Shown piece by piece: positions 1 through 64,000 of a stretch of DNA of 64,000 nucleotides; the first letter of the stretch is position 1, and every line of letters begins with the position of its first letter. Source of the DNA: a virus (taxonomy: Duplodnaviria; Caudoviricetes); IMG/VR virus record IMGVR_UViG_3300037312_000330, positions 184,885 through 248,884 of that record; one strand, written 5' to 3'. Position numbers and translations under genes: made by a program. The notes below the pieces were generated by a model. That model made no database searches and had not been told where the DNA came from. It saw only the letters and a list, made by a program, of their open reading frames with translations.

Positions 1-2
1 TC

Positions 3-896
3 GTTCGCAGTCTCGAGGAACAGGCACCTGCCAAGATGCCGGAGCCTACCAAGAAGGAAGCAAAGACCGGATTCAAGGAAAAGGGCTCCAAGACCTGGAC
101 TCCATGTCGTGCATTGCGTATCACGCCCGGTTGGATGCGTGACTTCAAGAAGCAAGCGGCTCTCAATCGCCACACTAACAAGAAGACTGGTGAGAAGAAG
201 GCGTTCCCGCTTAGCCACGAGAAGTACGGTGTTGACCTGGAACTCCAGTACGCGCCAGAGGAAAGCGCAGCCAAGAAGTACTCTCTGATGAAGGGTGAAA
301 AACGCACTCCTTTGTCGGAAGAGCAGCAGGAATATCTGCTGCAGAACATCGAGAAGCTGTCGAAGGTTCTGGAGATTGAGTCTTCTGAGGATCCGGAAGC
401 CGCACTCAAGGCTGCACTGAAGAAGTGGCAGAAAGAGTACGAAGACTGGGCCAAACGCCAGAAGAAGAAGTGGAAAAGCAAGTTCGGCGGCGATGACTCT
501 GATTCCGATGAGGAAGAAGAGGACGACGATGAAGATGACAAACCCAAGGGTAAAGGTAAGAAGGGCAAGAAGTCCGCACCCAAGGGTAAGTCGCGTGACG
601 AGGACGATGATGACGACGAATCGTCTGATGACGATGACGACGACAACGAGTTCGAGTACGACAAGAAGAAGTCCAAGAAATCTAAGAAGTCCAAGGATGA
701 AGACGAGGACGACGAAGACGACGAGGATGAGGATTCCGACGAGGATGACGACGAAGACGAGGACGATGAGCCAAAGTCTAAGAAGAAGTCCAAGAAGGAT
801 AAGAACAAGAAATCCAAGAAGTCTCGCAGCGATGACGATGATGACGATGATGACGAGGATGAAGAAGACGAAGACGATGAGGATGACGACGATTAA
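3..896 (+). CDS. Probable ssDNA-binding protein, C-terminal part with long Asp/Glu- and Lys-block tail (5' truncated by window edge)
   Basis: The frame is open from position 3 (VRSLEEQAPAK) into the ORF at 36. It has a folded-looking region (YGVDLELQY), then ~130 aa of alternating acidic and lysine blocks, and lies upstream of recA. SSB identity is inferred from context and the acidic tail. Confidence 0.5.
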   Translation, partial: VRSLEEQAPAKMPEPTKKEAKTGFKEKGSKTWTPCRALRITPGWMRDFKKQAALNRHTNKKTGEKKAFPLSHEKYGVDLELQYAPEESAAKKYSLMKGEKRTPLSEEQQEYLLQNIEKLSKVLEIESSEDPEAALKAALKKWQKEYEDWAKRQKKKWKSKFGGDDSDSDEEEEDDDEDDKPKGKGKKGKKSAPKGKSRDEDDDDDESSDDDDDDNEFEYDKKKSKKSKKSKDEDEDDEDDEDEDSDEDDDEDEDDEPKSKKKSKKDKNKKSKKSRSDDDDDDDDEDEEDEDDEDDDD

Positions 897-921
897 TTAG
901 TCGCATCGGCCCAACGGATGT

Positions 922-928
922 TGTAAAT
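922..928 (+). promoter_or_regulatory. Class A motif TGTAAAT inside an inverted repeat (GCCCAACG 909-916 / CGTTGGGC 935-942)
   Basis: Recurring intergenic motif, ~70 nt upstream of ORF 998. Confidence 0.5.
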
Positions 929-997
929 GATATGCGTTGGGCAACCGCATCAACAACCTGAAACATCTTTTCTCAAACCAACGGAGTAGAAACTCAA

Positions 998-1501
998 ATG
1001 GCGAAAATGGACAAAGCAGTTGCGAAGCGCTTCGAAGAACTCGAAGAGAAGCTGGAAGACCTGAAGAAGGCTTACCAGAAGCTCGCGAAGGGTGGCGCGG
1101 CTGCCAAGGGTGGCAAGGGCAAAGCCAAGGACGAAGATGATGACTCGGACGATGATGACGAGGACTTCGATCTCGACGATGAAGACGAGGTGAAGCCGGC
1201 CAAGGGCAAGAAGGGTGGCAAGGCTGCTGCCAAGAAGACTGCCAAGAAGGGTGGAAAGAAGTCCAAGGACGAGGACGAAGACGAAGATGACGACGCCGAT
1301 GAAGACGGCGACGACGATTCGGACGACGAAGACGACGAGGACGAGAAGCCTTCCAAGAAGGGCGCCAAGGGCAAGAAGGGCGCTGCCAAGAAAGCCGGTA
1401 AGAAGGGTGGCAAGAAGTCCAAGGATGAAGACGAGGACGACGATGACGAGGACGACGAAGACGGCGACGATGATGACGACTTCGAAGATGACGACGAATG
1501 A
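998..1501 (+). CDS. Low-complexity Lys/Ala/Gly- and Asp/Glu-block protein with short N-terminal coiled coil (histone-like/disordered)
   Basis: GGAG RBS upstream. The N-terminal helix FEELEEKLEDLKKAYQKL is followed by repeated KGKKGGKAAAKK / KSKDEDEDDD blocks, then a terminator. Confidence 0.75.
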   Translation: MAKMDKAVAKRFEELEEKLEDLKKAYQKLAKGGAAAKGGKGKAKDEDDDSDDDDEDFDLDDEDEVKPAKGKKGGKAAAKKTAKKGGKKSKDEDEDEDDDADEDGDDDSDDEDDEDEKPSKKGAKGKKGAAKKAGKKGGKKSKDEDEDDDDEDDEDGDDDDDFEDDDE

Positions 1502-1530
1502 TCGTCCTGCACTGAGCTGAAGTAAGATTA

Positions 1531-1568
1531 GGGGCTCGTCTGCAAACGCGGGCGAAGCCCCTTTCTTG
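1531..1568 (+). terminator. Rho-independent terminator
   Basis: GGGGCT...AAGCCCC stem followed by TTTCTT, directly after ORF 998-1501. Confidence 0.7.
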
Positions 1569-1598
1569 TTTCTGAGAACAACCAGACGTAGGAACAGC

Positions 1599-3248
1599 AT
1601 GGCAACAAAAGCTAAGGGCAAAGGCAAGACAGAGGAAAAGGCCAAGCGACGCAAGCTGCGTGAGAAGGAGAAGGCTGCTAAAGTAAAGGCCAAGATGAAG
1701 TCAGCAAAGAAGCGTGGCGGTCGAACCGAGGCCCTTGAAGAAGGGGAGGAAGTAACTCCGGCAAAAGGCAAGAAAGACAAGAAGGTAAAAGAACACGATA
1801 CTGCACCAGAAGCACGCAAGCTGGCCTACGGTCGTGGCATTAAAGAGCCTGACGCCATCCCAGGCATGGACATCGACGATGTCCTGAATGGCATCGAGAA
1901 GAAGACCGGTCTTGGGTCCACTGGTCTTGGTGGAGAGTCGGACACTCGCATGTCCACTGGTCTGCTGATGTTGGACCTGATTTCCGGAGGCGGCATTGCC
2001 CCTGGATGGTACACCACGTTCGGTGAAGAGCAATCGTGTAAGTCGACTCTGGCTATGAGCATTGCCAGTTTCTCTGTCACACAAGATGTTCCAATCATCG
2101 TCTATGCTGACTTCGAGGGTAGCACTACACCGAACTACGTGCAGAACATCCTGAACACCCAAGGTGTGAAGGCCACGGTGGAGGATGTGTTCGGAGTCAA
2201 GGATCGAATGGGCAACTATGTCAAGCGCCCACGCATCCGTTACTTGCCGTGCGACACCGCAGAACAGTTCTTCGACTATCTTGCAATGCTGGAGCGCACG
2301 CTTCCAGACAAGATCTACGAAAACGGCCAATGGTGGTATGTATATGAGAACACCAACGAGAACCGCAAGCGTCTCTCTCAAAGTGGTCACGAATACGACA
2401 AGAAGCGTTTCTCCAAGTACAATAAGTTCTACGTGCCTGCCAAAGACGGAAGTCTGCAGGTACTGATGATTACGGACTCCTATCCTGCGATGTTGCCGGA
2501 GCGTCTGGACGTAGATGAACCGGGTGCAGGTCTGGCTGCCGTAGCTCGCATGTTTGCCGAGCAATTGCCTCGCGTAAAGGGTAAGCTGCGCAAGAAGCGT
2601 ATCGCGGTGATTGGCGTGAACCAACTGCGTGACGTTCCGATGGCGAAATACGGCCCTCCGAAGAAGCAAGCTGCCGGTAATGCGGTGCGCTACTATTCGG
2701 ACGTTCGCTTCCAGAACACTGCGCGTGCTCTGTCAGCAATCGCCGATGCGCGTCCCACAAAGGATAGTCCTTATGAAGTAGAAGGTAGTGTAGAATACGA
2801 AGGCAAGGACTACTATCGCTACATCGACGTTCGTGGAGAGAAGAACAAGTACAGTCAACCAAACCTGCGCTGCTGGCTGCGTCTGTGGATTGAAGATGGA
2901 AACGGACAGGCTCGTGGATTCGATCCGGTGTGGGATACCTACGAATACTTGAAGCAGACAGGCCAGATGATTGGCAGCCGCAAGAAGAAGCTCGAAATGA
3001 AGTTGGTTGGCAACGAAGCCAAGAAGCCAATTGAGTGGGAAGAATTCAAGCGCCTGATCCTTGGCGAAAAGAAAGAGATCGCTGAGATCTGCAAGAAGAT
3101 CGGCATGAAGCCGTGCTTTGTGCGTAAGATCTGTTTCAAGCAAATGGAAGCTAAGAAGGGCATCGACATGTACTTCGAGCAACGCCGCAAGAAGGCGATG
3201 GCGAAGGGCAGCGACGATGACGATGACAGCAGAGGTAGTGAAGATTGA
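1599..3248 (+). CDS. recA: RecA/UvsX-like recombinase with Lys-rich N-terminal extension
   Basis: STGLLMLDLISGGGIAPG, Walker A GEEQSCKST, Walker B ITDS, IGVNQLRD and GNAVRYYSDVRF. ATG at 1599 follows AGGA. Confidence 0.92.
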   Translation: MATKAKGKGKTEEKAKRRKLREKEKAAKVKAKMKSAKKRGGRTEALEEGEEVTPAKGKKDKKVKEHDTAPEARKLAYGRGIKEPDAIPGMDIDDVLNGIEKKTGLGSTGLGGESDTRMSTGLLMLDLISGGGIAPGWYTTFGEEQSCKSTLAMSIASFSVTQDVPIIVYADFEGSTTPNYVQNILNTQGVKATVEDVFGVKDRMGNYVKRPRIRYLPCDTAEQFFDYLAMLERTLPDKIYENGQWWYVYENTNENRKRLSQSGHEYDKKRFSKYNKFYVPAKDGSLQVLMITDSYPAMLPERLDVDEPGAGLAAVARMFAEQLPRVKGKLRKKRIAVIGVNQLRDVPMAKYGPPKKQAAGNAVRYYSDVRFQNTARALSAIADARPTKDSPYEVEGSVEYEGKDYYRYIDVRGEKNKYSQPNLRCWLRLWIEDGNGQARGFDPVWDTYEYLKQTGQMIGSRKKKLEMKLVGNEAKKPIEWEEFKRLILGEKKEIAEICKKIGMKPCFVRKICFKQMEAKKGIDMYFEQRRKKAMAKGSDDDDDSRGSED

Positions 3249-3275
3249 CGGAAGGGCCCTAGCGGCCCTTTCTCG
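3249..3275 (+). terminator. Rho-independent terminator
   Basis: GAAGGGCC-CTAGC-GGCCCTTT stem-loop plus TCTC, right after the recA stop. Confidence 0.7.
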
Positions 3276-3300
3276 TCTGTAGATTCAACGGAGAACGAAC

Positions 3301-3414
3301 ATGACAGTGGCGACAGGTGCCACACAGAAGACGGCGGGCAAGGGATGGTGGATGTACTCGGTCCAGTCACTGCATCTGTACGAGCCACACATGGCGTGGG
3401 CGAAGAAGACCTGA
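3301..3414 (+). CDS. Small ORF (37 aa) not in ORF track
   Basis: GGAG 7 nt upstream of ATG; MTVATGATQKTAGKGWWMYSVQSLHLYEPHMAWAKKT; fills the intergenic gap. Confidence 0.4.
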   Translation: MTVATGATQKTAGKGWWMYSVQSLHLYEPHMAWAKKT

Positions 3415-3416
3415 CC

Positions 3417-3423
3417 TGTAAAT
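3417..3423 (+). promoter_or_regulatory. Class A motif TGTAAAT(GG)
   Basis: Intergenic, ~30 nt upstream of ORF 3454. Confidence 0.55.
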
Positions 3424-3453
3424 GGTTAGGCAACCAACAACCTAGGAGTCGGT

Positions 3454-4143
3454 ATGAACATCATGTTCCTGAACGGAGCGGGTGGCACTGGCAAGTCCAG
3501 TATCCTGCGTGAGATCGAAGCACTGCGCCAGAAGAACGGCAAACTGCTGGTGCATACTCTGTACAGCAGCACGCGCGAATCGTATGCGCAACTTGGTATC
3601 TCCAACGAGACGTCCAGTATCGACATGGATGATGAGACGCGTATTCGCCTTCAGTTGACAATCATGGACAACGAACGTGCTGCCATCCGCAAGAAGGTAG
3701 AGGAGATCCGCGGTCGAGAGGGTTACATGGGATACGATCTGCTGGTGGTTGATCGTGGTCCGATGGACCGCATGGCCTACTACCTGCTGACCATGATGCA
3801 GTGCTCCAAAGGAGCGTGCGCTCCGTTCTTCGACATGCTACGTCGCAACGCGCAGTTCATCAAAGAACTAGCCCCAGGACACGTGATCCAAATCGACTTC
3901 ACCTATCCGGTGCATTGGGACACCAAGGATGGCTTCAGGCAGGAGAACGAGTTCCAAACATTGGCGCTCAGTCTCATGACCAGCAACATCCTACAGAGAT
4001 ACGCGGCGGGCACTGGCTATAAGACGGCGTTCTGGTACGATCACGACTTCGCAACGCACAAGGGCGCAGAGCAGAAGGCGAAGGCCATCATGGAGCGCTA
4101 CACTCACCTGTGGCCGTTCGGTCCTGACTATAGCTGGGTGTGA
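3454..4143 (+). CDS. P-loop nucleotide kinase (dNMP/thymidylate-kinase-like)
   Basis: N-terminal Walker A GAGGTGKS and the TMPK-like LVVDRGPMDRMAY motif. Confidence 0.7.
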   Translation: MNIMFLNGAGGTGKSSILREIEALRQKNGKLLVHTLYSSTRESYAQLGISNETSSIDMDDETRIRLQLTIMDNERAAIRKKVEEIRGREGYMGYDLLVVDRGPMDRMAYYLLTMMQCSKGACAPFFDMLRRNAQFIKELAPGHVIQIDFTYPVHWDTKDGFRQENEFQTLALSLMTSNILQRYAAGTGYKTAFWYDHDFATHKGAEQKAKAIMERYTHLWPFGPDYSWV

Positions 4144-4150
4144 GGAGACT

Positions 4151-5185
4151 ATCATCGAATACATTGGCATCGGTGATCTACATGGAGACAAGATGGATGG
4201 CATTGTAGCGGATGCCAATACCAAGATCATCAAGAGCGTTCGCAAGTGCTTCAAATATGCCGTAGAACGCGGTATCCGTGATGTCATCTTCTATGGGGAC
4301 TTGTGCGAGAAAGCTCGAATGAGCTACGAGTTCCAGGTTGCCCTATACACGTTGCTTCTGGATACCAAGTGGCGTGATCTGCGTATGCACTTTATCCTTG
4401 GAAACCATGACTTCCAAGAGAACGGCAGTCACAGCCTTGAAGTATTGAAGGTGGTGTCAAATCTGACAACTAACCACATCCGTGTGTACACAGAGCAAAC
4501 CCTTGTGAAGATCGGTGGACGCAAGTTCAACATGATGCCGCATCCTGTTCTGGATACACGTCGGGACAGTCTGAACATCGGCCACTTTGAAGTAAAGAAC
4601 AGCTACAGGGACAATGGAAGACAGATCGACCACGGATTCACCACCCCTCATAAATGCTGCGTGGGTCATCTCCACACCAACCACAGAGTGCGAAGGGTAC
4701 ATTACAGCGGAACGCTCTATCAGACAAACTTCGGAGAGTCGTTGCCAAAGTACTTCCATCACGTCCGGTACGAAGACGATGACCCTTACGCTGCCGAAGT
4801 TGAGAACGTACCGTTTGAGCCACCTTGGAAGCTACTCAATTTGGAGGTAGAAACCGAGGAAGATCTACTTAAGATTGAGAACGATCCAGACACTCTATAT
4901 AAGCTGTTCATCCACGAAGGATTGAATCTGGACATTGATGATGTTCTGCGTGAACACCCCAACGTAGTGCGGCACAATAAATTCAAGAACAAAGAGGATC
5001 TCAAGGAGCTTATAGAACAAGAGTGGGACTTCTCCACAAACGCTTGGGCCGAGAAGGTGGATACGCGTGAGGTTCTCACCGAATACATGACCAAGAAGTC
5101 CGGTCTGAACAAGCAAGAAGTGAAGCGTGCGTTCAAACTGTTTGACCGCATTGTGAATAAACAAGTAGCTACTGTAGAGGAATGA
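4151..5185 (+). CDS. sbcD: SbcD/Mre11-family metallophosphoesterase nuclease (probable non-canonical ATC start)
   Basis: Motifs GDLH (upstream of the first ATG at 4193), GDL, GNHD, GH and GHLH, plus YSGTLYQTNFGE. GAGGAG RBS at 4142-4147. Confidence 0.85.
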   Translation: MIEYIGIGDLHGDKMDGIVADANTKIIKSVRKCFKYAVERGIRDVIFYGDLCEKARMSYEFQVALYTLLLDTKWRDLRMHFILGNHDFQENGSHSLEVLKVVSNLTTNHIRVYTEQTLVKIGGRKFNMMPHPVLDTRRDSLNIGHFEVKNSYRDNGRQIDHGFTTPHKCCVGHLHTNHRVRRVHYSGTLYQTNFGESLPKYFHHVRYEDDDPYAAEVENVPFEPPWKLLNLEVETEEDLLKIENDPDTLYKLFIHEGLNLDIDDVLREHPNVVRHNKFKNKEDLKELIEQEWDFSTNAWAEKVDTREVLTEYMTKKSGLNKQEVKRAFKLFDRIVNKQVATVEE

Positions 5186-5496
5186 ACATGACTATCCATT
5201 GTGTTGACCCGGCTCATATCTATGAACTCGGTGGCGGACAAACTGTGCGCTTTCTCAAGAAGGAACGTGTCTCTCCAGAGAGCACAGAGCTCCGCCTCGT
5301 GTACGACGGAACAACCAACGAGGAACTACTGGAAGTGCTGATCGATCGCACACAGACACTACAAGTCAAGTTCCCGTGCGACGAGAATCTTGCGGCCCTG
5401 ACGTACATGCACAAGGCACTCGCCGCCTTCAACGAGCGCACGCGTCGACGTCAAAGCCAGAATGTCGAAGGCACGGACAATCCTCATACATCGTGA
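5182..5496 (+). CDS. tad1: Tad1-like cyclic-nucleotide sponge (anti-Thoeris/anti-CBASS candidate)
   Basis: GTTNEELLEVLIDR...FPCDENLAALTYMHKAL..FNERTRRRQSQNVEGT follows my recollection of the Tad1 pattern (LLEIVRDRL...RENACALTHVEEAL..MNRRVEDRIERNVLGT); size ~100 aa. Confidence 0.65.
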   Translation: MNMTIHCVDPAHIYELGGGQTVRFLKKERVSPESTELRLVYDGTTNEELLEVLIDRTQTLQVKFPCDENLAALTYMHKALAAFNERTRRRQSQNVEGTDNPHTS

Positions 5497-5900
5497 AACC
5501 GATAGAACATATCTGGAAGACAGTAGCACTGGCTGGTGTCTATTTCGAGTACCAGCCAGATTGCTTCTATGCTATTGAACTTCCACGTGGATTCCGGTCC
5601 GTATCAAAGCCAACGGTTACCGATCTAGGCCCAGAGATAGCAGCGGCATTGGAGCCTCTAATTGGTGGAGTTCTGGACAACATTACAGAGATCCAAATTC
5701 AGCAATCCATAGAGTATGTGCTGCGGAAGTATCGTGAAGTAGATGCTATTCTAGTGTGGGCTGACGAAGAGAGGGCCAATCCAGTTCTGATCGACACCAT
5801 CGTAATGCGCAATGAAGGTGGTGGACGACTACGTGTCAGACCGTACTTCGATCCGGCAGAGATTATGGACGAGGCACTTGCCAAGGCAGGAATACCATGA
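5493..5900 (+). CDS. Hypothetical protein
   Basis: GTG start overlapping the upstream TGA (GTGA); ATGA overlap with the next gene. Confidence 0.6.
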   Translation: MKPIEHIWKTVALAGVYFEYQPDCFYAIELPRGFRSVSKPTVTDLGPEIAAALEPLIGGVLDNITEIQIQQSIEYVLRKYREVDAILVWADEERANPVLIDTIVMRNEGGGRLRVRPYFDPAEIMDEALAKAGIP

Positions 5901-6142
5901 GTCGGATGAAACAACATCCTTCACGTTCGCTAGGTTTGCAAAGCCTGTACGAAGAGTCCGCTATCGCTGTACATAAGAGGTTCAAGCATTGTGCAGAAGC
6001 AACCGGGCAACTTGCAGAGTGGGAAGCAGAAGACAAAAGGCTTCGAGAGAAGTTCCAACGGACGCGTGACTTCATCAAGAAATACGGACAGCACACTCTA
6101 ACGACCAACGCAGATGGCTACTACGAAGAAGCAATCACCTGA
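5897..6142 (+). CDS. Hypothetical protein (helical)
   Basis: Coupled start/stop overlaps within the operon. Confidence 0.55.
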   Translation: MSRMKQHPSRSLGLQSLYEESAIAVHKRFKHCAEATGQLAEWEAEDKRLREKFQRTRDFIKKYGQHTLTTNADGYYEEAIT

Positions 6143-7235
6143 AAAGAGAGAATCTGTCGCAGCCGCGCAGTTCCACAACAAACACCGACCGAAGACACTG
6201 GACAGAGTGATTGGTCAGGAGGCCGCAGTCAAACGCCTGAAGGGCATCATTGAAAGTGGCAGGATCCCAAGCACCATGTTGTTCACAGGTCCACCTAGTG
6301 CGGGCAAGACCACCTTGGCGAGAGCCTTCTCAGCGGATCTGCTGGGCGTCAAGAACCTGAAGCACCACCCAGATTGGCATGAGCTAAACGGTGCTGCAGA
6401 CGGTAACATTGACAATGTCCGTAACGTGATGCGGATGGCACGATTGCGTCCCCGGCAAGGGAAGCGTCGAATCATCATGATCGACGAATGCCACGGACTG
6501 TCCGGCGCCAGTCTAGAAGCGGTGCTAAAACCTCTGGAAGAACCGAGCCCACTAACTCTGTTCATCCTGGGCACAAGCGAGCCAGAGAAACTGAAGAGCA
6601 GTTTGAAGACGCGTGGCTCACCGTTCGCACTGAAACCGTATTCGCGAGAAGAGATCACCAAATACGCCAAGAGGATCGTCAAAGCTGAAGGCATGGACTA
6701 CATGTCCGACGAGTTGATCGCAACGGCTGTGGAGAATGCCAACGGTGAACTCCGTACTCTGTGCCAGATCCTGGAAGCAGTGGTTCAGGGAGCAGGCAAC
6801 AGCAAGAAGGTGTCCAAGGAAGACATCCTGCAGTCGCTGTCAACCATCGAGACAGATGACGCCAAGGTTGCAATGAACATCCTATACGAGACGTATAGCG
6901 GCAATTTGGAAGGCATCTATAGACACCTGCTGGACACCACCGACGGATATCGGATGGTCACACTGTTGATCGGGTTCAACACATTCCTGATCAATGCCAC
7001 TGTGCTCAAGGGCGAGAAGCATCGCAGCGTTTGGTGGAACAAGAACAACAAGGACATGTGGGAAGCAGTCAAGGAGATGAATGTGGGACTACGTCAAATG
7101 GCAGAAGTGCAGAGACATCTGCTGTCAGCGTTGGCACGACGTGGCACCTTCATGGTTCCAGAACAGCAGATTCTAGGTGACGAATTGACGCAAGCAGTCA
7201 TGCTCCTGAAGACGGCTAAGAAAGCAGAGAAGTGA
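6114..7235 (+). CDS. dnaX: Clamp loader AAA+ subunit (DNA Pol III gamma/tau- or RFC-like)
   Basis: KHRPKTLDRVIGQ, Walker A GPPSAGKTT, ELNGAADGNIDNVR, Walker B IIMIDECH, LKPLEEP, and arginine finger KTRG. Confidence 0.88.
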   Translation: MATTKKQSPEKRESVAAAQFHNKHRPKTLDRVIGQEAAVKRLKGIIESGRIPSTMLFTGPPSAGKTTLARAFSADLLGVKNLKHHPDWHELNGAADGNIDNVRNVMRMARLRPRQGKRRIIMIDECHGLSGASLEAVLKPLEEPSPLTLFILGTSEPEKLKSSLKTRGSPFALKPYSREEITKYAKRIVKAEGMDYMSDELIATAVENANGELRTLCQILEAVVQGAGNSKKVSKEDILQSLSTIETDDAKVAMNILYETYSGNLEGIYRHLLDTTDGYRMVTLLIGFNTFLINATVLKGEKHRSVWWNKNNKDMWEAVKEMNVGLRQMAEVQRHLLSALARRGTFMVPEQQILGDELTQAVMLLKTAKKAEK

Positions 7236-7735
7236 AGCAAACGCATGTAGTTGGTCCGGTGTGGTGTACTCCTCTTATGTTGGAAGAAGTTAAAAACAAC
7301 TTCGATCGTAAGGCGGATCATCATTCAACACAAGAATACTACATGCGTGGAGGGGCGCTTCGCCATGGAAGATCAGTTTGGTTGAGTCGAAGTTTTGGCG
7401 GAAAGATGGAGAACACGGAATTGTTCCCAAACATCGACACGTTCCTGCTGGGATTCTGTTTGAGCAACAAGACACGATTGGGTAGAACATACATACACAG
7501 ACTGAAGCCCAATCAACACATCGACAAACATGCTGACGTAAACGAACCGTATTTCTTCAACGTAGCACGCTACCAGATATACTTGAACAAGCCACTTGGT
7601 GTGCGCATCGTACACGATGGTCCAGACATTCCGGCAGGCCAGTTGATGTACTTCAACCTGTTTGAAGATCACGAATATATCAACGACTCTAACGAAGACT
7701 TCTACTTGCTGGTATTCGACGCGGAGATAACATGA
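7232..7735 (+). CDS. Aspartyl/asparaginyl beta-hydroxylase-like 2OG-Fe(II) oxygenase
   Basis: LGRTYIHRLKPNQHIDKHAD (HxD) and YFNLFEDHEYINDSNEDFYLLVFD (distal His), a double-stranded beta-helix pattern. Confidence 0.7.
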   Translation: MKQTHVVGPVWCTPLMLEEVKNNFDRKADHHSTQEYYMRGGALRHGRSVWLSRSFGGKMENTELFPNIDTFLLGFCLSNKTRLGRTYIHRLKPNQHIDKHADVNEPYFFNVARYQIYLNKPLGVRIVHDGPDIPAGQLMYFNLFEDHEYINDSNEDFYLLVFDAEIT

Positions 7736-8040
7736 AGTTCCGTAGAGGGGACAAGGTCTGTGCGTTATTAGTGGCGAACAAGTGGGGCATAGACTTCACA
7801 GCTTTCATGGGCAAGTTGGTGTCCGTAGAACAGACGGAATATGTGAAGAAAGCCACAATCAGGGTCACCCACTACTACAGTCTGTACTCGATGGACAAAC
7901 ACCAACCGAAGGAGTTCACACTTGACATACGATTGTTCAAGCTGCTGAAGTGGAATTCCACAACAAAGAAGAAGGTTGGGGACTTGCGAACAGCGTGCAG
8001 GATGCTGGATCAAATGACAAAGAATGTGAAGAACCTATGA
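7732..8040 (+). CDS. Hypothetical protein
   Basis: ATGA-coupled ORF. Confidence 0.55.
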   Translation: MKFRRGDKVCALLVANKWGIDFTAFMGKLVSVEQTEYVKKATIRVTHYYSLYSMDKHQPKEFTLDIRLFKLLKWNSTTKKKVGDLRTACRMLDQMTKNVKNL

Positions 8041-8468
8041 GCCTGCTATCAATACCTTGCTCTCATCTGGTGTACGTGGTGCGTAGGCCGGTTGATGAGA
8101 CAAAGATCGTTGAGATAATGCGTCCACACGAGGTAAGATCTCTAGGAATCTTTGGACCAGCAGAGGAGCCAGTTCTGATATTCCAGTACCTCGACTACGG
8201 CCCCCTGCCAGTTATGGTGTTGACAGTCCCAGAAATGTGTCTCTTAGATTGTGAGCTTTACGAGCACACTAAAGAGGTACTGGAATACGTTGGAAGGCAG
8301 ATTCCAGAACACATGCCAATATATCCATTCATCATGTTGCACTCAGAGAACTGGCGTGATGTGACGTGCTTGAACGAGTTCGTGAACAAGCATTGGCCGA
8401 AGATAGGGATGTGGGTTACCGGGAACACTGACATCCCAGAAAAGCACGGTGATGTAAATGGATCTTAA
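8037..8468 (+). CDS. Hypothetical protein
   Basis: ATG at 8037 overlaps the upstream stop. Confidence 0.55.
   Translation: MSLLSIPCSHLVYVVRRPVDETKIVEIMRPHEVRSLGIFGPAEEPVLIFQYLDYGPLPVMVLTVPEMCLLDCELYEHTKEVLEYVGRQIPEHMPIYPFIMLHSENWRDVTCLNEFVNKHWPKIGMWVTGNTDIPEKHGDVNGS
8453..8459 (+). promoter_or_regulatory. Class A motif TGTAAAT(GG)
   Basis: At a gene end, ~115 nt upstream of sbcC. Confidence 0.4.
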
Positions 8469-8572
8469 TAGTGCCAACGAGTATGGTGTGCCACTACATG
8501 CGTGCAACGGATATCGACAAGACGAGCACTATTGGAGCTGGCTGACACATCTCCGAATCAACAACTTGCGCC

Positions 8573-10786
8573 GTGACCAAACTCCTAGAACTACAACTCC
8601 AGAACGTATTCCCATTCAAGAAAGCAACGCTGGACCTTGACTATGAGGGTGTGACAGTAGTAAAGGGTCTGAACAAGGATGACGGCCCGAAAGCCAGCAA
8701 TGCAGCGGGGAAGAGTCGTCTGGTTGGGGCACTGCCAGACCTAGTTCTGGACGAGAGCCCAACGGGAAAAGAAGACAAGAAGGCTGGGACTAAGAAGAAA
8801 CGCAAACAAGCAATTCGAGTGCGTCTGCAACGTGGTTCGCACGAGTATCAGATCACGAAGACGATCGGAAAAGGAAAGAGTTACGAGATCGTCCGTGATG
8901 GGAAGTCTATAAATGTACGGACCGTCAAGTATAGTCAGCAGAAGATCCAGGAGCTGTTCGGCTTCAGCACTGAAGACCAGTTCTACACACGATTCTACAT
9001 AGACGGGACCATTCCACACCCGCTTATTGTGGGTTCTGCCAGTCGCAGGCAGGAATACGTAGTCGATCTGTTCGATTTGAAGAACATCGACAGCATACGA
9101 AAACTACTGAATGCCGAACTCAATGCTATCAGCAAGAAGGCAATTGAGTACAAGACAGTTAAACGCACACTGGACGAGTTGCGTGAGGATCTGCTTCCCA
9201 AGGAAAAGCGTGTAGAACTCAAGAAACGTCTTGAACACTTGAAGTCCAAGCAGGAACGACTATCAGAGGATCTGAAGGCAAGCCAGCACATAAGTCAATT
9301 GCTTACGTTCGAGCGCCAGAACAAGCAACTACTGGACAAGTGGAAAGCGTTCCGACCGAAGGGTTCAAGTATTACAGAAGATATCCAGATAGTTCGTAAG
9401 AAGATAGGCAAAATACATGCTGATCGCGATGCAAGCGAGCAATGGCGCGCTTACGATCGTTCATACGAATCGTGGTGGAGCAGTTACGAGCCGGTAAAGA
9501 AGAAGTTATCCAAGCTGAACTCCGATGAAGAAACCGTCCGCAAAAGATGGATGGAAGTGTCAGAATTCAAGGCAATGATCAAGTCCCAGAAAGTGGGATC
9601 TGATCCAGGGGATAAGCCAGAAGAGGTCGATGAACCGAAGCACTCGTACGATGACTGCAAGCTCAAGGTGCATCAGTTTAGAGAGGAGCTAGAACATGCC
9701 AAGCATTTCAAGTCTGGTAAGTGTCCTACGTGTGGCAGCAAGGTCAAAGCGCGCTCAACAGAAGACATTGGAGCAGATCTTCGTAAGTGGGTCAATCGCA
9801 TCAATCAATGCGAGCGTCACGAGAGCTATACAAAGAAGCTTGAAACTTGGAAGCAACGACGCTCCGACTACGAAGAAACCAAACGAGTAGTATCTGACTT
9901 AGAACGGAAGATCGAGAAGCGTGCGCCGTTTGTTGCGGTGTACGAGATGCTGAAGAATGTCAGAGAAAAGCCGTCCAAGCCTATTGTTGAACGGCCTGAA
10001 GTAGAGTTCGATGCAGACAAGCTGGAGCGACTTCAATCCAGACTAGAGCTGTTAAAGCAGTTCGCAGATGTTTACGACACGCTGCAAGATGTCGTCAAAC
10101 TGAATGACGAGCAACGCGAACGTGCTGAACGTGCTGAGGAACACGTTCAGAAGCTGAACTCCATCATGGGTGAGATCAGCGATCTGACCACCAAACAAGC
10201 CCGCCAACACGAAATCATAAGCCGATTGCGTGTCTTGAAAGAGAAGTCTGATGTACTAAAAGAGGAATGCAAGGACGAGAAGATCCTAAAGGCATTGGTA
10301 GGTGCCTATTCCACGTCTGGACTTAAGAAGTTCATGATCCAACGCTATTCCAAGATGTTGGAGCAGCAGGTAAACAAGTACCGACGTATGTTCTTCTCTG
10401 AGGACTACGAGTTCGAATTCCGTTATGAGAGTGGTTTGAAGGTCATTGCCCATCGCCACTATGGAAAACGAACGGAGTCTTCTGATGTGCGCAAACTTTC
10501 AGGGGCGGAAAAACGGTTCTTCACGTTACTGTTGGTCGTTGCAACGAACACAATGCTTCCGGCCAAGAAGCGTATCAACGTCTTGATACTAGATGAACCA
10601 GAATCTCAGATGGGACCTCCGGCAATCGAGAGATTTGTCAAGACATTGTCTGTGTTGAACAAGCTGGTGCCGCACATTGTGATCGTCACACCAAAGACCG
10701 ACCTGGAAATTCCGGGCAGTCGTACGTTCACGGTAATTAAGCACAATGGCGTCTCAACTCTGACAAGGGACGTTGTTCAACGGTGA
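8573..10786 (+). CDS. sbcC: SbcC/Rad50 SMC-like ATPase
   Basis: Walker A SNAAGKS, coiled coils, zinc hook CPTCG, signature LSGAEK, Walker B LILDEPE. Confidence 0.92.
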   Translation: MTKLLELQLQNVFPFKKATLDLDYEGVTVVKGLNKDDGPKASNAAGKSRLVGALPDLVLDESPTGKEDKKAGTKKKRKQAIRVRLQRGSHEYQITKTIGKGKSYEIVRDGKSINVRTVKYSQQKIQELFGFSTEDQFYTRFYIDGTIPHPLIVGSASRRQEYVVDLFDLKNIDSIRKLLNAELNAISKKAIEYKTVKRTLDELREDLLPKEKRVELKKRLEHLKSKQERLSEDLKASQHISQLLTFERQNKQLLDKWKAFRPKGSSITEDIQIVRKKIGKIHADRDASEQWRAYDRSYESWWSSYEPVKKKLSKLNSDEETVRKRWMEVSEFKAMIKSQKVGSDPGDKPEEVDEPKHSYDDCKLKVHQFREELEHAKHFKSGKCPTCGSKVKARSTEDIGADLRKWVNRINQCERHESYTKKLETWKQRRSDYEETKRVVSDLERKIEKRAPFVAVYEMLKNVREKPSKPIVERPEVEFDADKLERLQSRLELLKQFADVYDTLQDVVKLNDEQRERAERAEEHVQKLNSIMGEISDLTTKQARQHEIISRLRVLKEKSDVLKEECKDEKILKALVGAYSTSGLKKFMIQRYSKMLEQQVNKYRRMFFSEDYEFEFRYESGLKVIAHRHYGKRTESSDVRKLSGAEKRFFTLLLVVATNTMLPAKKRINVLILDEPESQMGPPAIERFVKTLSVLNKLVPHIVIVTPKTDLEIPGSRTFTVIKHNGVSTLTRDVVQR

Positions 10787-11243
10787 AGCAATTTTATGTG
10801 TCGCACTCTGGCGGCACATGGGAGACATACACATGCAATCGCTTCACAACCTTAACATACGCCTTATCGAACACAAGAATTTCTTGTGGAATTGCACGGG
10901 TTACAACGATCCGTACGATATTGCGGATGAGATTGCCAGCCAACGGATCGCTAGCGGGATAGTGAAGGAATGTGCCTTGGTCATGGAAGAAAATCTGTGG
11001 CTCAAGTGGATCAGCGTGGAGACGGTGAAATCATCCTTCCGTTTGAACGTGCAGGCAGAATCAGCGGCGCGTGGTGTGATGGGAGTGTGGTATGCAGCGC
11101 ACTCTCAGGACGAAGTGATAGTTCTGTCTGATGCCAACGTCCATGTGCAGGACAGAATCATTTCGCATAGCAGCTACACGTTCGTCCACATATCTCAAGT
11201 CAAGTACCCCCGACAGTACGATGCTCCAGTGAGAAGGGTCTAA
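10773..11243 (+). CDS. Hypothetical protein
   Basis: ORF filling the operon; start uncertain. Confidence 0.5.
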   Translation: MFNGEAILCVALWRHMGDIHMQSLHNLNIRLIEHKNFLWNCTGYNDPYDIADEIASQRIASGIVKECALVMEENLWLKWISVETVKSSFRLNVQAESAARGVMGVWYAAHSQDEVIVLSDANVHVQDRIISHSSYTFVHISQVKYPRQYDAPVRRV

Positions 11244-11447
11244 ATGATAGACAGCAAAATAAGAAGCGTAGTCAAAACTGCGACATGGAGACTTGTAGGA
11301 AGTGGCAGCACCATGCTAATAGCCTTCGCCATTGGAGGCAACTGGAAAGCAGCGGGGACAATCGCTGTGATACAACTAGTGACCAACACGTTGCTGTACT
11401 ATGTTCACGAAAGGGCATGGACAGAGGTGGAGTGGGGCCGCAAATGA
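11244..11447 (+). CDS. DUF2061-like small membrane protein
   Basis: RSVVKTATWRLVG...two hydrophobic helices...LYYVHERAW..VEWG. Confidence 0.8.
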   Translation: MIDSKIRSVVKTATWRLVGSGSTMLIAFAIGGNWKAAGTIAVIQLVTNTLLYYVHERAWTEVEWGRK

Positions 11448-12190
11448 TAGTCGCACTATACGGACTTCCTGGACTTAGCTTTGCTGAGATCACATACATG
11501 CTGACGGATCTCGGTATTGGCTTCATGGCCGTTACTGACAGACCAATAAAAGTAGGTGATCCGGATCGCAAGCACGTTGTTCCAGTAGTGTTCAACTCTG
11601 CGCGTAGCTTCCTGATGAACCACACCAAAATCAAGTTCCGCGCTTGTGCTTTCGTGTGCGACACTTACGCTAAGCTGAAGAAGGAACATGGATGGGAAGT
11701 AGTTGGTGTAACGGAGATTAACAAGAAGAAACACGTCTACACACAGTTCCACAAGAGAGAGCTGGCAGATCTGTTGCAACATGCGGATAAGTTGCGCGGA
11801 AAGACCTGTTATGCCACTGAAACAAAGGTCTATGATCCTGCGTCAGATCTGATCAAGAAATTTGCTCAGTCAGCATTGGCACAGTCGCAGACCATGATGT
11901 ATAAGGTAAAGAATCAAGACCTTAGGTCCAAGACCTTCGCTCTAGTCAAAGGGTGGTTCATCGGAGACGTGAAGACACAAGAGACATTGAACAGCAGGCT
12001 CAGTGCCATTCACTCTAGTGACAAATACGTCACAGACCTGATGGTGGTGTTGACTTCCGTTCATGCTTTGTCTCTTAGAAGAGTGACCATCGAAAGCAGA
12101 AAGAACCCAACTAGGATCGAGGCGCTAACCAAGAAAGCCAACCTCAGTCCGTTTGACGTCCGTTACCTACTGAGCAAGGGGAAGCGATGA
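11444..12190 (+). CDS. Hypothetical protein
   Basis: ATG at 11444 overlaps the upstream TGA; 248 aa. Confidence 0.65.
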   Translation: MIVALYGLPGLSFAEITYMLTDLGIGFMAVTDRPIKVGDPDRKHVVPVVFNSARSFLMNHTKIKFRACAFVCDTYAKLKKEHGWEVVGVTEINKKKHVYTQFHKRELADLLQHADKLRGKTCYATETKVYDPASDLIKKFAQSALAQSQTMMYKVKNQDLRSKTFALVKGWFIGDVKTQETLNSRLSAIHSSDKYVTDLMVVLTSVHALSLRRVTIESRKNPTRIEALTKKANLSPFDVRYLLSKGKR

Positions 12191-12393
12191 ACAGACAGAT
12201 TGGCGAACGAGTGGCGTTCACGTGGAATGGGCGTTTCTTCCACGGAGTTATCTCTGAGATAGAGCACAGTCCACTATCCGGTGGGAACAACGTATATATC
12301 ACGAACTTCGAACCATACGATGCAAACACACTAGTCGAGACAATAGGCTGTGTGGTGAGGAAAGAATGGCAACTGATGACAATCGTCCAGTAA
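12187..12393 (+). CDS. Hypothetical protein (SH3-like beta pattern)
   Basis: IGERVAFTWNGRFFHGVISEI; ATGA coupling. Confidence 0.5.
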   Translation: MNRQIGERVAFTWNGRFFHGVISEIEHSPLSGGNNVYITNFEPYDANTLVETIGCVVRKEWQLMTIVQ

Positions 12394-12608
12394 TCGAAGG
12401 AAAACCACGTCAACACGCGCTGATGGTAAACCCATTTACTCAACGGCGAGCCAATTCAATGTTGAAGATGCGTAGAGAAGCGCGTGTACGTCTCAGAGCA
12501 CCCAACGGAGGATACTTCGCTGGTGAAATCGAGAGTGGATACTGTTTGGACAGACCGGACATCGAAGCCTCATATCTGCATATAGAAGTGTCTAGGTTGA
12601 TCCTATGA
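12366..12608 (+). CDS. Hypothetical protein
   Basis: ORF in operon. Confidence 0.45.
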   Translation: MATDDNRPVIEGKPRQHALMVNPFTQRRANSMLKMRREARVRLRAPNGGYFAGEIESGYCLDRPDIEASYLHIEVSRLIL

Positions 12609-12829
12609 ACTGGTCGCATCCAAATGGGCACTATTGGCAATACTGCGATTACTGTGAAGCTTGGATGGTGATCTGTGGTCGATGTGGGAACAATTGCTGC
12701 AATGGTGGTTATGGGGAAGAGATTGGACCCGAACCAGGAACACTGATCCAATGTCGTTTGTGTGAAGAGGCCTACGCTCTACAAGCAAGCGGTGAAGGAC
12801 AACCAACACCAGACGCGCCAAAGGAATAA
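12605..12829 (+). CDS. Small Cys-rich zinc-binding protein
   Basis: CDYC...CGRCGNNCCNGG...CRLC. Confidence 0.6.
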   Translation: MNWSHPNGHYWQYCDYCEAWMVICGRCGNNCCNGGYGEEIGPEPGTLIQCRLCEEAYALQASGEGQPTPDAPKE

Positions 12830-12831
12830 AT

Positions 12832-13182
12832 ATGAGTGAAGCGACAAATCAAGTAAAGATGACTTGGTACAGCGACCTGTCACGAGACGAGAGCAAGCTG
12901 GTGGTCAGCGAGACAGGCCTGATTGTAGCTCGTATTAAGAAAGATATTATTAGTGGAGAATGGTCGGTCAGCGTGTTTATGCAGGACGACCCGAGTCATC
13001 TCGACATGTATTCCGCCGTCTGGACACCGAAATCCAGTGGTCGTATGGTTATGAAATACATCGGTCACTACCTTAGTCAAGAACAGGCGAAACAAGCGGC
13101 AAAGCTTCGTTATCTCTCAGAGATTGAGAAAGCTGAAAGAACAAGTGACCATCAAGATAAGGGTGGCAATAGCATTGCCTAA
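12832..13182 (+). CDS. Hypothetical protein
   Basis: AAGGA RBS, 116 aa. Confidence 0.55.
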   Translation: MSEATNQVKMTWYSDLSRDESKLVVSETGLIVARIKKDIISGEWSVSVFMQDDPSHLDMYSAVWTPKSSGRMVMKYIGHYLSQEQAKQAAKLRYLSEIEKAERTSDHQDKGGNSIA

Positions 13183-13190
13183 TTTGATGT
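13180..13190 (+). promoter_or_regulatory. Class B motif TAATTTGATGT (candidate late promoter)
   Basis: ~34 nt upstream of the Ig-domain virion gene; the same 11-mer occurs upstream of the portal operon. Confidence 0.55.
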
Positions 13191-13223
13191 CATCAATCGG
13201 TAACCCTCTCTAGAGGACACAAA

Positions 13224-13901
13224 ATGGCAATCCTTTTCCGCACTACGTTCCTCCCGATTATTCGCTCTCTGACTAAGGAAGTTCTGGGCGGATATAACCT
13301 CGGAGGCTTCAAGGGATTCGTTGGAACAGAAACCACTTGGACGCTGCCTTCCGGCAAGACCATCAATATCCAAAAGTGGACAACCACTTCTCCAAACACT
13401 TCTGGACGTCTTGCACCGTGGGTAATGGCATCGGTAATCGATGAACCGACGTACAAGAATCAGTTCTACATGGGATATGCAGAGTGGCAGCCCGTGAGTG
13501 GAGTAATGGACAATACGCAGTGGAACTCTTCTGCCGGTTCTCCAAACGTTCAGCAGTACACTCAAGGTACTCTGCTTTCCACGTTCTCTGCTCAGGCGAC
13601 GCTGTCGCGTTCTCCAGTAAACAACGTAGCTCCGGTTCTCAGCGGTAGTACGACATCCGCATCCGGTCAAGCCACGTGCAACACTGGAACGTGGGTCGGC
13701 GGAACGATCGTCTACTCATATCAGTGGTATCTCGAATCTGGGGTTGGGACAGGTGTGTTCAATGCCGTGAACGGAGCCACCGCCTCTACATGGACGATCA
13801 CTGCCAGCAACACTGGAAAGAAGATGTATTGTGCTGTCAAGGCTACGGACAGTTCTGGCAGCACCGTTGCGAACAGCAACCAAGTAGCGATCACAGGTTA
13901 A
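13224..13901 (+). CDS. Probable virion structural protein with C-terminal Ig-like domain
   Basis: APVLSG...TCNTGTW...YSYQWY...GATASTWTITASNTGKKMYCAVKAT, a typical Ig-like repeat; Thr/Ser/Gly rich. Confidence 0.7.
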   Translation: MAILFRTTFLPIIRSLTKEVLGGYNLGGFKGFVGTETTWTLPSGKTINIQKWTTTSPNTSGRLAPWVMASVIDEPTYKNQFYMGYAEWQPVSGVMDNTQWNSSAGSPNVQQYTQGTLLSTFSAQATLSRSPVNNVAPVLSGSTTSASGQATCNTGTWVGGTIVYSYQWYLESGVGTGVFNAVNGATASTWTITASNTGKKMYCAVKATDSSGSTVANSNQVAITG

Positions 13902-13910
13902 TCTGGATAG

Positions 13911-13924
13911 TGTAAAGTAAGAAC
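13911..13924 (+). promoter_or_regulatory. Class A motif TGTAAAGTAAGAAC
   Basis: The same 14-mer occurs at 60303-60316; upstream of the dUTPase. Confidence 0.6.
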
Positions 13925-13944
13925 GTTAACAACTGAGGTAAAAC

Positions 13945-14676
13945 ATGGAAGAAAGTAAAGGAGTTCGCACACCGAACTATTGCATCGAGGAGATGCTGAA
14001 GATCCAGAACGAGCTCAACATCAAGTCCTACAATGTGGCGTGGCTCGAGAAGGGCGGAACTGAAGAATTCGACTATTCGATGGCGGCAGGTGATGAAGCG
14101 CACGAGTATGCACGGAGTCTGCCGTTCGAGTGGTGGAAGAAGAACGCCCCGGATCGTCAGAACCAAGTTACTGAGATCGTTGATGCGTGGCATTTCGTCA
14201 TGAGTCAATTGATCATCGATAACATGGGGAACATTGGACGTGCGTATGCCACAGCACGTGACTCCTACCTGAGTTGGCGTGGCGTAATCACAGAACCTCT
14301 GACAGAGAAGAAAGCGACGAAGCTGTTCGTGGCTGCCATCTATCTACGCGGTTCGCAATTCGCGTCTCCGTGCGACTACATGTCTGCTTTCTGGTCGTGG
14401 TGTGATGCAGCGAACGTGGATCTCGATCTGCTGTATGCTCGCTATATTGCCAAGGCCACACTGAACAAGTTCCGTGTGGAAAACGGCTACAAGGAAGGCA
14501 AGTACACCAAATCTTGGTGTATCGGCGACGAACGCGGCGAAGACAACTACTTCCTGTCGAAGTGGGTGGATCATCGTATCAGTATCGGACACACGCCTAC
14601 TGCTGATGATGTTTCCTTGTGGCTTCCTGAGATGTACGCTCAAGTACTTCGTGCAACTGCTCCGGCGACTTCCTAA
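13945..14676 (+). CDS. dut: Dimeric all-alpha dUTPase (dUTPase_2 family)
   Basis: DEAHE, FEWWKK, EIVDAWHF, YIAKATLNKFRVENGYKEGKY.K.W and GEDN. Confidence 0.85.
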   Translation: MEESKGVRTPNYCIEEMLKIQNELNIKSYNVAWLEKGGTEEFDYSMAAGDEAHEYARSLPFEWWKKNAPDRQNQVTEIVDAWHFVMSQLIIDNMGNIGRAYATARDSYLSWRGVITEPLTEKKATKLFVAAIYLRGSQFASPCDYMSAFWSWCDAANVDLDLLYARYIAKATLNKFRVENGYKEGKYTKSWCIGDERGEDNYFLSKWVDHRISIGHTPTADDVSLWLPEMYAQVLRATAPATS

Positions 14677-14688
14677 CAAAACCAAATC

Positions 14689-14716
14689 AAAAGGGCCCCT
14701 AGGGGCCCTTTCTTTT
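14689..14716. terminator. Bidirectional Rho-independent terminator between convergent blocks
   Basis: AAAAGGGCCCC-TA-GGGGCCCTTTCTTTT palindrome with A/T tracts on both sides. Confidence 0.85.
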
Positions 14717-14726
14717 ACTTATCCAC

Positions 14727-15416
14727 TTAGTAAACTTCTGCTCTTGTTATCTCAATAGTCGCTGTGCCGCCAACTACGTACACGCCGTGACCAAGTCCAG
14801 TTCCACCACCGAACACCAGACCGTCACGTCCAGTGTTATCGATCGCACCCTGGAATCCAGTAGGATTAGTCGCTTTAGATGAAGTCAGGATCGCAGTCCA
14901 GTTCTGGTCGAATCTGACGTTGAACGAGAATGGTCCGGCTGCGATTGGGGTCATCGTCGCAAACGAGGCATACCAACGATACGCCTCGTATTCACCTTGT
15001 GCAGTCCAGTTATCACCCTTCCGTTGGAAGTATGGTGTCATCATCGATGGGCCATTCGGTTCAGTAGTTGGCACTAGCTTGGCACCCGGAGAAAGTTTGA
15101 TGTTTCCTTCGTAGATGACACCGGTCTTTCCTGTGAGTGCCGATGAGGACTTCGTCAGATAGTGGAGACCATCTTGTGTTGGAACGTCAAATTCGAACCC
15201 GTTAGCAGTCTTGCGTATCGTTCCCATGTTGGGGGATTCGGTCAGACCGTTTATGACTGGACCGAATTGCCAGTTTGCCGGATCCAATGGGTCGACGCTT
15301 ACACCACCATCGGACAGACTATTACCACTTGAACCACTCTTGTTAGTGACAAGATAGACGACTATCCCTACCAGAGCTATGATGGCGACTATGTAGGTTG
15401 GATTTATGTTTGTCAT
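14727..15416 (-). CDS. Membrane-anchored beta-rich protein (hypothetical)
   Basis: N-terminal TM helix YIVAIIALVGIVVYLV, Ser/Gly linker, then an aromatic/Gly-rich domain (YFQRKGDNW, YRWY, FGGGTGLGHGVY). Confidence 0.65.
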   Translation of the reverse strand: MTNINPTYIVAIIALVGIVVYLVTNKSGSSGNSLSDGGVSVDPLDPANWQFGPVINGLTESPNMGTIRKTANGFEFDVPTQDGLHYLTKSSSALTGKTGVIYEGNIKLSPGAKLVPTTEPNGPSMMTPYFQRKGDNWTAQGEYEAYRWYASFATMTPIAAGPFSFNVRFDQNWTAILTSSKATNPTGFQGAIDNTGRDGLVFGGGTGLGHGVYVVGGTATIEITRAEVY

Positions 15417-17116
15417 TCATCACCCTTCTTAGCTATCTTTTCAAGGTTCTTAGGCATACGCAGGTCCAATGCCTTATAGAATTGGATCATCACGTTTGGA
15501 TCTATGTAGTTGCCCATCGCCGTCGCTCCGGTAACCTTCTGCTGTTTGCCAACTCCACGAACGTGTCCAAGCAGCGCACCCACTTGCGTGCAGATCTCCT
15601 TGAACAGCTTGTCACCTTGAGCTTGCGTCATCGACCCGGGAGTCATCTCCTTCTTGTGTTGCGCAACTAGGTCCATGAATAGTTGCGTTCCCTTGACGTG
15701 ACGTACCTTGTGCGGAGTAGACTTAGCAGGAGCACCCAGCTTTCGGAAGATACCGCGAAGCTCGCCACCAGAAATAGCATGGAGACGACCACGATCATCT
15801 TCATATTGGAACACCTTGTCATTCGGCTGCTTGTTCTTGCAGAACATGATTATGTTCGATGCCATGAACTTAGCTTCCTGACTTGCTCCACCGTTGATTA
15901 CGTGTATCTGCCTTACTGCATCTTTTCCAGGATACTGTAGCGTCACGGTGTTGCCATCGATCTTTACGTGGCGACGTTCAAGTGTCGCAATGCCGTATGT
16001 AGAAACACGTCCACGTGTCGTTTGAGTGGCGTTACCTTTAGTCCCAAGACGGGCGCCAAACGCCCACACAGTCTGTAGAACAGTCGCAGCAACACAAGCA
16101 CGGCTGAAGTCATGGCGGCGCAGAAGCGGCAACCACGTCTTCTGGATCATATTGATCTTCTTCATGAGTGCCTGCACTGCAGCGAACTTCACCTCGTTAG
16201 CGCCCTTGCGATACGACTTGGTGTAAACGTGCTGGCTTACCTTATCGTCCGACACCCTTACCGTGTTATAGACGAATTCGTTGTCTTCCTTCGGATCATA
16301 ATCTGGATTCATCCGAATCACGAAGCCACTGTCTTTTGTCGGTATGCTGCCGAGGATTGCCTTACCAGCCTTCGTGTAGATCTTCCCGTTAGCATCCATC
16401 AAACCGTCGAATCCTGGAGTCAACGGATTGTCTATCTTCTTGCTGTTCAGGTAGTTGTAGATGTCCTTATACGGAACTGCCTTCTTGCCCGATTTGTTGA
16501 CAAACGCAACCAACTCATCACGCCAAACAGCATTGTATGCAGTACGGAGGCGTTTGTACTCGCGAAATACGTCGCGATTCTTTGCCTTCAGTTTCTGCAT
16601 CTCCTCCTTCGTCAACTGTGTGCCTTTGCGTTTGCCCACAGCTTGCACGATCTTCTCTAGAGGCTTGATGAAGTCTTTTTGTGACTTCGGTTCCGGAGTA
16701 AGCACCTTGATGAATGCTTTGTCGCCTGTCTCGTTTACCAAAGTCCGCAGTTTGCGGATTGCTGGTTCGCCGTTGTTAATCAGATACGCAGTTGTGCACT
16801 TGAGAAAGTCAATTGTCGTGTGTGAAAATTTGGTGTCTGTCTTGATTTCTTCTCTGACACCGGCACGCAGCTCTTTCATGCGTGCCTTCAACTCGTCGTG
16901 ATCGACTTCTTCCCCCTTTACGATACGTATAAGTGTACTCACGACGTCTACAGACATCATGGACTCAGCGCGTTTCGCACCACTGGCGACGCTGGTGGCT
17001 AGCGTCTTAAGTTCTTTGTTCGTTTCGCCGTTGCTAACCACAGCGCAGGCTGCTGTCAAAAGCTTGATCAGCGACTCCACCTGAATGGCTGGGATGGAGG
17101 CTAAAACGAATTCCAT
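15413..17116 (-). CDS. topIB: Type IB DNA topoisomerase-like protein
   Basis: Catalytic-domain motifs in order: FGARLG (R), YGIATLERRHV, LQYPGKD (K), TPHKVRH (R), LLGH, and GNYIDP (catalytic Y). Confidence 0.8.
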   Translation of the reverse strand: MEFVLASIPAIQVESLIKLLTAACAVVSNGETNKELKTLATSVASGAKRAESMMSVDVVSTLIRIVKGEEVDHDELKARMKELRAGVREEIKTDTKFSHTTIDFLKCTTAYLINNGEPAIRKLRTLVNETGDKAFIKVLTPEPKSQKDFIKPLEKIVQAVGKRKGTQLTKEEMQKLKAKNRDVFREYKRLRTAYNAVWRDELVAFVNKSGKKAVPYKDIYNYLNSKKIDNPLTPGFDGLMDANGKIYTKAGKAILGSIPTKDSGFVIRMNPDYDPKEDNEFVYNTVRVSDDKVSQHVYTKSYRKGANEVKFAAVQALMKKINMIQKTWLPLLRRHDFSRACVAATVLQTVWAFGARLGTKGNATQTTRGRVSTYGIATLERRHVKIDGNTVTLQYPGKDAVRQIHVINGGASQEAKFMASNIIMFCKNKQPNDKVFQYEDDRGRLHAISGGELRGIFRKLGAPAKSTPHKVRHVKGTQLFMDLVAQHKKEMTPGSMTQAQGDKLFKEICTQVGALLGHVRGVGKQQKVTGATAMGNYIDPNVMIQFYKALDLRMPKNLEKIAKKGDE

Positions 17117-17141
17117 GGATTCCTCTTGTTATGGTGATATG

Positions 17142-17609
17142 TCACTGCAAAGGCGCAACTTCGTAGTTGTAGCCTGGATCTTTGTGCTGGAAGTGTGAGA
17201 TCATCACACGGAACTTGTATTCCGGTATCTGACTGTCCTTGCACCATTGGATTACAGCAAACGTCAACGCTTGATCTGGACTGCGTGCCAGATGAGTTGT
17301 CGATCTGTGTTCTGTTCCCATCCAGAGTTTAACTGTATAACGACGCTGCGGGCGTTGCGCTACAGGTCGCAGAAACACTGTGAACTTGCGTCGGCCATCC
17401 GTAGTGGTCCCGTTGTAAGCAATGTTGTGCATCTGCATGAAGTTCTTGTCGATGTAGTAAGCAGCTCCGCCTATGCGGACGATTAGTGCTTTACCAGACT
17501 GCTGGAATGTCGTTGGCACCCAAATTGTCTGTCCGTCTTTAGTTACAGGGAAGTCTACTAAATCGTTTGGACGAGGTTCGAATCGTCCTGGTTTTGAAGG
17601 CTGCGCCAC
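17142..17609 (-). CDS. Hypothetical protein
   Basis: GAGGAGG RBS before GTG. Confidence 0.6.
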   Translation of the reverse strand: MAQPSKPGRFEPRPNDLVDFPVTKDGQTIWVPTTFQQSGKALIVRIGGAAYYIDKNFMQMHNIAYNGTTTDGRRKFTVFLRPVAQRPQRRYTVKLWMGTEHRSTTHLARSPDQALTFAVIQWCKDSQIPEYKFRVMISHFQHKDPGYNYEVAPLQ

Positions 17610-17648
17610 TTTCCCTCCTCTGGCATACGCCTATCCCCATTCGTTCAC

Positions 17649-17894
17649 CTAAGTGCGATCGTTTCCGTCGCACTCGTCTTTATCTATGTCAAAGTGGAAG
17701 TGACCAGCCCCGTCGGCCAGCACATCAATGTCCTTGATGTGCCCCATATAGCAGTGTATGCGGATCTCAGCATTGGAATCTGCATTCATCACTTCCGTCT
17801 TGTTATACTTCTGCTGGACTGTGCATCCCTGCATCATGATTACAATGATAGCTGCCACTACAGCAAAAACTACCACGGCTACAAAGAACTTCAT
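17649..17894 (-). CDS. Small secreted/lipoprotein-like hypothetical protein
   Basis: Hydrophobic N-terminus ending in MQGC. Confidence 0.5.
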   Translation of the reverse strand: MKFFVAVVVFAVVAAIIVIMMQGCTVQQKYNKTEVMNADSNAEIRIHCYMGHIKDIDVLADGAGHFHFDIDKDECDGNDRT

Positions 17895-17905
17895 GTCTGG
17901 ACTGC

Positions 17906-18736
17906 CTAGAGGTTCTGGTTTAGTTCATCTGCTTTTGCTTGCGCCGCACGATAGAGTGGGGTGCGGATCTTTAGTGGTCCTGGTATAACTAGATACCGTG
18001 TCTGGAATGTGCAACGCACATCTAGGTTGACTTTGCCGTCCTTCTTCACTTCCCACCCACTTGCATACATTCCTGGAATTCCCGGTTCAACGATAACCGG
18101 CATATCCTTCGCTTTATCTGGATTCAGATATCGGAATACCGTGTACTTTTCTATCTTGAGTGTAGTCGGTGATTCTACTTGCTTGTCAACCAAACGTTGA
18201 TTGTTTTGCAGACGCTGTCTGACTTCTTCTTCACGCTCTATCTGCTTCTTGGTCTTGAGACGTGGTCCTGTGTATTTGGCATCTGTAGTCATTCCCACGG
18301 ACTGCATCACGTGCTGCCACACTGGACCATGTGCGTCCTTTTCAGGACTATGCAGTATCTCGCTCACGTATTGGTGCGCCATCTCGTGGACTAGGGTGCC
18401 CAGCAGGTCTTTCTCGCCAGTCATGCCACCGAGATCGAACATCTGTTTGCCAAACTCCATCAGGTGACTGTATGGGCGCCACAATCCTAAGATCCGCTTC
18501 TTCCTGTTGATCTTGAATGGCGGACATTTCATTACTCCGCCATACAGATGCTTATTGAAGAATTCCCAGCGTTCCTTCAGATACTCGGTAACGTAGAAGT
18601 CATCGTTGCTTATCCCACCAATACTGCATACAGAGTAGCTGTACTTGAACGCTGGATTGCGGATTTTTACCGCACCATGCGGCAGAACTTCAACCAACTC
18701 TGAAGTAGAGAGGTTCGCAATGTTTAGAATGGGCAT
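17906..18736 (-). CDS. SprT-like zinc metalloprotease domain protein
   Basis: FNKHLYGG, TLVHEMAHQY (HExxH), DAHGPVWQ. Confidence 0.8.
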   Translation of the reverse strand: MPILNIANLSTSELVEVLPHGAVKIRNPAFKYSYSVCSIGGISNDDFYVTEYLKERWEFFNKHLYGGVMKCPPFKINRKKRILGLWRPYSHLMEFGKQMFDLGGMTGEKDLLGTLVHEMAHQYVSEILHSPEKDAHGPVWQHVMQSVGMTTDAKYTGPRLKTKKQIEREEEVRQRLQNNQRLVDKQVESPTTLKIEKYTVFRYLNPDKAKDMPVIVEPGIPGMYASGWEVKKDGKVNLDVRCTFQTRYLVIPGPLKIRTPLYRAAQAKADELNQNL

Positions 18737-18745
18737 CTGTTGTCC

Positions 18746-19447
18746 TTAAGACGGGATCACTGATGTTCCACCCGAAATAAGATCCCAAGAGCTAGTCGGA
18801 GTAGTTCCCGAAGCACGCAGCAGGCGTTTGTTCGTCAGATCCCATACCTTCTTGCCCTTGAACTTATTGACTGTGTTGAGCACAGACGCTGCACTTGCGA
18901 TGTTTGCAGCGGTGTCTTCTACCTCTGTAACCAGCACTGCAGTCGCAGCCGCATAGCTTGCGATCAATGTAGATACAGTGTTCGTGTCTACGAATCGATA
19001 TTCATAAGCGGCGACAGTAGATCCGTCGCCTTGCACCATGAATGTCGTTCCGGAAGCGGCTCCAGCAGAGACCAAAGCTGCACGCCCCAGGCTCTCGGTC
19101 AAATACATCGGAGCCAGCAAATACATCGCCGTCTGGATAGCAGCGGTTGCTGCCGCTATCTCATGATCGTAAGCGTTGGATTCGCTTATTGCTGCATTTT
19201 CCTCGCTTGTTGCGGCATTCTGTTCAGACTGTGCAGCATTCTTCTCACTCAATGATGCAGCTTGTTGAGAGGCAGCCGCATCAGAAGCATTCTTCAGGGA
19301 GGCAGCCGCCGAATCCGTCCCTGTCTTCAACAGATCAGCAACCTCTTCTTGCGGCAAATCCTGTCCGTTGAACGGAAGTGTCGGTGTGCGGGGTCGTTGA
19401 TATTGTTGCAGTAGGACCATCCCTACTGGAATCGGAGGATTCGACAT
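18746..19447 (-). CDS. Probable virion/tail-fibre-associated protein
   Basis: Ala/Ser-rich heptad run (AASQQAASLSEKNAAQSEQNAATSEENAA) like fibre linker repeats; C-terminal GKKVWDLTNKRLLRASG..W. Confidence 0.5.
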   Translation of the reverse strand: MSNPPIPVGMVLLQQYQRPRTPTLPFNGQDLPQEEVADLLKTGTDSAAASLKNASDAAASQQAASLSEKNAAQSEQNAATSEENAAISESNAYDHEIAAATAAIQTAMYLLAPMYLTESLGRAALVSAGAASGTTFMVQGDGSTVAAYEYRFVDTNTVSTLIASYAAATAVLVTEVEDTAANIASAASVLNTVNKFKGKKVWDLTNKRLLRASGTTPTSSWDLISGGTSVIPS

Positions 19448-19455
19448 TTCTACAC

Positions 19456-21330
19456 CTAGAGTTTGTACTTGCGGGAAAACTGCTCCCACGTCATAGTCGG
19501 AATTCCTTGTTGTTTAGCGATGTCGATTTTGCCACTGGATTTTCCACCCGGTCTAAACAGGAGAACAGTAGTGCGTTTCGGACTCCAGGACACAACAGAA
19601 CCGCCGTTCTTGATAACTGCCTGTTCTTGGTCCTTATCTCGATATCCAGTCCAACTGACGTTTATGCCCATCATCTTCTTGCTTGAAAGCTTGACCGACT
19701 TGGGCTTCACCACCTTGAGACCTGTGATGCGCAGCCATTTGACGAATTTTGGCAACCCTTGCGCAATCTTCTCAGCATTCGTGCGTTGGAATCCTGGAAG
19801 ACCCATTACCTCGCGAACGATTACCTTGGGAGATTGCTTCGCCAACTGCATCAAATTAAGCTGCTCGCTCAACGCAGTCAATTGCGTCTCCCCTACTCCA
19901 CGTGGGAACATAGAGCTCGCGTTCATCAATTGAGGTAACGTAAATCCTGCGTCTGTCTTCTCATGGATAGCCCGGTATAGCTTGTCCGCGCTGGTTTTCT
20001 TGAATCCAGGCACAGACTCGAAATCCTTGGCCGAAGCGCGCAAGATTTTCGTTACGCTGTCCAGTCCAATGTCCATCAGACGTTGGATAGTTTTCCCACG
20101 TAGGAAATCTACATCGAGTTTGAGGAACGTGCGAGCGATTCGCTGAACACGGAACTCGGCACTGGCCTTGGGATCATCCAGAACAATGTTCACACCGTTC
20201 TTGTCCCAATGGTAATTGCCAATGACATCCGGATCTGGCAACTTGGCCTTCACCTTCTTGTCGACACCGATGATGTCTGGAATAATGTCGCCACTGCGCA
20301 CCAGACGGACCACTGCACCTGGACCGATGCCCATCGACATCATCAGCTTGGCATTCTTTGCGGCCGCAAATCTGATTGTAGCTCCTGACAACTTGGTAGG
20401 CTCGATTTCCACACGCGGGATTAGATATCCATGTGGACTAACCTTCCAATGCATCTTTACTACGCGAGCAGTCGGGGCATCTTCGATTTCTACAGTCTCT
20501 TTAAACGCTACTCCCCAGTCTGGATTGCCAGACTTCGGCAACACAAGCTTCTTGTTCTGCACCAGCACCAGACCGTCACACTCGAACTGGCTGTTAGTCT
20601 TTCGTTTCTGTAGCAACTGAGCTAGACGGTTGAACGTCAGTTCCGCGCTCTTTACCACTCGATATGAAACTACGCGAAACCCTGATCGCTCCAGGAACTT
20701 GAGGCCTGCCGAGAACTTCGGTGGATTCGGGTCCAGTAGCTGAAGCGCCACCACCTGTAGATCTTTTAGGGAGTGGTGTACGTCTGTTCGATTCAGAATG
20801 CCCGACGCAGCATTACGAGCAGCATCGAAGTCTTTGGTGTATTTCTGGAACGCAGCTTTCGTGAAGATGCCCTCACAACGAACGATCACGCGTTTCTTGG
20901 TGCTCAGCTTCTTCGGGATGCCACGCAGATGTGGAATCAGATAGCTAACATCCCCACCAATCTTCCCGTTGCCTCTTGTGTAGAGCTTTATCGGCACTCC
21001 TTCGTACACGAGTTCCAGAGCTGCCCCATCTAGCTTGTCCATGATGACCACTTCATCAGGACTATGCTCCAACCAATTCGCCACCTGTTCTGGCTTCTTG
21101 ATTTTGTCTAGAGAGAAAATGGGAACCGGCAACTGCGCCTTGGTCTTCTTGTTCTTTACCGGAGCACCCGCTTTGAAGCCGCTCCAATTCGGAACCTGTT
21201 CTTTCAGATAGTCTTCAAGCCTATCGAAGTCCGCGTCCGACATGATTGGCTTGTCGTTGTAATACGCGTCCTTAGCACGCCGGTAAAGAATTTTTAGCTG
21301 TGCTACAGGGAGCTTGAGGTTAGGCTTCAT
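19456..21330 (-). CDS. ligA: NAD-dependent DNA ligase
   Basis: MSDADFDRL, SLDK, adenylation motif KLDG, YTRGNG, VRCEG, RNAASG, CDGLV, RSGDIIP, HhH repeats and a C-terminal BRCT domain. Confidence 0.95.
   Translation of the reverse strand: MKPNLKLPVAQLKILYRRAKDAYYNDKPIMSDADFDRLEDYLKEQVPNWSGFKAGAPVKNKKTKAQLPVPIFSLDKIKKPEQVANWLEHSPDEVVIMDKLDGAALELVYEGVPIKLYTRGNGKIGGDVSYLIPHLRGIPKKLSTKKRVIVRCEGIFTKAAFQKYTKDFDAARNAASGILNRTDVHHSLKDLQVVALQLLDPNPPKFSAGLKFLERSGFRVVSYRVVKSAELTFNRLAQLLQKRKTNSQFECDGLVLVQNKKLVLPKSGNPDWGVAFKETVEIEDAPTARVVKMHWKVSPHGYLIPRVEIEPTKLSGATIRFAAAKNAKLMMSMGIGPGAVVRLVRSGDIIPDIIGVDKKVKAKLPDPDVIGNYHWDKNGVNIVLDDPKASAEFRVQRIARTFLKLDVDFLRGKTIQRLMDIGLDSVTKILRASAKDFESVPGFKKTSADKLYRAIHEKTDAGFTLPQLMNASSMFPRGVGETQLTALSEQLNLMQLAKQSPKVIVREVMGLPGFQRTNAEKIAQGLPKFVKWLRITGLKVVKPKSVKLSSKKMMGINVSWTGYRDKDQEQAVIKNGGSVVSWSPKRTTVLLFRPGGKSSGKIDIAKQQGIPTMTWEQFSRKYKL
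19849..19858 (-). promoter_or_regulatory. Class B motif TAATTTGATG inside ligA
   Basis: Perfect 10-mer ~400 nt upstream of the putative virion gene 18746-19447; could be chance. Confidence 0.3.
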
Positions 21331-21860
21331 GTCTGTGCTGCCAGTCTAGTCATATCCAACAGTCGGATGGTGTCTGGCACCTGTGGATCCCACTCAAATG
21401 GTTGTGCGTTCCCCACGTGACGACCCTGATGGCTTTCGATCTTCTCACGAGGAACCTTAAGCGTATCGAACAAAACCTGCATCGTATGATAGTGCGATAC
21501 GATCAACACGTTGCCACTAGTCCAAGTGTGCAGAAGATTGTTCATTCCGTCACGTACACGCGCTTGCTCTAGCTCGCTCTCTGGATTAGCCAACTCATTG
21601 AAGGCAGGCAGGTTGATCCAGTGCCTCTGCCAACCAACTTCATACAGGAGGCAAGCCATCGTGTGACGCGCTCTCGTGAGATTGGAAGAATAGAGATGTT
21701 CGAACTCAATTCCAGCGCGCATGAAGTAATGGCCGCACACGGCGGCCTGTCTTACTCCATACGGTGAAAGGAAGTTGCACTCGTCAGAACGATAGGCAGG
21801 TTTCCACACATTGCCCATGGACTCGCCATGACGCACCATATAGAGCTTGCCTCTGGTCAT
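21327..21860 (-). CDS. Histidine phosphatase (phosphoglycerate mutase family)
   Basis: LYMVRHGES, SSNLTRARHT, LIVSH. Confidence 0.85.
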   Translation of the reverse strand: MTRGKLYMVRHGESMGNVWKPAYRSDECNFLSPYGVRQAAVCGHYFMRAGIEFEHLYSSNLTRARHTMACLLYEVGWQRHWINLPAFNELANPESELEQARVRDGMNNLLHTWTSGNVLIVSHYHTMQVLFDTLKVPREKIESHQGRHVGNAQPFEWDPQVPDTIRLLDMTRLAAQT

Positions 21861-22102
21861 CGGAAGTTGTCCACGAAGTTGCGTGTCTCGGACAGAATGT
21901 CCTTCGATTTCTCGATTGTGATGGTGATGTGGATGAACGGCACCGGAATCGGGAGAGTCACGTACAGCACACCCTTTTCTATATCAGAGTTCACCTTCAT
22001 AGAACTGTAGTCAGGCCTGAACGTGTGGATCTGACTTACTGGTGCCTTCAGTGGTTCCACAGGACAGTCTTCGAATGGAATGACGTCAGGTGATGGTATC
22101 AT
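21857..22102 (-). CDS. Hypothetical protein
   Basis: ATGA-coupled ORF. Confidence 0.5.
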   Translation of the reverse strand: MIPSPDVIPFEDCPVEPLKAPVSQIHTFRPDYSSMKVNSDIEKGVLYVTLPIPVPFIHITITIEKSKDILSETRNFVDNFR

Positions 22103-22368
22103 CCTGGATACCCTCCGTGAGCGGGGCGATACGTAATGGCGGTCTGACGTTTGCGCATTTCTTCAGCTTGATACGCAGCCATCTCCTTTGCTATAAGCTG
22201 GAAAGTCTTTTTCCAGCCTCCTATGCAGCACGGCATAACATGCATCATGCGCGGCATGCCGCATCTAAACGATCGGTGACAAGCACAATGGCACGGTTCC
22301 CAATCTCCAGGTTCGCCGTTTGGACGCCAGCGAAAAGATTCGAACTCTTCGTCGTAATGTTCCAACAT
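22099..22368 (-). CDS. Small Cys-containing hypothetical protein
   Basis: CHCACH...CG...HVMPCC pattern. Confidence 0.5.
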   Translation of the reverse strand: MLEHYDEEFESFRWRPNGEPGDWEPCHCACHRSFRCGMPRMMHVMPCCIGGWKKTFQLIAKEMAAYQAEEMRKRQTAITYRPAHGGYPG

Positions 22369-22387
22369 TTCAGGTTCTCCTTTGTGG

Positions 22388-23191
22388 TTATTCGTCCGGT
22401 GATTCGTCTTCGTGCACTATCTTCAACGCGGCAGGTGGAATGTGTGTGTATGTCCACACGGCGTTTTCTTCTGCAGAGTCCTGGAAGAACTTTGTCCCCG
22501 GTCTACAGGAAGCTACGTTGATCTCAAAGATCACAAGCGGCATGTTCATGTCGGCACCACCATAATAGAGCTTCTCTATACCAATGTCCTGGTTGAAGAT
22601 ATGGTACGCTAGTTCGCGTATCATTGGCATATCCATTTCTTTCAACAGGAACACACGAGGTGGGTACTTGAAGTCACTGTGTCGGCCGTCGTTTGTGCCT
22701 TTAGGAATAAGTCCCTTTCGGACTATCCTATCCTTGTTGTAGAACGGACTAAAGTGATAGAGTTTGGGTGGAGGTGTGACTTGTTCTTGATACTTGAGCG
22801 CTTCAAGAACGTATTTGCTACTTCTAGAGGCGACGAACCATCCGTGCTGATTGAACATCTTGTTCAACCATCGTTCTAGAACTTCTGCGCGAGTGTTTGC
22901 GTCCTGCCATTCCCATATCTCAAGCCCGAACAATTTGCGCGTCACGCCAGCCATCAGTTGTTCGAACGGAGCGCGTTGAAATGCGACGTGATCACTGAAC
23001 TCGGCTAATTTCAGTCGATCTAGAAGGAAGTCTTGCCATTCCTCAAGCGACATGAAGTGATGGTCGACGTCTTCCTTCTTGCGCTTCTCTGTGAGAATGT
23101 TCTTCTTGATCCACCCTGTTAGCAGTTCAGCCACTTGCTGTGCCTTAATGCTCTTGCGCGTGGCACTTGTTACTCTGTTCTCTATTGACAT
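22388..23191 (-). CDS. Protein with C-terminal ADP-ribosyltransferase-fold (Tpt1/KptA-like) domain
   Basis: KLYHFS...RIVRKGLIPK...RVFL...IFEIN...AVWTYTHIPPAAL, the usual H-first ART-fold layout. Confidence 0.55.
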   Translation of the reverse strand: MSIENRVTSATRKSIKAQQVAELLTGWIKKNILTEKRKKEDVDHHFMSLEEWQDFLLDRLKLAEFSDHVAFQRAPFEQLMAGVTRKLFGLEIWEWQDANTRAEVLERWLNKMFNQHGWFVASRSSKYVLEALKYQEQVTPPPKLYHFSPFYNKDRIVRKGLIPKGTNDGRHSDFKYPPRVFLLKEMDMPMIRELAYHIFNQDIGIEKLYYGGADMNMPLVIFEINVASCRPGTKFFQDSAEENAVWTYTHIPPAALKIVHEDESPDE

Positions 23192-23197
23192 GATCGA

Positions 23198-23680
23198 TCA
23201 GAACAACTCGTCCGTCCAGCCCTTATTCTTGAGCCATTCAGGGGGTGGACGATCCAGATCGATGATCGGTGGAATCATTTCCACGTCAGGATTGGTGTGG
23301 TCGAGAGCAGCATACGGGTCTTCGTCATTGATGATGAGACCCGGGAGCTCACGTCCCTTATTAATCTCGACGATCTCATAGTCCACCCCCTCAGGCAGCC
23401 TGTCTAGGACTGCCATTGGATCAGCCACGTCACTGTCAGAAGCGATCTTGTTGTCGTAGTCGATATAAACTCGGTACGTGTCGCAGTTCAGTATGTCTGG
23501 GACAAAAGTGACACTAGTCACGCCAGAGAACAGGGTAGCCAAATCAGCATTCGAGCCCACTGTCAACTGGATGCCACTCTTTCGTGCCAACCTATCCAAC
23601 GTGAGGATGTCGCGGAGTACACGGTTCTTCACCATGGAGGTCCACGTATCGCTCACAAGACCAATTTTGAAGATCTCCAT
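23198..23680 (-). CDS. Hypothetical protein
   Basis: AAGGA RBS; co-oriented in the packaging block. Confidence 0.65.
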   Translation of the reverse strand: MEIFKIGLVSDTWTSMVKNRVLRDILTLDRLARKSGIQLTVGSNADLATLFSGVTSVTFVPDILNCDTYRVYIDYDNKIASDSDVADPMAVLDRLPEGVDYEIVEINKGRELPGLIINDEDPYAALDHTNPDVEMIPPIIDLDRPPPEWLKNKGWTDELF

Positions 23681-23689
23681 GGTTATTCC

Positions 23690-26173
23690 TTAGCCTTCGT
23701 CCTGCTCGTCTTCACCTTCATCGGATGGCTTTTCCTTTCCACCCTTGAAGCCCTTCTTATTTACAGGCTTTTGATCGGGCTCTTTTCCGGAAGGTGCTTC
23801 CTCGTCATCATCCTCGTCATCAGCATCTTCTTCGCCCGGGTCTTCGTCAGTACCGTCGTCGTCAGCTTCGTCTTCGTTCTCTTCACCGAGATCGGAGCTT
23901 TCGCCTTCGTCGTCCTCATCATTGTCGTCTTCCTCGTCCTTGTCGCTGCTATCTTCATCAGAGTCAGATTCGTCGACACCTTCGTCGTGCAATTCCTGCT
24001 CGCCGTCTTGGTTGTCGTCTTCCTCATCGTCATCTGTGTTCAGCAGCTCGTACAGACTGAGGCCATTGTACCCGTCGTCAGGACCGATATCACCTCCAAA
24101 GCCGTCACCGAGGTCAACGTCAGGCTCTTCATCATCGAGGAAACCTTCGTCTGAGTCTAGGTCTTCAACGCCTTCTTCTTCAGAATCGTCTTCACCCTCG
24201 TCCTCATCGTCGTCTACGCCATCGTCTTCCTCGTCATAGCCTTCGGTTCCGTCGTCACCGTCACCGCTATCGTCTTCGCTGTCGTTTAGATTTTCGCCGT
24301 CAGATTCTTCGTAATCGTCACCGGGACTGTCTTCCGAATCGTCTTCGTCTCCAGACTCGTCGTCAGCGTCTTCTTCATTGTCGTTTACTTCGTCTGAGTC
24401 GTCTTCGTCCGAGCTGGAGTCTTCAGAGTCGTCTCCGTCATCTCCTTCAGAATCCTCCTCCTCTCCAGATCCTCTTTCATCATCCGAGCTTTCTCCATCA
24501 TCTGATGTATCTTGCTCGTCCTCGGAATCGTTCTCAGTGTCAGCATCGTCATCCCCATCGTCGTCTACAGAATCGTCGTCTACAGAATCGTCGTCTACAG
24601 AATCGTCGTCTACAGAATCGTCGTCTACAGAATCGTCGTCTACAGAATCGTCGTCTACAGAATCGTCGTCCGATTCGTCCGATTCGTCCGATCCACTGTC
24701 AGAGTCCGAGTCCATCTGAGTGTCGGAATTGTCATCATCTTCCGAAGGGTCGCTGTCGTCTGAGTCAGATTCATCGGAGCTATCATCGTTCTCATCTGCA
24801 TCTGAGCCATCTTCGTTGCTATCTTCTCCATCAGATCCTTCTGAATCGTCAGATCCGTCGTCATCTGATTCTTCATCATCTGATTCGTCTTCAGAATCGC
24901 TTCCGTCGTCACTTGGCTCCGATTCGTCGTCCTCGTCGTCTGAGTCGGATTCACTGTCCGAATCATCCGAGCTATCGTCGTCAGAATCTTCGTCCACACT
25001 GTCGGTGTTTTTGCCGTCATCACTGGAGTCATCTTCATCGTTGTTCTCCGAGCTGTCTTCGCCGTCGCTGTCTTCATCCGACAAGTCACCGTCCACATCG
25101 GACTGGTCTTCATCGTCGTCCAAATCATCGTCTTCTGGCGCGCTATCGTCAGAATCAGAATCTTCATCCGATTGCAACAACTTATCGACAGTGTTCATGT
25201 CTTCGTCACTGTCATCATCGGAGTCATCATCGTCTGACTCGTCTGAATCGTCATCTGAGTCATCGTCATCGTCATCGGCACTCAGATCTAGCAGGTCGTC
25301 ATCACCGTCTTCGCCGTCTTTGTCTTCTGGGTGCAGACCCTTAGCAGCTTTAATCCAAGCATCCTTCGGGATCTTTCCGCTACCGAGGTAGTCACCGAGG
25401 GCTTCGATAATCTTCTGGAGCATCACATCGTCAACGTCTTGACCACCGGCATCATCAGCCAGTTCGAGACGCCTAGCAATCACGCGATTGATTGCAGAAT
25501 GTTCTATACCTTGAACTGCTTCTGTTCCGAGACCAACCAGTCCGTGCGAAAGTGCTTTGGTAATACCATCCTTGGCAACGTCGAAAGCAACGTGACGGAG
25601 CGCCAGAACCACACCATGAGCCAATCCGCCCATGATTGCAACACCGGCAGTCGCGGCTAGTGCATCAGCAACTAGAGCCTTTACGGCATGCTTATCATGT
25701 TCTGTCAGAGGCTGGCGTTTGAGCAGTTTCTTGAAACCAACTACTCCGTCTTTCCACTCTTTCACCTGATGCTTCAGCATCTTGGCAATGGTGCCAGACT
25801 TCTTCTTCACATGGTGCGCCAGTTTCTTCCGTTGTGGCGAGTTCGGTTTGTCGCCACCAGATTGGAAGAACTTCTGCACATCAGGGTGCGTACCGTTCAA
25901 ATGCTTCTTGACATCAGGATCGTGCTTCAACAGATCGGGATGTTGTTGCTTTTCCTCGTGATCTTGCAGACTCTTGTGAGAAGGACGTGTCTCACGAGCC
26001 TGCTTCATTTTCTCGTGAATTTCTTTAGCCTTCTTACTGTCTGGGTGTTCAGAAAGATATTCAGCCTGACCCTCAGGACTGAGCTCAGCCCACCAATCGG
26101 CCGTCTCAAGCTGGCGTCCACTCATCTGGTTGACAGCCACAAGACGGTCTCGAACGTTTGTCTTGTATTCCAT
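23690..26173 (-). CDS. Very acidic 827-aa protein: folded N-terminal ~280 aa plus ~540 aa Asp/Glu/Ser tract
   Basis: GAGGA RBS; immediately downstream of the portal gene; composition seen directly. Confidence 0.8.
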   Translation of the reverse strand: MEYKTNVRDRLVAVNQMSGRQLETADWWAELSPEGQAEYLSEHPDSKKAKEIHEKMKQARETRPSHKSLQDHEEKQQHPDLLKHDPDVKKHLNGTHPDVQKFFQSGGDKPNSPQRKKLAHHVKKKSGTIAKMLKHQVKEWKDGVVGFKKLLKRQPLTEHDKHAVKALVADALAATAGVAIMGGLAHGVVLALRHVAFDVAKDGITKALSHGLVGLGTEAVQGIEHSAINRVIARRLELADDAGGQDVDDVMLQKIIEALGDYLGSGKIPKDAWIKAAKGLHPEDKDGEDGDDDLLDLSADDDDDDSDDDSDESDDDDSDDDSDEDMNTVDKLLQSDEDSDSDDSAPEDDDLDDDEDQSDVDGDLSDEDSDGEDSSENNDEDDSSDDGKNTDSVDEDSDDDSSDDSDSESDSDDEDDESEPSDDGSDSEDESDDEESDDDGSDDSEGSDGEDSNEDGSDADENDDSSDESDSDDSDPSEDDDNSDTQMDSDSDSGSDESDESDDDSVDDDSVDDDSVDDDSVDDDSVDDDSVDDDSVDDDGDDDADTENDSEDEQDTSDDGESSDDERGSGEEEDSEGDDGDDSEDSSSDEDDSDEVNDNEEDADDESGDEDDSEDSPGDDYEESDGENLNDSEDDSGDGDDGTEGYDEEDDGVDDDEDEGEDDSEEEGVEDLDSDEGFLDDEEPDVDLGDGFGGDIGPDDGYNGLSLYELLNTDDDEEDDNQDGEQELHDEGVDESDSDEDSSDKDEEDDNDEDDEGESSDLGEENEDEADDDGTDEDPGEEDADDEDDDEEAPSGKEPDQKPVNKKGFKGGKEKPSDEGEDEQDEG
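24557..24670. repeat. Perfect 15-bp tandem repeat ATCGTCGTCTACAGA x7 plus partial (encodes SVDDD x7)
   Basis: Units start at 24557 every 15 nt; in-frame coding VNTR. Confidence 0.95.
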
Positions 26174-26182
26174 GTGTTCCTC

Positions 26183-28168
26183 TTACACCAATTTGGGGAC
26201 TCGACCACCGTTCATGGCCTTGACGCGACGCAATACTTCGCGACGCTTGTCTGGATCTTGCAACGCAACCATTGCTTTCACAATACTGTGATTCAGCTTG
26301 TCGCGTGCTGCCTTCTGCATGTGCTGTGGGATTGCTTTGCGCTTTCCAGTCTTGGTTCGTGCGGAGACTTCGTTATCCCGTTCAAACTGGCGCGCTAGTA
26401 GAGGCACCTTCTTCAGACGACCAGCAGCCGTTAGTGCTGCCATCAGCATACGTGCTTCTTCCTTTTCGTCGGTGCCACCGAATCCGGCACCAGAACTCAT
26501 GTCTGCTGGTTTCGTCTTCTTGGGAGTGGTGTCTTCATCGTCATCATCGTCGTCGAAGCTACTGGAGCTATCGTCGTCACCATCGGCGCCACCGCCCCAA
26601 TCACCGCCACCACCGCCGTCTGCACCACCTACGCTGTCCGGGTCACCGGGTTGTGCGACACCAATCTGATCTTCTGGAAGACCAGACAGTTTAGCAAGTT
26701 TCTCCTTGATCAGCTTGTCCTGTTCCAAGTCTTGGTACAGAGTGTTCAGATCTACCTTCGCAGCAGCCGCCCACATGCGAAGAGGAATAGGGAAACCTTT
26801 CTCGCTGAGAGAAGTCAGAAGTTCCATCATGGATTCTTCTGGCTTGACTTCCAGCCGCTTGTGCCATCGCACAGTCGGGATGTCCAGGTCGTGGTGGTTC
26901 GACAACTGGAACTGCATCCGCTTACGGCTCTCAGTGTCTACTTGCTTTCCCGGCTTGAAGAAGTCATTAGCAACCGCAACGATCGGGAAGATCTTGTTTG
27001 TCAGGATCTCATACGTCATGTTGGAGCGTAGCGTATCTGTGTTCTCCATGAACACGGACATGCCGGTTTCCACGTTCGAGTACGTGCTGTCACCAGACAG
27101 GAACGCCTCACTGATGCCGAGGGCACGCAGCTTGAACGGCGTCAGCGTGTCGATGTTGTCGGTCCATTTCCAGAAGTCACCGCCTTGGCGCACTTCCTGC
27201 ACTTGCACGTTGTTCCGTGTACCAATGATGGCACCAAGGGGATCCTGGTCGCCCATCTGGAATTGGTTTACGGTTTCAGCCATTTCTTCTGGCGTGAACT
27301 CGTGCAGATCGTCGCCCATCGCAATGTGCAACATCGAACGCTGGCGACGTTGAGCCTCCACGAGTGTTCCGCGATAGAGAGTGCGCTCTATCAAATACAC
27401 TGGAAGCATGCGCTTCAGCCAGCTAATCGGCTCAGCTCCTGGAATCGTGCGACGCGCAACATACAAAGCAGTCAGCGGATCGAGCTCAAATGCTGGCTCT
27501 TGGAGCACTTGCAACAGAGACGGCGGAAGCATCTGGCGCATTGCTCGTGCTTGCCTGCTCTGAGATGTGATGAACTTGCGCAGCATCTCATTGGTCTTGA
27601 CGGTTATCGTCGGATCAAGACCCATGAACGCAGTGTGCTCGACACGACAATCATCAACCGGGTAGTTTATCAGATCGATGAATACCTTGTCACGCTGATT
27701 GAAGATCAGCGACGAGCAATACTCACCATCGACCAGAAACCCTAGAGTGACCTGCGGCATCAACTGTCGGATATTCAGTCTCACCATCGACTCTGTGTAC
27801 TTGTCGATGCGATTCTGTTCAACGCCAGTCAATGTGTATTCCGAATACGGGAAAGTGGAAAGCATGTCTGCTGCACTGCCACCAACTGCATCGTAATAGT
27901 AGATGTCGCGGTAGAACTTACGTAGGACCTGCTCGTTCTGTGGGATAAGACCCGACAGCAGACCCATCTGCGGAATGAAGCCACCGCTGGTGACCTGCAG
28001 ACTGGAGTTACCGGCGTTGAAGCCAAGACCCAGACCAGCAGCACCACCGTAGATGAAAGCTTCTTCCTTAGCACTGGAACGCACGGTTGTCCTGCGAGGA
28101 CGCTCTTGCGCGCGAGTGCTTGTCATTCGTTTTCCCGTTACACTGTAACGGCGTCCTTCTGAGAACAT
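26183..28168 (-). CDS. Portal protein
   Basis: 661 aa, downstream of terL. LRKFYRDIYYYD, RQRSMLHIAMG, FKLRALGISEAFL and YSN resemble T4-gp20-type portal segments; acidic Gly-rich C-terminal insert. Confidence 0.7.
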   Translation of the reverse strand: MFSEGRRYSVTGKRMTSTRAQERPRRTTVRSSAKEEAFIYGGAAGLGLGFNAGNSSLQVTSGGFIPQMGLLSGLIPQNEQVLRKFYRDIYYYDAVGGSAADMLSTFPYSEYTLTGVEQNRIDKYTESMVRLNIRQLMPQVTLGFLVDGEYCSSLIFNQRDKVFIDLINYPVDDCRVEHTAFMGLDPTITVKTNEMLRKFITSQSRQARAMRQMLPPSLLQVLQEPAFELDPLTALYVARRTIPGAEPISWLKRMLPVYLIERTLYRGTLVEAQRRQRSMLHIAMGDDLHEFTPEEMAETVNQFQMGDQDPLGAIIGTRNNVQVQEVRQGGDFWKWTDNIDTLTPFKLRALGISEAFLSGDSTYSNVETGMSVFMENTDTLRSNMTYEILTNKIFPIVAVANDFFKPGKQVDTESRKRMQFQLSNHHDLDIPTVRWHKRLEVKPEESMMELLTSLSEKGFPIPLRMWAAAAKVDLNTLYQDLEQDKLIKEKLAKLSGLPEDQIGVAQPGDPDSVGGADGGGGGDWGGGADGDDDSSSSFDDDDDDEDTTPKKTKPADMSSGAGFGGTDEKEEARMLMAALTAAGRLKKVPLLARQFERDNEVSARTKTGKRKAIPQHMQKAARDKLNHSIVKAMVALQDPDKRREVLRRVKAMNGGRVPKLV

Positions 28169-28171
28169 GAT

Positions 28172-28531
28172 TTAGATTGGTGTTGGATCGCGAAGTGGCA
28201 TTACTACGGAATGCTGCATACAGACGTGGACAGGAATACCATTAGCAGACGACAGACGCATCTGTGTGCCGCACGACGGACATGCGCCTTCCACCACGTT
28301 TTCCACGCGAGCAGTGGTCTGAGTCTTTGCGTAGACTGCAGATGCACTGGCATACTTATGGCCGTTCTCGCAGATGTCGTTACCGTTGGGACGCTTCTCG
28401 CGCATCTTTCCTGCAGCACCGCACTCTGGACAGTTTCCGTATGGCGAAGCCTTTTCGCCAGTGGCAGTAGCCGATTCTGTCTTCGGATGTTCTTTCATCA
28501 CGTCTGGGATAATGCGCTGAACTGGCATCAT
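28172..28531 (-). CDS. Double zinc-ribbon protein between terminase and portal
   Basis: CPECG...CENGH and CPSCG...CMQH. Confidence 0.65.
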   Translation of the reverse strand: MMPVQRIIPDVMKEHPKTESATATGEKASPYGNCPECGAAGKMREKRPNGNDICENGHKYASASAVYAKTQTTARVENVVEGACPSCGTQMRLSSANGIPVHVCMQHSVVMPLRDPTPI

Positions 28532-28549
28532 TCTCTCCTGAATATTGTC

Positions 28550-28560
28550 ACATCAAATTA
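28550..28560 (-). promoter_or_regulatory. Class B motif TAATTTGATGT (candidate late promoter)
   Basis: ~19 nt upstream of ORF 28531, at the head of the Zn-ribbon/portal/acidic-protein run. Confidence 0.55.
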
Positions 28561-30801
28561 ACTGCGTCCAACTCGAACCACAGCAGAATTCTTGCTTACG
28601 TGTGGACGTCCGTCGCTCAACATGCGTGTGGCGGTGCTTCCAATCGCATATGTATGAACTGGATTACTGACCATTCCCGCAGGAGTACTTCGACCCCCAG
28701 CAATAGCGCCAGTCAAACGTGGTCGTGTCACCAACGCACTCATGCGCAAGATTTCCGGCTTGATTTTGTCGTCCAGAATTCGAGACACACCGAGCACCAG
28801 AGCACGGAAAATATCGTCCGTGTATCCGTCGCCCTTTGTCACTGTCTTGCCCATGTCCTTAACAGTAATCATCTGGAACAACAAGTGTGCAACAGGTTTT
28901 CCAAGGAAATATTCCGGATAGCTATCTACACGACGGATCTTGTCGCTATCCATTTCCAATTTTGGCAGGATAAGTTTCCCTTCCTCTGCATATGACTTTG
29001 TTTGGACGAAGTCCGCGTATCGTACGCTGTATTGATCGGCAACCAGCTTCTCGGCAGCGAAGTCTTCCATCGCAGTATCGAGCGTAGTGATCGAGTTCCA
29101 ACGGTCAGCAAACAAGTAACGCACATTGAAATCCTTTATCAGAGGTTTCAGCACGTTCTTGTAGATCATCGGATAGTGGAGCTTGTGACCCTTACGTGGT
29201 TGGATTTCGAGCACCACGGGTACGTTTACGACAATGCTCTCTTTCTTTCCGACTACCAACTCTTGGAGTTGCAAGATAGTAACCGCAAAGCTGTTGTTCG
29301 TCAATCCGGCATCCAACGACATCAGGCTTGCTGGACACGGGGCCGGTGGGCCACTCGCTTCTATCTTTCCACCTTGACGCATCAGATTGTTGATGCGTTT
29401 GGTCATAGACACGACAGATGCACGATTCGGACCCACAAACGCACGCTCGGCGTCTTCCTGCATGATGAACGCAGCCGCGTTCAGTGGAGGATTGGCACCA
29501 TAGTCTCGTTCGGCAGCAACTGGATCCTTGCGATAAGCGTTGACAATACGCTTCGAGGTACGAGGAAGGAACGGACTGATTTCCCACGTTGGAAGCCGAA
29601 GCGCCAAGTTGGTGTCGCTGTCCTTGTTCTCTTCTACTAGACGCGTGATCTTGTCGGCCTGACTGGACGGCGAAGATACGTTGATCGCGTAAGCCTGCAG
29701 GAATCGGTTGTGTCCTCTGGAATATAGGTGGCTGAATTCTTCACGTAGCGTAAGGAGAGAACGGTCCAAAGCATCGTACACACCGTCGGCGTTAGCACGT
29801 TCACGTCCGTCTTCATCGTTAGGATTACCACCCTTCTTGACTGCTTCTGCAATCGGGAACCAACCAAGTTCGTCGATACATGAGAGCCATCGTGTGCGTC
29901 CACGAAGACCTCGTTTCGACGGGCCCATTGGTGCCATTTCCAGATTCTTGTGGGCGTACCGCAGATACTCGTCTTTCTGGCGATAGAACTCCATACCATG
30001 AAGTTCACCATAGTGATCGAGCATCTTGTGATATTCAGTGAACCAGGGACTGTCGTTAATCGCATCAATCACTGGTTTCCACAGAAGCATTGCAGCGTCT
30101 GAGAATCGGAAACCAACGAACGTGGCTACCAATGGAGTCGCCGATGATACGCCGCGACAGATACCTGCCAGACGCGGATACATCAAATATTTGTGAGTCA
30201 GATATTCGGTTCCAGCAGCGGTAGTCGTCGACTTACCAGCTCGCTGACCAATACACAGATTCATTTCAACGTATTCGTTGATCTCCCTTTGACGTATGAA
30301 CTCGTGCTTCTGACCTCCACATCGTGGACACTTCCCATATTCCAGTAGCTGAACATGGTTAATCATTTCGTGACCGTCAAGGTCAACCGGGATGTTGAGG
30401 ATACTCTTGATTCGTGGTTTGGGAGTGCAGCGAGGGCACATTTCGCCGAACAGGCTCAGCATCAACCACATTTGCCGGCTGAACGGGAACTTGGCGTCTG
30501 GTCCACGGAAGCTAGTGCAGAACTCGAAGAAGTTCTTTGCTTCCTTGAAATCACCTTCCGGCAGCTTGATATCGCGCGGAACGCCAGTCAGTGGGTCGAT
30601 GGCCTTACCCACGAGTTTGACCAGATCGAACTCGCTTTCTTCCTCGATCCTGTCGAAAGGATCGTAGTCGTCTGGTCTATTTGAGAAATCCATATCAGAA
30701 CCAGGATCCTCGTTTACGCCAAACAAATTATTGACGTAACTGTGGACCCGGTCCTCGATATTTTGCTTCTTAGCCTTCTTCTTTATGCCGTCTGTTGCCA
30801 T
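28558..30801 (-). CDS. terL: Terminase large subunit
   Basis: Walker A CIGQRAGKST, Walker B SCIDELGW, motif VSSP, RNase-H-like nuclease SLDAG...ADRWN...DGYTDD; CPRC/CPRC zinc insert. Confidence 0.9.
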   Translation of the reverse strand: MATDGIKKKAKKQNIEDRVHSYVNNLFGVNEDPGSDMDFSNRPDDYDPFDRIEEESEFDLVKLVGKAIDPLTGVPRDIKLPEGDFKEAKNFFEFCTSFRGPDAKFPFSRQMWLMLSLFGEMCPRCTPKPRIKSILNIPVDLDGHEMINHVQLLEYGKCPRCGGQKHEFIRQREINEYVEMNLCIGQRAGKSTTTAAGTEYLTHKYLMYPRLAGICRGVSSATPLVATFVGFRFSDAAMLLWKPVIDAINDSPWFTEYHKMLDHYGELHGMEFYRQKDEYLRYAHKNLEMAPMGPSKRGLRGRTRWLSCIDELGWFPIAEAVKKGGNPNDEDGRERANADGVYDALDRSLLTLREEFSHLYSRGHNRFLQAYAINVSSPSSQADKITRLVEENKDSDTNLALRLPTWEISPFLPRTSKRIVNAYRKDPVAAERDYGANPPLNAAAFIMQEDAERAFVGPNRASVVSMTKRINNLMRQGGKIEASGPPAPCPASLMSLDAGLTNNSFAVTILQLQELVVGKKESIVVNVPVVLEIQPRKGHKLHYPMIYKNVLKPLIKDFNVRYLFADRWNSITTLDTAMEDFAAEKLVADQYSVRYADFVQTKSYAEEGKLILPKLEMDSDKIRRVDSYPEYFLGKPVAHLLFQMITVKDMGKTVTKGDGYTDDIFRALVLGVSRILDDKIKPEILRMSALVTRPRLTGAIAGGRSTPAGMVSNPVHTYAIGSTATRMLSDGRPHVSKNSAVVRVGRS

Positions 30802-30825
30802 TTGATTTTACCTTCTTGGGGTGAC

Positions 30826-30836
30826 ACATCAAAATA
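30826..30836 (-). promoter_or_regulatory. Class B motif TATTTTGATGT (candidate late promoter)
   Basis: ~25 nt upstream of terL. Confidence 0.5.
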
Positions 30837-31473
30837 GCGGCGGCGTCATCTTGGCGATAAACTCGGATCGCATGAGACGAGCTTCGTTCTTCGTCAATCC
30901 GTATTGATCTGCCAGGAAACGGATAATTCGAAGATTGATGGCCTCACGACTCTTGGCTTTGATGAATTCGATCGGCAACTGTGCTTGTTCGTCAGTAAGC
31001 TGCTGCATCACCTCGTCCACATTGGACATGGCCGTCATCAGTGCCTGCGAACGTGGCAGTATCTCCTCAAGAAAGAATTTGGACGTCAAATCGATGTTTG
31101 CGCCTAGAGTAGACGCGAACTTCACTTTCTGACTGGCCGATATCTTGTTCTTCAGATTGACTATCTTCTTGTCAATCTTTGGCGTTTCTTTCCTCAGCTT
31201 TGGTGGTCTGATCCTGTAGAACACGAATCGACTATTGCCGTTGAGAAATGGGTGTCTGTCGCGTCCACTATGTTCGGCTTCGAAATCCATATACTGGATT
31301 CGCCGGTACACATCACTTAGCTTGCGTGTACGTTTCCCATCCACCTTCTTCTGTTTGAGAAGATCCCGTACAATGGCCTTGCGTGCTCGTCTGAAACCCG
31401 ATCCAATGTCTTCCTTATTAGCGTTAGACCAGATAGTAGAGAGCGGCTTCCCTGTATTGTCTTCGATTGTCAT
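30829..31473 (-). CDS. Hypothetical protein upstream of terL
   Basis: 214-aa basic ORF. Confidence 0.6.
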   Translation of the reverse strand: MTIEDNTGKPLSTIWSNANKEDIGSGFRRARKAIVRDLLKQKKVDGKRTRKLSDVYRRIQYMDFEAEHSGRDRHPFLNGNSRFVFYRIRPPKLRKETPKIDKKIVNLKNKISASQKVKFASTLGANIDLTSKFFLEEILPRSQALMTAMSNVDEVMQQLTDEQAQLPIEFIKAKSREAINLRIIRFLADQYGLTKNEARLMRSEFIAKMTPPLF

Positions 31474-31516
31474 TTGCCATCAGTTGACTGGACCTCTAGG
31501 GTATTATCCATGTTTA

Positions 31517-31912
31517 TCAGTGCTTCGTTTCCGGCAGGAATTCAGTCTCTTCACCGTTCTGGTGCAAAACAGCTTTCGTTCCAATCACTGTGGCAAGCTC
31601 CTGAATCTCTTCACTTAGAGACAGTGCAGGTAGAGTTGAGGCTTGCCGCTTCGCCTCTCTGGCAATCGCTTGAACGACTGCAGGACTATCGTATCCTGGT
31701 TGGTCAGACTTCGCACACTGACCCGCCCATTGACTGGCCCACATGAACAGGATGCGCCATTCGTGGTTTGTCATCGTGAGCGTGCTCTTGTCATTTGGAT
31801 CAGCAGGAACTCCCTTGTTACCACATTGTGGACAACACGTTAGTCCTTCTGTCGATTCCACCATGTGTCTGCAGATTACACACATGGCCGCGTATTTCTT
31901 TTCACTGTCCAT
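31517..31912 (-). CDS. Zinc-ribbon hypothetical protein
   Basis: CVIC...CCPQCG; ATG at 31912 after GGAG. Confidence 0.6.
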   Translation of the reverse strand: MDSEKKYAAMCVICRHMVESTEGLTCCPQCGNKGVPADPNDKSTLTMTNHEWRILFMWASQWAGQCAKSDQPGYDSPAVVQAIAREAKRQASTLPALSLSEEIQELATVIGTKAVLHQNGEETEFLPETKH

Positions 31913-32054
31913 TGTTAGCTCCAGTATCATATCGTTCTACGTGCTTGATAAGCGAGTTCAGTTGGTGTGCAACGATGGTGGTCCTACCACTATCAAGCAC
32001 TTCTTGGATATCGCGTAATGCAGCCAGTAGTTCCTGTTTGTACTCTTCGCTCAT
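31902..32054 (-). CDS. Small helical ORF (50 aa) not in ORF track
   Basis: MSEEYKQELLAALRDIQEVLDSGRTTIVAHQLNSLIKHVERYDTGANNGQ; GAGGA RBS; fills the gap after dnaB. Confidence 0.55.
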   Translation of the reverse strand: MSEEYKQELLAALRDIQEVLDSGRTTIVAHQLNSLIKHVERYDTGANNGQ

Positions 32055-32057
32055 CGG

Positions 32058-33431
32058 CTAATCCTCGTCAGATATATCCTTCAGGTACTTGGGCTCTGCA
32101 CCGTCTTTGCCGTCCTTCTTAGACTTCTTCTTAGTTGTCAGACTGGCGCTCGACTGAGCGTTGCGTTCCTCTTCTGTCATGCTTCGGATGCGCATGACGT
32201 CGAGTCTAGTCTTCAGATTGAAGTCGTACATCTCACCGTTACGTGCCTTTAGCTGTGTGATGCTAAGGATACCAGCTTCCCGGCTTTCCTTCGTCGACAC
32301 GAACGTCCAACAGTAGTTCGAATGTTCTTTGATAGCTTGTGCGTAGCGAATTTTGCCCTCCTCAGACACCTGACACAGCAGGACGATGATGACGTTATGT
32401 GTCTCGGCATACACCTTGCAATAACGAGCCACTGCACCAAGCTTCTGCCATTGATCGTCACCATCTACACCCTTCAAAAGGGAGATGTAGTCGATAACAA
32501 TGACCTTTGGTCCAAGCGTGTAGGTACACGCTAGGATCTCCTCGATTGTCATATCGGACTTTGGTTTGAAGAACGACAGGCTTCCGCCCTTGTCCTTCCG
32601 CTTGGTCACAAACTTCCGATACGCACGTTTGTACTTCTTCTCCTCGTCCTCACTTAGCTTGCGGAACAGTATCTTTCTGACATCCAGCTCGGCTGCGTTA
32701 GCCATCAGGCGAGCTGTCATTTCTTCTGTGGTCATTTCGAGCGGGACCATGCATACGTCCTCGCCCATCTCAGACCAATTGATTGCTAGCTGCGCCGCCA
32801 GCGTTGACTTTCCACCACCGGAAGAACCACCGATGGTGAAGAGGTTGCCCCAGCCGATCCCACCGTTCTTAGAATCGAACTCGTCAAAGCCGGTTGGTAT
32901 GAAGTTGATGTAGTCCTTGCGGAGCAACTTCTTGACGATTTTGTCGGCGTTGTTACCCGTTCCGAACCGAACAATTTCAGCATCTTCAGACCTCGATTGG
33001 CGCAGTGTAACGATCTCTTCGCCAGTCTCATTCAGCAGATCGTCGATGCTAACCTTTCCCTTGCGCAACTTCTTTACGATATTGTCACTAAGGGAAAACA
33101 TGCCACGCATCTGACGGTACTCGTTCAGTTGCCTGACAGCGCGCAATGCTTCCTTGCGCGACTTGATGGGATCTATATCATTCTTGGCGTACTTCTTGAG
33201 ACGATCCCGCGTCTCTTCGCTGAGCTTTGGATCTTCGCACAGTTCCCGCCAAGTTGGGAGCTCACCGTTACGTTTCAGATAACGCTGGATACGGTGGAAG
33301 GTTTCCTGGCTACTCTCGCTATAGAAATACGACTCGTCCAATCCACTAAGGGATGTGCCGCTAATGGACGGATTTTTGTGCGTCGCTGCCTTTAGGACGG
33401 CCAGCTCTGTACGCGGTGAGACGAGACGCAC
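32058..33431 (-). CDS. dnaB: Replicative DNA helicase (DnaB family)
   Basis: FIPTGFDEFD, Walker A GGSSGGGKST, LEMTTEEM, Walker B IVIDYISLL, LLCQV, LKARNG. Confidence 0.92.
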   Translation of the reverse strand: MRLVSPRTELAVLKAATHKNPSISGTSLSGLDESYFYSESSQETFHRIQRYLKRNGELPTWRELCEDPKLSEETRDRLKKYAKNDIDPIKSRKEALRAVRQLNEYRQMRGMFSLSDNIVKKLRKGKVSIDDLLNETGEEIVTLRQSRSEDAEIVRFGTGNNADKIVKKLLRKDYINFIPTGFDEFDSKNGGIGWGNLFTIGGSSGGGKSTLAAQLAINWSEMGEDVCMVPLEMTTEEMTARLMANAAELDVRKILFRKLSEDEEKKYKRAYRKFVTKRKDKGGSLSFFKPKSDMTIEEILACTYTLGPKVIVIDYISLLKGVDGDDQWQKLGAVARYCKVYAETHNVIIVLLCQVSEEGKIRYAQAIKEHSNYCWTFVSTKESREAGILSITQLKARNGEMYDFNLKTRLDVMRIRSMTEEERNAQSSASLTTKKKSKKDGKDGAEPKYLKDISDED

Positions 33432-33461
33432 GCCTAACTCCTGGTTATTCTACTACTGTCC

Positions 33462-33468
33462 ATTTACA
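33462..33468 (-). promoter_or_regulatory. Class A motif TGTAAAT(GG)
   Basis: Intergenic, ~30 nt upstream of dnaB. Confidence 0.55.
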
Positions 33469-33470
33469 AG

Positions 33471-33848
33471 CTAGAAGGGGTAAGTCATGCAACGATGTGT
33501 CATATCGCCATTCACCTTGTCTGCAAGTCCATTCTCTTCTAGGATCTTGTAGAGAGCTTTGCGATCTGAGTCGGCTTCTGACAATTGCAGCATGTACTTG
33601 GTGCGATAGTCTTTGCCTGGATTTCCCTTAGCGAACAAGGCAATCCACATATTCGCACGCTCCGCGTAGTCTAGTCCACTGAGATACGGAGGCATCTTGA
33701 TGAAGTCTGTTGCGTGTGCAAAATCGTAGGCACATCGTCGAGCCAAACGGATTAGTGTCTCGTAGTCCTCACGGAAGTGGTCACTAGGACTAGTGTCTAT
33801 CCCATGTAATTTGCGATAGAGCCAGTTACGTAGATTTCGGATCAGCAT
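33471..33848 (-). CDS. Hypothetical protein
   Basis: ATG at 33848 with GAGG RBS (33866 is an alternative start). Confidence 0.55.
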   Translation of the reverse strand: MLIRNLRNWLYRKLHGIDTSPSDHFREDYETLIRLARRCAYDFAHATDFIKMPPYLSGLDYAERANMWIALFAKGNPGKDYRTKYMLQLSEADSDRKALYKILEENGLADKVNGDMTHRCMTYPF

Positions 33849-34044
33849 CTTGCTCTTCCTCTTCATTACGCATGGTGACCAACTCTTCAACCGAAGCACG
33901 CGCCTTCTTGCCGGGTTCCCAAGTGTTCTTGAGGTTGGACCACTCGCCAATGTCTGGATACTTAATGCCATAGTGATCGCAAATGGCATACACCTGCGTC
34001 TGCCACGTATTGCTCTCGATCATGTATTCTACAGGATCATTCAT
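33826..34044 (-). CDS. Hypothetical protein
   Basis: ATGA-coupled small ORF. Confidence 0.5.
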   Translation of the reverse strand: MNDPVEYMIESNTWQTQVYAICDHYGIKYPDIGEWSNLKNTWEPGKKARASVEELVTMRNEEEEQDADPKST

Positions 34045-34289
34045 TTGACCACCACAGGAATTAGCTCTTGCAATGTGCTGATGTGGATGTCAGACAAGTT
34101 CACAGTGTCGGATGGCAGTGACACTGCGCCTGTGGGACGGATTAGAGTAGCTGAATCCTTGTAGACACGCGCCAGTCGGCAGTGTTCCCACACCATTGGC
34201 TTGCCGCCACTGTACATGACTTTGTAGACTATGTTCGCCCCTTCATCGTTGACACGACGTCTGACGTATTCGATCTCTTCTTTGGTCAC
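34041..34289 (-). CDS. Hypothetical protein
   Basis: GTG at 34289 overlaps the upstream TGA. Confidence 0.5.
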   Translation of the reverse strand: MTKEEIEYVRRRVNDEGANIVYKVMYSGGKPMVWEHCRLARVYKDSATLIRPTGAVSLPSDTVNLSDIHISTLQELIPVVVK

Positions 34290-34567
34290 AGAGGCACCAA
34301 CTTCAGGTTCTTGTTGATAAGGAAGAGGCCTTCCTTTTCGTTCCAGTAGACATCCTTCTTCCAACTTCCTACCATTCTGTAGACATCGTACTTGTTCCAA
34401 TAATTCTTATTATGATAGATATAGTCGTATGCCGCAAGCAGGTTTGGGAACGCAAAGCCACCCGGATACAGGTCATCTCTTGACGGTCCGAGTTTATATG
34501 CAGGATTGTGCTTGCTATCACGCGTTGAAATATCGTATGTCTCTTTAAGACCGATTGTGTAGATCAT
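34286..34567 (-). CDS. Hypothetical protein
   Basis: ATG at 34567 (MIYTIGLKE). Confidence 0.5.
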   Translation of the reverse strand: MIYTIGLKETYDISTRDSKHNPAYKLGPSRDDLYPGGFAFPNLLAAYDYIYHNKNYWNKYDVYRMVGSWKKDVYWNEKEGLFLINKNLKLVPL

Positions 34568-34568
34568 C

Positions 34569-34715
34569 CTAGTCTTTCTCAATTCGTTCTTTGATGCGGC
34601 AGTTCCAGCACTGCTGCACCCAATGGGAAGGACATGTATAGACAACCCACCAGCTATGGTCGCAGCTCTTCTGTTCCTGTGTCGGTTCTGGATCCACGTG
34701 CTCTTGGTTGTTCAC
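34569..34715 (-). CDS. Small Cys/His zinc-finger-like ORF (48 aa)
   Basis: GTGA coupling; CDHSW...CPSH...CWNC. Confidence 0.45.
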   Translation of the reverse strand: MNNQEHVDPEPTQEQKSCDHSWWVVYTCPSHWVQQCWNCRIKERIEKD

Positions 34716-34909
34716 AGTCCTGCTCCCAACATTGCAACACCCATCTTGAATCCAGTTACTACACCAGATACAAACGAACCGATCAGCCACCCGAAGAACG
34801 TGAGCAGGAAGCAACAGATGCCGAACACGACTGCGAACGCGATAATAACTCCTATCACACACCCCAAGATAATGAACAAGAGCTTGAAGAAATCGACTAC
34901 GTCTTTCAT
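34712..34909 (-). CDS. Small membrane protein
   Basis: Two hydrophobic segments. Confidence 0.55.
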   Translation of the reverse strand: MKDVVDFFKLLFIILGCVIGVIIAFAVVFGICCFLLTFFGWLIGSFVSGVVTGFKMGVAMLGAGL

Positions 34910-35478
34910 ATCTCAATCCCCTTTACGGCAGCATTTGTCATGTAGCATAGTCCTTGGATAGGCATCCGCATGTGGACGGTGAAGAACGTGTATGGCTCGC
35001 AACCGTTGACGACCACGATCTTAGGAATGTCCGCATACACTGTCAACAAGTCACGCAGCTTTTCCTTCTTGGTCTGACTGCTGTCAGGTGCCACGTTGTT
35101 TAACACCAGCAGACTAATGTTGGCACGTTCGTCCAGCAGCGGACAATCGAATCCGCCAGTGACATCGTACCATTTCATGACTGTGCCACCAGATCTATAG
35201 TGCTCCTGCATCATGTATGCGGCCAAGAGCATGGACTTCGCATCCGTCGGTGCGCTATTGACGGCGAACGTCCCCGGAGATGGATCCTGGAGCCACTGCT
35301 CCAACATCTTTGTCTGGTCCTGCTGTGTGAACCGCTTTGGCTTGAGGCCGTCCACCTTCGAAACGAATGTAGTAGGCAGGAAGTCGAATGGCTTCGCTGC
35401 CCCGGCTGCCCAATTCATCCCCTGCGACTTGAGTACTGGCACCAACGACGGATCCAGTTTGATCTTTAGTTTGTTCAC
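34906..35478 (-). CDS. Degenerate DnaC/IstB-like ATPase-fold protein (putative helicase loader)
   Basis: Beta-loop-helix at a Walker-A position (TFAVNSAPTDAKSMLLA), LLVLNNV at a Walker-B position, KLRDLL; weak match. Confidence 0.4.
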   Translation of the reverse strand: MNKLKIKLDPSLVPVLKSQGMNWAAGAAKPFDFLPTTFVSKVDGLKPKRFTQQDQTKMLEQWLQDPSPGTFAVNSAPTDAKSMLLAAYMMQEHYRSGGTVMKWYDVTGGFDCPLLDERANISLLVLNNVAPDSSQTKKEKLRDLLTVYADIPKIVVVNGCEPYTFFTVHMRMPIQGLCYMTNAAVKGIEI

Positions 35479-35811
35479 GCTTCCACTTTTCTGAATGTCT
35501 TTGTTTCAAGCTGCGTGCGTGTTCCCCATAACAGTCGACGTAATTGTACACGCGTCCGTCTCTTTCTGATTCCCACTGGAAATACTGTACTGTCTCCCTG
35601 TACTCCTTGCACAGAGAAATGTACTCGTCTTCAGCATCAGATATTGTTTTGCGTCCGTCGCTCATTGTATCCCTTCCATTCTTCACAACGCACTCCGTCG
35701 TCGATATCACAACTGTCGAAAGGACAGACTACAGGGAGCGCTCCAGGTTCATTCAGATTGGCTGCCAGACACACTTCACTTTCACCATTCTGGCAATGTC
35801 TCAGCGGCAGC

Positions 35812-37350
35812 TTAGATGTATCCACCTGCGTATTCATTAGGTCCTCTAGACTTTCTGTTTCGGAAGTAGTCGTCCAACTTCTGTTTCGTTTTCGGGTCGA
35901 TTAGCGGCCTGAACGTGGGCCAAACCACTCCAAAATGCTCTGCTCTCATGCAATTGCGGACTACATCCAGATCGTCTGCGAAGTACTTGAACACTGGCTG
36001 TGGCTTGTCTTCGCACGGGGTTAGGACGCGTGAGAACCTCTGATCCGCTTTCGGCAGATTGTTGGTTGGCGTTACCTGATAGAGCATTGAAGCGGGTGGG
36101 ATGTTGATGCCAGTGCTTAGGAGTCTATGCTGTCCTACAAAACATCGCAGTTTACGCTTCCGCATCTTGTCGATCAGTTCCTTGCGATTGCCCTTCTGTT
36201 TTTGATTCTTGGGAGTGCCACCGTGGAACGCCGCTGCCACATTCTTGTCCATCATGCGGTTGATGGCTTCTGTTAGAGCCTTGATGACAGGAATGCGTTG
36301 CAGCGGTATGAGTACCGTATGACCAGCCTTGATGTCCTTCACTGCTTCCTTGGCAATGAACTTCAACCTTTCTGGATGTTTCTCAATCTTGTTGATCAGA
36401 TACGTCCAGGACTGAGGTAGTTTTCCCACATGCGGCGGATGCACGACTTCGATACGAGGCTTCAGGCGTTGCACCCTGTTCTCGTAGAAGATACTACCCA
36501 TCAGTTTATAGATCACCCATTCCAGAGTGTCCTTGCGTTCTGGAGTACCAGACAAACCGAATTTATAGCGACAGTTGAAGGCAGACAGCACACGGCTGAA
36601 CTCCAATGCTGCCGAGAACTGCACTTCGTCCAGTACCAACACACTGAACATGCTGCTGATTTTCTTGAGAAGCTTCTTGCCCTTGGCGCTCAGGAACGTC
36701 TGATAGGTTGCCAACGCTACATCCAGGCGTTCGAAGTCTTCCAACTTCTTCGCCATGCCAACTCTCTTCTGGCTGGCATTCGTCATCGCTTCTTGAGTGT
36801 CGCTACCGATGAATGTCTCGAGGAAATTGTCCAACCAGTCCTGTTGACTAGCTAGAATGATCGTCTTCAGGCCCAACTTGCAGATTGCAGCGGCTGCCAT
36901 AACCGTCTTGCCGCTACGTGGAGGGCTCTTTAGAACACCGCTCCGCGTCTTCACCATCTTTGCAACTGCTGGCACCTGATCTGGCTTAAGCGTAGCCTTC
37001 ATCTTGATAGGCTTACGCATCGGAATGTCAGGTGTCAGGTCAACGATCTTCAGATCTTCACCGAAGATCTTCTTAACAGCCTTGCGGTCACCATACGGGA
37101 GCCGAAGGCAATCCTTACCTTTGAACTCGACGGTTTTGTGAAGCTTGTATAGTCCCTTGTAGTTGGGACAACCCTCACAAACATCCGTTGGGCGTTCGCC
37201 AAAGTACTCGCACCGTTCGCAGGTCTGCTCCTTTAGATAGATGTGCTTCTCAAACCGTTTCTCCACTCTATCCAGTGCAGCATCTGTGACATACTTCATT
37301 GGTACGTAGAGACCGTCGCGGACGTACACTTTCACGGGTTGTTCTGCCAT
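35812..37350 (-). CDS. Superfamily 2 helicase (UvsW/XPB-like)
   Basis: LKPDQ, SPPRSGKT, LVLDEVQ, GLSGTPERKD, TGINIP, QRFSRVL; N-terminal CxxC..CxxC. Confidence 0.88.
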   Translation of the reverse strand: MAEQPVKVYVRDGLYVPMKYVTDAALDRVEKRFEKHIYLKEQTCERCEYFGERPTDVCEGCPNYKGLYKLHKTVEFKGKDCLRLPYGDRKAVKKIFGEDLKIVDLTPDIPMRKPIKMKATLKPDQVPAVAKMVKTRSGVLKSPPRSGKTVMAAAAICKLGLKTIILASQQDWLDNFLETFIGSDTQEAMTNASQKRVGMAKKLEDFERLDVALATYQTFLSAKGKKLLKKISSMFSVLVLDEVQFSAALEFSRVLSAFNCRYKFGLSGTPERKDTLEWVIYKLMGSIFYENRVQRLKPRIEVVHPPHVGKLPQSWTYLINKIEKHPERLKFIAKEAVKDIKAGHTVLIPLQRIPVIKALTEAINRMMDKNVAAAFHGGTPKNQKQKGNRKELIDKMRKRKLRCFVGQHRLLSTGINIPPASMLYQVTPTNNLPKADQRFSRVLTPCEDKPQPVFKYFADDLDVVRNCMRAEHFGVVWPTFRPLIDPKTKQKLDDYFRNRKSRGPNEYAGGYI

Positions 37351-37520
37351 GCTCTGTCGTAATAGTTATTCAGCTCACCGGCGCTCGCTGCAAAGAACGT
37401 CAAGAAGAACACTGTCCATCCTGGATCTTGACGATAACCAAACACAATGGCACCTACAAGTCCTATTAACAGCACTAGAACTAGTACGACTGTCGTAAGC
37501 AGCCTACGGTTGTAGTCCAT
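37332..37520 (-). CDS. Small two-TM membrane protein
   Basis: LLTTVVLVLVLLIGLVGAIV...WTVFFLTFF. Confidence 0.5.
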   Translation of the reverse strand: MDYNRRLLTTVVLVLVLLIGLVGAIVFGYRQDPGWTVFFLTFFAASAGELNNYYDRAWQNNP

Positions 37521-37689
37521 CTTTCTCGTCTCCAATGCCAAAGATTTCATTGAAGGCCTTGCGCATCTTCTTGTCTGTTTCTGAACGAGCAGTCTCGTTC
37601 AACGGCAGATTGCGTCTCAGCATCTCGCAGTAGCAGTATGGTTCGTCGTACATAGGGCCCATGCACGCGCACATTCCAACATCTTCCAT
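37504..37689 (-). CDS. Small Cys-containing hypothetical protein
   Basis: CACMGPMYDEPYCYC; GGAG RBS. Confidence 0.5.
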   Translation of the reverse strand: MEDVGMCACMGPMYDEPYCYCEMLRRNLPLNETARSETDKKMRKAFNEIFGIGDEKDGLQP

Positions 37690-37698
37690 GTGTGACTC

Positions 37699-38220
37699 CT
37701 AGATGTTCTTCTTGTCGTTCTTGTGCGAGTACAAGATTTCCAAGGACTTGAGAGTGTTCTTGAAAGAGTAGCCAGTCTGGTCAATATCCTTGATGAGAAC
37801 GTCAGCAGTCGAGATCAGACGCTTGAGAGCGTGCTTGAGAGCCAGACCGCCAGTTATGTACTGATCTGCGAACGACACGCGCTCACCCTTAGTGCGCAAC
37901 CCTTCCACGCTATCGTGGTATTCATGCAGGATGTGCTTACGGATCTTGTCGATTGCTTCGTCTAGCAGACCTAGCTGATACTCGGTCTCAACGTAGATCT
38001 CTGCCATGCGGCTTCGATACGCACTATCTTGCAAGTTGGCTTCGTTAACAGTGTCTACACCAGGACGGCTGAGAAACAGTGTTCTGCTTTTACGTCCCGC
38101 ATGCAAGCGCAGGAGTTCAGCACGCAGCTTCTCGATGTTGATAGATTGCTGTACGTTCTTGACGATGCGCCGGTACGACTTGTAGCGCTCATCAGTCTTT
38201 AATGTTTCTTTGAAGCTCAT
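37699..38220 (-). CDS. Helical protein, possibly UvsY-like recombination mediator
   Basis: All-alpha/coiled-coil 173 aa just upstream of the UvsW-like helicase, as with uvsY-uvsW in T4; inference only. Confidence 0.4.
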   Translation of the reverse strand: MSFKETLKTDERYKSYRRIVKNVQQSINIEKLRAELLRLHAGRKSRTLFLSRPGVDTVNEANLQDSAYRSRMAEIYVETEYQLGLLDEAIDKIRKHILHEYHDSVEGLRTKGERVSFADQYITGGLALKHALKRLISTADVLIKDIDQTGYSFKNTLKSLEILYSHKNDKKNI

Positions 38221-38504
38221 GTTCCTGCCAATTTTGCGCTTGTGTAGTGACCGTCTGCGTCTATTTCCACAACGATCTTCACCCTCTGTCCTGGCATCTG
38301 TGGATAAGATGGTTTACCACTATCTACTACGAATATGCCGATGTCTGTTTCTACTAACAGACGCTGTCTGTTCTCGATCACTACACCGTCTAGAGTGTAT
38401 TTCATCTTCCCCTCCAGTGTTCCAGTTGCCTCTGCCTTGGGTGGCATCCCATATTGAACAGTTCCGCGTCCTGTTTCACAATTAGTAACAGATGAGGCGA
38501 GCAA
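38217..38504 (-). CDS. Hypothetical protein
   Basis: ATGA-coupled ORF. Confidence 0.45.
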   Translation of the reverse strand: MLASSVTNCETGRGTVQYGMPPKAEATGTLEGKMKYTLDGVVIENRQRLLVETDIGIFVVDSGKPSYPQMPGQRVKIVVEIDADGHYTSAKLAGT

Positions 38505-38561
38505 TACACCACGGTAACGACCCCGCTATTACTACACCTAAGAGCAGCTTGATGAGAGACA

Positions 38562-38987
38562 TTAGATCTCCAAGTTTGCTTTGATAGATGAGTGGATAGC
38601 AGGGCTGATGACTAGCGTAGCCTTGTTCTTCTGATGGAACATATGGAAGCCCTTGTCCTTTACTACTAGGTCCATCTGGAACGCCGAGGGTATCGAACGT
38701 TGCGCTTGTTCCCTGAACACTCCGCTGTAGGCCATCAGGAACGATCCTTCGCATCGGCAATTCACCTGTGTCCAGAAGATGTTGCCAACAACACGCTGTC
38801 TCGTGTCATCCACTTTTTGCACTATCTCTCCGACCTGGAAATACGTGCTAACTCGATAGGCAGTGTCTCGAACAAAGAACGGCCCAGATTCGCACTCACG
38901 CCGGAACAAGAGGTAGTATTGCACCCCTCTTTGAATATACGGGGTGATGACGTTCAGGTTGAACGACCGCTCTACTTCGAGTTGCAT
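38562..38987 (-). CDS. Hypothetical protein
   Basis: 141-aa ORF in operon. Confidence 0.55.
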   Translation of the reverse strand: MQLEVERSFNLNVITPYIQRGVQYYLLFRRECESGPFFVRDTAYRVSTYFQVGEIVQKVDDTRQRVVGNIFWTQVNCRCEGSFLMAYSGVFREQAQRSIPSAFQMDLVVKDKGFHMFHQKNKATLVISPAIHSSIKANLEI

Positions 38988-38989
38988 GT

Positions 38990-39502
38990 TTAGTAGGATA
39001 CGCCTTGGAGGGCAATATGCATGAACTTTGGATTGTGGTTCAGAGCGAACATCATCGTGGTGTTCACTTGGTGGAATTCCAAGAAAGGCCCTTCCACTTC
39101 CTTGCCACGGACTGTTCTACATTGTCCAGGTTCTATCAATGTTAGCTTGCACTTGTAGGTGCTCTGGTTCTTACCCAGATTGTAGAACGCGTCATGGAGA
39201 CGACGCTTTGTCGTTCCGTACAGGCCAGTTTCGAAGTGATGAGCACACGATCCTATCAGAACTATGTGCGTGTCCGTGTCTCTTAGCAACGAGAAAGCCT
39301 TCTTGAATTCAGCTTCCTGAAAGAATGGACTCTTCGGCGGATACGCAGTGATAACCAGCACCTGTCCTACTTCGTTGTAGTTTGTGCTGCCTTCTGCACT
39401 CACCTGTTGCACTTCGTATTGAGAAGCAAGTTGCCTAATGATGGCGGTCGTGAGACTGTTCTTATTAGGATCACGAGGCGCACCGAAGACTGTTGCTTTC
39501 AT
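38990..39502 (-). CDS. Short-chain dehydrogenase/reductase-like Rossmann protein (compact)
   Basis: ATVFGA..., IVLIGS, catalytic-type YGTTK (YxxxK), LTLIEPG. Confidence 0.6.
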   Translation of the reverse strand: MKATVFGAPRDPNKNSLTTAIIRQLASQYEVQQVSAEGSTNYNEVGQVLVITAYPPKSPFFQEAEFKKAFSLLRDTDTHIVLIGSCAHHFETGLYGTTKRRLHDAFYNLGKNQSTYKCKLTLIEPGQCRTVRGKEVEGPFLEFHQVNTTMMFALNHNPKFMHIALQGVSY

Positions 39503-39663
39503 GTTGTTCTTTGTTCTTTGTTCTTTAGCCTGCTGTAATCAACGGCTGCTTCGTATTCCGGAATCGTGATGTTATGACGACACAAGAAGTACCATACTCC
39601 ATCTTGCTTGTAGAAATGCACAGACTTCCCGTTAGCAATGACAAAACGATATTGGCTTATCAT
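39499..39663 (-). CDS. Small ORF (54 aa) not in ORF track
   Basis: MISQYRFVIANGKSVHFYKQDGVWYFLCRHNITIPEYEAAVDYSRLKNKEQRTT; ATGA overlap with the next gene. Confidence 0.55.
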   Translation of the reverse strand: MISQYRFVIANGKSVHFYKQDGVWYFLCRHNITIPEYEAAVDYSRLKNKEQRTT

Positions 39664-39665
39664 GA

Positions 39666-40745
39666 TTACACCAAACTCATCAGGTAGGAGATCTTGCCTT
39701 CTTTAAGCAATAGCAACTCTGGTGTTGCTTCCAACGTAAGCGTCTTGTCGTTTGTCTTGTTGACGATGCTGGCGAAGAAGTTGAGGTCGCACTTCAATTC
39801 GAAGTCTTTGACCGGTTCCTTGAGTTTCGTGACCATCGACGTGTTTCCCACGGTGGCCTTCAACTCTATCTTAGCCTTATCGCCCTTGGCCTTGATAGTA
39901 AACAGACTGTCCTTGTCGTACACCGCTCTGGAATTGGACAAGAACTGCTTGACCGCTTCTGTCTTGAACACCAGACGTTTGTATTTCATCTCTTTGAGGG
40001 ACTTAACGAGACCAATCACGTCTGCTAGTTGTAGTTGCTCGCCTTCTTGCTGCGGAAGCGCGAGTGCAGCCTGCACCATGTCATTGAAGGCGTACAGTGT
40101 TGTCTCTGTTATGACCAGCTTGTATTTGTGCCCAGACAGTTCACGCGCCAGTGTGTTGAACTGAGCGATGGATGGCAGCACGAATTCAAACGGAGTATCG
40201 GACTTGATGCTCTTAAGACGTACGAAAGCGCTCTGAACAAAGTCAAAGCACGCCACGAAGGTTCCCTTGTCGTTGGTCTTAATGCCAACGGGACACTCCG
40301 AATACGTGCTGAGTAGTGGCCGAAGCTCAATCTTCGGCAGATATCGCAGGAGTTGAGTCATCAGCTTGGATCCAAGCTCGATACCTTCCGACCCCTGCAA
40401 GATTTCCTTCGGAACAACCTCTATGGGCTGGCCGTCCATAGATATCATGTCGACTGTGAAGCCCTTGGACTTGACAACCAACGTGGCTTCTCCGACAGTG
40501 AGTTCCAGGTCTTTACGCTTGTCGATAACGCTGGCAAGCAGATTCAGATCGACAGTCACTTCTCCAGACTTGTCTCCGTCGGATTCCACATCCAGTTTGA
40601 TCTTGCAAGCACCACCGTTCTGGCCTGCACCTTTGACAGTCAAGCTGTTGTCTTTGAATCGTAGGGTAACTACCTCTGGCTGTGCCAACCGTTGTACGGT
40701 CCGGAGTGCCTGCCCCAGACCGTCGTTTGCGATCTTATAACTCAT
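39666..40745 (-). CDS. dnaN: DNA sliding clamp (DNA Pol III beta-like)
   Basis: 359 aa with a three-domain periodicity: LTVKG..., GEVTVDLNLLASVI, TFVACFD, FKTEAVKQFL, LKCDLNFFASIV; a cognate clamp loader is present. Confidence 0.7.
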   Translation of the reverse strand: MSYKIANDGLGQALRTVQRLAQPEVVTLRFKDNSLTVKGAGQNGGACKIKLDVESDGDKSGEVTVDLNLLASVIDKRKDLELTVGEATLVVKSKGFTVDMISMDGQPIEVVPKEILQGSEGIELGSKLMTQLLRYLPKIELRPLLSTYSECPVGIKTNDKGTFVACFDFVQSAFVRLKSIKSDTPFEFVLPSIAQFNTLARELSGHKYKLVITETTLYAFNDMVQAALALPQQEGEQLQLADVIGLVKSLKEMKYKRLVFKTEAVKQFLSNSRAVYDKDSLFTIKAKGDKAKIELKATVGNTSMVTKLKEPVKDFELKCDLNFFASIVNKTNDKTLTLEATPELLLLKEGKISYLMSLV

Positions 40746-40778
40746 GTTGTTCCACGTTCACGTTCTTGCAACAGGATA

Positions 40779-40785
40779 CTTTACA
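40779..40785 (-). promoter_or_regulatory. Class A motif TGTAAAG(T)
   Basis: ~34 nt upstream of the clamp gene (includes the upstream TAA). Confidence 0.5.
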
Positions 40786-41023
40786 GGTTAAGAGCCCTGC
40801 ACAAATTGACAATGGCGATAACATTGCACGCCAGATTCATTGGCAGAATACCCCACAGTTTCTGCCTGTAAATCAGAACATACCAGACCACTATTGCAAT
40901 AAGATACCATGCGGCACCCCACAAGGTAGTGGAACCCAGATACATGCCGATCAGAGTTGTGATCGACGAAGCAATCTCGACCCAGAAGTCGAATGTCTTG
41001 AGACGTTGGAGAAAGTCGTTCAT
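40781..41023 (-). CDS. Small multi-TM membrane protein (PnuC/SWEET-half-like)
   Basis: Three hydrophobic helices in 80 aa. Confidence 0.55.
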   Translation of the reverse strand: MNDFLQRLKTFDFWVEIASSITTLIGMYLGSTTLWGAAWYLIAIVVWYVLIYRQKLWGILPMNLACNVIAIVNLCRALNL

Positions 41024-42006
41024 ACAGTTTCCTTCTGCAGAGAGAGCGCTCGCAAAGTATCTCGGTCGTCTTGTGATAGTTGTTCTTGGATCCCTAGGGC
41101 AATACGACCATACCCCTTAGGATCGAATAGCTTTGCCAACGTTCGCACTCGTTTGATGTTGTCTTCACGTTCCCGAAGATCGTCATCAGACACTGTGTCT
41201 TCGACCTCTTCTAGTTCTATATGTTCTGCTTTCTGTCCACCAGTCTGTTTGTGGATCTCACCACTGTCATAGCTGGCACGCTTCTCCACATTGTTTTTGG
41301 CGCTCTTAAGCCACGCCTTGATGTACGAGGTAAGAACACCGCGATCCGCATCGCACTTGTCAATGCCTTTGGACATCGTCATCATGTACGACTGCACCAT
41401 GTCGTTCAGAGGTTCGATCATTCCAAGCTCTACATAGTCACGCTGGGCAGCACTAATGACCATGCGAGTGTACTTCTCCATGATCTGTTCCTTGAACATC
41501 TTGGCTTTCTTGTACCAGAAGGTCACCGTGTGGAACGTAGAATGCAGAGAGTACCCTGTACGCATCAGGGCTTGTTCATGAAGGTCATGCAGCAAGCTCA
41601 CAACGTCAGCAGTCCCGACCTGTTCGGACAGTCCTGGATATTTGACCATAAGGTCTAGCCAACGTGTGATGCACTCGAAGAGGATATTGCGGTGGAGCTT
41701 CATCCTCTTTATGAGTTTCATCTTCTGATGAGGATCCATCGTCAAAAAGAAGAGTGTGCTCAAGCTTACAAGTCCGACGCGTCCGACGCCGCACGTCTTG
41801 CGCTTTGGATTCAATGTCTGCCAACCAATCACTTGACTGAGGAACACATCGAAGAACTTAGTGTTCGTAACAATCGGTGCCAGTGATTCGTATAACAGAT
41901 TGTCCAGAACAGTCAAGTACTGATAGCTGGTGAGATTCGTCGAGATCTTCTCGTTGGTGTTCTTGAGAACAGCAAACGCTTCGCTGTGTGAATATTTCTC
42001 AGACAT
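41020..42006 (-). CDS. Sigma70-family RNA polymerase sigma factor (region 2 clear, region 4 not evident)
   Basis: KEQIMEKYTRMVISAAQRDY...NDMVQ...SKGIDKCDADRG.LTSYIKAWLKSA matches the sigma region 2.1-2.4 pattern. Confidence 0.75.
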   Translation of the reverse strand: MSEKYSHSEAFAVLKNTNEKISTNLTSYQYLTVLDNLLYESLAPIVTNTKFFDVFLSQVIGWQTLNPKRKTCGVGRVGLVSLSTLFFLTMDPHQKMKLIKRMKLHRNILFECITRWLDLMVKYPGLSEQVGTADVVSLLHDLHEQALMRTGYSLHSTFHTVTFWYKKAKMFKEQIMEKYTRMVISAAQRDYVELGMIEPLNDMVQSYMMTMSKGIDKCDADRGVLTSYIKAWLKSAKNNVEKRASYDSGEIHKQTGGQKAEHIELEEVEDTVSDDDLREREDNIKRVRTLAKLFDPKGYGRIALGIQEQLSQDDRDTLRALSLQKETV

Positions 42007-42007
42007 G

Positions 42008-42427
42008 TTACTTCCGACGCTTCAGACTGAAGAAAGGCTTCCCTTCCATATCGACGATCAGACCATTGGTTCCAGGGCTAAACTCCTCGTCGTTATAGGA
42101 AGCAATAGTAGCTGCTACTGTCAACAAACTCATGTCCAACGATCTGAACTGTGTTGTTCCAATGGAAAGGCGATCCGTTATCACAACCATTGCGCGTGTT
42201 CGGCCCCGCAGTTGTGTCATGTCTAGCAGGTCCATGTATCCCATAGACTGGAACGCGAATCTCTTGTCACATCGCGCCATAAGAACGTTCTTGACACAAC
42301 TGGCTTCGAAGTAATCTTGAGAGATAACAGTTATCAGTGGGTACGAGTCACGCAGACTTGGAACCAAGTGTTCCATCACCTTGTTCGCAAGCGACACAAC
42401 TCCATTCAGGTCCGGTATCTCTAACAT
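42008..42427 (-). CDS. Hypothetical protein
   Basis: 139-aa ORF. Confidence 0.55.
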   Translation of the reverse strand: MLEIPDLNGVVSLANKVMEHLVPSLRDSYPLITVISQDYFEASCVKNVLMARCDKRFAFQSMGYMDLLDMTQLRGRTRAMVVITDRLSIGTTQFRSLDMSLLTVAATIASYNDEEFSPGTNGLIVDMEGKPFFSLKRRK

Positions 42428-42484
42428 CTTAGTCCACCTTGCCTTTCTGAATCAACTTCAGGCCAAGCTCGTACAGGTGTTCGG

Positions 42485-42494
42485 TAATTTGATG
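42485..42494 (+). promoter_or_regulatory. Class B motif TAATTTGATG at the 5' end of the inserted endonuclease
   Basis: Perfect 10-mer on the endonuclease strand. Confidence 0.45.
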
Positions 42495-43421
42495 CATATG
42501 AAAACCATCAAAGATCTCAAGAGTTTTGTTCTTTCTGTTGATAGACACACAGCTTTTTACAAACTCAAAATGTTGTCGTACTCTTCCAAACGAAGTGTAT
42601 TTCATACTACCTACTCCTCACTGTTAGAACTTATAGAAAAGAAACGCAAAAACATTCCAGGAAACAATGCATGGAGAGCAATTCTTCATCTCGTTTATGG
42701 TTGGCCTGATGTGACTCCATGCAAAATGTGTTCAGAGCCAACAACATTCAACAAAGGACGATACAACATCTATTGTTCAACGAAATGTCTATCTAATGAC
42801 CCAGAAATGCAGTCTCGTCGGGTTCCTTCTGTGCGAGAATCTATGGAGAAGCACTACGGTTCTTGGTCTTCTATGGTAAAACGCACTAAGAAGAAGAGAA
42901 CACGCACTATGTTTAACCGTCATGGAGTCAGCTTCTACACGGAACATAGAGACTTCAAACGGAAGGCACGTAATACGTCACGCAAGCACTATGGAACAGA
43001 TCACCCCATGCAGCATCAAGATGTATTCGAACGCCAACAGACGTCCTGCATGAAACGTAAAGAGCTTCGTATAAACGGGAAGACGTTCGTTGGTCTTCAA
43101 GGATACGAGCCGAATGCTATCAGATATCTTGTCTCCGAAGGCGCTTCTGTAGAATCGATAACTTCGCATCCGAGATTTGAAGAACAAATAGTATGGTTCG
43201 ACAATAACGGGCGCAAACATGTCTACTTTCCTGATTTACTGATTGGAAAGAGACATATAGTAGAAGTTAAGAGTTCCTACACGTTCAATGGAACACCGAA
43301 GTTCGTTGAAGCCAATCGTAAGAAACGTAAAGCGTGTCTTGAACGTGGGTTCAAGTTCACATTCCTGGTGTTTAGCAGTGATCGCAGCCAGCGATTGCTT
43401 AAACGGGTGACTCGCGATTAA
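42492..43421 (+). mobile_element. Free-standing PD-(D/E)XK homing-type endonuclease gene, inserted antisense
   Basis: CKMC...YCSTKC zinc motif, KHYG repeats, C-terminal YFPDLLIG...IVEVKS; the only + strand gene in the - block; AT-richer codons. Confidence 0.7.
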
Positions 43422-43825
43422 TCTACTTTTCCATTACCAATAAGTTTGACGCCTAGAGTATACAGATGTTTGCAACATCCAGGTCTGTTCCTTGGATTCT
43501 TTTCTATTGGTGGTTCACCATTTGATCTCTTAAGTCGTGCAGCTTTTTTAAGGTTCAAAGCATATTCAAAAACGAATTTGAAATCGTCGCACCCACAATC
43601 CACGACTACTTGCTTGCCGTTGGTTTCTACAGTGGTCTCGTACACTGTTGGCGATCCGCGCTTCATGTCACCCTTGGCATCGTGCGTGCTGTACGTCTGT
43701 GCGATGTACTTGAGTGTCTGATACGCAGTGCGCTGCACTCGTATGTTTCTCACCTTTACGAACGCTGCGTTCTGGCGGCGACTTTCTGGCGTCTTAGCCA
43801 GTATGTCTCTCATTTTCATCGGCAT
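43418..43825 (-). CDS. SWIM zinc-finger protein
   Basis: VVDCGCDDF...PGCCKHL (CxC...CxH). Confidence 0.75.
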   Translation of the reverse strand: MPMKMRDILAKTPESRRQNAAFVKVRNIRVQRTAYQTLKYIAQTYSTHDAKGDMKRGSPTVYETTVETNGKQVVVDCGCDDFKFVFEYALNLKKAARLKRSNGEPPIEKNPRNRPGCCKHLYTLGVKLIGNGKVD

Positions 43826-43843
43826 GAACTATCTCCCATTGTG

Positions 43844-44773
43844 TCAATCGTTTGAGAACAAGCCCTCCATCAACTGAGCCTTGAGATGGGCGGGCATCTT
43901 GAAATCTTCAGGTTCCACATGCAAAGTGCGTCTGCGACGTGCTTGAGCACGTAGTTCTTCTACAGCTCTTTCAATCAGTTCCAACTGGCTTTCAACATAC
44001 TCTTCGTAGGCAAAGCGCATCTTCGTGGTATCACCAGTCTTGGCTGCCTCGTAACATTTGTAGGCCAGTGTTTCCTTCTTGTTCTTCAGGCTTTCCTTCA
44101 AGTCTTCCAAGTACATCTTGGAAACTTCCAGTTTGCGGAAGCGATACTGTCGGAAATTTCCACGTGCGCTACCCCGCAGCTTGAGATATCCTTCCAGGTC
44201 CTTGAACATCTCACGCAGTTCATCAAGATTCAACTCGTCATAAGCCTTCTTGGCTTTGATGAAGATGTCGTTGAGTTCGCTATCTTTCACCTTGTCAGGA
44301 TGAGTGCGTCTGGAAATACGCATGTAGAACTTGCGGCACTTCTCTCGGCGCATACGCAGCGCCAGCTTCTCTCGCCGTTGCTTGGGAGACAGTTTGGCAT
44401 CGTCCGCAGATTCTAGTTCTCTTCTAGCTGCTTCTTCCGCTTCCTTCTCCGCTTTCTGTGCTTCTATCTCTTCGTTGTTGCCTTCTGCGTTAGATCGACT
44501 AAATGGATCGATGTGTGAAGCAATTGGATCTTCACCCTTCAATTCCAGGAATTTGTTGTAGCGTTGTCGGAACTCAATACTGATCTCTGGAAACCGAAAG
44601 CACAATTGATTGAGCGATCGCCCAATCATGGTTTCCAGACCTTCGAGTTTCGTTTCTACATCGTCGATCTCTCTGCCTACTTCTATAAGCTGAATGTCCA
44701 GGCTCGTGTCGATCAGGTTGGGTTCCGAGTCCAGAACCACAAGGCTACGGCCAGCAACAGTCAGTTCGTTCAT
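43844..44773 (-). CDS. J-domain (DnaJ-like) coiled-coil protein
   Basis: CRKFYMRISRRTHPDK...FIKAKKAYD (HPD motif) in the middle of the protein. Confidence 0.75.
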   Translation of the reverse strand: MNELTVAGRSLVVLDSEPNLIDTSLDIQLIEVGREIDDVETKLEGLETMIGRSLNQLCFRFPEISIEFRQRYNKFLELKGEDPIASHIDPFSRSNAEGNNEEIEAQKAEKEAEEAARRELESADDAKLSPKQRREKLALRMRREKCRKFYMRISRRTHPDKVKDSELNDIFIKAKKAYDELNLDELREMFKDLEGYLKLRGSARGNFRQYRFRKLEVSKMYLEDLKESLKNKKETLAYKCYEAAKTGDTTKMRFAYEEYVESQLELIERAVEELRAQARRRRTLHVEPEDFKMPAHLKAQLMEGLFSND

Positions 44774-44774
44774 G

Positions 44775-45797
44775 TTATTCCTCTTCTGATCCGGTATCCT
44801 TGCCTTCGGCACGTGCCCTCGAAAGGGACTCTTCCAGCAGTTCCTCGAATGCGGACGGGATCTTCACCTTCTGACAGTAGAAGGCAAAGCATTCAGCAAA
44901 AGTCTCTTCGACGTTCTTCGTCGCATATTCGGTTATTGCAGGTTTCAGATCATGCGTGTCGATCATGTGATCTGGCCAGAACTTACTGATGTCCTTCAGC
45001 TTGCTAGAACGCCACATGATCTCCAGTTCTCTTCCAGTGATCCTGTGTGTTTCTTTCAGCCACTGCATCAGAGCCTTCTCGATACGCGGACTCATGTCCT
45101 GCGTTGCACCCTTAATGGCACCCTTGAACGACTCTGTTTCCTCATCGTAATCGTCCAGATCATGGAGGATAGCAGACAGTTGCTTTGGCTCTACTTTGAC
45201 CTGCGCAATGGTCTTCTGATAGAGACGCAACCATTTGTTGCGCATCTTGTTGCTTGTCAGTCCATTGAAGCGCACCGCGTGACCGAACTCATGAAAGATC
45301 ACGTTGTCCATCTGACGTTGATCGCCCTTTGCACACTCAGGCGCATACCAGACCACGTTGGGTTTGTCTGCTGAACCAGAGTGCTTGTACACCCCAGCAT
45401 ACTTCCCCTTCTTGGACCTGATCTCCGTTTGGAATTGACTGGCGTACCAACCTAGTCCCAACTTCTCGATGCGTTCAGCAGTACGATCGAGACTCTTCTT
45501 GAGCAGCTTCAGAGTGTCTTTGTCGGGACGAATGAAGAAGTGGATTGGACCCCAGAACTCGTGCTCGATGCTCTTGCGATATAGATTGTGGAGGTCGAAT
45601 CCGTACACGGTTCCAGGGACAGGGTTCTCGCCAAGAATGGCCCTGACCTCCTTCTTCTCGACTTCGATCACGTTCTTCTGATACTGGATGTCCTTCTGCA
45701 GGGCAACCAGCACACCGTCTTCACGGACCTTCTCAATGCGTGCAAGGAATGGCTTCTCTTCCTTGCGTTGACAGATTACATATTGGTTGTTCTTCAT
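44775..45797 (-). CDS. Zinc metallopeptidase-domain protein (HExxH)
   Basis: VIFHEFGHAV and distal TEYATKNVEETFAECF. Confidence 0.7.
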   Translation of the reverse strand: MKNNQYVICQRKEEKPFLARIEKVREDGVLVALQKDIQYQKNVIEVEKKEVRAILGENPVPGTVYGFDLHNLYRKSIEHEFWGPIHFFIRPDKDTLKLLKKSLDRTAERIEKLGLGWYASQFQTEIRSKKGKYAGVYKHSGSADKPNVVWYAPECAKGDQRQMDNVIFHEFGHAVRFNGLTSNKMRNKWLRLYQKTIAQVKVEPKQLSAILHDLDDYDEETESFKGAIKGATQDMSPRIEKALMQWLKETHRITGRELEIMWRSSKLKDISKFWPDHMIDTHDLKPAITEYATKNVEETFAECFAFYCQKVKIPSAFEELLEESLSRARAEGKDTGSEEE

Positions 45798-46213
45798 TTC
45801 AGTTTCGCTGGGTTGATTGGATACAGGATGTCAATTACCTTCAGGTCCATCAACGGCGCAGGAACAGGGTGCGGATCGTGGACCATCACTCCATCATGCC
45901 ATACAGTAGCGTGAAGCATTCCAGGCTCTCGTGGTGATCCACCACTCACAATGTGATATCCTTGTAGCCACAGTCCGTGCCACTGATTGGCGTTCTCGAA
46001 AGTCAGTACGACTACCCCTAAGCCGAAACAATCACGCAGCCAGTTACGGACGTTGGTGTTCCAGATTCTGTTGACTTCGTTGCTATCCATTCCGGCTACA
46101 ACGCCATCGTGGAATTCTGGCACTTCTTCGATACTGATCTCAAAGATTGAGGCTAGGCACGCGGCATAACAGTTGCCTTGGCGACCAACTATCGTTTGGG
46201 TTACAGGTTTCAT
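45794..46213 (-). CDS. Small papain-like (C39-like) cysteine peptidase
   Basis: QT...GNCYAACLASI (Cys), LHATV (His), HDPHP (Asp). Confidence 0.65.
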   Translation of the reverse strand: MKPVTQTIVGRQGNCYAACLASIFEISIEEVPEFHDGVVAGMDSNEVNRIWNTNVRNWLRDCFGLGVVVLTFENANQWHGLWLQGYHIVSGGSPREPGMLHATVWHDGVMVHDPHPVPAPLMDLKVIDILYPINPAKLK

Positions 46214-46479
46214 GTTCTGTTAGTCTTTATAGCGATTCGGATGAAGTTCTCTGTATAGTTGTGGACAATCCACTTCACTTCACCATACACAAGCATACCT
46301 TCTTGCGTGAAGTTGACGTACTCACCGATACGTGGCAGACGCTCGATGTTGTCCCGCCAGTAAGTGTCCGCATAGCTCATGAAGGCACCTTTCTCGTCCA
46401 TCATCCCGACTAGGAAGTGTATGCGTATCCTGGGCTTCCTAGGATTGGCACGAAGCCACTTGAAAAATCCAGCATCCAT
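46210..46479 (-). CDS. Hypothetical protein
   Basis: ORF in operon; start uncertain. Confidence 0.45.
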   Translation of the reverse strand: MDAGFFKWLRANPRKPRIRIHFLVGMMDEKGAFMSYADTYWRDNIERLPRIGEYVNFTQEGMLVYGEVKWIVHNYTENFIRIAIKTNRT

Positions 46480-46480
46480 G

Positions 46481-47383
46481 CTATTTCCTTCGACCAAACA
46501 GACCCTTGATTGTTGCAGCTTTTCTGGTATCTCCTAATAGCCGCAAACTCTCGGGGATCTTCCAGACATGCTCTGTAAGTGCTGGATCGAATTCTGAGAT
46601 TACTAGGTCTTCCAGTTGGTAGACCAGATCACCACGCAGCGTTGTCAGTGCCTTCGCCAAACGCAGTTGCTGCGCGTGGGGCTTTAACTTCTTCAGACCA
46701 GACTTGGTTTCCAACGCCTTCTTGATAGAACCGTACTCTGCAAGGAATGCCTGCGCTGTCTTTGGTCCGAACCCTGGAGTGCCTGGAATGTTGTCCACGG
46801 CATCACCAAGCAAGCACAGGAGGTCGCGCATCTGCCGTGGCTTTATGCCCCAGCGTTTCCAGATCGCCTTGTCGTCCAGCAGTTGTTTGGTCATCGAGTT
46901 GTAGACCTTGACTCGATCGTTGATCTCGCCGTTCAGGTCCTTGTCGCCAGTGACTATCTCCACTGTGGCAACGTCATACAGACTACGAGCAGCAGACGCC
47001 ATCAGATCATCTGACTCGTACCTACGTTTATGACTGTAGGTTATGCCTGCGAGTGTGAGGATCTGCTTAGCGGGTTTGACCAACGCACCCACTTCCACGC
47101 TGGTCTTGAACTCACCACCGTCCGCTGTGGTAAGTGTCATCCCTTCACCTTTCTTGCCACGGTTCGCTTTGTACTTGGAATAGATCTCCTTGCGAAATGA
47201 CTCAGGCCCGTCGAAGCACACGAGCACGTGAGTAGCCCGTCGCTCCAACGAGACGTTACACACCATGGACAAGAACTTGGAAAGCGCGTTCTTCTCTAGG
47301 TTGTCTGGGTTGTTGAACTTACCACTTGTGGACAACGCACGATGAAGAACCCAATTTCCATCATGTACGAGTATCTTCGGCAT
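46481..47383 (-). CDS. 5'-3' exonuclease / flap endonuclease (PolA N-terminal, T4 RNase H-like)
   Basis: LVHDGNW, CFDG..FRKEIYSKYKANR, ESDDL, TGDKDL, LLGDAVDNIPG. Confidence 0.92.
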   Translation of the reverse strand: MPKILVHDGNWVLHRALSTSGKFNNPDNLEKNALSKFLSMVCNVSLERRATHVLVCFDGPESFRKEIYSKYKANRGKKGEGMTLTTADGGEFKTSVEVGALVKPAKQILTLAGITYSHKRRYESDDLMASAARSLYDVATVEIVTGDKDLNGEINDRVKVYNSMTKQLLDDKAIWKRWGIKPRQMRDLLCLLGDAVDNIPGTPGFGPKTAQAFLAEYGSIKKALETKSGLKKLKPHAQQLRLAKALTTLRGDLVYQLEDLVISEFDPALTEHVWKIPESLRLLGDTRKAATIKGLFGRRK

Positions 47384-47747
47384 GTTTACCAATGAAGTCC
47401 ATGTAGTCGGAAGCATGCACGAAGATCGGCTCCTCAAAAGACTTTTTCGCAGTGCGAATGTGCTGTGCCACCTTGGACATGCCGAACGCGCTGTTCATCT
47501 TGCCCTTGCAGTAGGTGTCTGTGATGAACGTCACGCCGTACATTTGGCCAATCTCGCCTTCATAGTACGTCACCTCGTCTATGGTTGTGATGGGATTCGT
47601 CTTGCCACGCAAAATGTCGGAAGGGGAATACCACGGATCAAGCGGAGGTGTGATGATCTGCTTGACTGGCATGATGATGCCAGCCTTCACCACCGTCGGA
47701 GCCATACCCGCGGCCAAGATGCCGCGCAAGAATCCGCGTCTATCCAT
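47361..47747 (-). CDS. Twin-arginine signal-bearing protein A
   Basis: MDRRGFLRGILAAGMAPTVVKAG. Confidence 0.65.
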   Translation of the reverse strand: MDRRGFLRGILAAGMAPTVVKAGIIMPVKQIITPPLDPWYSPSDILRGKTNPITTIDEVTYYEGEIGQMYGVTFITDTYCKGKMNSAFGMSKVAQHIRTAKKSFEEPIFVHASDYMDFIGKHAEDTRT

Positions 47748-48111
47748 GATTCTTCTCCAATTGCAGACCATGCACCAAGGTGCTATGCTTCTGCGGCTTT
47801 GCCCATACTGACATCACCTGTCCGTTCTTCGGATGCATGTTGAACGAGATGTGTGTTCCACCAACAGGGATCATAATCGCTTTGTCCGGCTCGTATACGT
47901 GTTCGCCGATCAGGATGCCGTTGCGATACACACGATATCCGTTCGGACCACCACGCGCTTCAAGCTTCTGCCATGCGTCTGTTGCAACGTAGATGTCATC
48001 AGACAGAGTGATGATCTTCTTTACCGGCATCAAGATGCCAGCGTGGCCGATGGCAGGCGCAAAGCCCGCAGCCAAGATGCCTTTAAGTAGACCGCGTCGT
48101 GTGAGACTCAT
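47740..48111 (-). CDS. Twin-arginine signal-bearing protein B
   Basis: MSLTRRGLLKGILAAGFAPAIGHAG. Confidence 0.65.
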   Translation of the reverse strand: MSLTRRGLLKGILAAGFAPAIGHAGILMPVKKIITLSDDIYVATDAWQKLEARGGPNGYRVYRNGILIGEHVYEPDKAIMIPVGGTHISFNMHPKNGQVMSVWAKPQKHSTLVHGLQLEKNHG

Positions 48112-48126
48112 TCCATTTCTTTCTTG

Positions 48127-48133
48127 ATTTACA
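48127..48133 (-). promoter_or_regulatory. Class A motif TGTAAAT
   Basis: Includes the upstream TAA; 16 nt upstream of ORF 48111. Confidence 0.35.
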
Positions 48134-48893
48134 GCAGCGCTCTAGGACCTTCATATTTACCGTTGGTAATGCTTTCCCACCATTCTACGGTTGCGTCCAA
48201 TGCGCCTTGAGCTACGTCTGCAGACATCTGATGATAACCAAGATGGCGGCTGTTTGGTCTAGCAATGAAGATGTTGAAGTTATTCAACAGCGTTGTATCG
48301 TCATACGATTCGTGCATCGAGAACACGTCGTCCAGATACTTGTGCGGATCCATGTAGAGATTCGGATGCCGTTGCATGTGCAACCATGTCGTGGCAAGCG
48401 TCCGCAACCCGTCCTGCGTCACAATAAAGAACTGGTCTTGCGCCTTGCCCATGTTTAGCACATGCTTCTTAATGTCCTTACCTACAGGCCACGGATTTTC
48501 AACTCCTTTGCGCGCCCACAAGAACAGATCAGGACGCATGATCACGTATCTGTCGTAAGCGGTCCCGAACATCTCGTGGATTTTGTTCCAGAACCACGGA
48601 CCCTTCCCGGCCCGATACATATAGTTTCCAGGAACATTGGCATATGGATACGAGCTCTCCTCATCGAAGACATGCAACGAGTTGAAGCGGATCAGATCCT
48701 TGCGGTTGCTGTATAGAACAGGACCTAAGTCTGCTAGATACTGATCACCGGGTTCGTTCTTAAAGCTGTCTGATGTCGTGCTCCAGGTCATCATGTGCCA
48801 ATCCGCATCTGGATACGGATTGGTCGCCAACCACGATTTGTAGCACAGTCGGTACTCTCGCAAAGCACCAACCACGAAGATACCAGTCTTCAT
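48129..48893 (-). CDS. Glycosyltransferase-like protein (GT-A-like)
   Basis: GIFVVGALR..., DWHMMTW, YDRYVIMRPDL, DQFFI, the layout of phage/bacterial GT-like families. Confidence 0.5.
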   Translation of the reverse strand: MKTGIFVVGALREYRLCYKSWLATNPYPDADWHMMTWSTTSDSFKNEPGDQYLADLGPVLYSNRKDLIRFNSLHVFDEESSYPYANVPGNYMYRAGKGPWFWNKIHEMFGTAYDRYVIMRPDLFLWARKGVENPWPVGKDIKKHVLNMGKAQDQFFIVTQDGLRTLATTWLHMQRHPNLYMDPHKYLDDVFSMHESYDDTTLLNNFNIFIARPNSRHLGYHQMSADVAQGALDATVEWWESITNGKYEGPRALL

Positions 48894-48925
48894 TGTTTGT
48901 GTATGTGTTTCAGGTTAAAGAACCC

Positions 48926-48932
48926 ATTTACA
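48926..48932 (-). promoter_or_regulatory. Class A motif TGTAAAT(GG)
   Basis: Intergenic, ~33 nt upstream of ORF 48893. Confidence 0.55.
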
Positions 48933-48940
48933 GGGGTCCA

Positions 48941-49405
48941 CTACTCTCGGAATTCTGATCGGAGTCGCATTAGTATCTTGCCCAGCTTGTTTTGACCTTT
49001 ACCATTGCAAGTGCCCCAGAAATCGTCGCCCCAGTCGTTTGCTTCTTCTAGATGTTTGTCGCCAGTGCGTTCCAGGAAGATGCGGAGATAATCATGCTGC
49101 AGAAATTTGCAACGTAACACCTCGTACATCTTCTTGACTCGGATGGTTTCCCAATCTGGCCTTAATGGGACTTCTTGCCCTATCTTCTTTGCTAATGCTG
49201 GTGTGGCGGCATCACGCACCATCTTACGGTGCATCGTGCGTATCGTCTTCATAGCTTGGTATGCGTGTTCTGAGGACGGATACTTGAGACCCTGCAAAGC
49301 TATCTCGCAAAGATGGAAGTTCGATAACCAGCGATATTCGGCGAAGAATCCGTAGACGCCTTCCGTAGTCACTGTTGGATAACGCCTGCCATCAATGATC
49401 TGCAT
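48941..49405 (-). CDS. ybiA: NADAR (YbiA) family protein
   Basis: WLSNFH, SSEHAYQAMK, RPDW, CKFLQH, LEEANDWGDDFWG, GQNKLGKILMRLR. Confidence 0.92.
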   Translation of the reverse strand: MQIIDGRRYPTVTTEGVYGFFAEYRWLSNFHLCEIALQGLKYPSSEHAYQAMKTIRTMHRKMVRDAATPALAKKIGQEVPLRPDWETIRVKKMYEVLRCKFLQHDYLRIFLERTGDKHLEEANDWGDDFWGTCNGKGQNKLGKILMRLRSEFRE

Positions 49406-49421
49406 CTGTACTAACCCCGTT

Positions 49422-49526
49422 CTATAGGAAAACCTTGAACCACCAGATTGTGAGAGCTGCTATGGGTTCGGCACAAGCAGCGATTACGATCCCGATGCCC
49501 AGAAGGGCTAGTACAAGTAGCTTCAT
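49422..49526 (-). CDS. Small hydrophobic peptide (34 aa) not in ORF track
   Basis: MKLLVLALLGIGIVIAACAEPIAALTIWWFKVFL; TAAATG coupling to the upstream gene. Confidence 0.45.
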   Translation of the reverse strand: MKLLVLALLGIGIVIAACAEPIAALTIWWFKVFL

Positions 49527-50525
49527 TTATGTCTCCACTTCTACCTTCTTCATGTTCAGACCCTTGCGTATCTCCTTCGACGCGCAATTTATCAGCGGAT
49601 AGACTTTGTGTCCCAATCGTTCGTCTATCTTGCGTTCCAGTCGCTTGGGATCGAAGCAGAACGGTTCTATCGGACACGGGCTGTAGTCATTACGCCAGTT
49701 TTTCCTGTAGTCTGCTGCCGATGCACACAGCTTCCTGGATTCTACTTCTTTGAAGTGTTTGAGCTTGTGTGCCCTAAGCACGAGACGATGCGTCTCCACC
49801 CATTCGTTCATCTCCTTCTTGAGTGCCTTTTTCTCTTCCTTCGACACAGTGACGTAAACGATGTGGCGGTTCTTGTCACCTAGAGGTACGTCTCTGTTCA
49901 AATAGATGAGGGCCCATCCATGTACCTTTATGTCATAACACAACTCTAGCAGCACCACATAGCGTTTGATTTGCTGAACATTGTATGCGTAGGGGAACAC
50001 AGAGCTGTCTGTTCGCCCCTTCATGATCTTGCTGGTAGTAGCTGTTTTGTAGTCAATTACGATGTAGGTGGTCTTGTCACCCAACTTCAGCTTGACCAGT
50101 CCATCAAGATGGCCAACTACCGTATTGCGATACTTGACTTCCAGCTCTTCATAGTGAGGCTTACCTCCACACTTGCACATTCGGAACGTATGGAACTTGG
50201 TGAACTTCCCACATTCGTGACACTTCCAGTCGCCCACGATAAACGTGTTCCGTCCTATGTGTGACTGGAAGGTCGTGTGTGCGGCAGTTCCAACGCTAGT
50301 GAAATAACCGCCAGCAAGATCGGATACTTCACCCTCGGTTAGCTGCTTCGGTGCCGTCAACAACTTCCGAAGACCACAGTATGGAAAGCCTGACGGACGC
50401 ATGAAGAAGAACCTATCTGGTTTCAGCGGGTGATCGACCAACTCCTTTTCTGCATCGTCCATCAAGCGGTGCAGCATCGACTTGAAGTCTGCATCAGACG
50501 CGGACGCATGTATCTTCAGTGGCAC
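49527..50525 (-). CDS. Cas4/AddB-like PD-(D/E)XK nuclease
   Basis: RPSGFPYC, GTAAH, GHLDGL, VIDYKT, QQIKRY, and a C-terminal Cys cluster consistent with Fe-S. Confidence 0.8.
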   Translation of the reverse strand: MPLKIHASASDADFKSMLHRLMDDAEKELVDHPLKPDRFFFMRPSGFPYCGLRKLLTAPKQLTEGEVSDLAGGYFTSVGTAAHTTFQSHIGRNTFIVGDWKCHECGKFTKFHTFRMCKCGGKPHYEELEVKYRNTVVGHLDGLVKLKLGDKTTYIVIDYKTATTSKIMKGRTDSSVFPYAYNVQQIKRYVVLLELCYDIKVHGWALIYLNRDVPLGDKNRHIVYVTVSKEEKKALKKEMNEWVETHRLVLRAHKLKHFKEVESRKLCASAADYRKNWRNDYSPCPIEPFCFDPKRLERKIDERLGHKVYPLINCASKEIRKGLNMKKVEVET

Positions 50526-50851
50526 AGTCTGGACCCCATAGTCACATCTTCCAGATGCTGCTGCACCACAGATTTGTGGATCGATATGCTTAGCGCGTAA
50601 TGCTCTCCCTCTTCTCTGGAAAATGTTACCTTGAATTTATCCTTCAGGTGTGGATTGTTTTCCAGCAAGGTGGTTGTAATGACGGCCTCCAATTCCATCT
50701 CGATGGTTTCTGGATGGATAATGTAGTTCTTAGTGTTTCCGATTAGCTTGTCGCAATACATATCGAGAGCATTGGTCATCAGGTTGACCGTCTCTTCCAC
50801 GTCTACGATATCGCAAACCAGCTCGGGTTGCATCTCGAGGTTTCTGATCAT
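50516..50851 (-). CDS. Hypothetical protein
   Basis: ATG at 50851; first gene of the - block. Confidence 0.5.
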   Translation of the reverse strand: MIRNLEMQPELVCDIVDVEETVNLMTNALDMYCDKLIGNTKNYIIHPETIEMELEAVITTTLLENNPHLKDKFKVTFSREEGEHYALSISIHKSVVQQHLEDVTMGSRLCH

Positions 50852-50880
50852 ACGTCTCAGTAATCTGGTTGTCACAAATA

Positions 50881-50887
50881 CTTTACA
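50881..50887 (-). promoter_or_regulatory. Class A motif TGTAAAG(T), leftward
   Basis: 30 nt upstream of ORF 50851, at the divergence point. Confidence 0.55.
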
Positions 50888-50969
50888 ACGCGAGGGCCTT
50901 ACACACACGCACGCGGCTTCCCTTGCTGACCAGCGCGCACCATTAAATTAATCCCTTGCGCCTCCATCT

Positions 50970-50976
50970 TGTAAAT
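50970..50976 (+). promoter_or_regulatory. Class A motif TGTAAAT(GG), rightward
   Basis: 27 nt upstream of the primase, at the divergence point. Confidence 0.6.
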
Positions 50977-51002
50977 GGTGATCACAAAGGACAACGTGTG
51001 CC

Positions 51003-52085
51003 ATGATGGGATTTCAATCTTCCAAATACGGCTCGGCTGAAGACCGAGTGCGATTGGTCCGAGAAGAGCTGAACACATTATCGGGTTCCAAACGGGACCT
51101 CGGAAACAAATACCAGATCTGCTGTCCGTATCATAATGACAGCAACCCTAGTGCGTTGGTTACATTGGACCCTCTAGAACAAAATGGTCCGATCGGGTGG
51201 ATGACCTGTTTAGGTTGTGGAAAGAGCGTGGGTTGGAATGATCTGGCTAGAACGCTGAACCTCAAGCTAATGGGAAAGCCCAAGACGCTGAAGGCAGAGC
51301 ACTTCTCTCGACCAAAAGAATTCAAAGACGAACTGCTGAAGAAAGGCAACAAGACCAACGGATCGTTCTCAGAACTGGAGGAACTACGTATCCAGGCGAA
51401 GTTCCCGTTCAAGGAATGGCGTGGTGTGGACGTCCAGCTACTGTATGCAGTCGGCGCACAGTACGTGCTGCACACTGGATGGAACAATATGCCATTCGTG
51501 TTCCTTCCTGTGTTGGTAAACCGGAAACTGCGTGGATACGTAAAAGCTAAGATAGAGAAGCCAACAGACGGCAAGCCGAGCTATCTGAATGCGAAGGCAG
51601 ACAACGGATTCAACTGGAGTCGTAGATGGGGTCTGATCTACTTCGACTACGCTGTGGAACTGATGAAGCAACGTGGTCTCAAGACGATGGTGTTGTGTGA
51701 AGGACCGCGAGATAGTCTGCGATATTTGGCCCAAGAGATCCCTGCCGTGTCTGTACTAGGAGCATTGAACTGGAGTGCTCATAAACGTGAGCTTCTGGAA
51801 GACGCTGGCGTTGAGAAGTTGATCTTGTCGTTCGATGGCGACGATGCTGGTATCAAAGCTACGAAGGTCGTCTACAAGGATGTAAGGCACAATTTCGATA
51901 CCAAGTATCTGGCCTTGTGGAAAGAACGCAGACCGCGCTGGGAGAACATTAAACCGAGCACCAAGCACGTAAGACAAGCGTTCAAAATGCAAGGAGACAA
52001 GAAGGTGCTTCTATGGGAAAACGAACTGGATCCGTTCAACATGCCGGAGCGCTTCGTGCGTGCAGTGGAAGAGGAGTTAGTGTGA
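51003..52085 (+). CDS. dnaG: DNA primase (CHC2 zinc finger + TOPRIM)
   Basis: CCPYHNDSNPSA...CLGCG; MVLCEGPRD; LSFDGDDAG. Confidence 0.9.
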   Translation: MMGFQSSKYGSAEDRVRLVREELNTLSGSKRDLGNKYQICCPYHNDSNPSALVTLDPLEQNGPIGWMTCLGCGKSVGWNDLARTLNLKLMGKPKTLKAEHFSRPKEFKDELLKKGNKTNGSFSELEELRIQAKFPFKEWRGVDVQLLYAVGAQYVLHTGWNNMPFVFLPVLVNRKLRGYVKAKIEKPTDGKPSYLNAKADNGFNWSRRWGLIYFDYAVELMKQRGLKTMVLCEGPRDSLRYLAQEIPAVSVLGALNWSAHKRELLEDAGVEKLILSFDGDDAGIKATKVVYKDVRHNFDTKYLALWKERRPRWENIKPSTKHVRQAFKMQGDKKVLLWENELDPFNMPERFVRAVEEELV

Positions 52086-52288
52086 AGATCACAATCTGGA
52101 AGCACAAAGGATATTGGAAGGTAAAGCCATACAGTTCAGGACAGCAAGGTGACATGGGGAAAGCCTTTCAGTTCTGCCTAGATCTAAATCGGAAAGAAGG
52201 ACTTCTAGAACCGGAGAAGATGCTGCCGCCGTGGTGGCCGGAAATGGAAGTGCTGACAGTCGGTGACTACACGAAGGAATTGACATGA
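52082..52288 (+). CDS. Hypothetical protein
   Basis: GTGA coupling, GAGGAG RBS. Confidence 0.5.
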   Translation: MKITIWKHKGYWKVKPYSSGQQGDMGKAFQFCLDLNRKEGLLEPEKMLPPWWPEMEVLTVGDYTKELT

Positions 52289-52533
52289 AAGAACCTAAAT
52301 ATGCTGTATATCCTGGTCCGGTACGCAGCCGGACCGACGGCCAGGAACATCACATTGGCGCACGAGAGTTGATGTTTCTCTACGGCGTTGAACCGTCGGA
52401 TTGTCTCATAGTATGGCCTCACGAATACACAGATCCATCTGCTCGTTCCAGGATAGATAGGGCAGCCAAGCTGCCTGCCTTGTGTCCACGGTTTGATGGA
52501 GACTACAAGCTACCGGAGAAGAAAGAATGCTGA
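52285..52533 (+). CDS. Hypothetical phage protein
   Basis: ATGA coupling; YAVYPG.VRS..DG..H.IGA..L..LYGV. Confidence 0.55.
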   Translation: MKEPKYAVYPGPVRSRTDGQEHHIGARELMFLYGVEPSDCLIVWPHEYTDPSARSRIDRAAKLPALCPRFDGDYKLPEKKEC

Positions 52534-53369
52534 TATCACATAAGAATCGTTTCGTGTTCGTGCACAATCCAAAGGTGGCTGGCACGAGCTTTCGTAACAT
52601 GCTGTGCAAGAACTTCGAGTGTGAAGACCGACGCTTCAACGCTCGTGTGGACGGTGTGTGTCAGGATCAGGCACATCTGAGAGTAGATCAGTGGCCATCT
52701 AGCCTGTGGGATTTGTACATCCAAGGTTACTATTTCTTCGGAATGGTGCGTGATCCACGTGATCGCTTCCTGTCCAGTATGTCAGAGTTCTGGTATCAAC
52801 ATCAGGACATGGCTCAGCAACTTGGAACCACTCGCGAGAATCTGCTGCGCGTGATGCTGACGCCGAACAGCATCGCCTACGATGTTCGATTCATCCACTT
52901 CACAGAACAGTGGCGCTTCTTCGACTACGAGCCAGTAGGGGATTCTGATCAGAACCTGGACATAGATATTTTCAGGTTCGAAGATATGGAACATTGGGTG
53001 AATAGTCCGAATTTCAAGGACAAGCTGAAGTTCAATGGGCGACTAGAACTGCAAAACGATAGGCCATCCTATTATCGTGCTAAGGAATTCCCGGAGGAGC
53101 TGGAATCGATGATTCCATTCCTGTACAAGGAAGACTACGACATGTTCGGGTATGCACGAAAACTGCCGATGCAATTCCTGTGGCACACCCATAGTCACAG
53201 ACTGGAGTTCGTACATCGCTATCCTGAGATGGTAGACATTGGGAAGTTGAATCAGCGTGAGTACAATGCACTGCAACGCGAGAAACCAGTGATAGAGTCT
53301 CTGTCAAGGATGAGTCTTGCGGATTATGCTACGCGAACAACTATCATCCGTAGAACTGCAAATGTCTAA
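52527..53369 (+). CDS. PAPS-dependent sulfotransferase (Sulfotransfer_2-like)
   Basis: 5'-PSB loop FVHNPKVAGTSF, 3'-PB motif MVRDPRDRFLS, HFTEQ, IFRFEDM, LYKEDYDMFGY. Confidence 0.85.
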   Translation: MLISHKNRFVFVHNPKVAGTSFRNMLCKNFECEDRRFNARVDGVCQDQAHLRVDQWPSSLWDLYIQGYYFFGMVRDPRDRFLSSMSEFWYQHQDMAQQLGTTRENLLRVMLTPNSIAYDVRFIHFTEQWRFFDYEPVGDSDQNLDIDIFRFEDMEHWVNSPNFKDKLKFNGRLELQNDRPSYYRAKEFPEELESMIPFLYKEDYDMFGYARKLPMQFLWHTHSHRLEFVHRYPEMVDIGKLNQREYNALQREKPVIESLSRMSLADYATRTTIIRRTANV

Positions 53370-54315
53370 GACACATCTAGTCATATTCTCACGTGGACGA
53401 GTGGGTAACCAGAAGACGCTGTCTTATCTGCCATCCACTATTGTCAAGAACAATCTAACGTTCGTGTGCCCGAAGTCCGAAGTGGCAGAACACAAGAAGC
53501 ATGACTACAGCAAAGGACTGGACATTCTAGGATGGGAAGACGGAGTGCATCTGGCCGACAAACGGCTAGGTGTAGCCAAATGGCTGGACAATGAAGGAGT
53601 GAAGCAGTTCCTCTTTCTGGACGACGACCTCAAGCTAAGTGTGTGGTTGTCGGATGAGAAGAAGTTCCGCAGCACACGCAAACTTCACGACAATGGGACA
53701 GGTCCCGTAGATTACTATCTGTCGCAATACACTGACAGACTCTTCAAGGAATATGCTGGAGTTGGATACGGGTGTATGTCCATGCAGGCGCGTATGGAAG
53801 CCATCAAAGAGGGGAACTTCCAACAGGTGAACAAGAAGATGTGTTGCATCTTCGGATATAGAACCGAAGAGTTCTTGGCACGTATGGATCACCCCAAATT
53901 CGAGAAGATCTGGGGTATCGACACTGTGTGGAATCTTGAGACAATGGTCAAGACAGACGACATCGTTACTGACCATCACCTAGCCTGGACTACCGACTTC
54001 GCTGTGAACAACGGCGGTGCCTCAATCTATCGCAACAAGCCAGACGTACTGCACTCGTTTCTGCGCATGATGTTGCTGCATCCTGGATTGATAAGTCGAG
54101 GCAAGGACGGTGTGCATGTCCACTCTTTCCTACGCATTAGTTGGAAGGACATACCCAAGTATGGGACTTATTCTCTATCAGAGAAGGGTGCTAGAATCTT
54201 CTTCGATGAGTTGAAGCATCAGAAGACGAGCGTCAAAGAGTTTCTTAAGAAATGTCCAAAGGATTCAATGCCGTGGTACAGCAATCGAATAGAGAAACTT
54301 AAGTCGCTACTGTAA
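53362..54315 (+). CDS. TAGT/JGT-like DNA glycosyltransferase 1 (GT-A)
   Basis: VIFSRGR...KT, FVCPKSE, KR...W, FLFLDDD (DxD), D..W.L, NNGGAS..R. Confidence 0.7.
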   Translation: MSKTHLVIFSRGRVGNQKTLSYLPSTIVKNNLTFVCPKSEVAEHKKHDYSKGLDILGWEDGVHLADKRLGVAKWLDNEGVKQFLFLDDDLKLSVWLSDEKKFRSTRKLHDNGTGPVDYYLSQYTDRLFKEYAGVGYGCMSMQARMEAIKEGNFQQVNKKMCCIFGYRTEEFLARMDHPKFEKIWGIDTVWNLETMVKTDDIVTDHHLAWTTDFAVNNGGASIYRNKPDVLHSFLRMMLLHPGLISRGKDGVHVHSFLRISWKDIPKYGTYSLSEKGARIFFDELKHQKTSVKEFLKKCPKDSMPWYSNRIEKLKSLL

Positions 54316-54317
54316 AT
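54311..54317 (+). promoter_or_regulatory. Class A motif TGTAAAT
   Basis: Includes the upstream TAA; just before the RBS GGAGG of ORF 54329. Confidence 0.35.
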
Positions 54318-54328
54318 TGGAGGTAGAC

Positions 54329-54652
54329 ATGAGTTCCATACCGAGATTGCGTATTCTGCGAACCTATACTCACGAACTAGCACCCGGTACGCAGTTGATG
54401 ATCGGTGGTCACAACAGCTACGTGACACGAAACAATGATGTTCTCCAATACTACGACGATGAAGCGAGAGATTGGCTGGACATACCTGTAGTGGAGAAGA
54501 ACGATCGTCGCAGCCCAGCAGAGCGTTTGGAGGAAAAGCAACGTGAGGAACGGGCAGCCGCACGAGCCAACGATCCAGCATTCAAGAACGCGGTTCGGAT
54601 GATGAGAGAAGCTGTGGTGAAACAGACAGGAAAGACAAATGGCAAAGTATAA
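54329..54652 (+). CDS. Hypothetical protein
   Basis: GGAGG RBS. Confidence 0.6.
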   Translation: MSSIPRLRILRTYTHELAPGTQLMIGGHNSYVTRNNDVLQYYDDEARDWLDIPVVEKNDRRSPAERLEEKQREERAAARANDPAFKNAVRMMREAVVKQTGKTNGKV

Positions 54653-55505
54653 GGATGAGTGTGTAATCTACATCCCAACGTATCAACGGATTGACAAACA
54701 AGTAACGCTGCAACGCATACCGAAGAGTTCTGGTGTTGACGAAGGCAGGGTGGTACTAGTTGCTCCGAAGAATGAAGTCAAGAAGCTGGAACGTAAGTGG
54801 AACGTACCGGTGATTGCGCAGCCGGATGATATCAAGAACATAGCGCAGAAACGTGCATGGATCATCGAGCAGTGTCGGTATGAGCGCATGTTCATGTTGG
54901 ATGATGACCTGCGGTTCTGCTATCGTCCATCCTTCGGTGGCAAGAAGCTGATCACTGTAGAGAACACACATGAAGGTGCCAACCGTGCGTGGTTGAACGT
55001 AGAACGTGCGTTGGAGCACTTCGCTCATGTTGGCATAGGTGCTCGTATGGGTGCCCAAGAGAAAAGCTTCAGGTGGTCGATCAACAGTCGATGCATGTAC
55101 GTGCTTGGATATCAAACACGCATCATACAGAAGTGCAAGCTGGGATCCATTGACACTCGTGAGGACATGGACTACACTCTACAATTGTTCCAGCGAGGCT
55201 TCCGTAATCTGGTGAACTATCGTCTCTTGGTCGACCAGCAGTTCGCTAAGGCTGGCGGCATGACGGAAGAACGCACTGTCGAGAAGTCGGATAAGGATGC
55301 CATCCGATTGGCGAAGAGATATCCTGGATTCGTAGATGTGATCCAGAAAGCATACAAGCAAAGTGTGCCACGCAAGGAAGTGAGAGTAGCATGGCGTAAA
55401 GCGTTCAACAAGGAAGCAAGCTCCAAACAAGAACGGGAGCTGATGAGACGCCTACTCAACAAGTGGGATCTTGCAACCACCAGAAACCTGAACGAACTAC
55501 TATGA
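54639..55505 (+). CDS. TAGT/JGT-like DNA glycosyltransferase 2 (GT-A)
   Basis: IYIPTYQR...T, LVAPKNE, NIAQKRAWI, FMLDDDL, EDMDYTLQL..RG, AGGM...RT, LAKRYPG, VAWRKA. Confidence 0.8.
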   Translation: MAKYKDECVIYIPTYQRIDKQVTLQRIPKSSGVDEGRVVLVAPKNEVKKLERKWNVPVIAQPDDIKNIAQKRAWIIEQCRYERMFMLDDDLRFCYRPSFGGKKLITVENTHEGANRAWLNVERALEHFAHVGIGARMGAQEKSFRWSINSRCMYVLGYQTRIIQKCKLGSIDTREDMDYTLQLFQRGFRNLVNYRLLVDQQFAKAGGMTEERTVEKSDKDAIRLAKRYPGFVDVIQKAYKQSVPRKEVRVAWRKAFNKEASSKQERELMRRLLNKWDLATTRNLNELL

Positions 55506-57028
55506 ACCAAAGCGTACTCCTTATCTTGAGTGCTGACTACTGCAATCCTGAGTTGCAGTCCGAGTTCGGTGCCAAACTACCTGCCTGCATGGTCCCACTC
55601 GGACCGAAAGTGCTGCTCCAGCACCAAGTGGAGTCCGCGTTCGATAACATACCTGATCTGCGATGGATCTTTGTGGGGATGCCATCTATTGGGGACAGTA
55701 TTAGAGCAGACAGTTATGTCTACAAGAAATGGGGGAAACGGGTAAAGTTCGTTCCCATTGAAGGCAGCAACAGCATGACGGAGACGTTCAACGGTCTGTT
55801 GGGTGCTGCGGCAGCTTGGATTAAAGAAGATCTTGCAACGCCAATCTTCAAGGACGATGCATGGCGGGTGCACGTTCTGAACGGCGACACCTTGTTTACG
55901 AGCGGTTGGAATACGTTCGGGAAAGTGATGTCTCAAGAAGACATCCGCGTGTTCGCACGTTCCAAGGAACTGATCAAGAAGCCAGTGGAAGAACGTTTGG
56001 GTATTGAGTACGTGGGAAAGATGGCGTTCTACTTCTCCGTGCAGCAATATATGAATTTCCCACAACAATACTCGTACGAAAGTCTGGTGCAAGCGTTGAA
56101 CCCGGTCGTGATACCGGAGGAAGACTGGCTAGACTTCGGCCATATGACCACCTATTATCGTAGTCGTAGACGTCTTCTGGCAACGAGGGCTTTCAATAGC
56201 ATCAAGATCGGACACAACGGACACATATTCAAGTACGGAGAAACCCAAAAGATGAAGGCGGAGCTGGCTTGGTACATGAGCGCCCCACGTTCTGTATCTA
56301 TGTATGCACCGCAAGTGGATGCGTTAAGAAACGATGATTCCGGATACGCTATGGAGTATCTGCCATATCCGTCGTTGGCAGAACTACTCGTTCACGGCAA
56401 TCACACTAGATCGTTCTGGCAACATATCCAGGGACTGCTACGCGAGCTTCTGAATACGATGTCTAGGTGCGAAGCGCCGATGTATCAATGGGACGATCCG
56501 TTCATGCTGAACAAGACGATCGAGCGCGTTGGTAGCCTGCAGGAGTGCTATCAAGAAAGAGCATTCGAGATTGTGGACTGGCTCCGTACACAGAAACCGC
56601 CGCACCATGCATGTGCTGTGCACGGTGATTTGTGTTTCTCAAACATACTGTACGATCAGCGTTCTGACTCCATTAAGATCATCGATCCACGTGGCCCAGA
56701 CACGTTCGGAAACCAACTGTATGATCTAGCCAAGTTGTTCCATTCTACAGCAGGTGCTTATGACTTCGCCGTGGCTGACTTGGAAGCTGACGCAAACAAA
56801 GAAGCTATCATGGCGGATCTCAGTGAGTTCGTGTTGAATTACGCGAAACAACGCTGGAATGTCGATAAGCGGGTAATAGTTGGAATGACTGCGCTGCTGT
56901 TCTACAGCATGTTGCCGCTGCACGTTGATGACATGGAAAGATGCAAGCGTCTGCTGAACAGGGCAGAAGGTGCTTATCGCAACTGGAAGAACATCTATGG
57001 ACAAGATGCATCCAACACATCTAACTAG
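55502..57028 (+). CDS. Fusion of nucleotidyltransferase-like domain and APH/choline-kinase-like domain (sugar kinase, capsule-biosynthesis type)
   Basis: N-terminal LQSEFG.KLPACMVPLG...LNGDT; linker WLDFGH..TYYRSR...TRAFN; kinase VHGDLCFSNILYD, IIDPRG, YDLAKL.HS. Confidence 0.8.
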   Translation: MNQSVLLILSADYCNPELQSEFGAKLPACMVPLGPKVLLQHQVESAFDNIPDLRWIFVGMPSIGDSIRADSYVYKKWGKRVKFVPIEGSNSMTETFNGLLGAAAAWIKEDLATPIFKDDAWRVHVLNGDTLFTSGWNTFGKVMSQEDIRVFARSKELIKKPVEERLGIEYVGKMAFYFSVQQYMNFPQQYSYESLVQALNPVVIPEEDWLDFGHMTTYYRSRRRLLATRAFNSIKIGHNGHIFKYGETQKMKAELAWYMSAPRSVSMYAPQVDALRNDDSGYAMEYLPYPSLAELLVHGNHTRSFWQHIQGLLRELLNTMSRCEAPMYQWDDPFMLNKTIERVGSLQECYQERAFEIVDWLRTQKPPHHACAVHGDLCFSNILYDQRSDSIKIIDPRGPDTFGNQLYDLAKLFHSTAGAYDFAVADLEADANKEAIMADLSEFVLNYAKQRWNVDKRVIVGMTALLFYSMLPLHVDDMERCKRLLNRAEGAYRNWKNIYGQDASNTSN

Positions 57029-57314
57029 CATCGTTCCTAACGAGAAGCTAGGTCAAGAGATCATGGCTCTGCGTTATGATCTAGTGGACAAGGTGTTGGT
57101 GGGGATGTTGCAAGAATGCCAGCGCCAAGCACACAACGACAGCAGGTCTGGTCGGTTCAAACTGGCGCGTGCACTACACAGACTTTCTCACACATTAAAC
57201 GGATGTTTGCTGGACATGTCGTCAGTAACAGAAGTGTGCCATAAGTTCATTGAACAAGAGAAGGCTGTACAAGAAGGACAAGGATCTGATCAAGGAACTG
57301 ACGCGGTCACGTGA
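57006..57314 (+). CDS. Hypothetical helical protein
   Basis: ORF in operon. Confidence 0.5.
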   Translation: MHPTHLTSIVPNEKLGQEIMALRYDLVDKVLVGMLQECQRQAHNDSRSGRFKLARALHRLSHTLNGCLLDMSSVTEVCHKFIEQEKAVQEGQGSDQGTDAVT

Positions 57315-57426
57315 GAAGTTTCTTGTTGTTGGTGCACCAAAATGATCTGGGATATCGTCTGCTGCGTGTCATACGTAGTAATAGCAGCGTTCTTGATTTG
57401 GGGTTGTGTTAAGAAGGACAAAGATC

Positions 57427-58218
57427 ATGATGATAACAGTGTTGCTGATGGCAGCGGGTGCTGGAACACGGATGTTGTCCGATGTGCCGAAGCCGTTCAT
57501 CAAAGTGGGTCAAACACAGATGTGGGAGCTAGTAGCCAAAAAGCTCGGGCTACACAAGAAGAGGGAAGTGGCGAAGTATCTGATTGTGCAGGATCAGCAC
57601 AAACAATATCTGCTGATGGATAGCGAATCAGAGAAGTACGTGGATACAGCTATTGCCATTACGGACATGACGAGTAAAGGTCCGGCGTGGTCAGTAGCAG
57701 CGGCAACCATGAGCATGAGTAGTGACCAGAGTATTTTGATTCTGGACTCCGACTGCTGGGTGGAAGTGCCCCCAAACGCGCCAGCCTACATGCAACACAA
57801 TGCTGCGCTATTAGGGTCGACAGAGATCGAACAGATACTTAGGATGCGTCCTGCTTGGGGAACGGATATCATGCTGTTCGGAGTCCGCGTCTTTGAAGAC
57901 ACGCCCAATGCGTCAGAGATTGTTCTGAATGTCAAATCTGATCCGCTGGGTCGTGTTGAAGCAATCAGAGAAGGCGGTGTGAAAAATGGTGGCATCCTGA
58001 ATGTCGGTGCGTATTGGTTCCGAAGCGTAGGTGATTTCCGAGCACGCCTAGCCAAGTGCACTTCGCAAACGGAAGTCAAGATCAGCGACGTGGTGAACGT
58101 GCGAGCGTGGCCGTCTGACGTGATGGTGCTGAACGGAGAATTCCGCAATCTTGGCACACGTGAGTTGCTTGATGCGTATCTAAAGGATAGCGATGACAAA
58201 ACAACAGACACTGTTTGA
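57427..58218 (+). CDS. Sugar-phosphate nucleotidyltransferase (NTP_transferase family)
   Basis: LLMAAGAGTRM...PKPFIKV, ILDSD, VGAYWF, LGT. Confidence 0.85.
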   Translation: MMITVLLMAAGAGTRMLSDVPKPFIKVGQTQMWELVAKKLGLHKKREVAKYLIVQDQHKQYLLMDSESEKYVDTAIAITDMTSKGPAWSVAAATMSMSSDQSILILDSDCWVEVPPNAPAYMQHNAALLGSTEIEQILRMRPAWGTDIMLFGVRVFEDTPNASEIVLNVKSDPLGRVEAIREGGVKNGGILNVGAYWFRSVGDFRARLAKCTSQTEVKISDVVNVRAWPSDVMVLNGEFRNLGTRELLDAYLKDSDDKTTDTV

Positions 58219-59164
58219 TGACAGTGAGAACTATCTGTTTAGACCAGAACAACAAAACGAACTGGATTCCATTGTCAAGTTCTGGATCGAGAGACACAAG
58301 ATCTATCTGCGGCGCAACGTTCTAAAGAAGGAGAAGCCGTGGACAAAGGATCCGATGCTTCTCAACTATCGCTTCTGCAACATCTATCGTGAGATCGATA
58401 CAGTGTCCGAATGGATCATCGACAACGTGATACACAAGTACGAGAAGAACGACAATCTGTGGTTCATGTTGGCTGCCAGTCGTCTGATCAATTGGCCTGA
58501 CACGTTGGCCGAAATGATTAAGGAACGAGCGTGGCCCATCGAACTCTATTCAGCAACCAAGCTGTATCGGGTACTTTCAGAGCGTGCTGAACGCAAAGAG
58601 AAGGTGATCACTGGAGCATACATCGTAAACTCCGTGTTCCCTAATGGGGTAAAGCCACCAGACACTAGAAAGGTCTACTACATACCGTACTTCGGGCTAC
58701 AAGGATTGTGGCAGAAGCGCGACGTGCTGCAGAAAGCCGCGAAGACCAGCATGGAATCGTTCGTCACTGAGATGACGAAATGCCACGGTTGGGGAGCTTT
58801 CATGGCCTATCAAGTGGCAGTAGATCTGAGCTACAGTAAGAAGTGGCTTGGCAATGCACCAGACGTCCACACGTACACAAGTCCGGGTCCTGGAACTACA
58901 CGCGGGATGGCGCGTCTGATGACAGGTGGTAAGAAGGCCGAACTTAGGGGGAAAGCTCTAAACAAGTACATGATCAAGCTCCGAGAGAAGATGAACGAAC
59001 GTGGTAAGGAGCTGATCAACCCAAAGTGGTGGACTGGGGACTTCAAGACAGGGTTTGCGGAACTAAGTATGCCGAATGTCAGTAATTGTTGCTGCGAATT
59101 CGATAAATACTGTCGTCTCATCGGTGGTGAAGGTGAACCACGCTCACGTTATCCCGGATCCTGA
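58193..59164 (+). CDS. aGPT-Pplase1-family 5-hmdU DNA hypermodification enzyme
   Basis: FWIERHKIY...KPWTKDPML.NYRFCNIYRE.D, SRLINW, GAY, G.GAFMAYQ..VDL, PGPGT.RG, CCEFDKY.R...GEG.PR. Confidence 0.85.
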   Translation: MTKQQTLFDDSENYLFRPEQQNELDSIVKFWIERHKIYLRRNVLKKEKPWTKDPMLLNYRFCNIYREIDTVSEWIIDNVIHKYEKNDNLWFMLAASRLINWPDTLAEMIKERAWPIELYSATKLYRVLSERAERKEKVITGAYIVNSVFPNGVKPPDTRKVYYIPYFGLQGLWQKRDVLQKAAKTSMESFVTEMTKCHGWGAFMAYQVAVDLSYSKKWLGNAPDVHTYTSPGPGTTRGMARLMTGGKKAELRGKALNKYMIKLREKMNERGKELINPKWWTGDFKTGFAELSMPNVSNCCCEFDKYCRLIGGEGEPRSRYPGS

Positions 59165-60014
59165 GTCCTTCCTAGGCACAAATGCACCTAGACTATTCGT
59201 ACGTAACATAGTAAAAGATCTGGACTTCTCCATTGCTGGAATATACGTCTGGATCTTCGACAGGCGGTATGCGTATGTCGGAAGTGCTAAGAATCTCTCA
59301 AAGAGACTGCGTCAACATTGCAGATTGATTGTTGGCAGAACGCGATCCATAAACACTAGTCGCAAGCACTCCAGGGTAGCTAAGAAATATGCAGACAGTG
59401 CAGAACTCTTCATTCTTGAGAACGGAGATTTCGACATGGCAGAGGCTTATAGCCTAGAGCGTGAATGGATCGCCTTCTTCCACAGACACGCGCCGGAAGG
59501 TCTGCTGCTTAACGATCACATGCTTCCAGGCGGTGGCCTGTCTAACAAGAGAGCCATGCAGAAGCGTTGGACGTCAGACGCACGCAAAGTGCGTAGTGAC
59601 TTCATGAAGAAGCAAGTCAGGCACCAATGGAAGAACCCAGAGTTCATTGAGATAAACAGAGAACGAATGCGGAAGCTTCGAGCTACTGGATGGATACCTG
59701 CCAAGGTGCAAATCGTAGACGTGACAACCCCGTTAGGCGACACTTACACATTGCGAGCCAAATCTCTACGACAGATCTTTATGACGAGCACCGATAACAT
59801 GGCCCATGTGAGAGTGTTCAAGTCACCAATGTTAGTTGGTTGGAGACTAGGGAACTTACGTGAAGCTTCAGGCAAAACTATTCCACATACACACGAGGAT
59901 GAATTCAAAAGAGACCCGTGTGTCAAAGCTATCGTGGGACTACGCACCACGAATGTGAAGTTATTTGCATTACGTGAGACATCGGCATCGCTATTGCGAC
60001 CGGTATACTCATAG
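59133..60014 (+). mobile_element. Free-standing GIY-YIG homing endonuclease gene
   Basis: AGIYVW...YAYVGSAKNLSKRLRQH...ILE...LEREWI; start uncertain (GTG 59124-59133 or ATG 59076). Confidence 0.8.
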
Positions 60015-60031
60015 ATAGCAGGAGACAATCT

Positions 60032-60298
60032 ATGGCAAAACGCGAATCACATCTGGTACGTTACTTCTTGAACCTGTACGAAGATCGAGACAGGGCAGAA
60101 CTCACCAAGCTTGTCACAAAGCTAGACCACGAGGCAAATCGGTTGAAGTGGCTTCAAAGCAAAGCTGCCCAAACACCGAACGAGGACGGATACGAATGGG
60201 GTGTGTTTCGCGTAAAGCGGGACGAAAGTGGGAAGGTAATAGATGTAGAAAGGTGTAACCCTGAATACATCGATCTTGATGAAGCAATGAAGAGCTGA
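60032..60298 (+). CDS. Hypothetical protein
   Basis: AGGAG RBS. Confidence 0.6.
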   Translation: MAKRESHLVRYFLNLYEDRDRAELTKLVTKLDHEANRLKWLQSKAAQTPNEDGYEWGVFRVKRDESGKVIDVERCNPEYIDLDEAMKS

Positions 60299-60302
60299 AC
60301 AC

Positions 60303-60316
60303 TGTAAAGTAAGAAC
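60303..60316 (+). promoter_or_regulatory. Class A motif TGTAAAGTAAGAAC directly abutting the ATG
   Basis: Same 14-mer as 13911-13924; no SD sequence, so possibly a leaderless transcript. Confidence 0.6.
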
Positions 60317-60847
60317 ATGAAAACTGTAATCACTCTAGTGGGGTTGCCCGGTTCAGGTAAGACAACTCTTGGTGACATGATCCACAAGTTGATCGGAGGC
60401 TCACGCGTAAATGCCGATCAAGTGCGCGAGACCATTAGCTGCGACCTGAAGTTCACGCAAGGAAACCGTGAAATCCAGGCGTATCGAATGGGCGCATTGG
60501 CCGCACTCTCCCTATTCGAGCCTGTTCAGATCATGTCTGACACACCGATGGGCACGTTGAATCAGACTGCCATCGTAGATTTCGTGTGCCCTACACAACG
60601 CACGCGAGATGTGTACGATTGGGCGATCAGGTCGCAATTGCCATTCCCGGTGCGCAGGTTCACGATCTGGATGGACACAATCACGCCGTCTCAGTGTCGA
60701 TTCGAGGATACGGCCAAGTTGTTCCAAGAGCCGAGTGGTGCGGACATCATCGTACATGGATACAAGACAAAGGAAGAATTGACTAGGATGGCAGAATCCA
60801 TTGCTTACGAGATTCGGCCGGACAAATTTGGAATCAGGAAGGCATAA
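60317..60847 (+). CDS. Adenylyl-sulfate (APS) kinase-like P-loop kinase
   Basis: LVGLPGSGKTT, VNADQVR...DLKFT..NR..QA.RM, IVDFVCPT..TR, IWMDT, RFEDT.K.FQEP. Confidence 0.75.
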   Translation: MKTVITLVGLPGSGKTTLGDMIHKLIGGSRVNADQVRETISCDLKFTQGNREIQAYRMGALAALSLFEPVQIMSDTPMGTLNQTAIVDFVCPTQRTRDVYDWAIRSQLPFPVRRFTIWMDTITPSQCRFEDTAKLFQEPSGADIIVHGYKTKEELTRMAESIAYEIRPDKFGIRKA

Positions 60848-60848
60848 C

Positions 60849-62117
60849 ATGAAAGTAATCAAGGGTTGCAACACAGTCGATCGTGGACTCCAAGCGATTC
60901 TGACAGAGCTCAATAAGCCCGGCAATCATGTGGACACACAGAGCCGAAACGGTCCGGTGCGTCGATTCAAGGGTCCAGTTGCCATCATGTGGACGAGACC
61001 TCAGTTCCGGGTTTCCTTCGATCCAATCCGGGATGCTAATCCGGCGTTCCACTTGTTTGAAGCACTGTGGATGCTGAGCGGAGAGAACGATGTCAAGCGT
61101 CCTGCATACTTCGCCAGTCAGATGGGGCAATTCTCTGATGACGGAGAGACATTCCATGGTGCGTATGGTCACCGTTGGGTAAAGCACTTTGGCATCGACC
61201 AAATTCGCGAGTATGTGATTCCTGCGTTGAGAAAGAACAAGGAAGACAGACGCGTGGTACTGCAGATGTGGGATGGTGATGTGGACACGAAGCAAGGTCT
61301 GAATCCTAAAAGCCGTGACGTTCCGTGTAACCTGACAGCCACATTCGACGCCAGTCAAGGCGATGGCCGTCTTCATATGACGGTATTCAATCGTAGCAAC
61401 GACATTGTGTGGGGTGCGACAGGTGCCAACATCGTTCACTTCTCGATCCTGCACGAGTACGTGGCAAGCGCGCTTGGTATTGGAATTGGTACATACGAAC
61501 AGATCTCCACGAATAGTCACCTGTACTTGGAGCTAAACGAAGCGAGCAAGAAGGTGCTAGCGGCACATGCTGCCAATCCTGATCGTGAGACCATGTACGC
61601 TGGACGCCTGAGCTTCCTGCGTGATCCAGAAGCGTATCCAGAGCAAGACCCTGAAACGTGGCAAACGATGTTCGATCAGGATATTCAGACATTGATGAAT
61701 TGCTACAACAAAGTAGCAAATTGCACCTTCAAGACTCAGTTCTTCCAGCGTGTTGTGGCACCAGTGATCAACGCGTTCAATCTGTACAAGAACGATGACG
61801 GTCTGGAAGATGCGATGCGTCTTCTGATGAGATGCGTGGTGCAGAACGAACAGGAACCGTGGTGGTCTTGGCACGACTGGAATGTGGCTACTTTCCAGTG
61901 GATGCAACGACGAGTGCAGCAGCGTAATGACAAACTTGCGGATTGTCTGAACGCCACTGACATCGAATCCTTTGAAGCAAGCGTGCGTAAGGTGTGGAAG
62001 AAAGTACGCCGAATTGGCAACGACTTCGTCATAGATGATGCCAAACATCCGGTTAAAGCCTCCTTCGAACCACTAAGGAAGTATGTAATGTATCGTGGTC
62101 TTACACCGGCCAACTAA
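60849..62117 (+). CDS. Thymidylate-synthase homolog, dUMP hydroxymethylase type
   Basis: SRNG, RDANP.FHL.EALWML.G, FSDDG..F.GAYG.RW, RR.VLQMW, catalytic DVPCN, RSNDIVWGATGAN (Asn = uracil specificity), SHLY. Confidence 0.85.
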   Translation: MKVIKGCNTVDRGLQAILTELNKPGNHVDTQSRNGPVRRFKGPVAIMWTRPQFRVSFDPIRDANPAFHLFEALWMLSGENDVKRPAYFASQMGQFSDDGETFHGAYGHRWVKHFGIDQIREYVIPALRKNKEDRRVVLQMWDGDVDTKQGLNPKSRDVPCNLTATFDASQGDGRLHMTVFNRSNDIVWGATGANIVHFSILHEYVASALGIGIGTYEQISTNSHLYLELNEASKKVLAAHAANPDRETMYAGRLSFLRDPEAYPEQDPETWQTMFDQDIQTLMNCYNKVANCTFKTQFFQRVVAPVINAFNLYKNDDGLEDAMRLLMRCVVQNEQEPWWSWHDWNVATFQWMQRRVQQRNDKLADCLNATDIESFEASVRKVWKKVRRIGNDFVIDDAKHPVKASFEPLRKYVMYRGLTPAN

Positions 62118-62125
62118 AGGAAAAT

Positions 62126-62845
62126 ATGGAAGAAACAACTGGAATTACGGTGGGTCTCGTGGAACCACCAGAGTACATCAAAGCTGAAGACTACGCAACG
62201 CACACGAACGGACTGCCGAAGACAAACTTCGACCAGATGCGTGAGATGTCCCACAGGATTGTGGACGTGTTCGTTCAGCGGCCAAACAGCGAGATCCCTG
62301 TTGGCGGCACGGAAATTGGAAAATTTCTGTGCAGCGAGTCAGAAGATCTAGAAGCTGCGTTGGGGAAGGTGAACTTCAACGCGTTTGCGGCGGTTGATCT
62401 AGTGAACGTGCCAAGAGAGAAGACCCTCTACATGCGTATGTGTGAGATGGTGCTGGATCTGGCAATCGTCTATCTGATACGGATGCGTATCCGTCAGTTC
62501 GACATGCCGATGGAGCTGGGACATTCAGCTACAACATGGATTCCCAAGATCCCTAGCGACGATGAGATCAAGGCGTTGTTCACGTCGCTATCTGAACTGG
62601 CCCGTCAGAAGGACGCAGAGTACGGAGCTAGCTGGTGCAAGCGCGGCGGCATCGGCGCTTGGTTCACCACTGTGCGTAAGTTCGACCGTCTGGTGACGCA
62701 GCTTCTGAAGAAGGACTACAACATCTGGGATGTATCTGATGATGTGAACTCTACGGAATGCCTCGAAGAGACCATCAAGGATGCTATCAACTATTTGCTG
62801 CTGATACTGGAGAAGCGGCAAACGATTCAAAATATCGGGAGCTAA
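62126..62845 (+). CDS. Nucleotide-modification-associated domain (Nmad1/DUF1599-like, MazG-like all-alpha)
   Basis: C-terminal QKDAEYGASWCKRGG.G......RK.DRL...E.LEETIKDAINYLLL. Confidence 0.75.
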   Translation: MEETTGITVGLVEPPEYIKAEDYATHTNGLPKTNFDQMREMSHRIVDVFVQRPNSEIPVGGTEIGKFLCSESEDLEAALGKVNFNAFAAVDLVNVPREKTLYMRMCEMVLDLAIVYLIRMRIRQFDMPMELGHSATTWIPKIPSDDEIKALFTSLSELARQKDAEYGASWCKRGGIGAWFTTVRKFDRLVTQLLKKDYNIWDVSDDVNSTECLEETIKDAINYLLLILEKRQTIQNIGS

Positions 62846-62847
62846 TA

Positions 62848-63351
62848 ATGCTAATTCTAGTAGCCATCTGGAAAGCGGTCACGGGATTCTTCTCCAGTGT
62901 ATGTAAGTTCCTTGTGGAACACCCGTTGGTTCTTGGCGCTCTTGTTGTATTCGCAGTAGGAATGCTAGCAGGTGGTTGGCTAGAGGGAAAGCAGATGGAA
63001 TCGAAGTACGAGCCTGTCATCCAAGCGTTCCAGAAGGACGCGCAGGCTCGTGAGCTTAAGATCAAACAGATAGAAGCGGATACTCAACAAGCGGCCGCAG
63101 AAGCCAGGACAGTGATCCAAGCTAAGGACAGTCTGATCGACGCGGTTAGCAAGTCCTACGAAGAGAGGATCGCTGCAATGAAGAAGAACCCACAGATAAA
63201 GACTGTCATCGTTCCTGGAGCCAAGGAAACAGTGTACGTCAACCAAGCTGGAGAGGTGAGTTGCAGGAGGTTCCCACAAGAATTCACTGACACAGTGAAT
63301 GAGATGGTAGACAAAGCAAACGGTGATGTCCAGAAAGGAAAAGCACCATGA
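62848..63351 (+). CDS. Inner-membrane spanin (Rz-like)
   Basis: N-terminal TM helix then coiled coil; directly followed by an overlapping lipoprotein gene. Confidence 0.7.
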   Translation: MLILVAIWKAVTGFFSSVCKFLVEHPLVLGALVVFAVGMLAGGWLEGKQMESKYEPVIQAFQKDAQARELKIKQIEADTQQAAAEARTVIQAKDSLIDAVSKSYEERIAAMKKNPQIKTVIVPGAKETVYVNQAGEVSCRRFPQEFTDTVNEMVDKANGDVQKGKAP

Positions 63352-63632
63352 AGAAGTCACGTTTTGCAGGGTCCTTCGGGGCCCTTTTTATGGTCTGCGC
63401 TCTTTGTGGGTGTGGAACAGTGCAGCCACCGGCAGTTCCATCGTCTTCCAACACTGTTAACTTCGACAAGGGGCTGTTGGAAGACTGCAAGAAACTCCCA
63501 CATCTGAAGTCGAGCACAGACGTAGACGTCAACGCATGGATAGCCTCTGTCACTGAGATACACATTGAGTGTGCAGAAACGAAGCGCAAAGAGAACGAAC
63601 AGATCAAGAAAGCCTTGAACATTGTACCATGA
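63348..63632 (+). CDS. Outer-membrane spanin lipoprotein (Rz1-like)
   Basis: Lipobox LCGC, Pro-rich linker, two further Cys (LLEDC..LP; HIECA). Confidence 0.7.
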   Translation: MKKSRFAGSFGALFMVCALCGCGTVQPPAVPSSSNTVNFDKGLLEDCKKLPHLKSSTDVDVNAWIASVTEIHIECAETKRKENEQIKKALNIVP

Positions 63633-63967
63633 GTGGGACGATGAACGAGAAGACCCGCAAGCAGTTGGAGGAGATCCGACAAATGCTGGGAGAACGATCC
63701 GTAACCGATAAGCCTTATTGGCAACAAGACCCGATATACACGGGCAGTCTTACTATTAATAATACGATTAGTGCGACTAGCACTACCGTCACATACGTCA
63801 ACTACAACGACGCAATCACCAGCACCAACTTCATACCTATGGGATGGAAAGAAGCTGAGTCTCAGGACGTGTCGGTACGAATCGAGAAGGCCAAGAAGAA
63901 GCGTATTGCCAATGAGAAGGAGATCAAGCGACTGACTATGGGACCGAAAGCGAGTAGGTGGCGATGA
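63629..63967 (+). CDS. Hypothetical protein
   Basis: ATGA coupling to the o-spanin stop. Confidence 0.55.
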   Translation: MSGTMNEKTRKQLEEIRQMLGERSVTDKPYWQQDPIYTGSLTINNTISATSTTVTYVNYNDAITSTNFIPMGWKEAESQDVSVRIEKAKKKRIANEKEIKRLTMGPKASRWR

Positions 63968-64000
63968 GCAACGGAATGTTCTACTTCATCGAGACTGCCT

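Follow-up and report, generated by a model that had tools for sequence, protein, structure and literature searches.

A 249-kb soil phage carries a module of modification genes behind its primase, at positions 52527-62845 (+) of the window, the 64,000-nucleotide stretch of DNA that was analyzed (Table 1). An earlier note on this DNA had described a co-oriented, tightly coupled run directly behind the primase, and the gene coordinates bear this out: all the named genes are present in one orientation and are spaced by -26 to +18 nt, except for two stretches containing small or inserted ORFs. The primase is 31-34% identical to the BcepSauron, phiRSL1, Motura and NCTB primases and 64% to the primase of L007 (L numbers denote the compared phage loci). 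It is the upstream boundary of the module and lies outside the modification set itself. The 82-aa ORF that follows it shares its last 7 nt with the start of the sulfotransferase gene.

Table 1 Genes of the module and its upstream boundary, with window coordinates
Feature	Coordinates	Strand	Basis
DNA primase (Zn-ribbon + Toprim)	51003..52085	+	Pfam Toprim_2 2e-8; weak Zn_ribbon_DnaG match
Small phage ORF, 82 aa	52285..52533	+	phrog_7644 9e-17; conserved
PAPS-dependent sulfotransferase (Sulfotransfer_2), 280 aa	52527..53369	+	Pfam 4e-9 (37.3 bits, cut-off 22); phrog_3347 1e-17
TAGT-type glycosyltransferase 1, 317 aa	53362..54315	+	Pfam TAGT 28.9 bits (cut-off 27.5); phrog_842 7e-22
Small ORF, 111 aa	54317..54652	+	Located between TAGT 1 and TAGT 2
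TAGT-type glycosyltransferase 2, 288 aa	54639..55505	+	Pfam TAGT 1e-21 (78 bits, cut-off 27.5); phrog_842 6e-45
Fusion of nucleotidyltransferase-like N-half and APH-type kinase C-half, 508 aa	55502..57028	+	Pfam APH; phrog_24015 2e-72
Small ORF, about 105-114 aa	56970..57314	+	Conserved in L011, 43% identity
Second nucleotidyltransferase, GlmU/IspD-like N-terminal fold, 263 aa	57427..58218	+	Pfam NTP_transferase 6e-6; weak NCBIfam GlmU/IspD
aGPT-Pplase clade 1 / HMUDK_hel protein, 323 aa	58193..59164	+	Pfam PF18723 1e-44
GIY-YIG homing-endonuclease-like gene	59076..60014	+	Pfam GIY-YIG 1e-6; TIGR01453 1e-6
Small conserved ORF, 88 aa	60032..60298	+	Between aGPT-Pplase1 and APS-kinase-like genes; 72% identity to L011 ORF
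APS-kinase-like P-loop kinase, 176 aa	60317..60847	+	Pfam APS_kinase 27.9 bits (cut-off 21.1)
Thymidylate-synthase-family enzyme, about 422 aa	60849..62117	+	Pfam 4e-17; phrog_5131 1e-100
Accessory protein, 239 aa, last gene of the cluster	62126..62845	+	Conserved; language-model score (Atlas features) 0.91 to DUF1599 clusters

The family assignments of the earlier note stand for eight enzymes. Pfam profiles recover the sulfotransferase, both TAGT glycosyltransferases, the second nucleotidyltransferase, the aGPT-Pplase1 protein, the APS-kinase-like protein and the kinase half of the claimed nucleotidyltransferase-kinase fusion. The N-half of the fusion has no Pfam match, and its Atlas model aligns with nucleotidyltransferases, bacterial nucleotidyltransferase-APH fusions included, at TM 0.71-0.76. 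The dUMP-type hydroxymethylase matches the Thymidylat_synt profile with Asn at the discriminating position (motif FNRSNDIVWGATGAN). The Nmad1 label given to the last gene fared less well: the language-model score favors it, but neither Pfam nor the DUF1599 HMM matches the protein.

The GIY-YIG gene and three small ORFs had been overlooked. The GIY-YIG gene is an insertion outside the pathway, and was not found at the corresponding position in L007, L009 or L011. Pfam and phrog searches gave no significant family match for the ORF between the TAGT genes and none for the ORF at the end of the fusion gene. L003 likewise has a small ORF between its two TAGT genes. At the place equivalent to the third small ORF, L007, L008 and L011 have an ORF of 79-89 aa.

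The thymidylate synthase (TS) homologue is alone of its family in the genome, which has no ThyX, TET/JBP or second thymidylate synthase. It keeps the catalytic Cys (VPCNL), and the Asn in RSND..GAN occupies the position discriminating uracil from cytosine. Its nearest relatives are in M6-like phages (44%), phiRSL1 (40%), SPO1 (gp29, 36%) and ViI-like phages (34%); M6, SPO1 and ViI-like phages are hydroxymethyluracil (hmU) phages. From its sequence we read the enzyme as a uracil-type dUMP hydroxymethylase.

The PF18723 (HMUDK_hel) family, labelled aGPT-Pplase1 in GenBank, supplies the most conserved gene of the cluster. The protein (pI 9.4) is 80-81% identical to the L007 and L011 copies, 46% to phiRSL1 ORF231 and 36% to M6 gp55, and presumably binds hmU-DNA. 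The earlier note had also envisaged an amino-modified hmU. However, 5-HMUDK (PF18748) and the amino-acid:DNA transferase (PF18724), the enzymes shown for that chemistry, are absent from the genome, and M6 gp55, a clade-1 aGPT-Pplase, was dispensable in the published in vitro reconstitution. This part is therefore unsupported. The last gene product is possibly DUF1599/Nmad1-like; over the C-terminal 86 aa it shares 49% identity with phiRSL1 ORF229, and the copies in L007, L009 and L011 match it at 37-61% identity.

TAGT 1, whose gene overlaps the sulfotransferase stop by 8 nt, is the more variable paralogue (33% to phiRSL1 ORF233, 68% to the L003 copy; pI 9.2). TAGT 2 is the more conserved (74-75% to the L003/L007 copies, 31-34% to phiRSL1 ORF234/237; pI 9.8). 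Throughout the loci the TAGTs (pI 9.2-9.9) and aGPT-Pplase1 (pI 8.9-9.8) are basic, fitting the expectation for DNA-acting enzymes. The fusion protein, with its APH domain at residues 263-427 (numbered on the translation of the ORF starting at 55463), is 32% identical to phiRSL1 ORF236; L009 and L011 encode the kinase as a protein of its own. The fusion is presumed to activate a sugar, first to sugar-1-phosphate and then to NDP-sugar. The second nucleotidyltransferase shares 24% identity with phiRSL1 ORF235 and 48% with its L011 counterpart.

The sulfotransferase covers the Sulfotransfer_2 profile end to end with intact PAPS-binding motifs (PKVAGTS and RDPRDRFLSS), and P15, K16, H50, P77 and S83 are invariant across 44 homologues. 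For its predicted model (pLDDT 94), the nearest solved fold is heparan-sulfate 2-O-sulfotransferase (Z 10.8). The best 25 PDB representatives are all sulfotransferases, and among Swiss-Prot models the best 22 all belong to carbohydrate sulfotransferases (CHST8-14). Unlike the basic DNA-acting proteins of the clusters, all 12 sulfotransferases compared have a pI of 6.0-7.8.

The APS-kinase-like protein, 37% identical to phiRSL1 ORF238, is presumed to supply PAPS. Its family profile matches solved APS kinases (E 1e-17 to 1e-9), and its model (pLDDT 90.5) has APS kinases as all of its best 47 Foldseek PDB matches. DxxR, DLxF..R and F(V/I)xP are kept in the profile alignment to APS kinases, and we read these as the APS-binding positions. 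Neither ATP sulfurylase nor CysD is encoded by the phage, so APS must be host-derived. The protein is not a 5-HMUDK; the P-loop is the sole feature it has in common with the true 5-hmdU DNA kinase. The family also occurs in Xylella and Stenotrophomonas siphophages that lack any sulfotransferase.

A PAPS analogue could instead be the donor. In the Campylobacter O-methyl-phosphoramidate pathway, the APS-kinase homologue Cj1415 acts on CDP-amidate. By likeness to it, the phage enzyme could 3'-phosphorylate an NDP-X made by the phage kinase and nucleotidyltransferases, and the sulfotransferase-fold enzyme could then move a phospho-type group, not sulfate, to the sugar. The kinase is indeed of a distinct subfamily: an invariant Asn replaces the first Asp of LDGD, Cys replaces the ISP serine, and the score is far under the NCBIfam equivalog cut-off (21.7 vs 138.7 bits). 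Its family is sometimes fused to a HIGH-motif nucleotidyltransferase, and the nucleotidyltransferase-APH fusion resembles bacterial capsule and O-antigen enzymes, including Campylobacterota capsular proteins; the lack of a phage ATP sulfurylase points the same way. On the other hand, L017, L025, L026, L045 and partly L016 have the sulfotransferase and the APS-kinase-like gene without the APH kinase or nucleotidyltransferase pair within 10 kb, so the donor is independent of those genes. The putative APS-contacting Arg/Phe/Arg are kept, and the full-length Sulfotransfer_2 match likewise argues for sulfate. We thus regard a phospho-type donor as very improbable.

The run is not due to chance: phiRSL1 and at least 10 IMG/VR contigs carry the gene set too. 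ORF229-238 of phiRSL1, a cultured Ralstonia phage, contain orthologues of all nine enzymes (24-49% identity), even though the gene order is rearranged. Co-occurrence of sulfotransferase and hydroxymethylase in relatives, the comparative test proposed with the first reading, was found both there and in 10 of the 13 nearest IMG/VR sulfotransferase relatives, where sulfotransferase, APS-kinase-like, TS, aGPT-Pplase1 and TAGT genes lie within 10 kb. These five form the invariant core across loci, with the kinase and nucleotidyltransferase being optional. Sulfotransferase and APS-kinase-like genes are also paired in more distant phages (L033, L038, L042, L044 and L050).

These genes could still serve a target other than DNA, the alternative raised in the earlier note. 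A sulfated glycoconjugate on the host envelope (for superinfection exclusion), on a small molecule or on a virion protein would then be the product of the sulfotransferase, the APS-kinase-like enzyme and part or all of the sugar genes, with the hmU genes being mere neighbors. G001, a related jumbo phage (230 kb, 97% complete), has GLF, sulfotransferase and DUF1599-like genes behind its primase but no TS, aGPT-Pplase1, TAGT or APS-kinase-like gene in its whole genome; a sulfotransferase can thus exist without hmU. L005 has GLF, a sulfotransferase and a GT1-type enzyme with no hmU gene on its 6 kb, and of the 39 phage sulfotransferase relatives at greater distance, most lack hmU genes within 10 kb. 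The non-basic pI of the sulfotransferases, and fold neighbors that act on glycans of glycoproteins and proteoglycans, also fit such a target. However, the sulfotransferase gene lies within the block, between the primase and the aGPT-Pplase1 and hydroxymethylase genes, and is translationally coupled to a TAGT gene, which it directly abuts in 9 of 14 loci. This linkage survives the rearrangements in phiRSL1 and 10 IMG/VR loci. TAGT is a DNA-base glycosyltransferase family, and the name of phrog_842 was taken from the T-even beta-glucosyl-HMC-alpha-glucosyltransferase. Moreover, hydropathy gave no membrane span or signal peptide in the cluster proteins, and no gene for export or for a lipid carrier was seen among them. 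A non-DNA target is therefore considered unlikely, albeit the most serious of the alternatives.

How the genes were inherited bears on what is sulfated. Among the window, L007 and L011, aGPT-Pplase1 is 78-81% identical, whereas identity among the sulfotransferases is no more than 24-30%, and the clade of each one corresponds to the glycosyltransferase architecture of its locus. The identity matrix of the sulfotransferases shows no correlation with that of aGPT-Pplase1 (rho -0.14) or TS (-0.02); the matrix of the APS-kinase-like protein follows that of TS (rho 0.47, Mantel p 0.003). A constant donor with a variable sugar as acceptor would be expected to give such a pattern. The aGPT-Pplase1 and TS matrices themselves correlate with a rho of 0.10, and these partly discordant core-gene histories weaken the argument.

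Sulfate could alternatively be a leaving group. As the genome lacks a 5-hmdU DNA kinase, the sulfotransferase would act on the 5-hydroxymethyl group itself, giving 5-sulfooxymethyluracil, an analogue of 5-phosphomethyl-dU, from which aGPT-Pplase1/HMUDK_hel would displace the sulfate with a nucleophile. Canonical systems have the kinase adjoining or fused with the HMUDK_hel domain; here PF18748 and PF18724 are missing, yet the HMUDK_hel partner is present as the most conserved gene, and the invariant core retains it with the sulfotransferase. Nevertheless, hmU is identical in all the compared phages, but of all genes in their loci the sulfotransferase is conserved least, and it swaps with the glycosyltransferase set rather than with aGPT-Pplase1. 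Carbohydrate O-sulfotransferases as fold neighbors, a non-basic pI in an enzyme whose substrate would be DNA, the need of TAGT enzymes for a free rather than an activated hydroxyl, and a clade-1 aGPT-Pplase without demonstrated transferase activity all argue against an intermediate of this kind, making it quite improbable.

Because the sulfotransferase tracks the glycosyltransferase set rather than the hmU core and has carbohydrate-sulfotransferase folds as its neighbors, a sulfated sugar is the best reading. We propose, with a probability of roughly 55%, that the module is a phiRSL1-type thymidine-hypermodification pathway whose end product is phage DNA with a sulfated sugar on its 5-hydroxymethyluracil. 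The divergent APS-kinase-like family, its occurrence beside no sulfotransferase in siphophages and the need for host APS count against this proposal, as do G001 and the non-basic sulfotransferases. Directly observed are the families to which the proteins belong, their intact motifs and predicted folds, and the way in which the genes co-occur and were co-inherited. From them we infer each chemical step, the sugar identity, the sulfate position and the extent of thymidine replacement.

The TS homologue would convert dUMP to 5-hydroxymethyl-dUMP, which would be phosphorylated and then polymerized into DNA, replacing thymidine partly or fully. A free sugar would become NDP-sugar through the APH-type kinase together with the two nucleotidyltransferase domains, and the basic TAGT enzymes would put one or two sugars on the hydroxymethyl group in DNA. 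The APS-kinase-like enzyme would convert host APS to PAPS, with which the Sulfotransfer_2 enzyme would O-sulfate the sugar, either on DNA or on the nucleotide sugar before transfer; its near-neutral pI hints at the latter. aGPT-Pplase1/HMUDK_hel and the DUF1599-like protein would be conserved accessory factors on hmU-DNA, although the model does not explain what aGPT-Pplase1, the best-conserved gene, contributes.

The combination of hmU, glycosylation and sulfation put forward in the earlier note is thus the best-supported explanation, but its novelty does not hold. The phiRSL1 deposition already contains the gene set, annotated with sulfotransferase and APS kinase, and a 2024 paper (PMC10829341) credits the report of glycosylation-plus-sulfation systems in phages to Iyer et al. 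2013, so the idea of such a system is not new. By analogy with other bulky or charged base modifications, the modification probably protects phage DNA from restriction and other nucleases. To our knowledge, sulfated sugar-DNA chemistry, predicted in 2013, has never been demonstrated since, and the phage described here would be a carrier of it.

The window forms the final 64 kb of a 248,884-bp IMG/VR virus record that is rated 100% complete and comes from rhizosphere metagenomes. By primase similarity (31–34%), the phage groups with BcepSauron, phiRSL1, Motura, and NCTB, all of them jumbo phages, and megablast against 50,697 phage records found no relatives of the region at the DNA level. The record ends overlap by ~150 bp (window 63820–63967 against genome bases 2–148), and the final 49 codons of an ORF at 63569–63967 are repeated at the record start with 98% identity. 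Thus, the record is either a circularly closed assembly or terminally redundant.

Downstream of the primase gene (51003–52085) and two small ORFs lie 13 genes, all on the plus strand, with junctions that mostly overlap or are ≤18 nt apart. The earlier note had read in them a DNA modification system combining 5-hydroxymethyluracil (hmU), glycosylation, and sulfation; the gene locus is real and was described correctly in most respects. Promoter and terminator scans of the region gave counts equal to the shuffled expectation, and are thus uninformative on operon structure. The cluster end was placed at 62845 because an Rz-like spanin gene and a lipoprotein gene follow, and this spanin pair is also kept in three related IMG/VR loci (L007, L009, and L011). 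The GIY-YIG gene is of the group-I-intron type, lies between the gene of the clade-1 aGPT-Pplase and the small ORF 5′ of the kinase gene, and in its longest ORF overlaps the aGPT-Pplase 3′ end by 89 nt. As it is not at the same position in L007, L009, and L011, it has the look of an inserted free-standing homing endonuclease gene.

Genes of the modification cluster and the adjoining spanin pair (window coordinates)
Feature	Position	Strand	Basis or remark
Sulfotransfer_2 enzyme	52527–53369	+	Pfam profile
TAGT glycosyltransferase 1	53362–54315	+	Pfam profile
111-aa ORF	54317–54652	+	without family match
TAGT glycosyltransferase 2	54639–55505	+	Pfam profile
Nucleotidyltransferase-like/APH-kinase fusion	55502–57028	+	Pfam (APH half), Atlas model (N-half)
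Small conserved ORF	56970–57314	+	relative in L011
Nucleotidyltransferase	57427–58218	+	Pfam profile
HMUDK_hel/aGPT-Pplase clade 1	58193–59164	+	Pfam, E 1e-44
GIY-YIG endonuclease	59076–60014	+	Pfam and NCBIfam profiles
88-aa conserved ORF	60032–60298	+	relative in L011
APS-kinase-like protein	60317–60847	+	Pfam profile
Thymidylate-synthase homologue	60849–62117	+	Pfam profile
239-aa protein	62126–62845	+	phiRSL1 ORF229 match; Atlas features to DUF1599
Rz-like spanin, N-terminal membrane segment	62848–63351	+	adjoins cluster 3′ end
Lipoprotein, LCGC lipobox	63348–63632	+	second gene of spanin pair, overlaps Rz-like spanin gene

The thymidylate-synthase homologue (Pfam E 4e-17) carries the catalytic-Cys motif VPCNL and the discriminating motif RSNDIVWGATGAN, in which RSxD is followed by Asn (uracil), not Asp (cytosine). 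The hydroxymethylase motif pointed out from the sequence before, FNRSNDIVWGATGAN, is borne out. The best phage matches of the homologue are M6-like (44%), phiRSL1 (40%), SPO1 gp29 (36%), and ViI-like/Cba120 (34–36%) proteins, and a T4-type td gene matches with 28% identity (E 3e-6). By these similarities it groups with the hydroxymethylases of hmU phages, not with true thymidylate synthases, and is a putative dUMP hydroxymethylase. The complete genome has no second gene of the family, no ThyX, and no TET/JBP (Tet_JBP) gene, so the hydroxymethyl group is ascribed to this homologue.

The published route of thymidine hypermodification requires a 5-hmdU DNA kinase (5-HMUDK) as well as an aGPT-Pplase of clade 2, since renamed amino-acid:DNA transferase, and in the reconstituted M6 pathway the clade-1 aGPT-Pplase is dispensable (PMC8989533). 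Neither required enzyme was found in the genome at E ≤ 1, with the kinase family (PF18748) and the transferase family (PF18724) both giving no match and homologues of M6 gp54 and gp51 being absent. The clade-1 protein (PF18723), in contrast, is encoded by the most conserved gene of the cluster, is 36% identical to M6 gp55, and must then have a role independent of that canonical route.

Two TAGT genes, no more, are present in the genome (PF20691, 78.0 and 28.9 bits at a cut-off of 27.5). The N-terminal half of the fusion protein has no Pfam match, and phmmer of the fusion against the PDB was uninformative; nucleotidyltransferases, bacterial nucleotidyltransferase–APH fusions among them, are matched by the Atlas model of this half at TM 0.71–0.76. 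The 239-aa protein had been labeled Nmad1, a label without profile backing: DUF1599 (PF07659) gives no HMM match to it at E ≤ 1 nor genome-wide at E ≤ 10, and the sole DUF1599/Nmad1 support is an Atlas language-model similarity of 0.91 (195 features in common), which counts as a lead.

The sulfotransferase scores 37.3 bits against Sulfotransfer_2 (PF03567; cut-off 22), its residues 2–210 covering profile positions 4–252 of 252. It contains PKVAGTS at residues 15–21 and RDPRDRFLSS at residues 75–84, and we take PKxxGT/S and RDPxxRxxS to be the 5′-phosphosulfate-binding loop and the 3′-phosphate-binding motif of PAPS sulfotransferases, respectively. The invariant residues among 44 homologues include P15, K16, H50, P77, and S83, with R75 and R80 conserved at 90% or more; PAPS-type motifs are retained in all eight cluster-linked copies (8/8).

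Its AlphaFold model (pLDDT 94) was matched best by heparan sulfate (HS) 2-O-sulfotransferase in VIA-align (Z 10.8, rmsd 3.5 Å over 176 residues). The best 25 PDB representatives were all sulfotransferases, and the best 22 Swiss-Prot models (AFDB) were all carbohydrate sulfotransferases, CHST8–14. Single-sequence phmmer against the PDB was uninformative, and Foldseek of the model against the PDB gave only E > 0.1. The nearest structural neighbors, animal CHST8–14 and HS 2-O-sulfotransferase, have the fold and the PAPS-binding motifs in common with the phage enzyme at 13–18% identity, but the phage enzyme lacks a membrane anchor, has an extra C-terminal helical region (residues ~214–280), and belongs to another biological setting. 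From motifs and model, we conclude that it is a predicted intact enzyme of the PAPS type, its nearest relatives being enzymes that sulfate sugars.

The APS-kinase-like protein scores 27.9 bits against Pfam APS_kinase (PF01583; cut-off 21.1) and 21.7 bits against the NCBIfam equivalog TIGR00455 (cut-off 138.7). When a 30-member family profile was searched against the PDB, solved APS kinases scored best (E 1e-17 to 1e-9), with the alignment spanning GLPGSGKT, (N/D)xDxxR, DLxF...R, and F(V/I)xP; a single-sequence phmmer search was weak. The model (pLDDT 90.5) had APS kinases as all of its best 47 Foldseek PDB matches (TM 0.58–0.70), above gluconate kinase. As marks of APS kinases we take Walker A, LDGDxxR, DLxFS..R, and the serine of ISP(Y/H). 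The window protein has GLPGSGKT, DxxR, DLKF..R, and F-V-C-P. Across the family the first Asp of LDGD is invariably replaced by Asn (NAD), and where ISP has its serine, the window protein has Cys and no aligned member has Ser.

Other members of the kinase family occur in different settings. Copies 29–31% identical are found in 56-kb siphophages, namely the Xylella phages Sano, Salvo, and Bacata and the Stenotrophomonas phages Suzuki and Bhz60, where they adjoin COG3236/GTP-cyclohydrolase-II-like or ‘riboflavin biosynthesis’ genes; the phage-record search found no match of the window sulfotransferase in them. Four further members (P0030, P0031, P0033, and P0056) carry a fused C-terminal domain with the motif GRYQPxHxGH, which looks like a HIGH-type nucleotidyltransferase, hinting that parts of the family may serve other nucleotide pathways. 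That the donor in the window phage is a PAPS analogue carrying something other than sulfate appears very improbable to us. That the kinase is the missing 5-hmdU DNA kinase was considered and ruled out, as it has no BLAST match to M6 gp54 and no PF18748 match. In hhalign, the kinase family and M6 gp54, a PF18748 member, have 23 P-loop columns in common and nothing else.

No PAPS_reduct/CysD match was found in the phage genome, a search that covers CysD-type ATP sulfurylase, and APS would thus have to be supplied by the host. In many Pseudomonas, Burkholderia, and Ralstonia relatives, sulfate assimilation runs through APS reductase and little PAPS is needed. Given such a host, this would explain an APS kinase on the phage.

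Kinase and sulfotransferase searches both recovered close relatives of the window phage. An IMG/VR scan with a single sequence gave no match, and a scan with a sulfotransferase alignment profile gave 52 loci. Co-occurrence in relatives, which had been suggested as a check, was found: 10 of the 13 near sulfotransferase relatives have the sulfotransferase, kinase, hydroxymethylase homologue, clade-1 aGPT-Pplase, and TAGT genes within 10 kb. A TAGT gene directly abuts the sulfotransferase gene in 9 of 14 loci. In cultured Ralstonia phage phiRSL1, ORF229–238 contain the same nine families as the window, under annotations such as sulfotransferase and APS kinase; all nine window enzymes match by BLASTP (9/9, E 4e-10 to 2e-101, 24–49% identity), and the gene order differs.

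The sugar genes are patchy. The APH kinase and the pair of nucleotidyltransferases are found in some loci only, UDP-galactopyranose mutase in L009 and L020, and epimerases in L009, which argues that the sugar differs between phages. The cluster is at its most elaborate at 2752–14985 of L022 (IMG/VR 3300020599_000003), with two tandem sulfotransferases and five TAGT-like genes besides the kinase, nucleotidyltransferase, clade-1 aGPT-Pplase, and hydroxymethylase homologue, a gene set that suggests a larger, doubly sulfated glycan. In a 220-kb relative (L009/L010), an Acb1-family gene (Pfam; anti-CBASS nuclease family) lies ~1.5 kb downstream of the cluster at 13447–14007 on the minus strand, so that a counter-defence gene is a near neighbor of the DNA-modification block; an Asp/Arg hydroxylase-like gene likewise lies downstream.

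Whether the acceptor is DNA can be questioned from two sides, and a non-DNA target is, in our estimate, unlikely, though less so than the other alternatives. First, the related 230-kb jumbo phage G001 (IMG/VR 3300029993_000005; loci L020 and L068–L079) keeps, at ~103–113 kb, a primase gene, two unannotated genes (431 and 341 aa), and then UDP-galactopyranose mutase, sulfotransferase, and DUF1599-like genes. Its genome, 97% complete and distantly related (63 ORFs in common with the window phage at ~33% identity), has no thymidylate-synthase-family, clade-1 aGPT-Pplase, TAGT, or APS-kinase-like gene anywhere. Second, the pI of all 12 sulfotransferases is 6.0–7.8, unlike the TAGTs (9.2–9.9) and the clade-1 aGPT-Pplases (8.9–9.8), which are all basic. 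This hints that the sulfated substrate may be a nucleotide sugar before its transfer, or else a target other than DNA.

Between the window, L007, and L011, the clade-1 aGPT-Pplase is 78–81%, the hydroxymethylase homologue 59–76%, and the kinase 63–75% identical, whereas the sulfotransferases are mutually 24–30% identical and each belong to a different clade. The sulfotransferase clades match glycosyltransferase architecture. L007, L022, L024, and phiRSL1 form one with at least three TAGTs, and L009, L011, and L026 one with a single 310-aa TAGT-like enzyme, accompanied by a GT-B-like enzyme in L009 and L011. Further clades are L017, L025, and L045, and the window with L003, L004, and L016.

Across 12 loci, the sulfotransferase identity matrix was uncorrelated with those of the clade-1 aGPT-Pplase (rho −0.14) and the hydroxymethylase homologue (rho −0.02), while the kinase matrix tracked that of the hydroxymethylase homologue (rho 0.47, Mantel p 0.003). 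The sulfotransferase thus travels with the set of glycosyltransferases and not with the hmU core. This points toward the sugar being the acceptor and fits a constant donor (PAPS) with a variable acceptor. The clade-1 aGPT-Pplase and hydroxymethylase matrices themselves correlate poorly (rho 0.10), which makes the entire block a mosaic and limits the co-inheritance argument. Alternatively, sulfate could serve as a leaving group on hmU, but the sulfotransferase varies with the glycosyltransferases while the hydroxymethyl group is invariant, and the matrix pattern argues against sulfation of that group; we regard this reading as improbable.

Sulfated glycosyl-hmU in DNA is the reading that we prefer, with a probability of roughly 0.55. 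A fuller version of it, to which we give even odds, would have O-sulfated glycosyl-5-hydroxymethyluracil in the virion DNA of the clade and phiRSL1, PAPS made by the phage, and a sulfotransferase and glycosyltransferase cassette swapped between lineages that varies the sulfated glycan.

Among known systems the phiRSL1 cluster is the closest, being near the primase gene of a jumbo phage that belongs to the same broad group and including, among its nine families, the sulfotransferase, nucleotidyltransferase/APH fusion, nucleotidyltransferase, APS kinase, and ORF229. It differs from the window in having three TAGT copies instead of two and a sulfotransferase of a different clade (22–26% identical), and the GIY-YIG insertion is in the window. 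As credited in PMC10829341, phage systems with glycosylation and sulfation were reported computationally by Iyer et al. 2013 (NAR 41:7635), and going by that credit, the phiRSL1 cluster is apparently of this kind. The system is then not new as proposed in the earlier note, a computational prediction being already published by that attribution; the cluster represents a conserved type of thymidine hypermodification system that had been predicted before. A jumbo-phage review by Iyer’s group does not discuss the cluster. A full-text literature search found no paper on a sulfated DNA base, and no experimental test of sulfated-sugar DNA modification was found in the literature.

Thymidine hypermodification in M6, ViI, PaMx11, SP10, and PhiW-14, described by Lee et al. 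2022 (PMC8989533), likewise uses a dUMP hydroxymethylase (M6 gp58, 44% identical) and a clade-1 aGPT-Pplase, with hmU in DNA being modified post-replicatively. These pathways proceed via 5-HMUDK and the amino-acid:DNA transferase to PLP, radical-SAM, or FAD enzymes. The window phage has none of these, and glycosyltransferases, sugar activation, and sulfation stand in their stead. Sugar-bearing 5-hydroxymethylpyrimidines are also the products of T-even glucosyl-hmC, base J (JGT), and phage 5mYOX/TET–glycosyltransferase pathways (bioRxiv 10.1101/2023.12.21.572611; PMC8256090). As in the window, GT-A-type TAGTs are there predicted to glycosylate DNA 5-hydroxymethylpyrimidine, along with sugar enzymes including APH phosphotransferases and epimerases. 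Unlike in the TET/dioxygenase pathways, hmU in the window phage would come from the thymidylate-synthase homologue before replication, without Tet_JBP, and sulfation goes unmentioned in these recent surveys of DNA glycosylation and of T-dioxygenase pathways in phages. SP-15 and Carin-5 (PMC12686479) have bulky anionic sugar-bearing thymidines and, like the window, a nucleotidyltransferase and glycosyltransferase block near replication genes, but they owe their negative charge to phosphate and uronic acids carried on a dihydroxypentyl linker, and no sulfotransferase or APS kinase is reported for them.

A clade of rhizosphere jumbo phages retains the gene set, as does the cultured phage phiRSL1. 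If the preferred reading is true, sulfated glycosyl-hmU would give nucleic acid bases their first known sulfate ester, adding sulfation to natural DNA chemistry, and a PAPS-dependent enzyme would act on DNA-linked or DNA-destined sugars. Such a strongly anionic decoration of DNA may bear on restriction, CRISPR, packaging, and sequencing.
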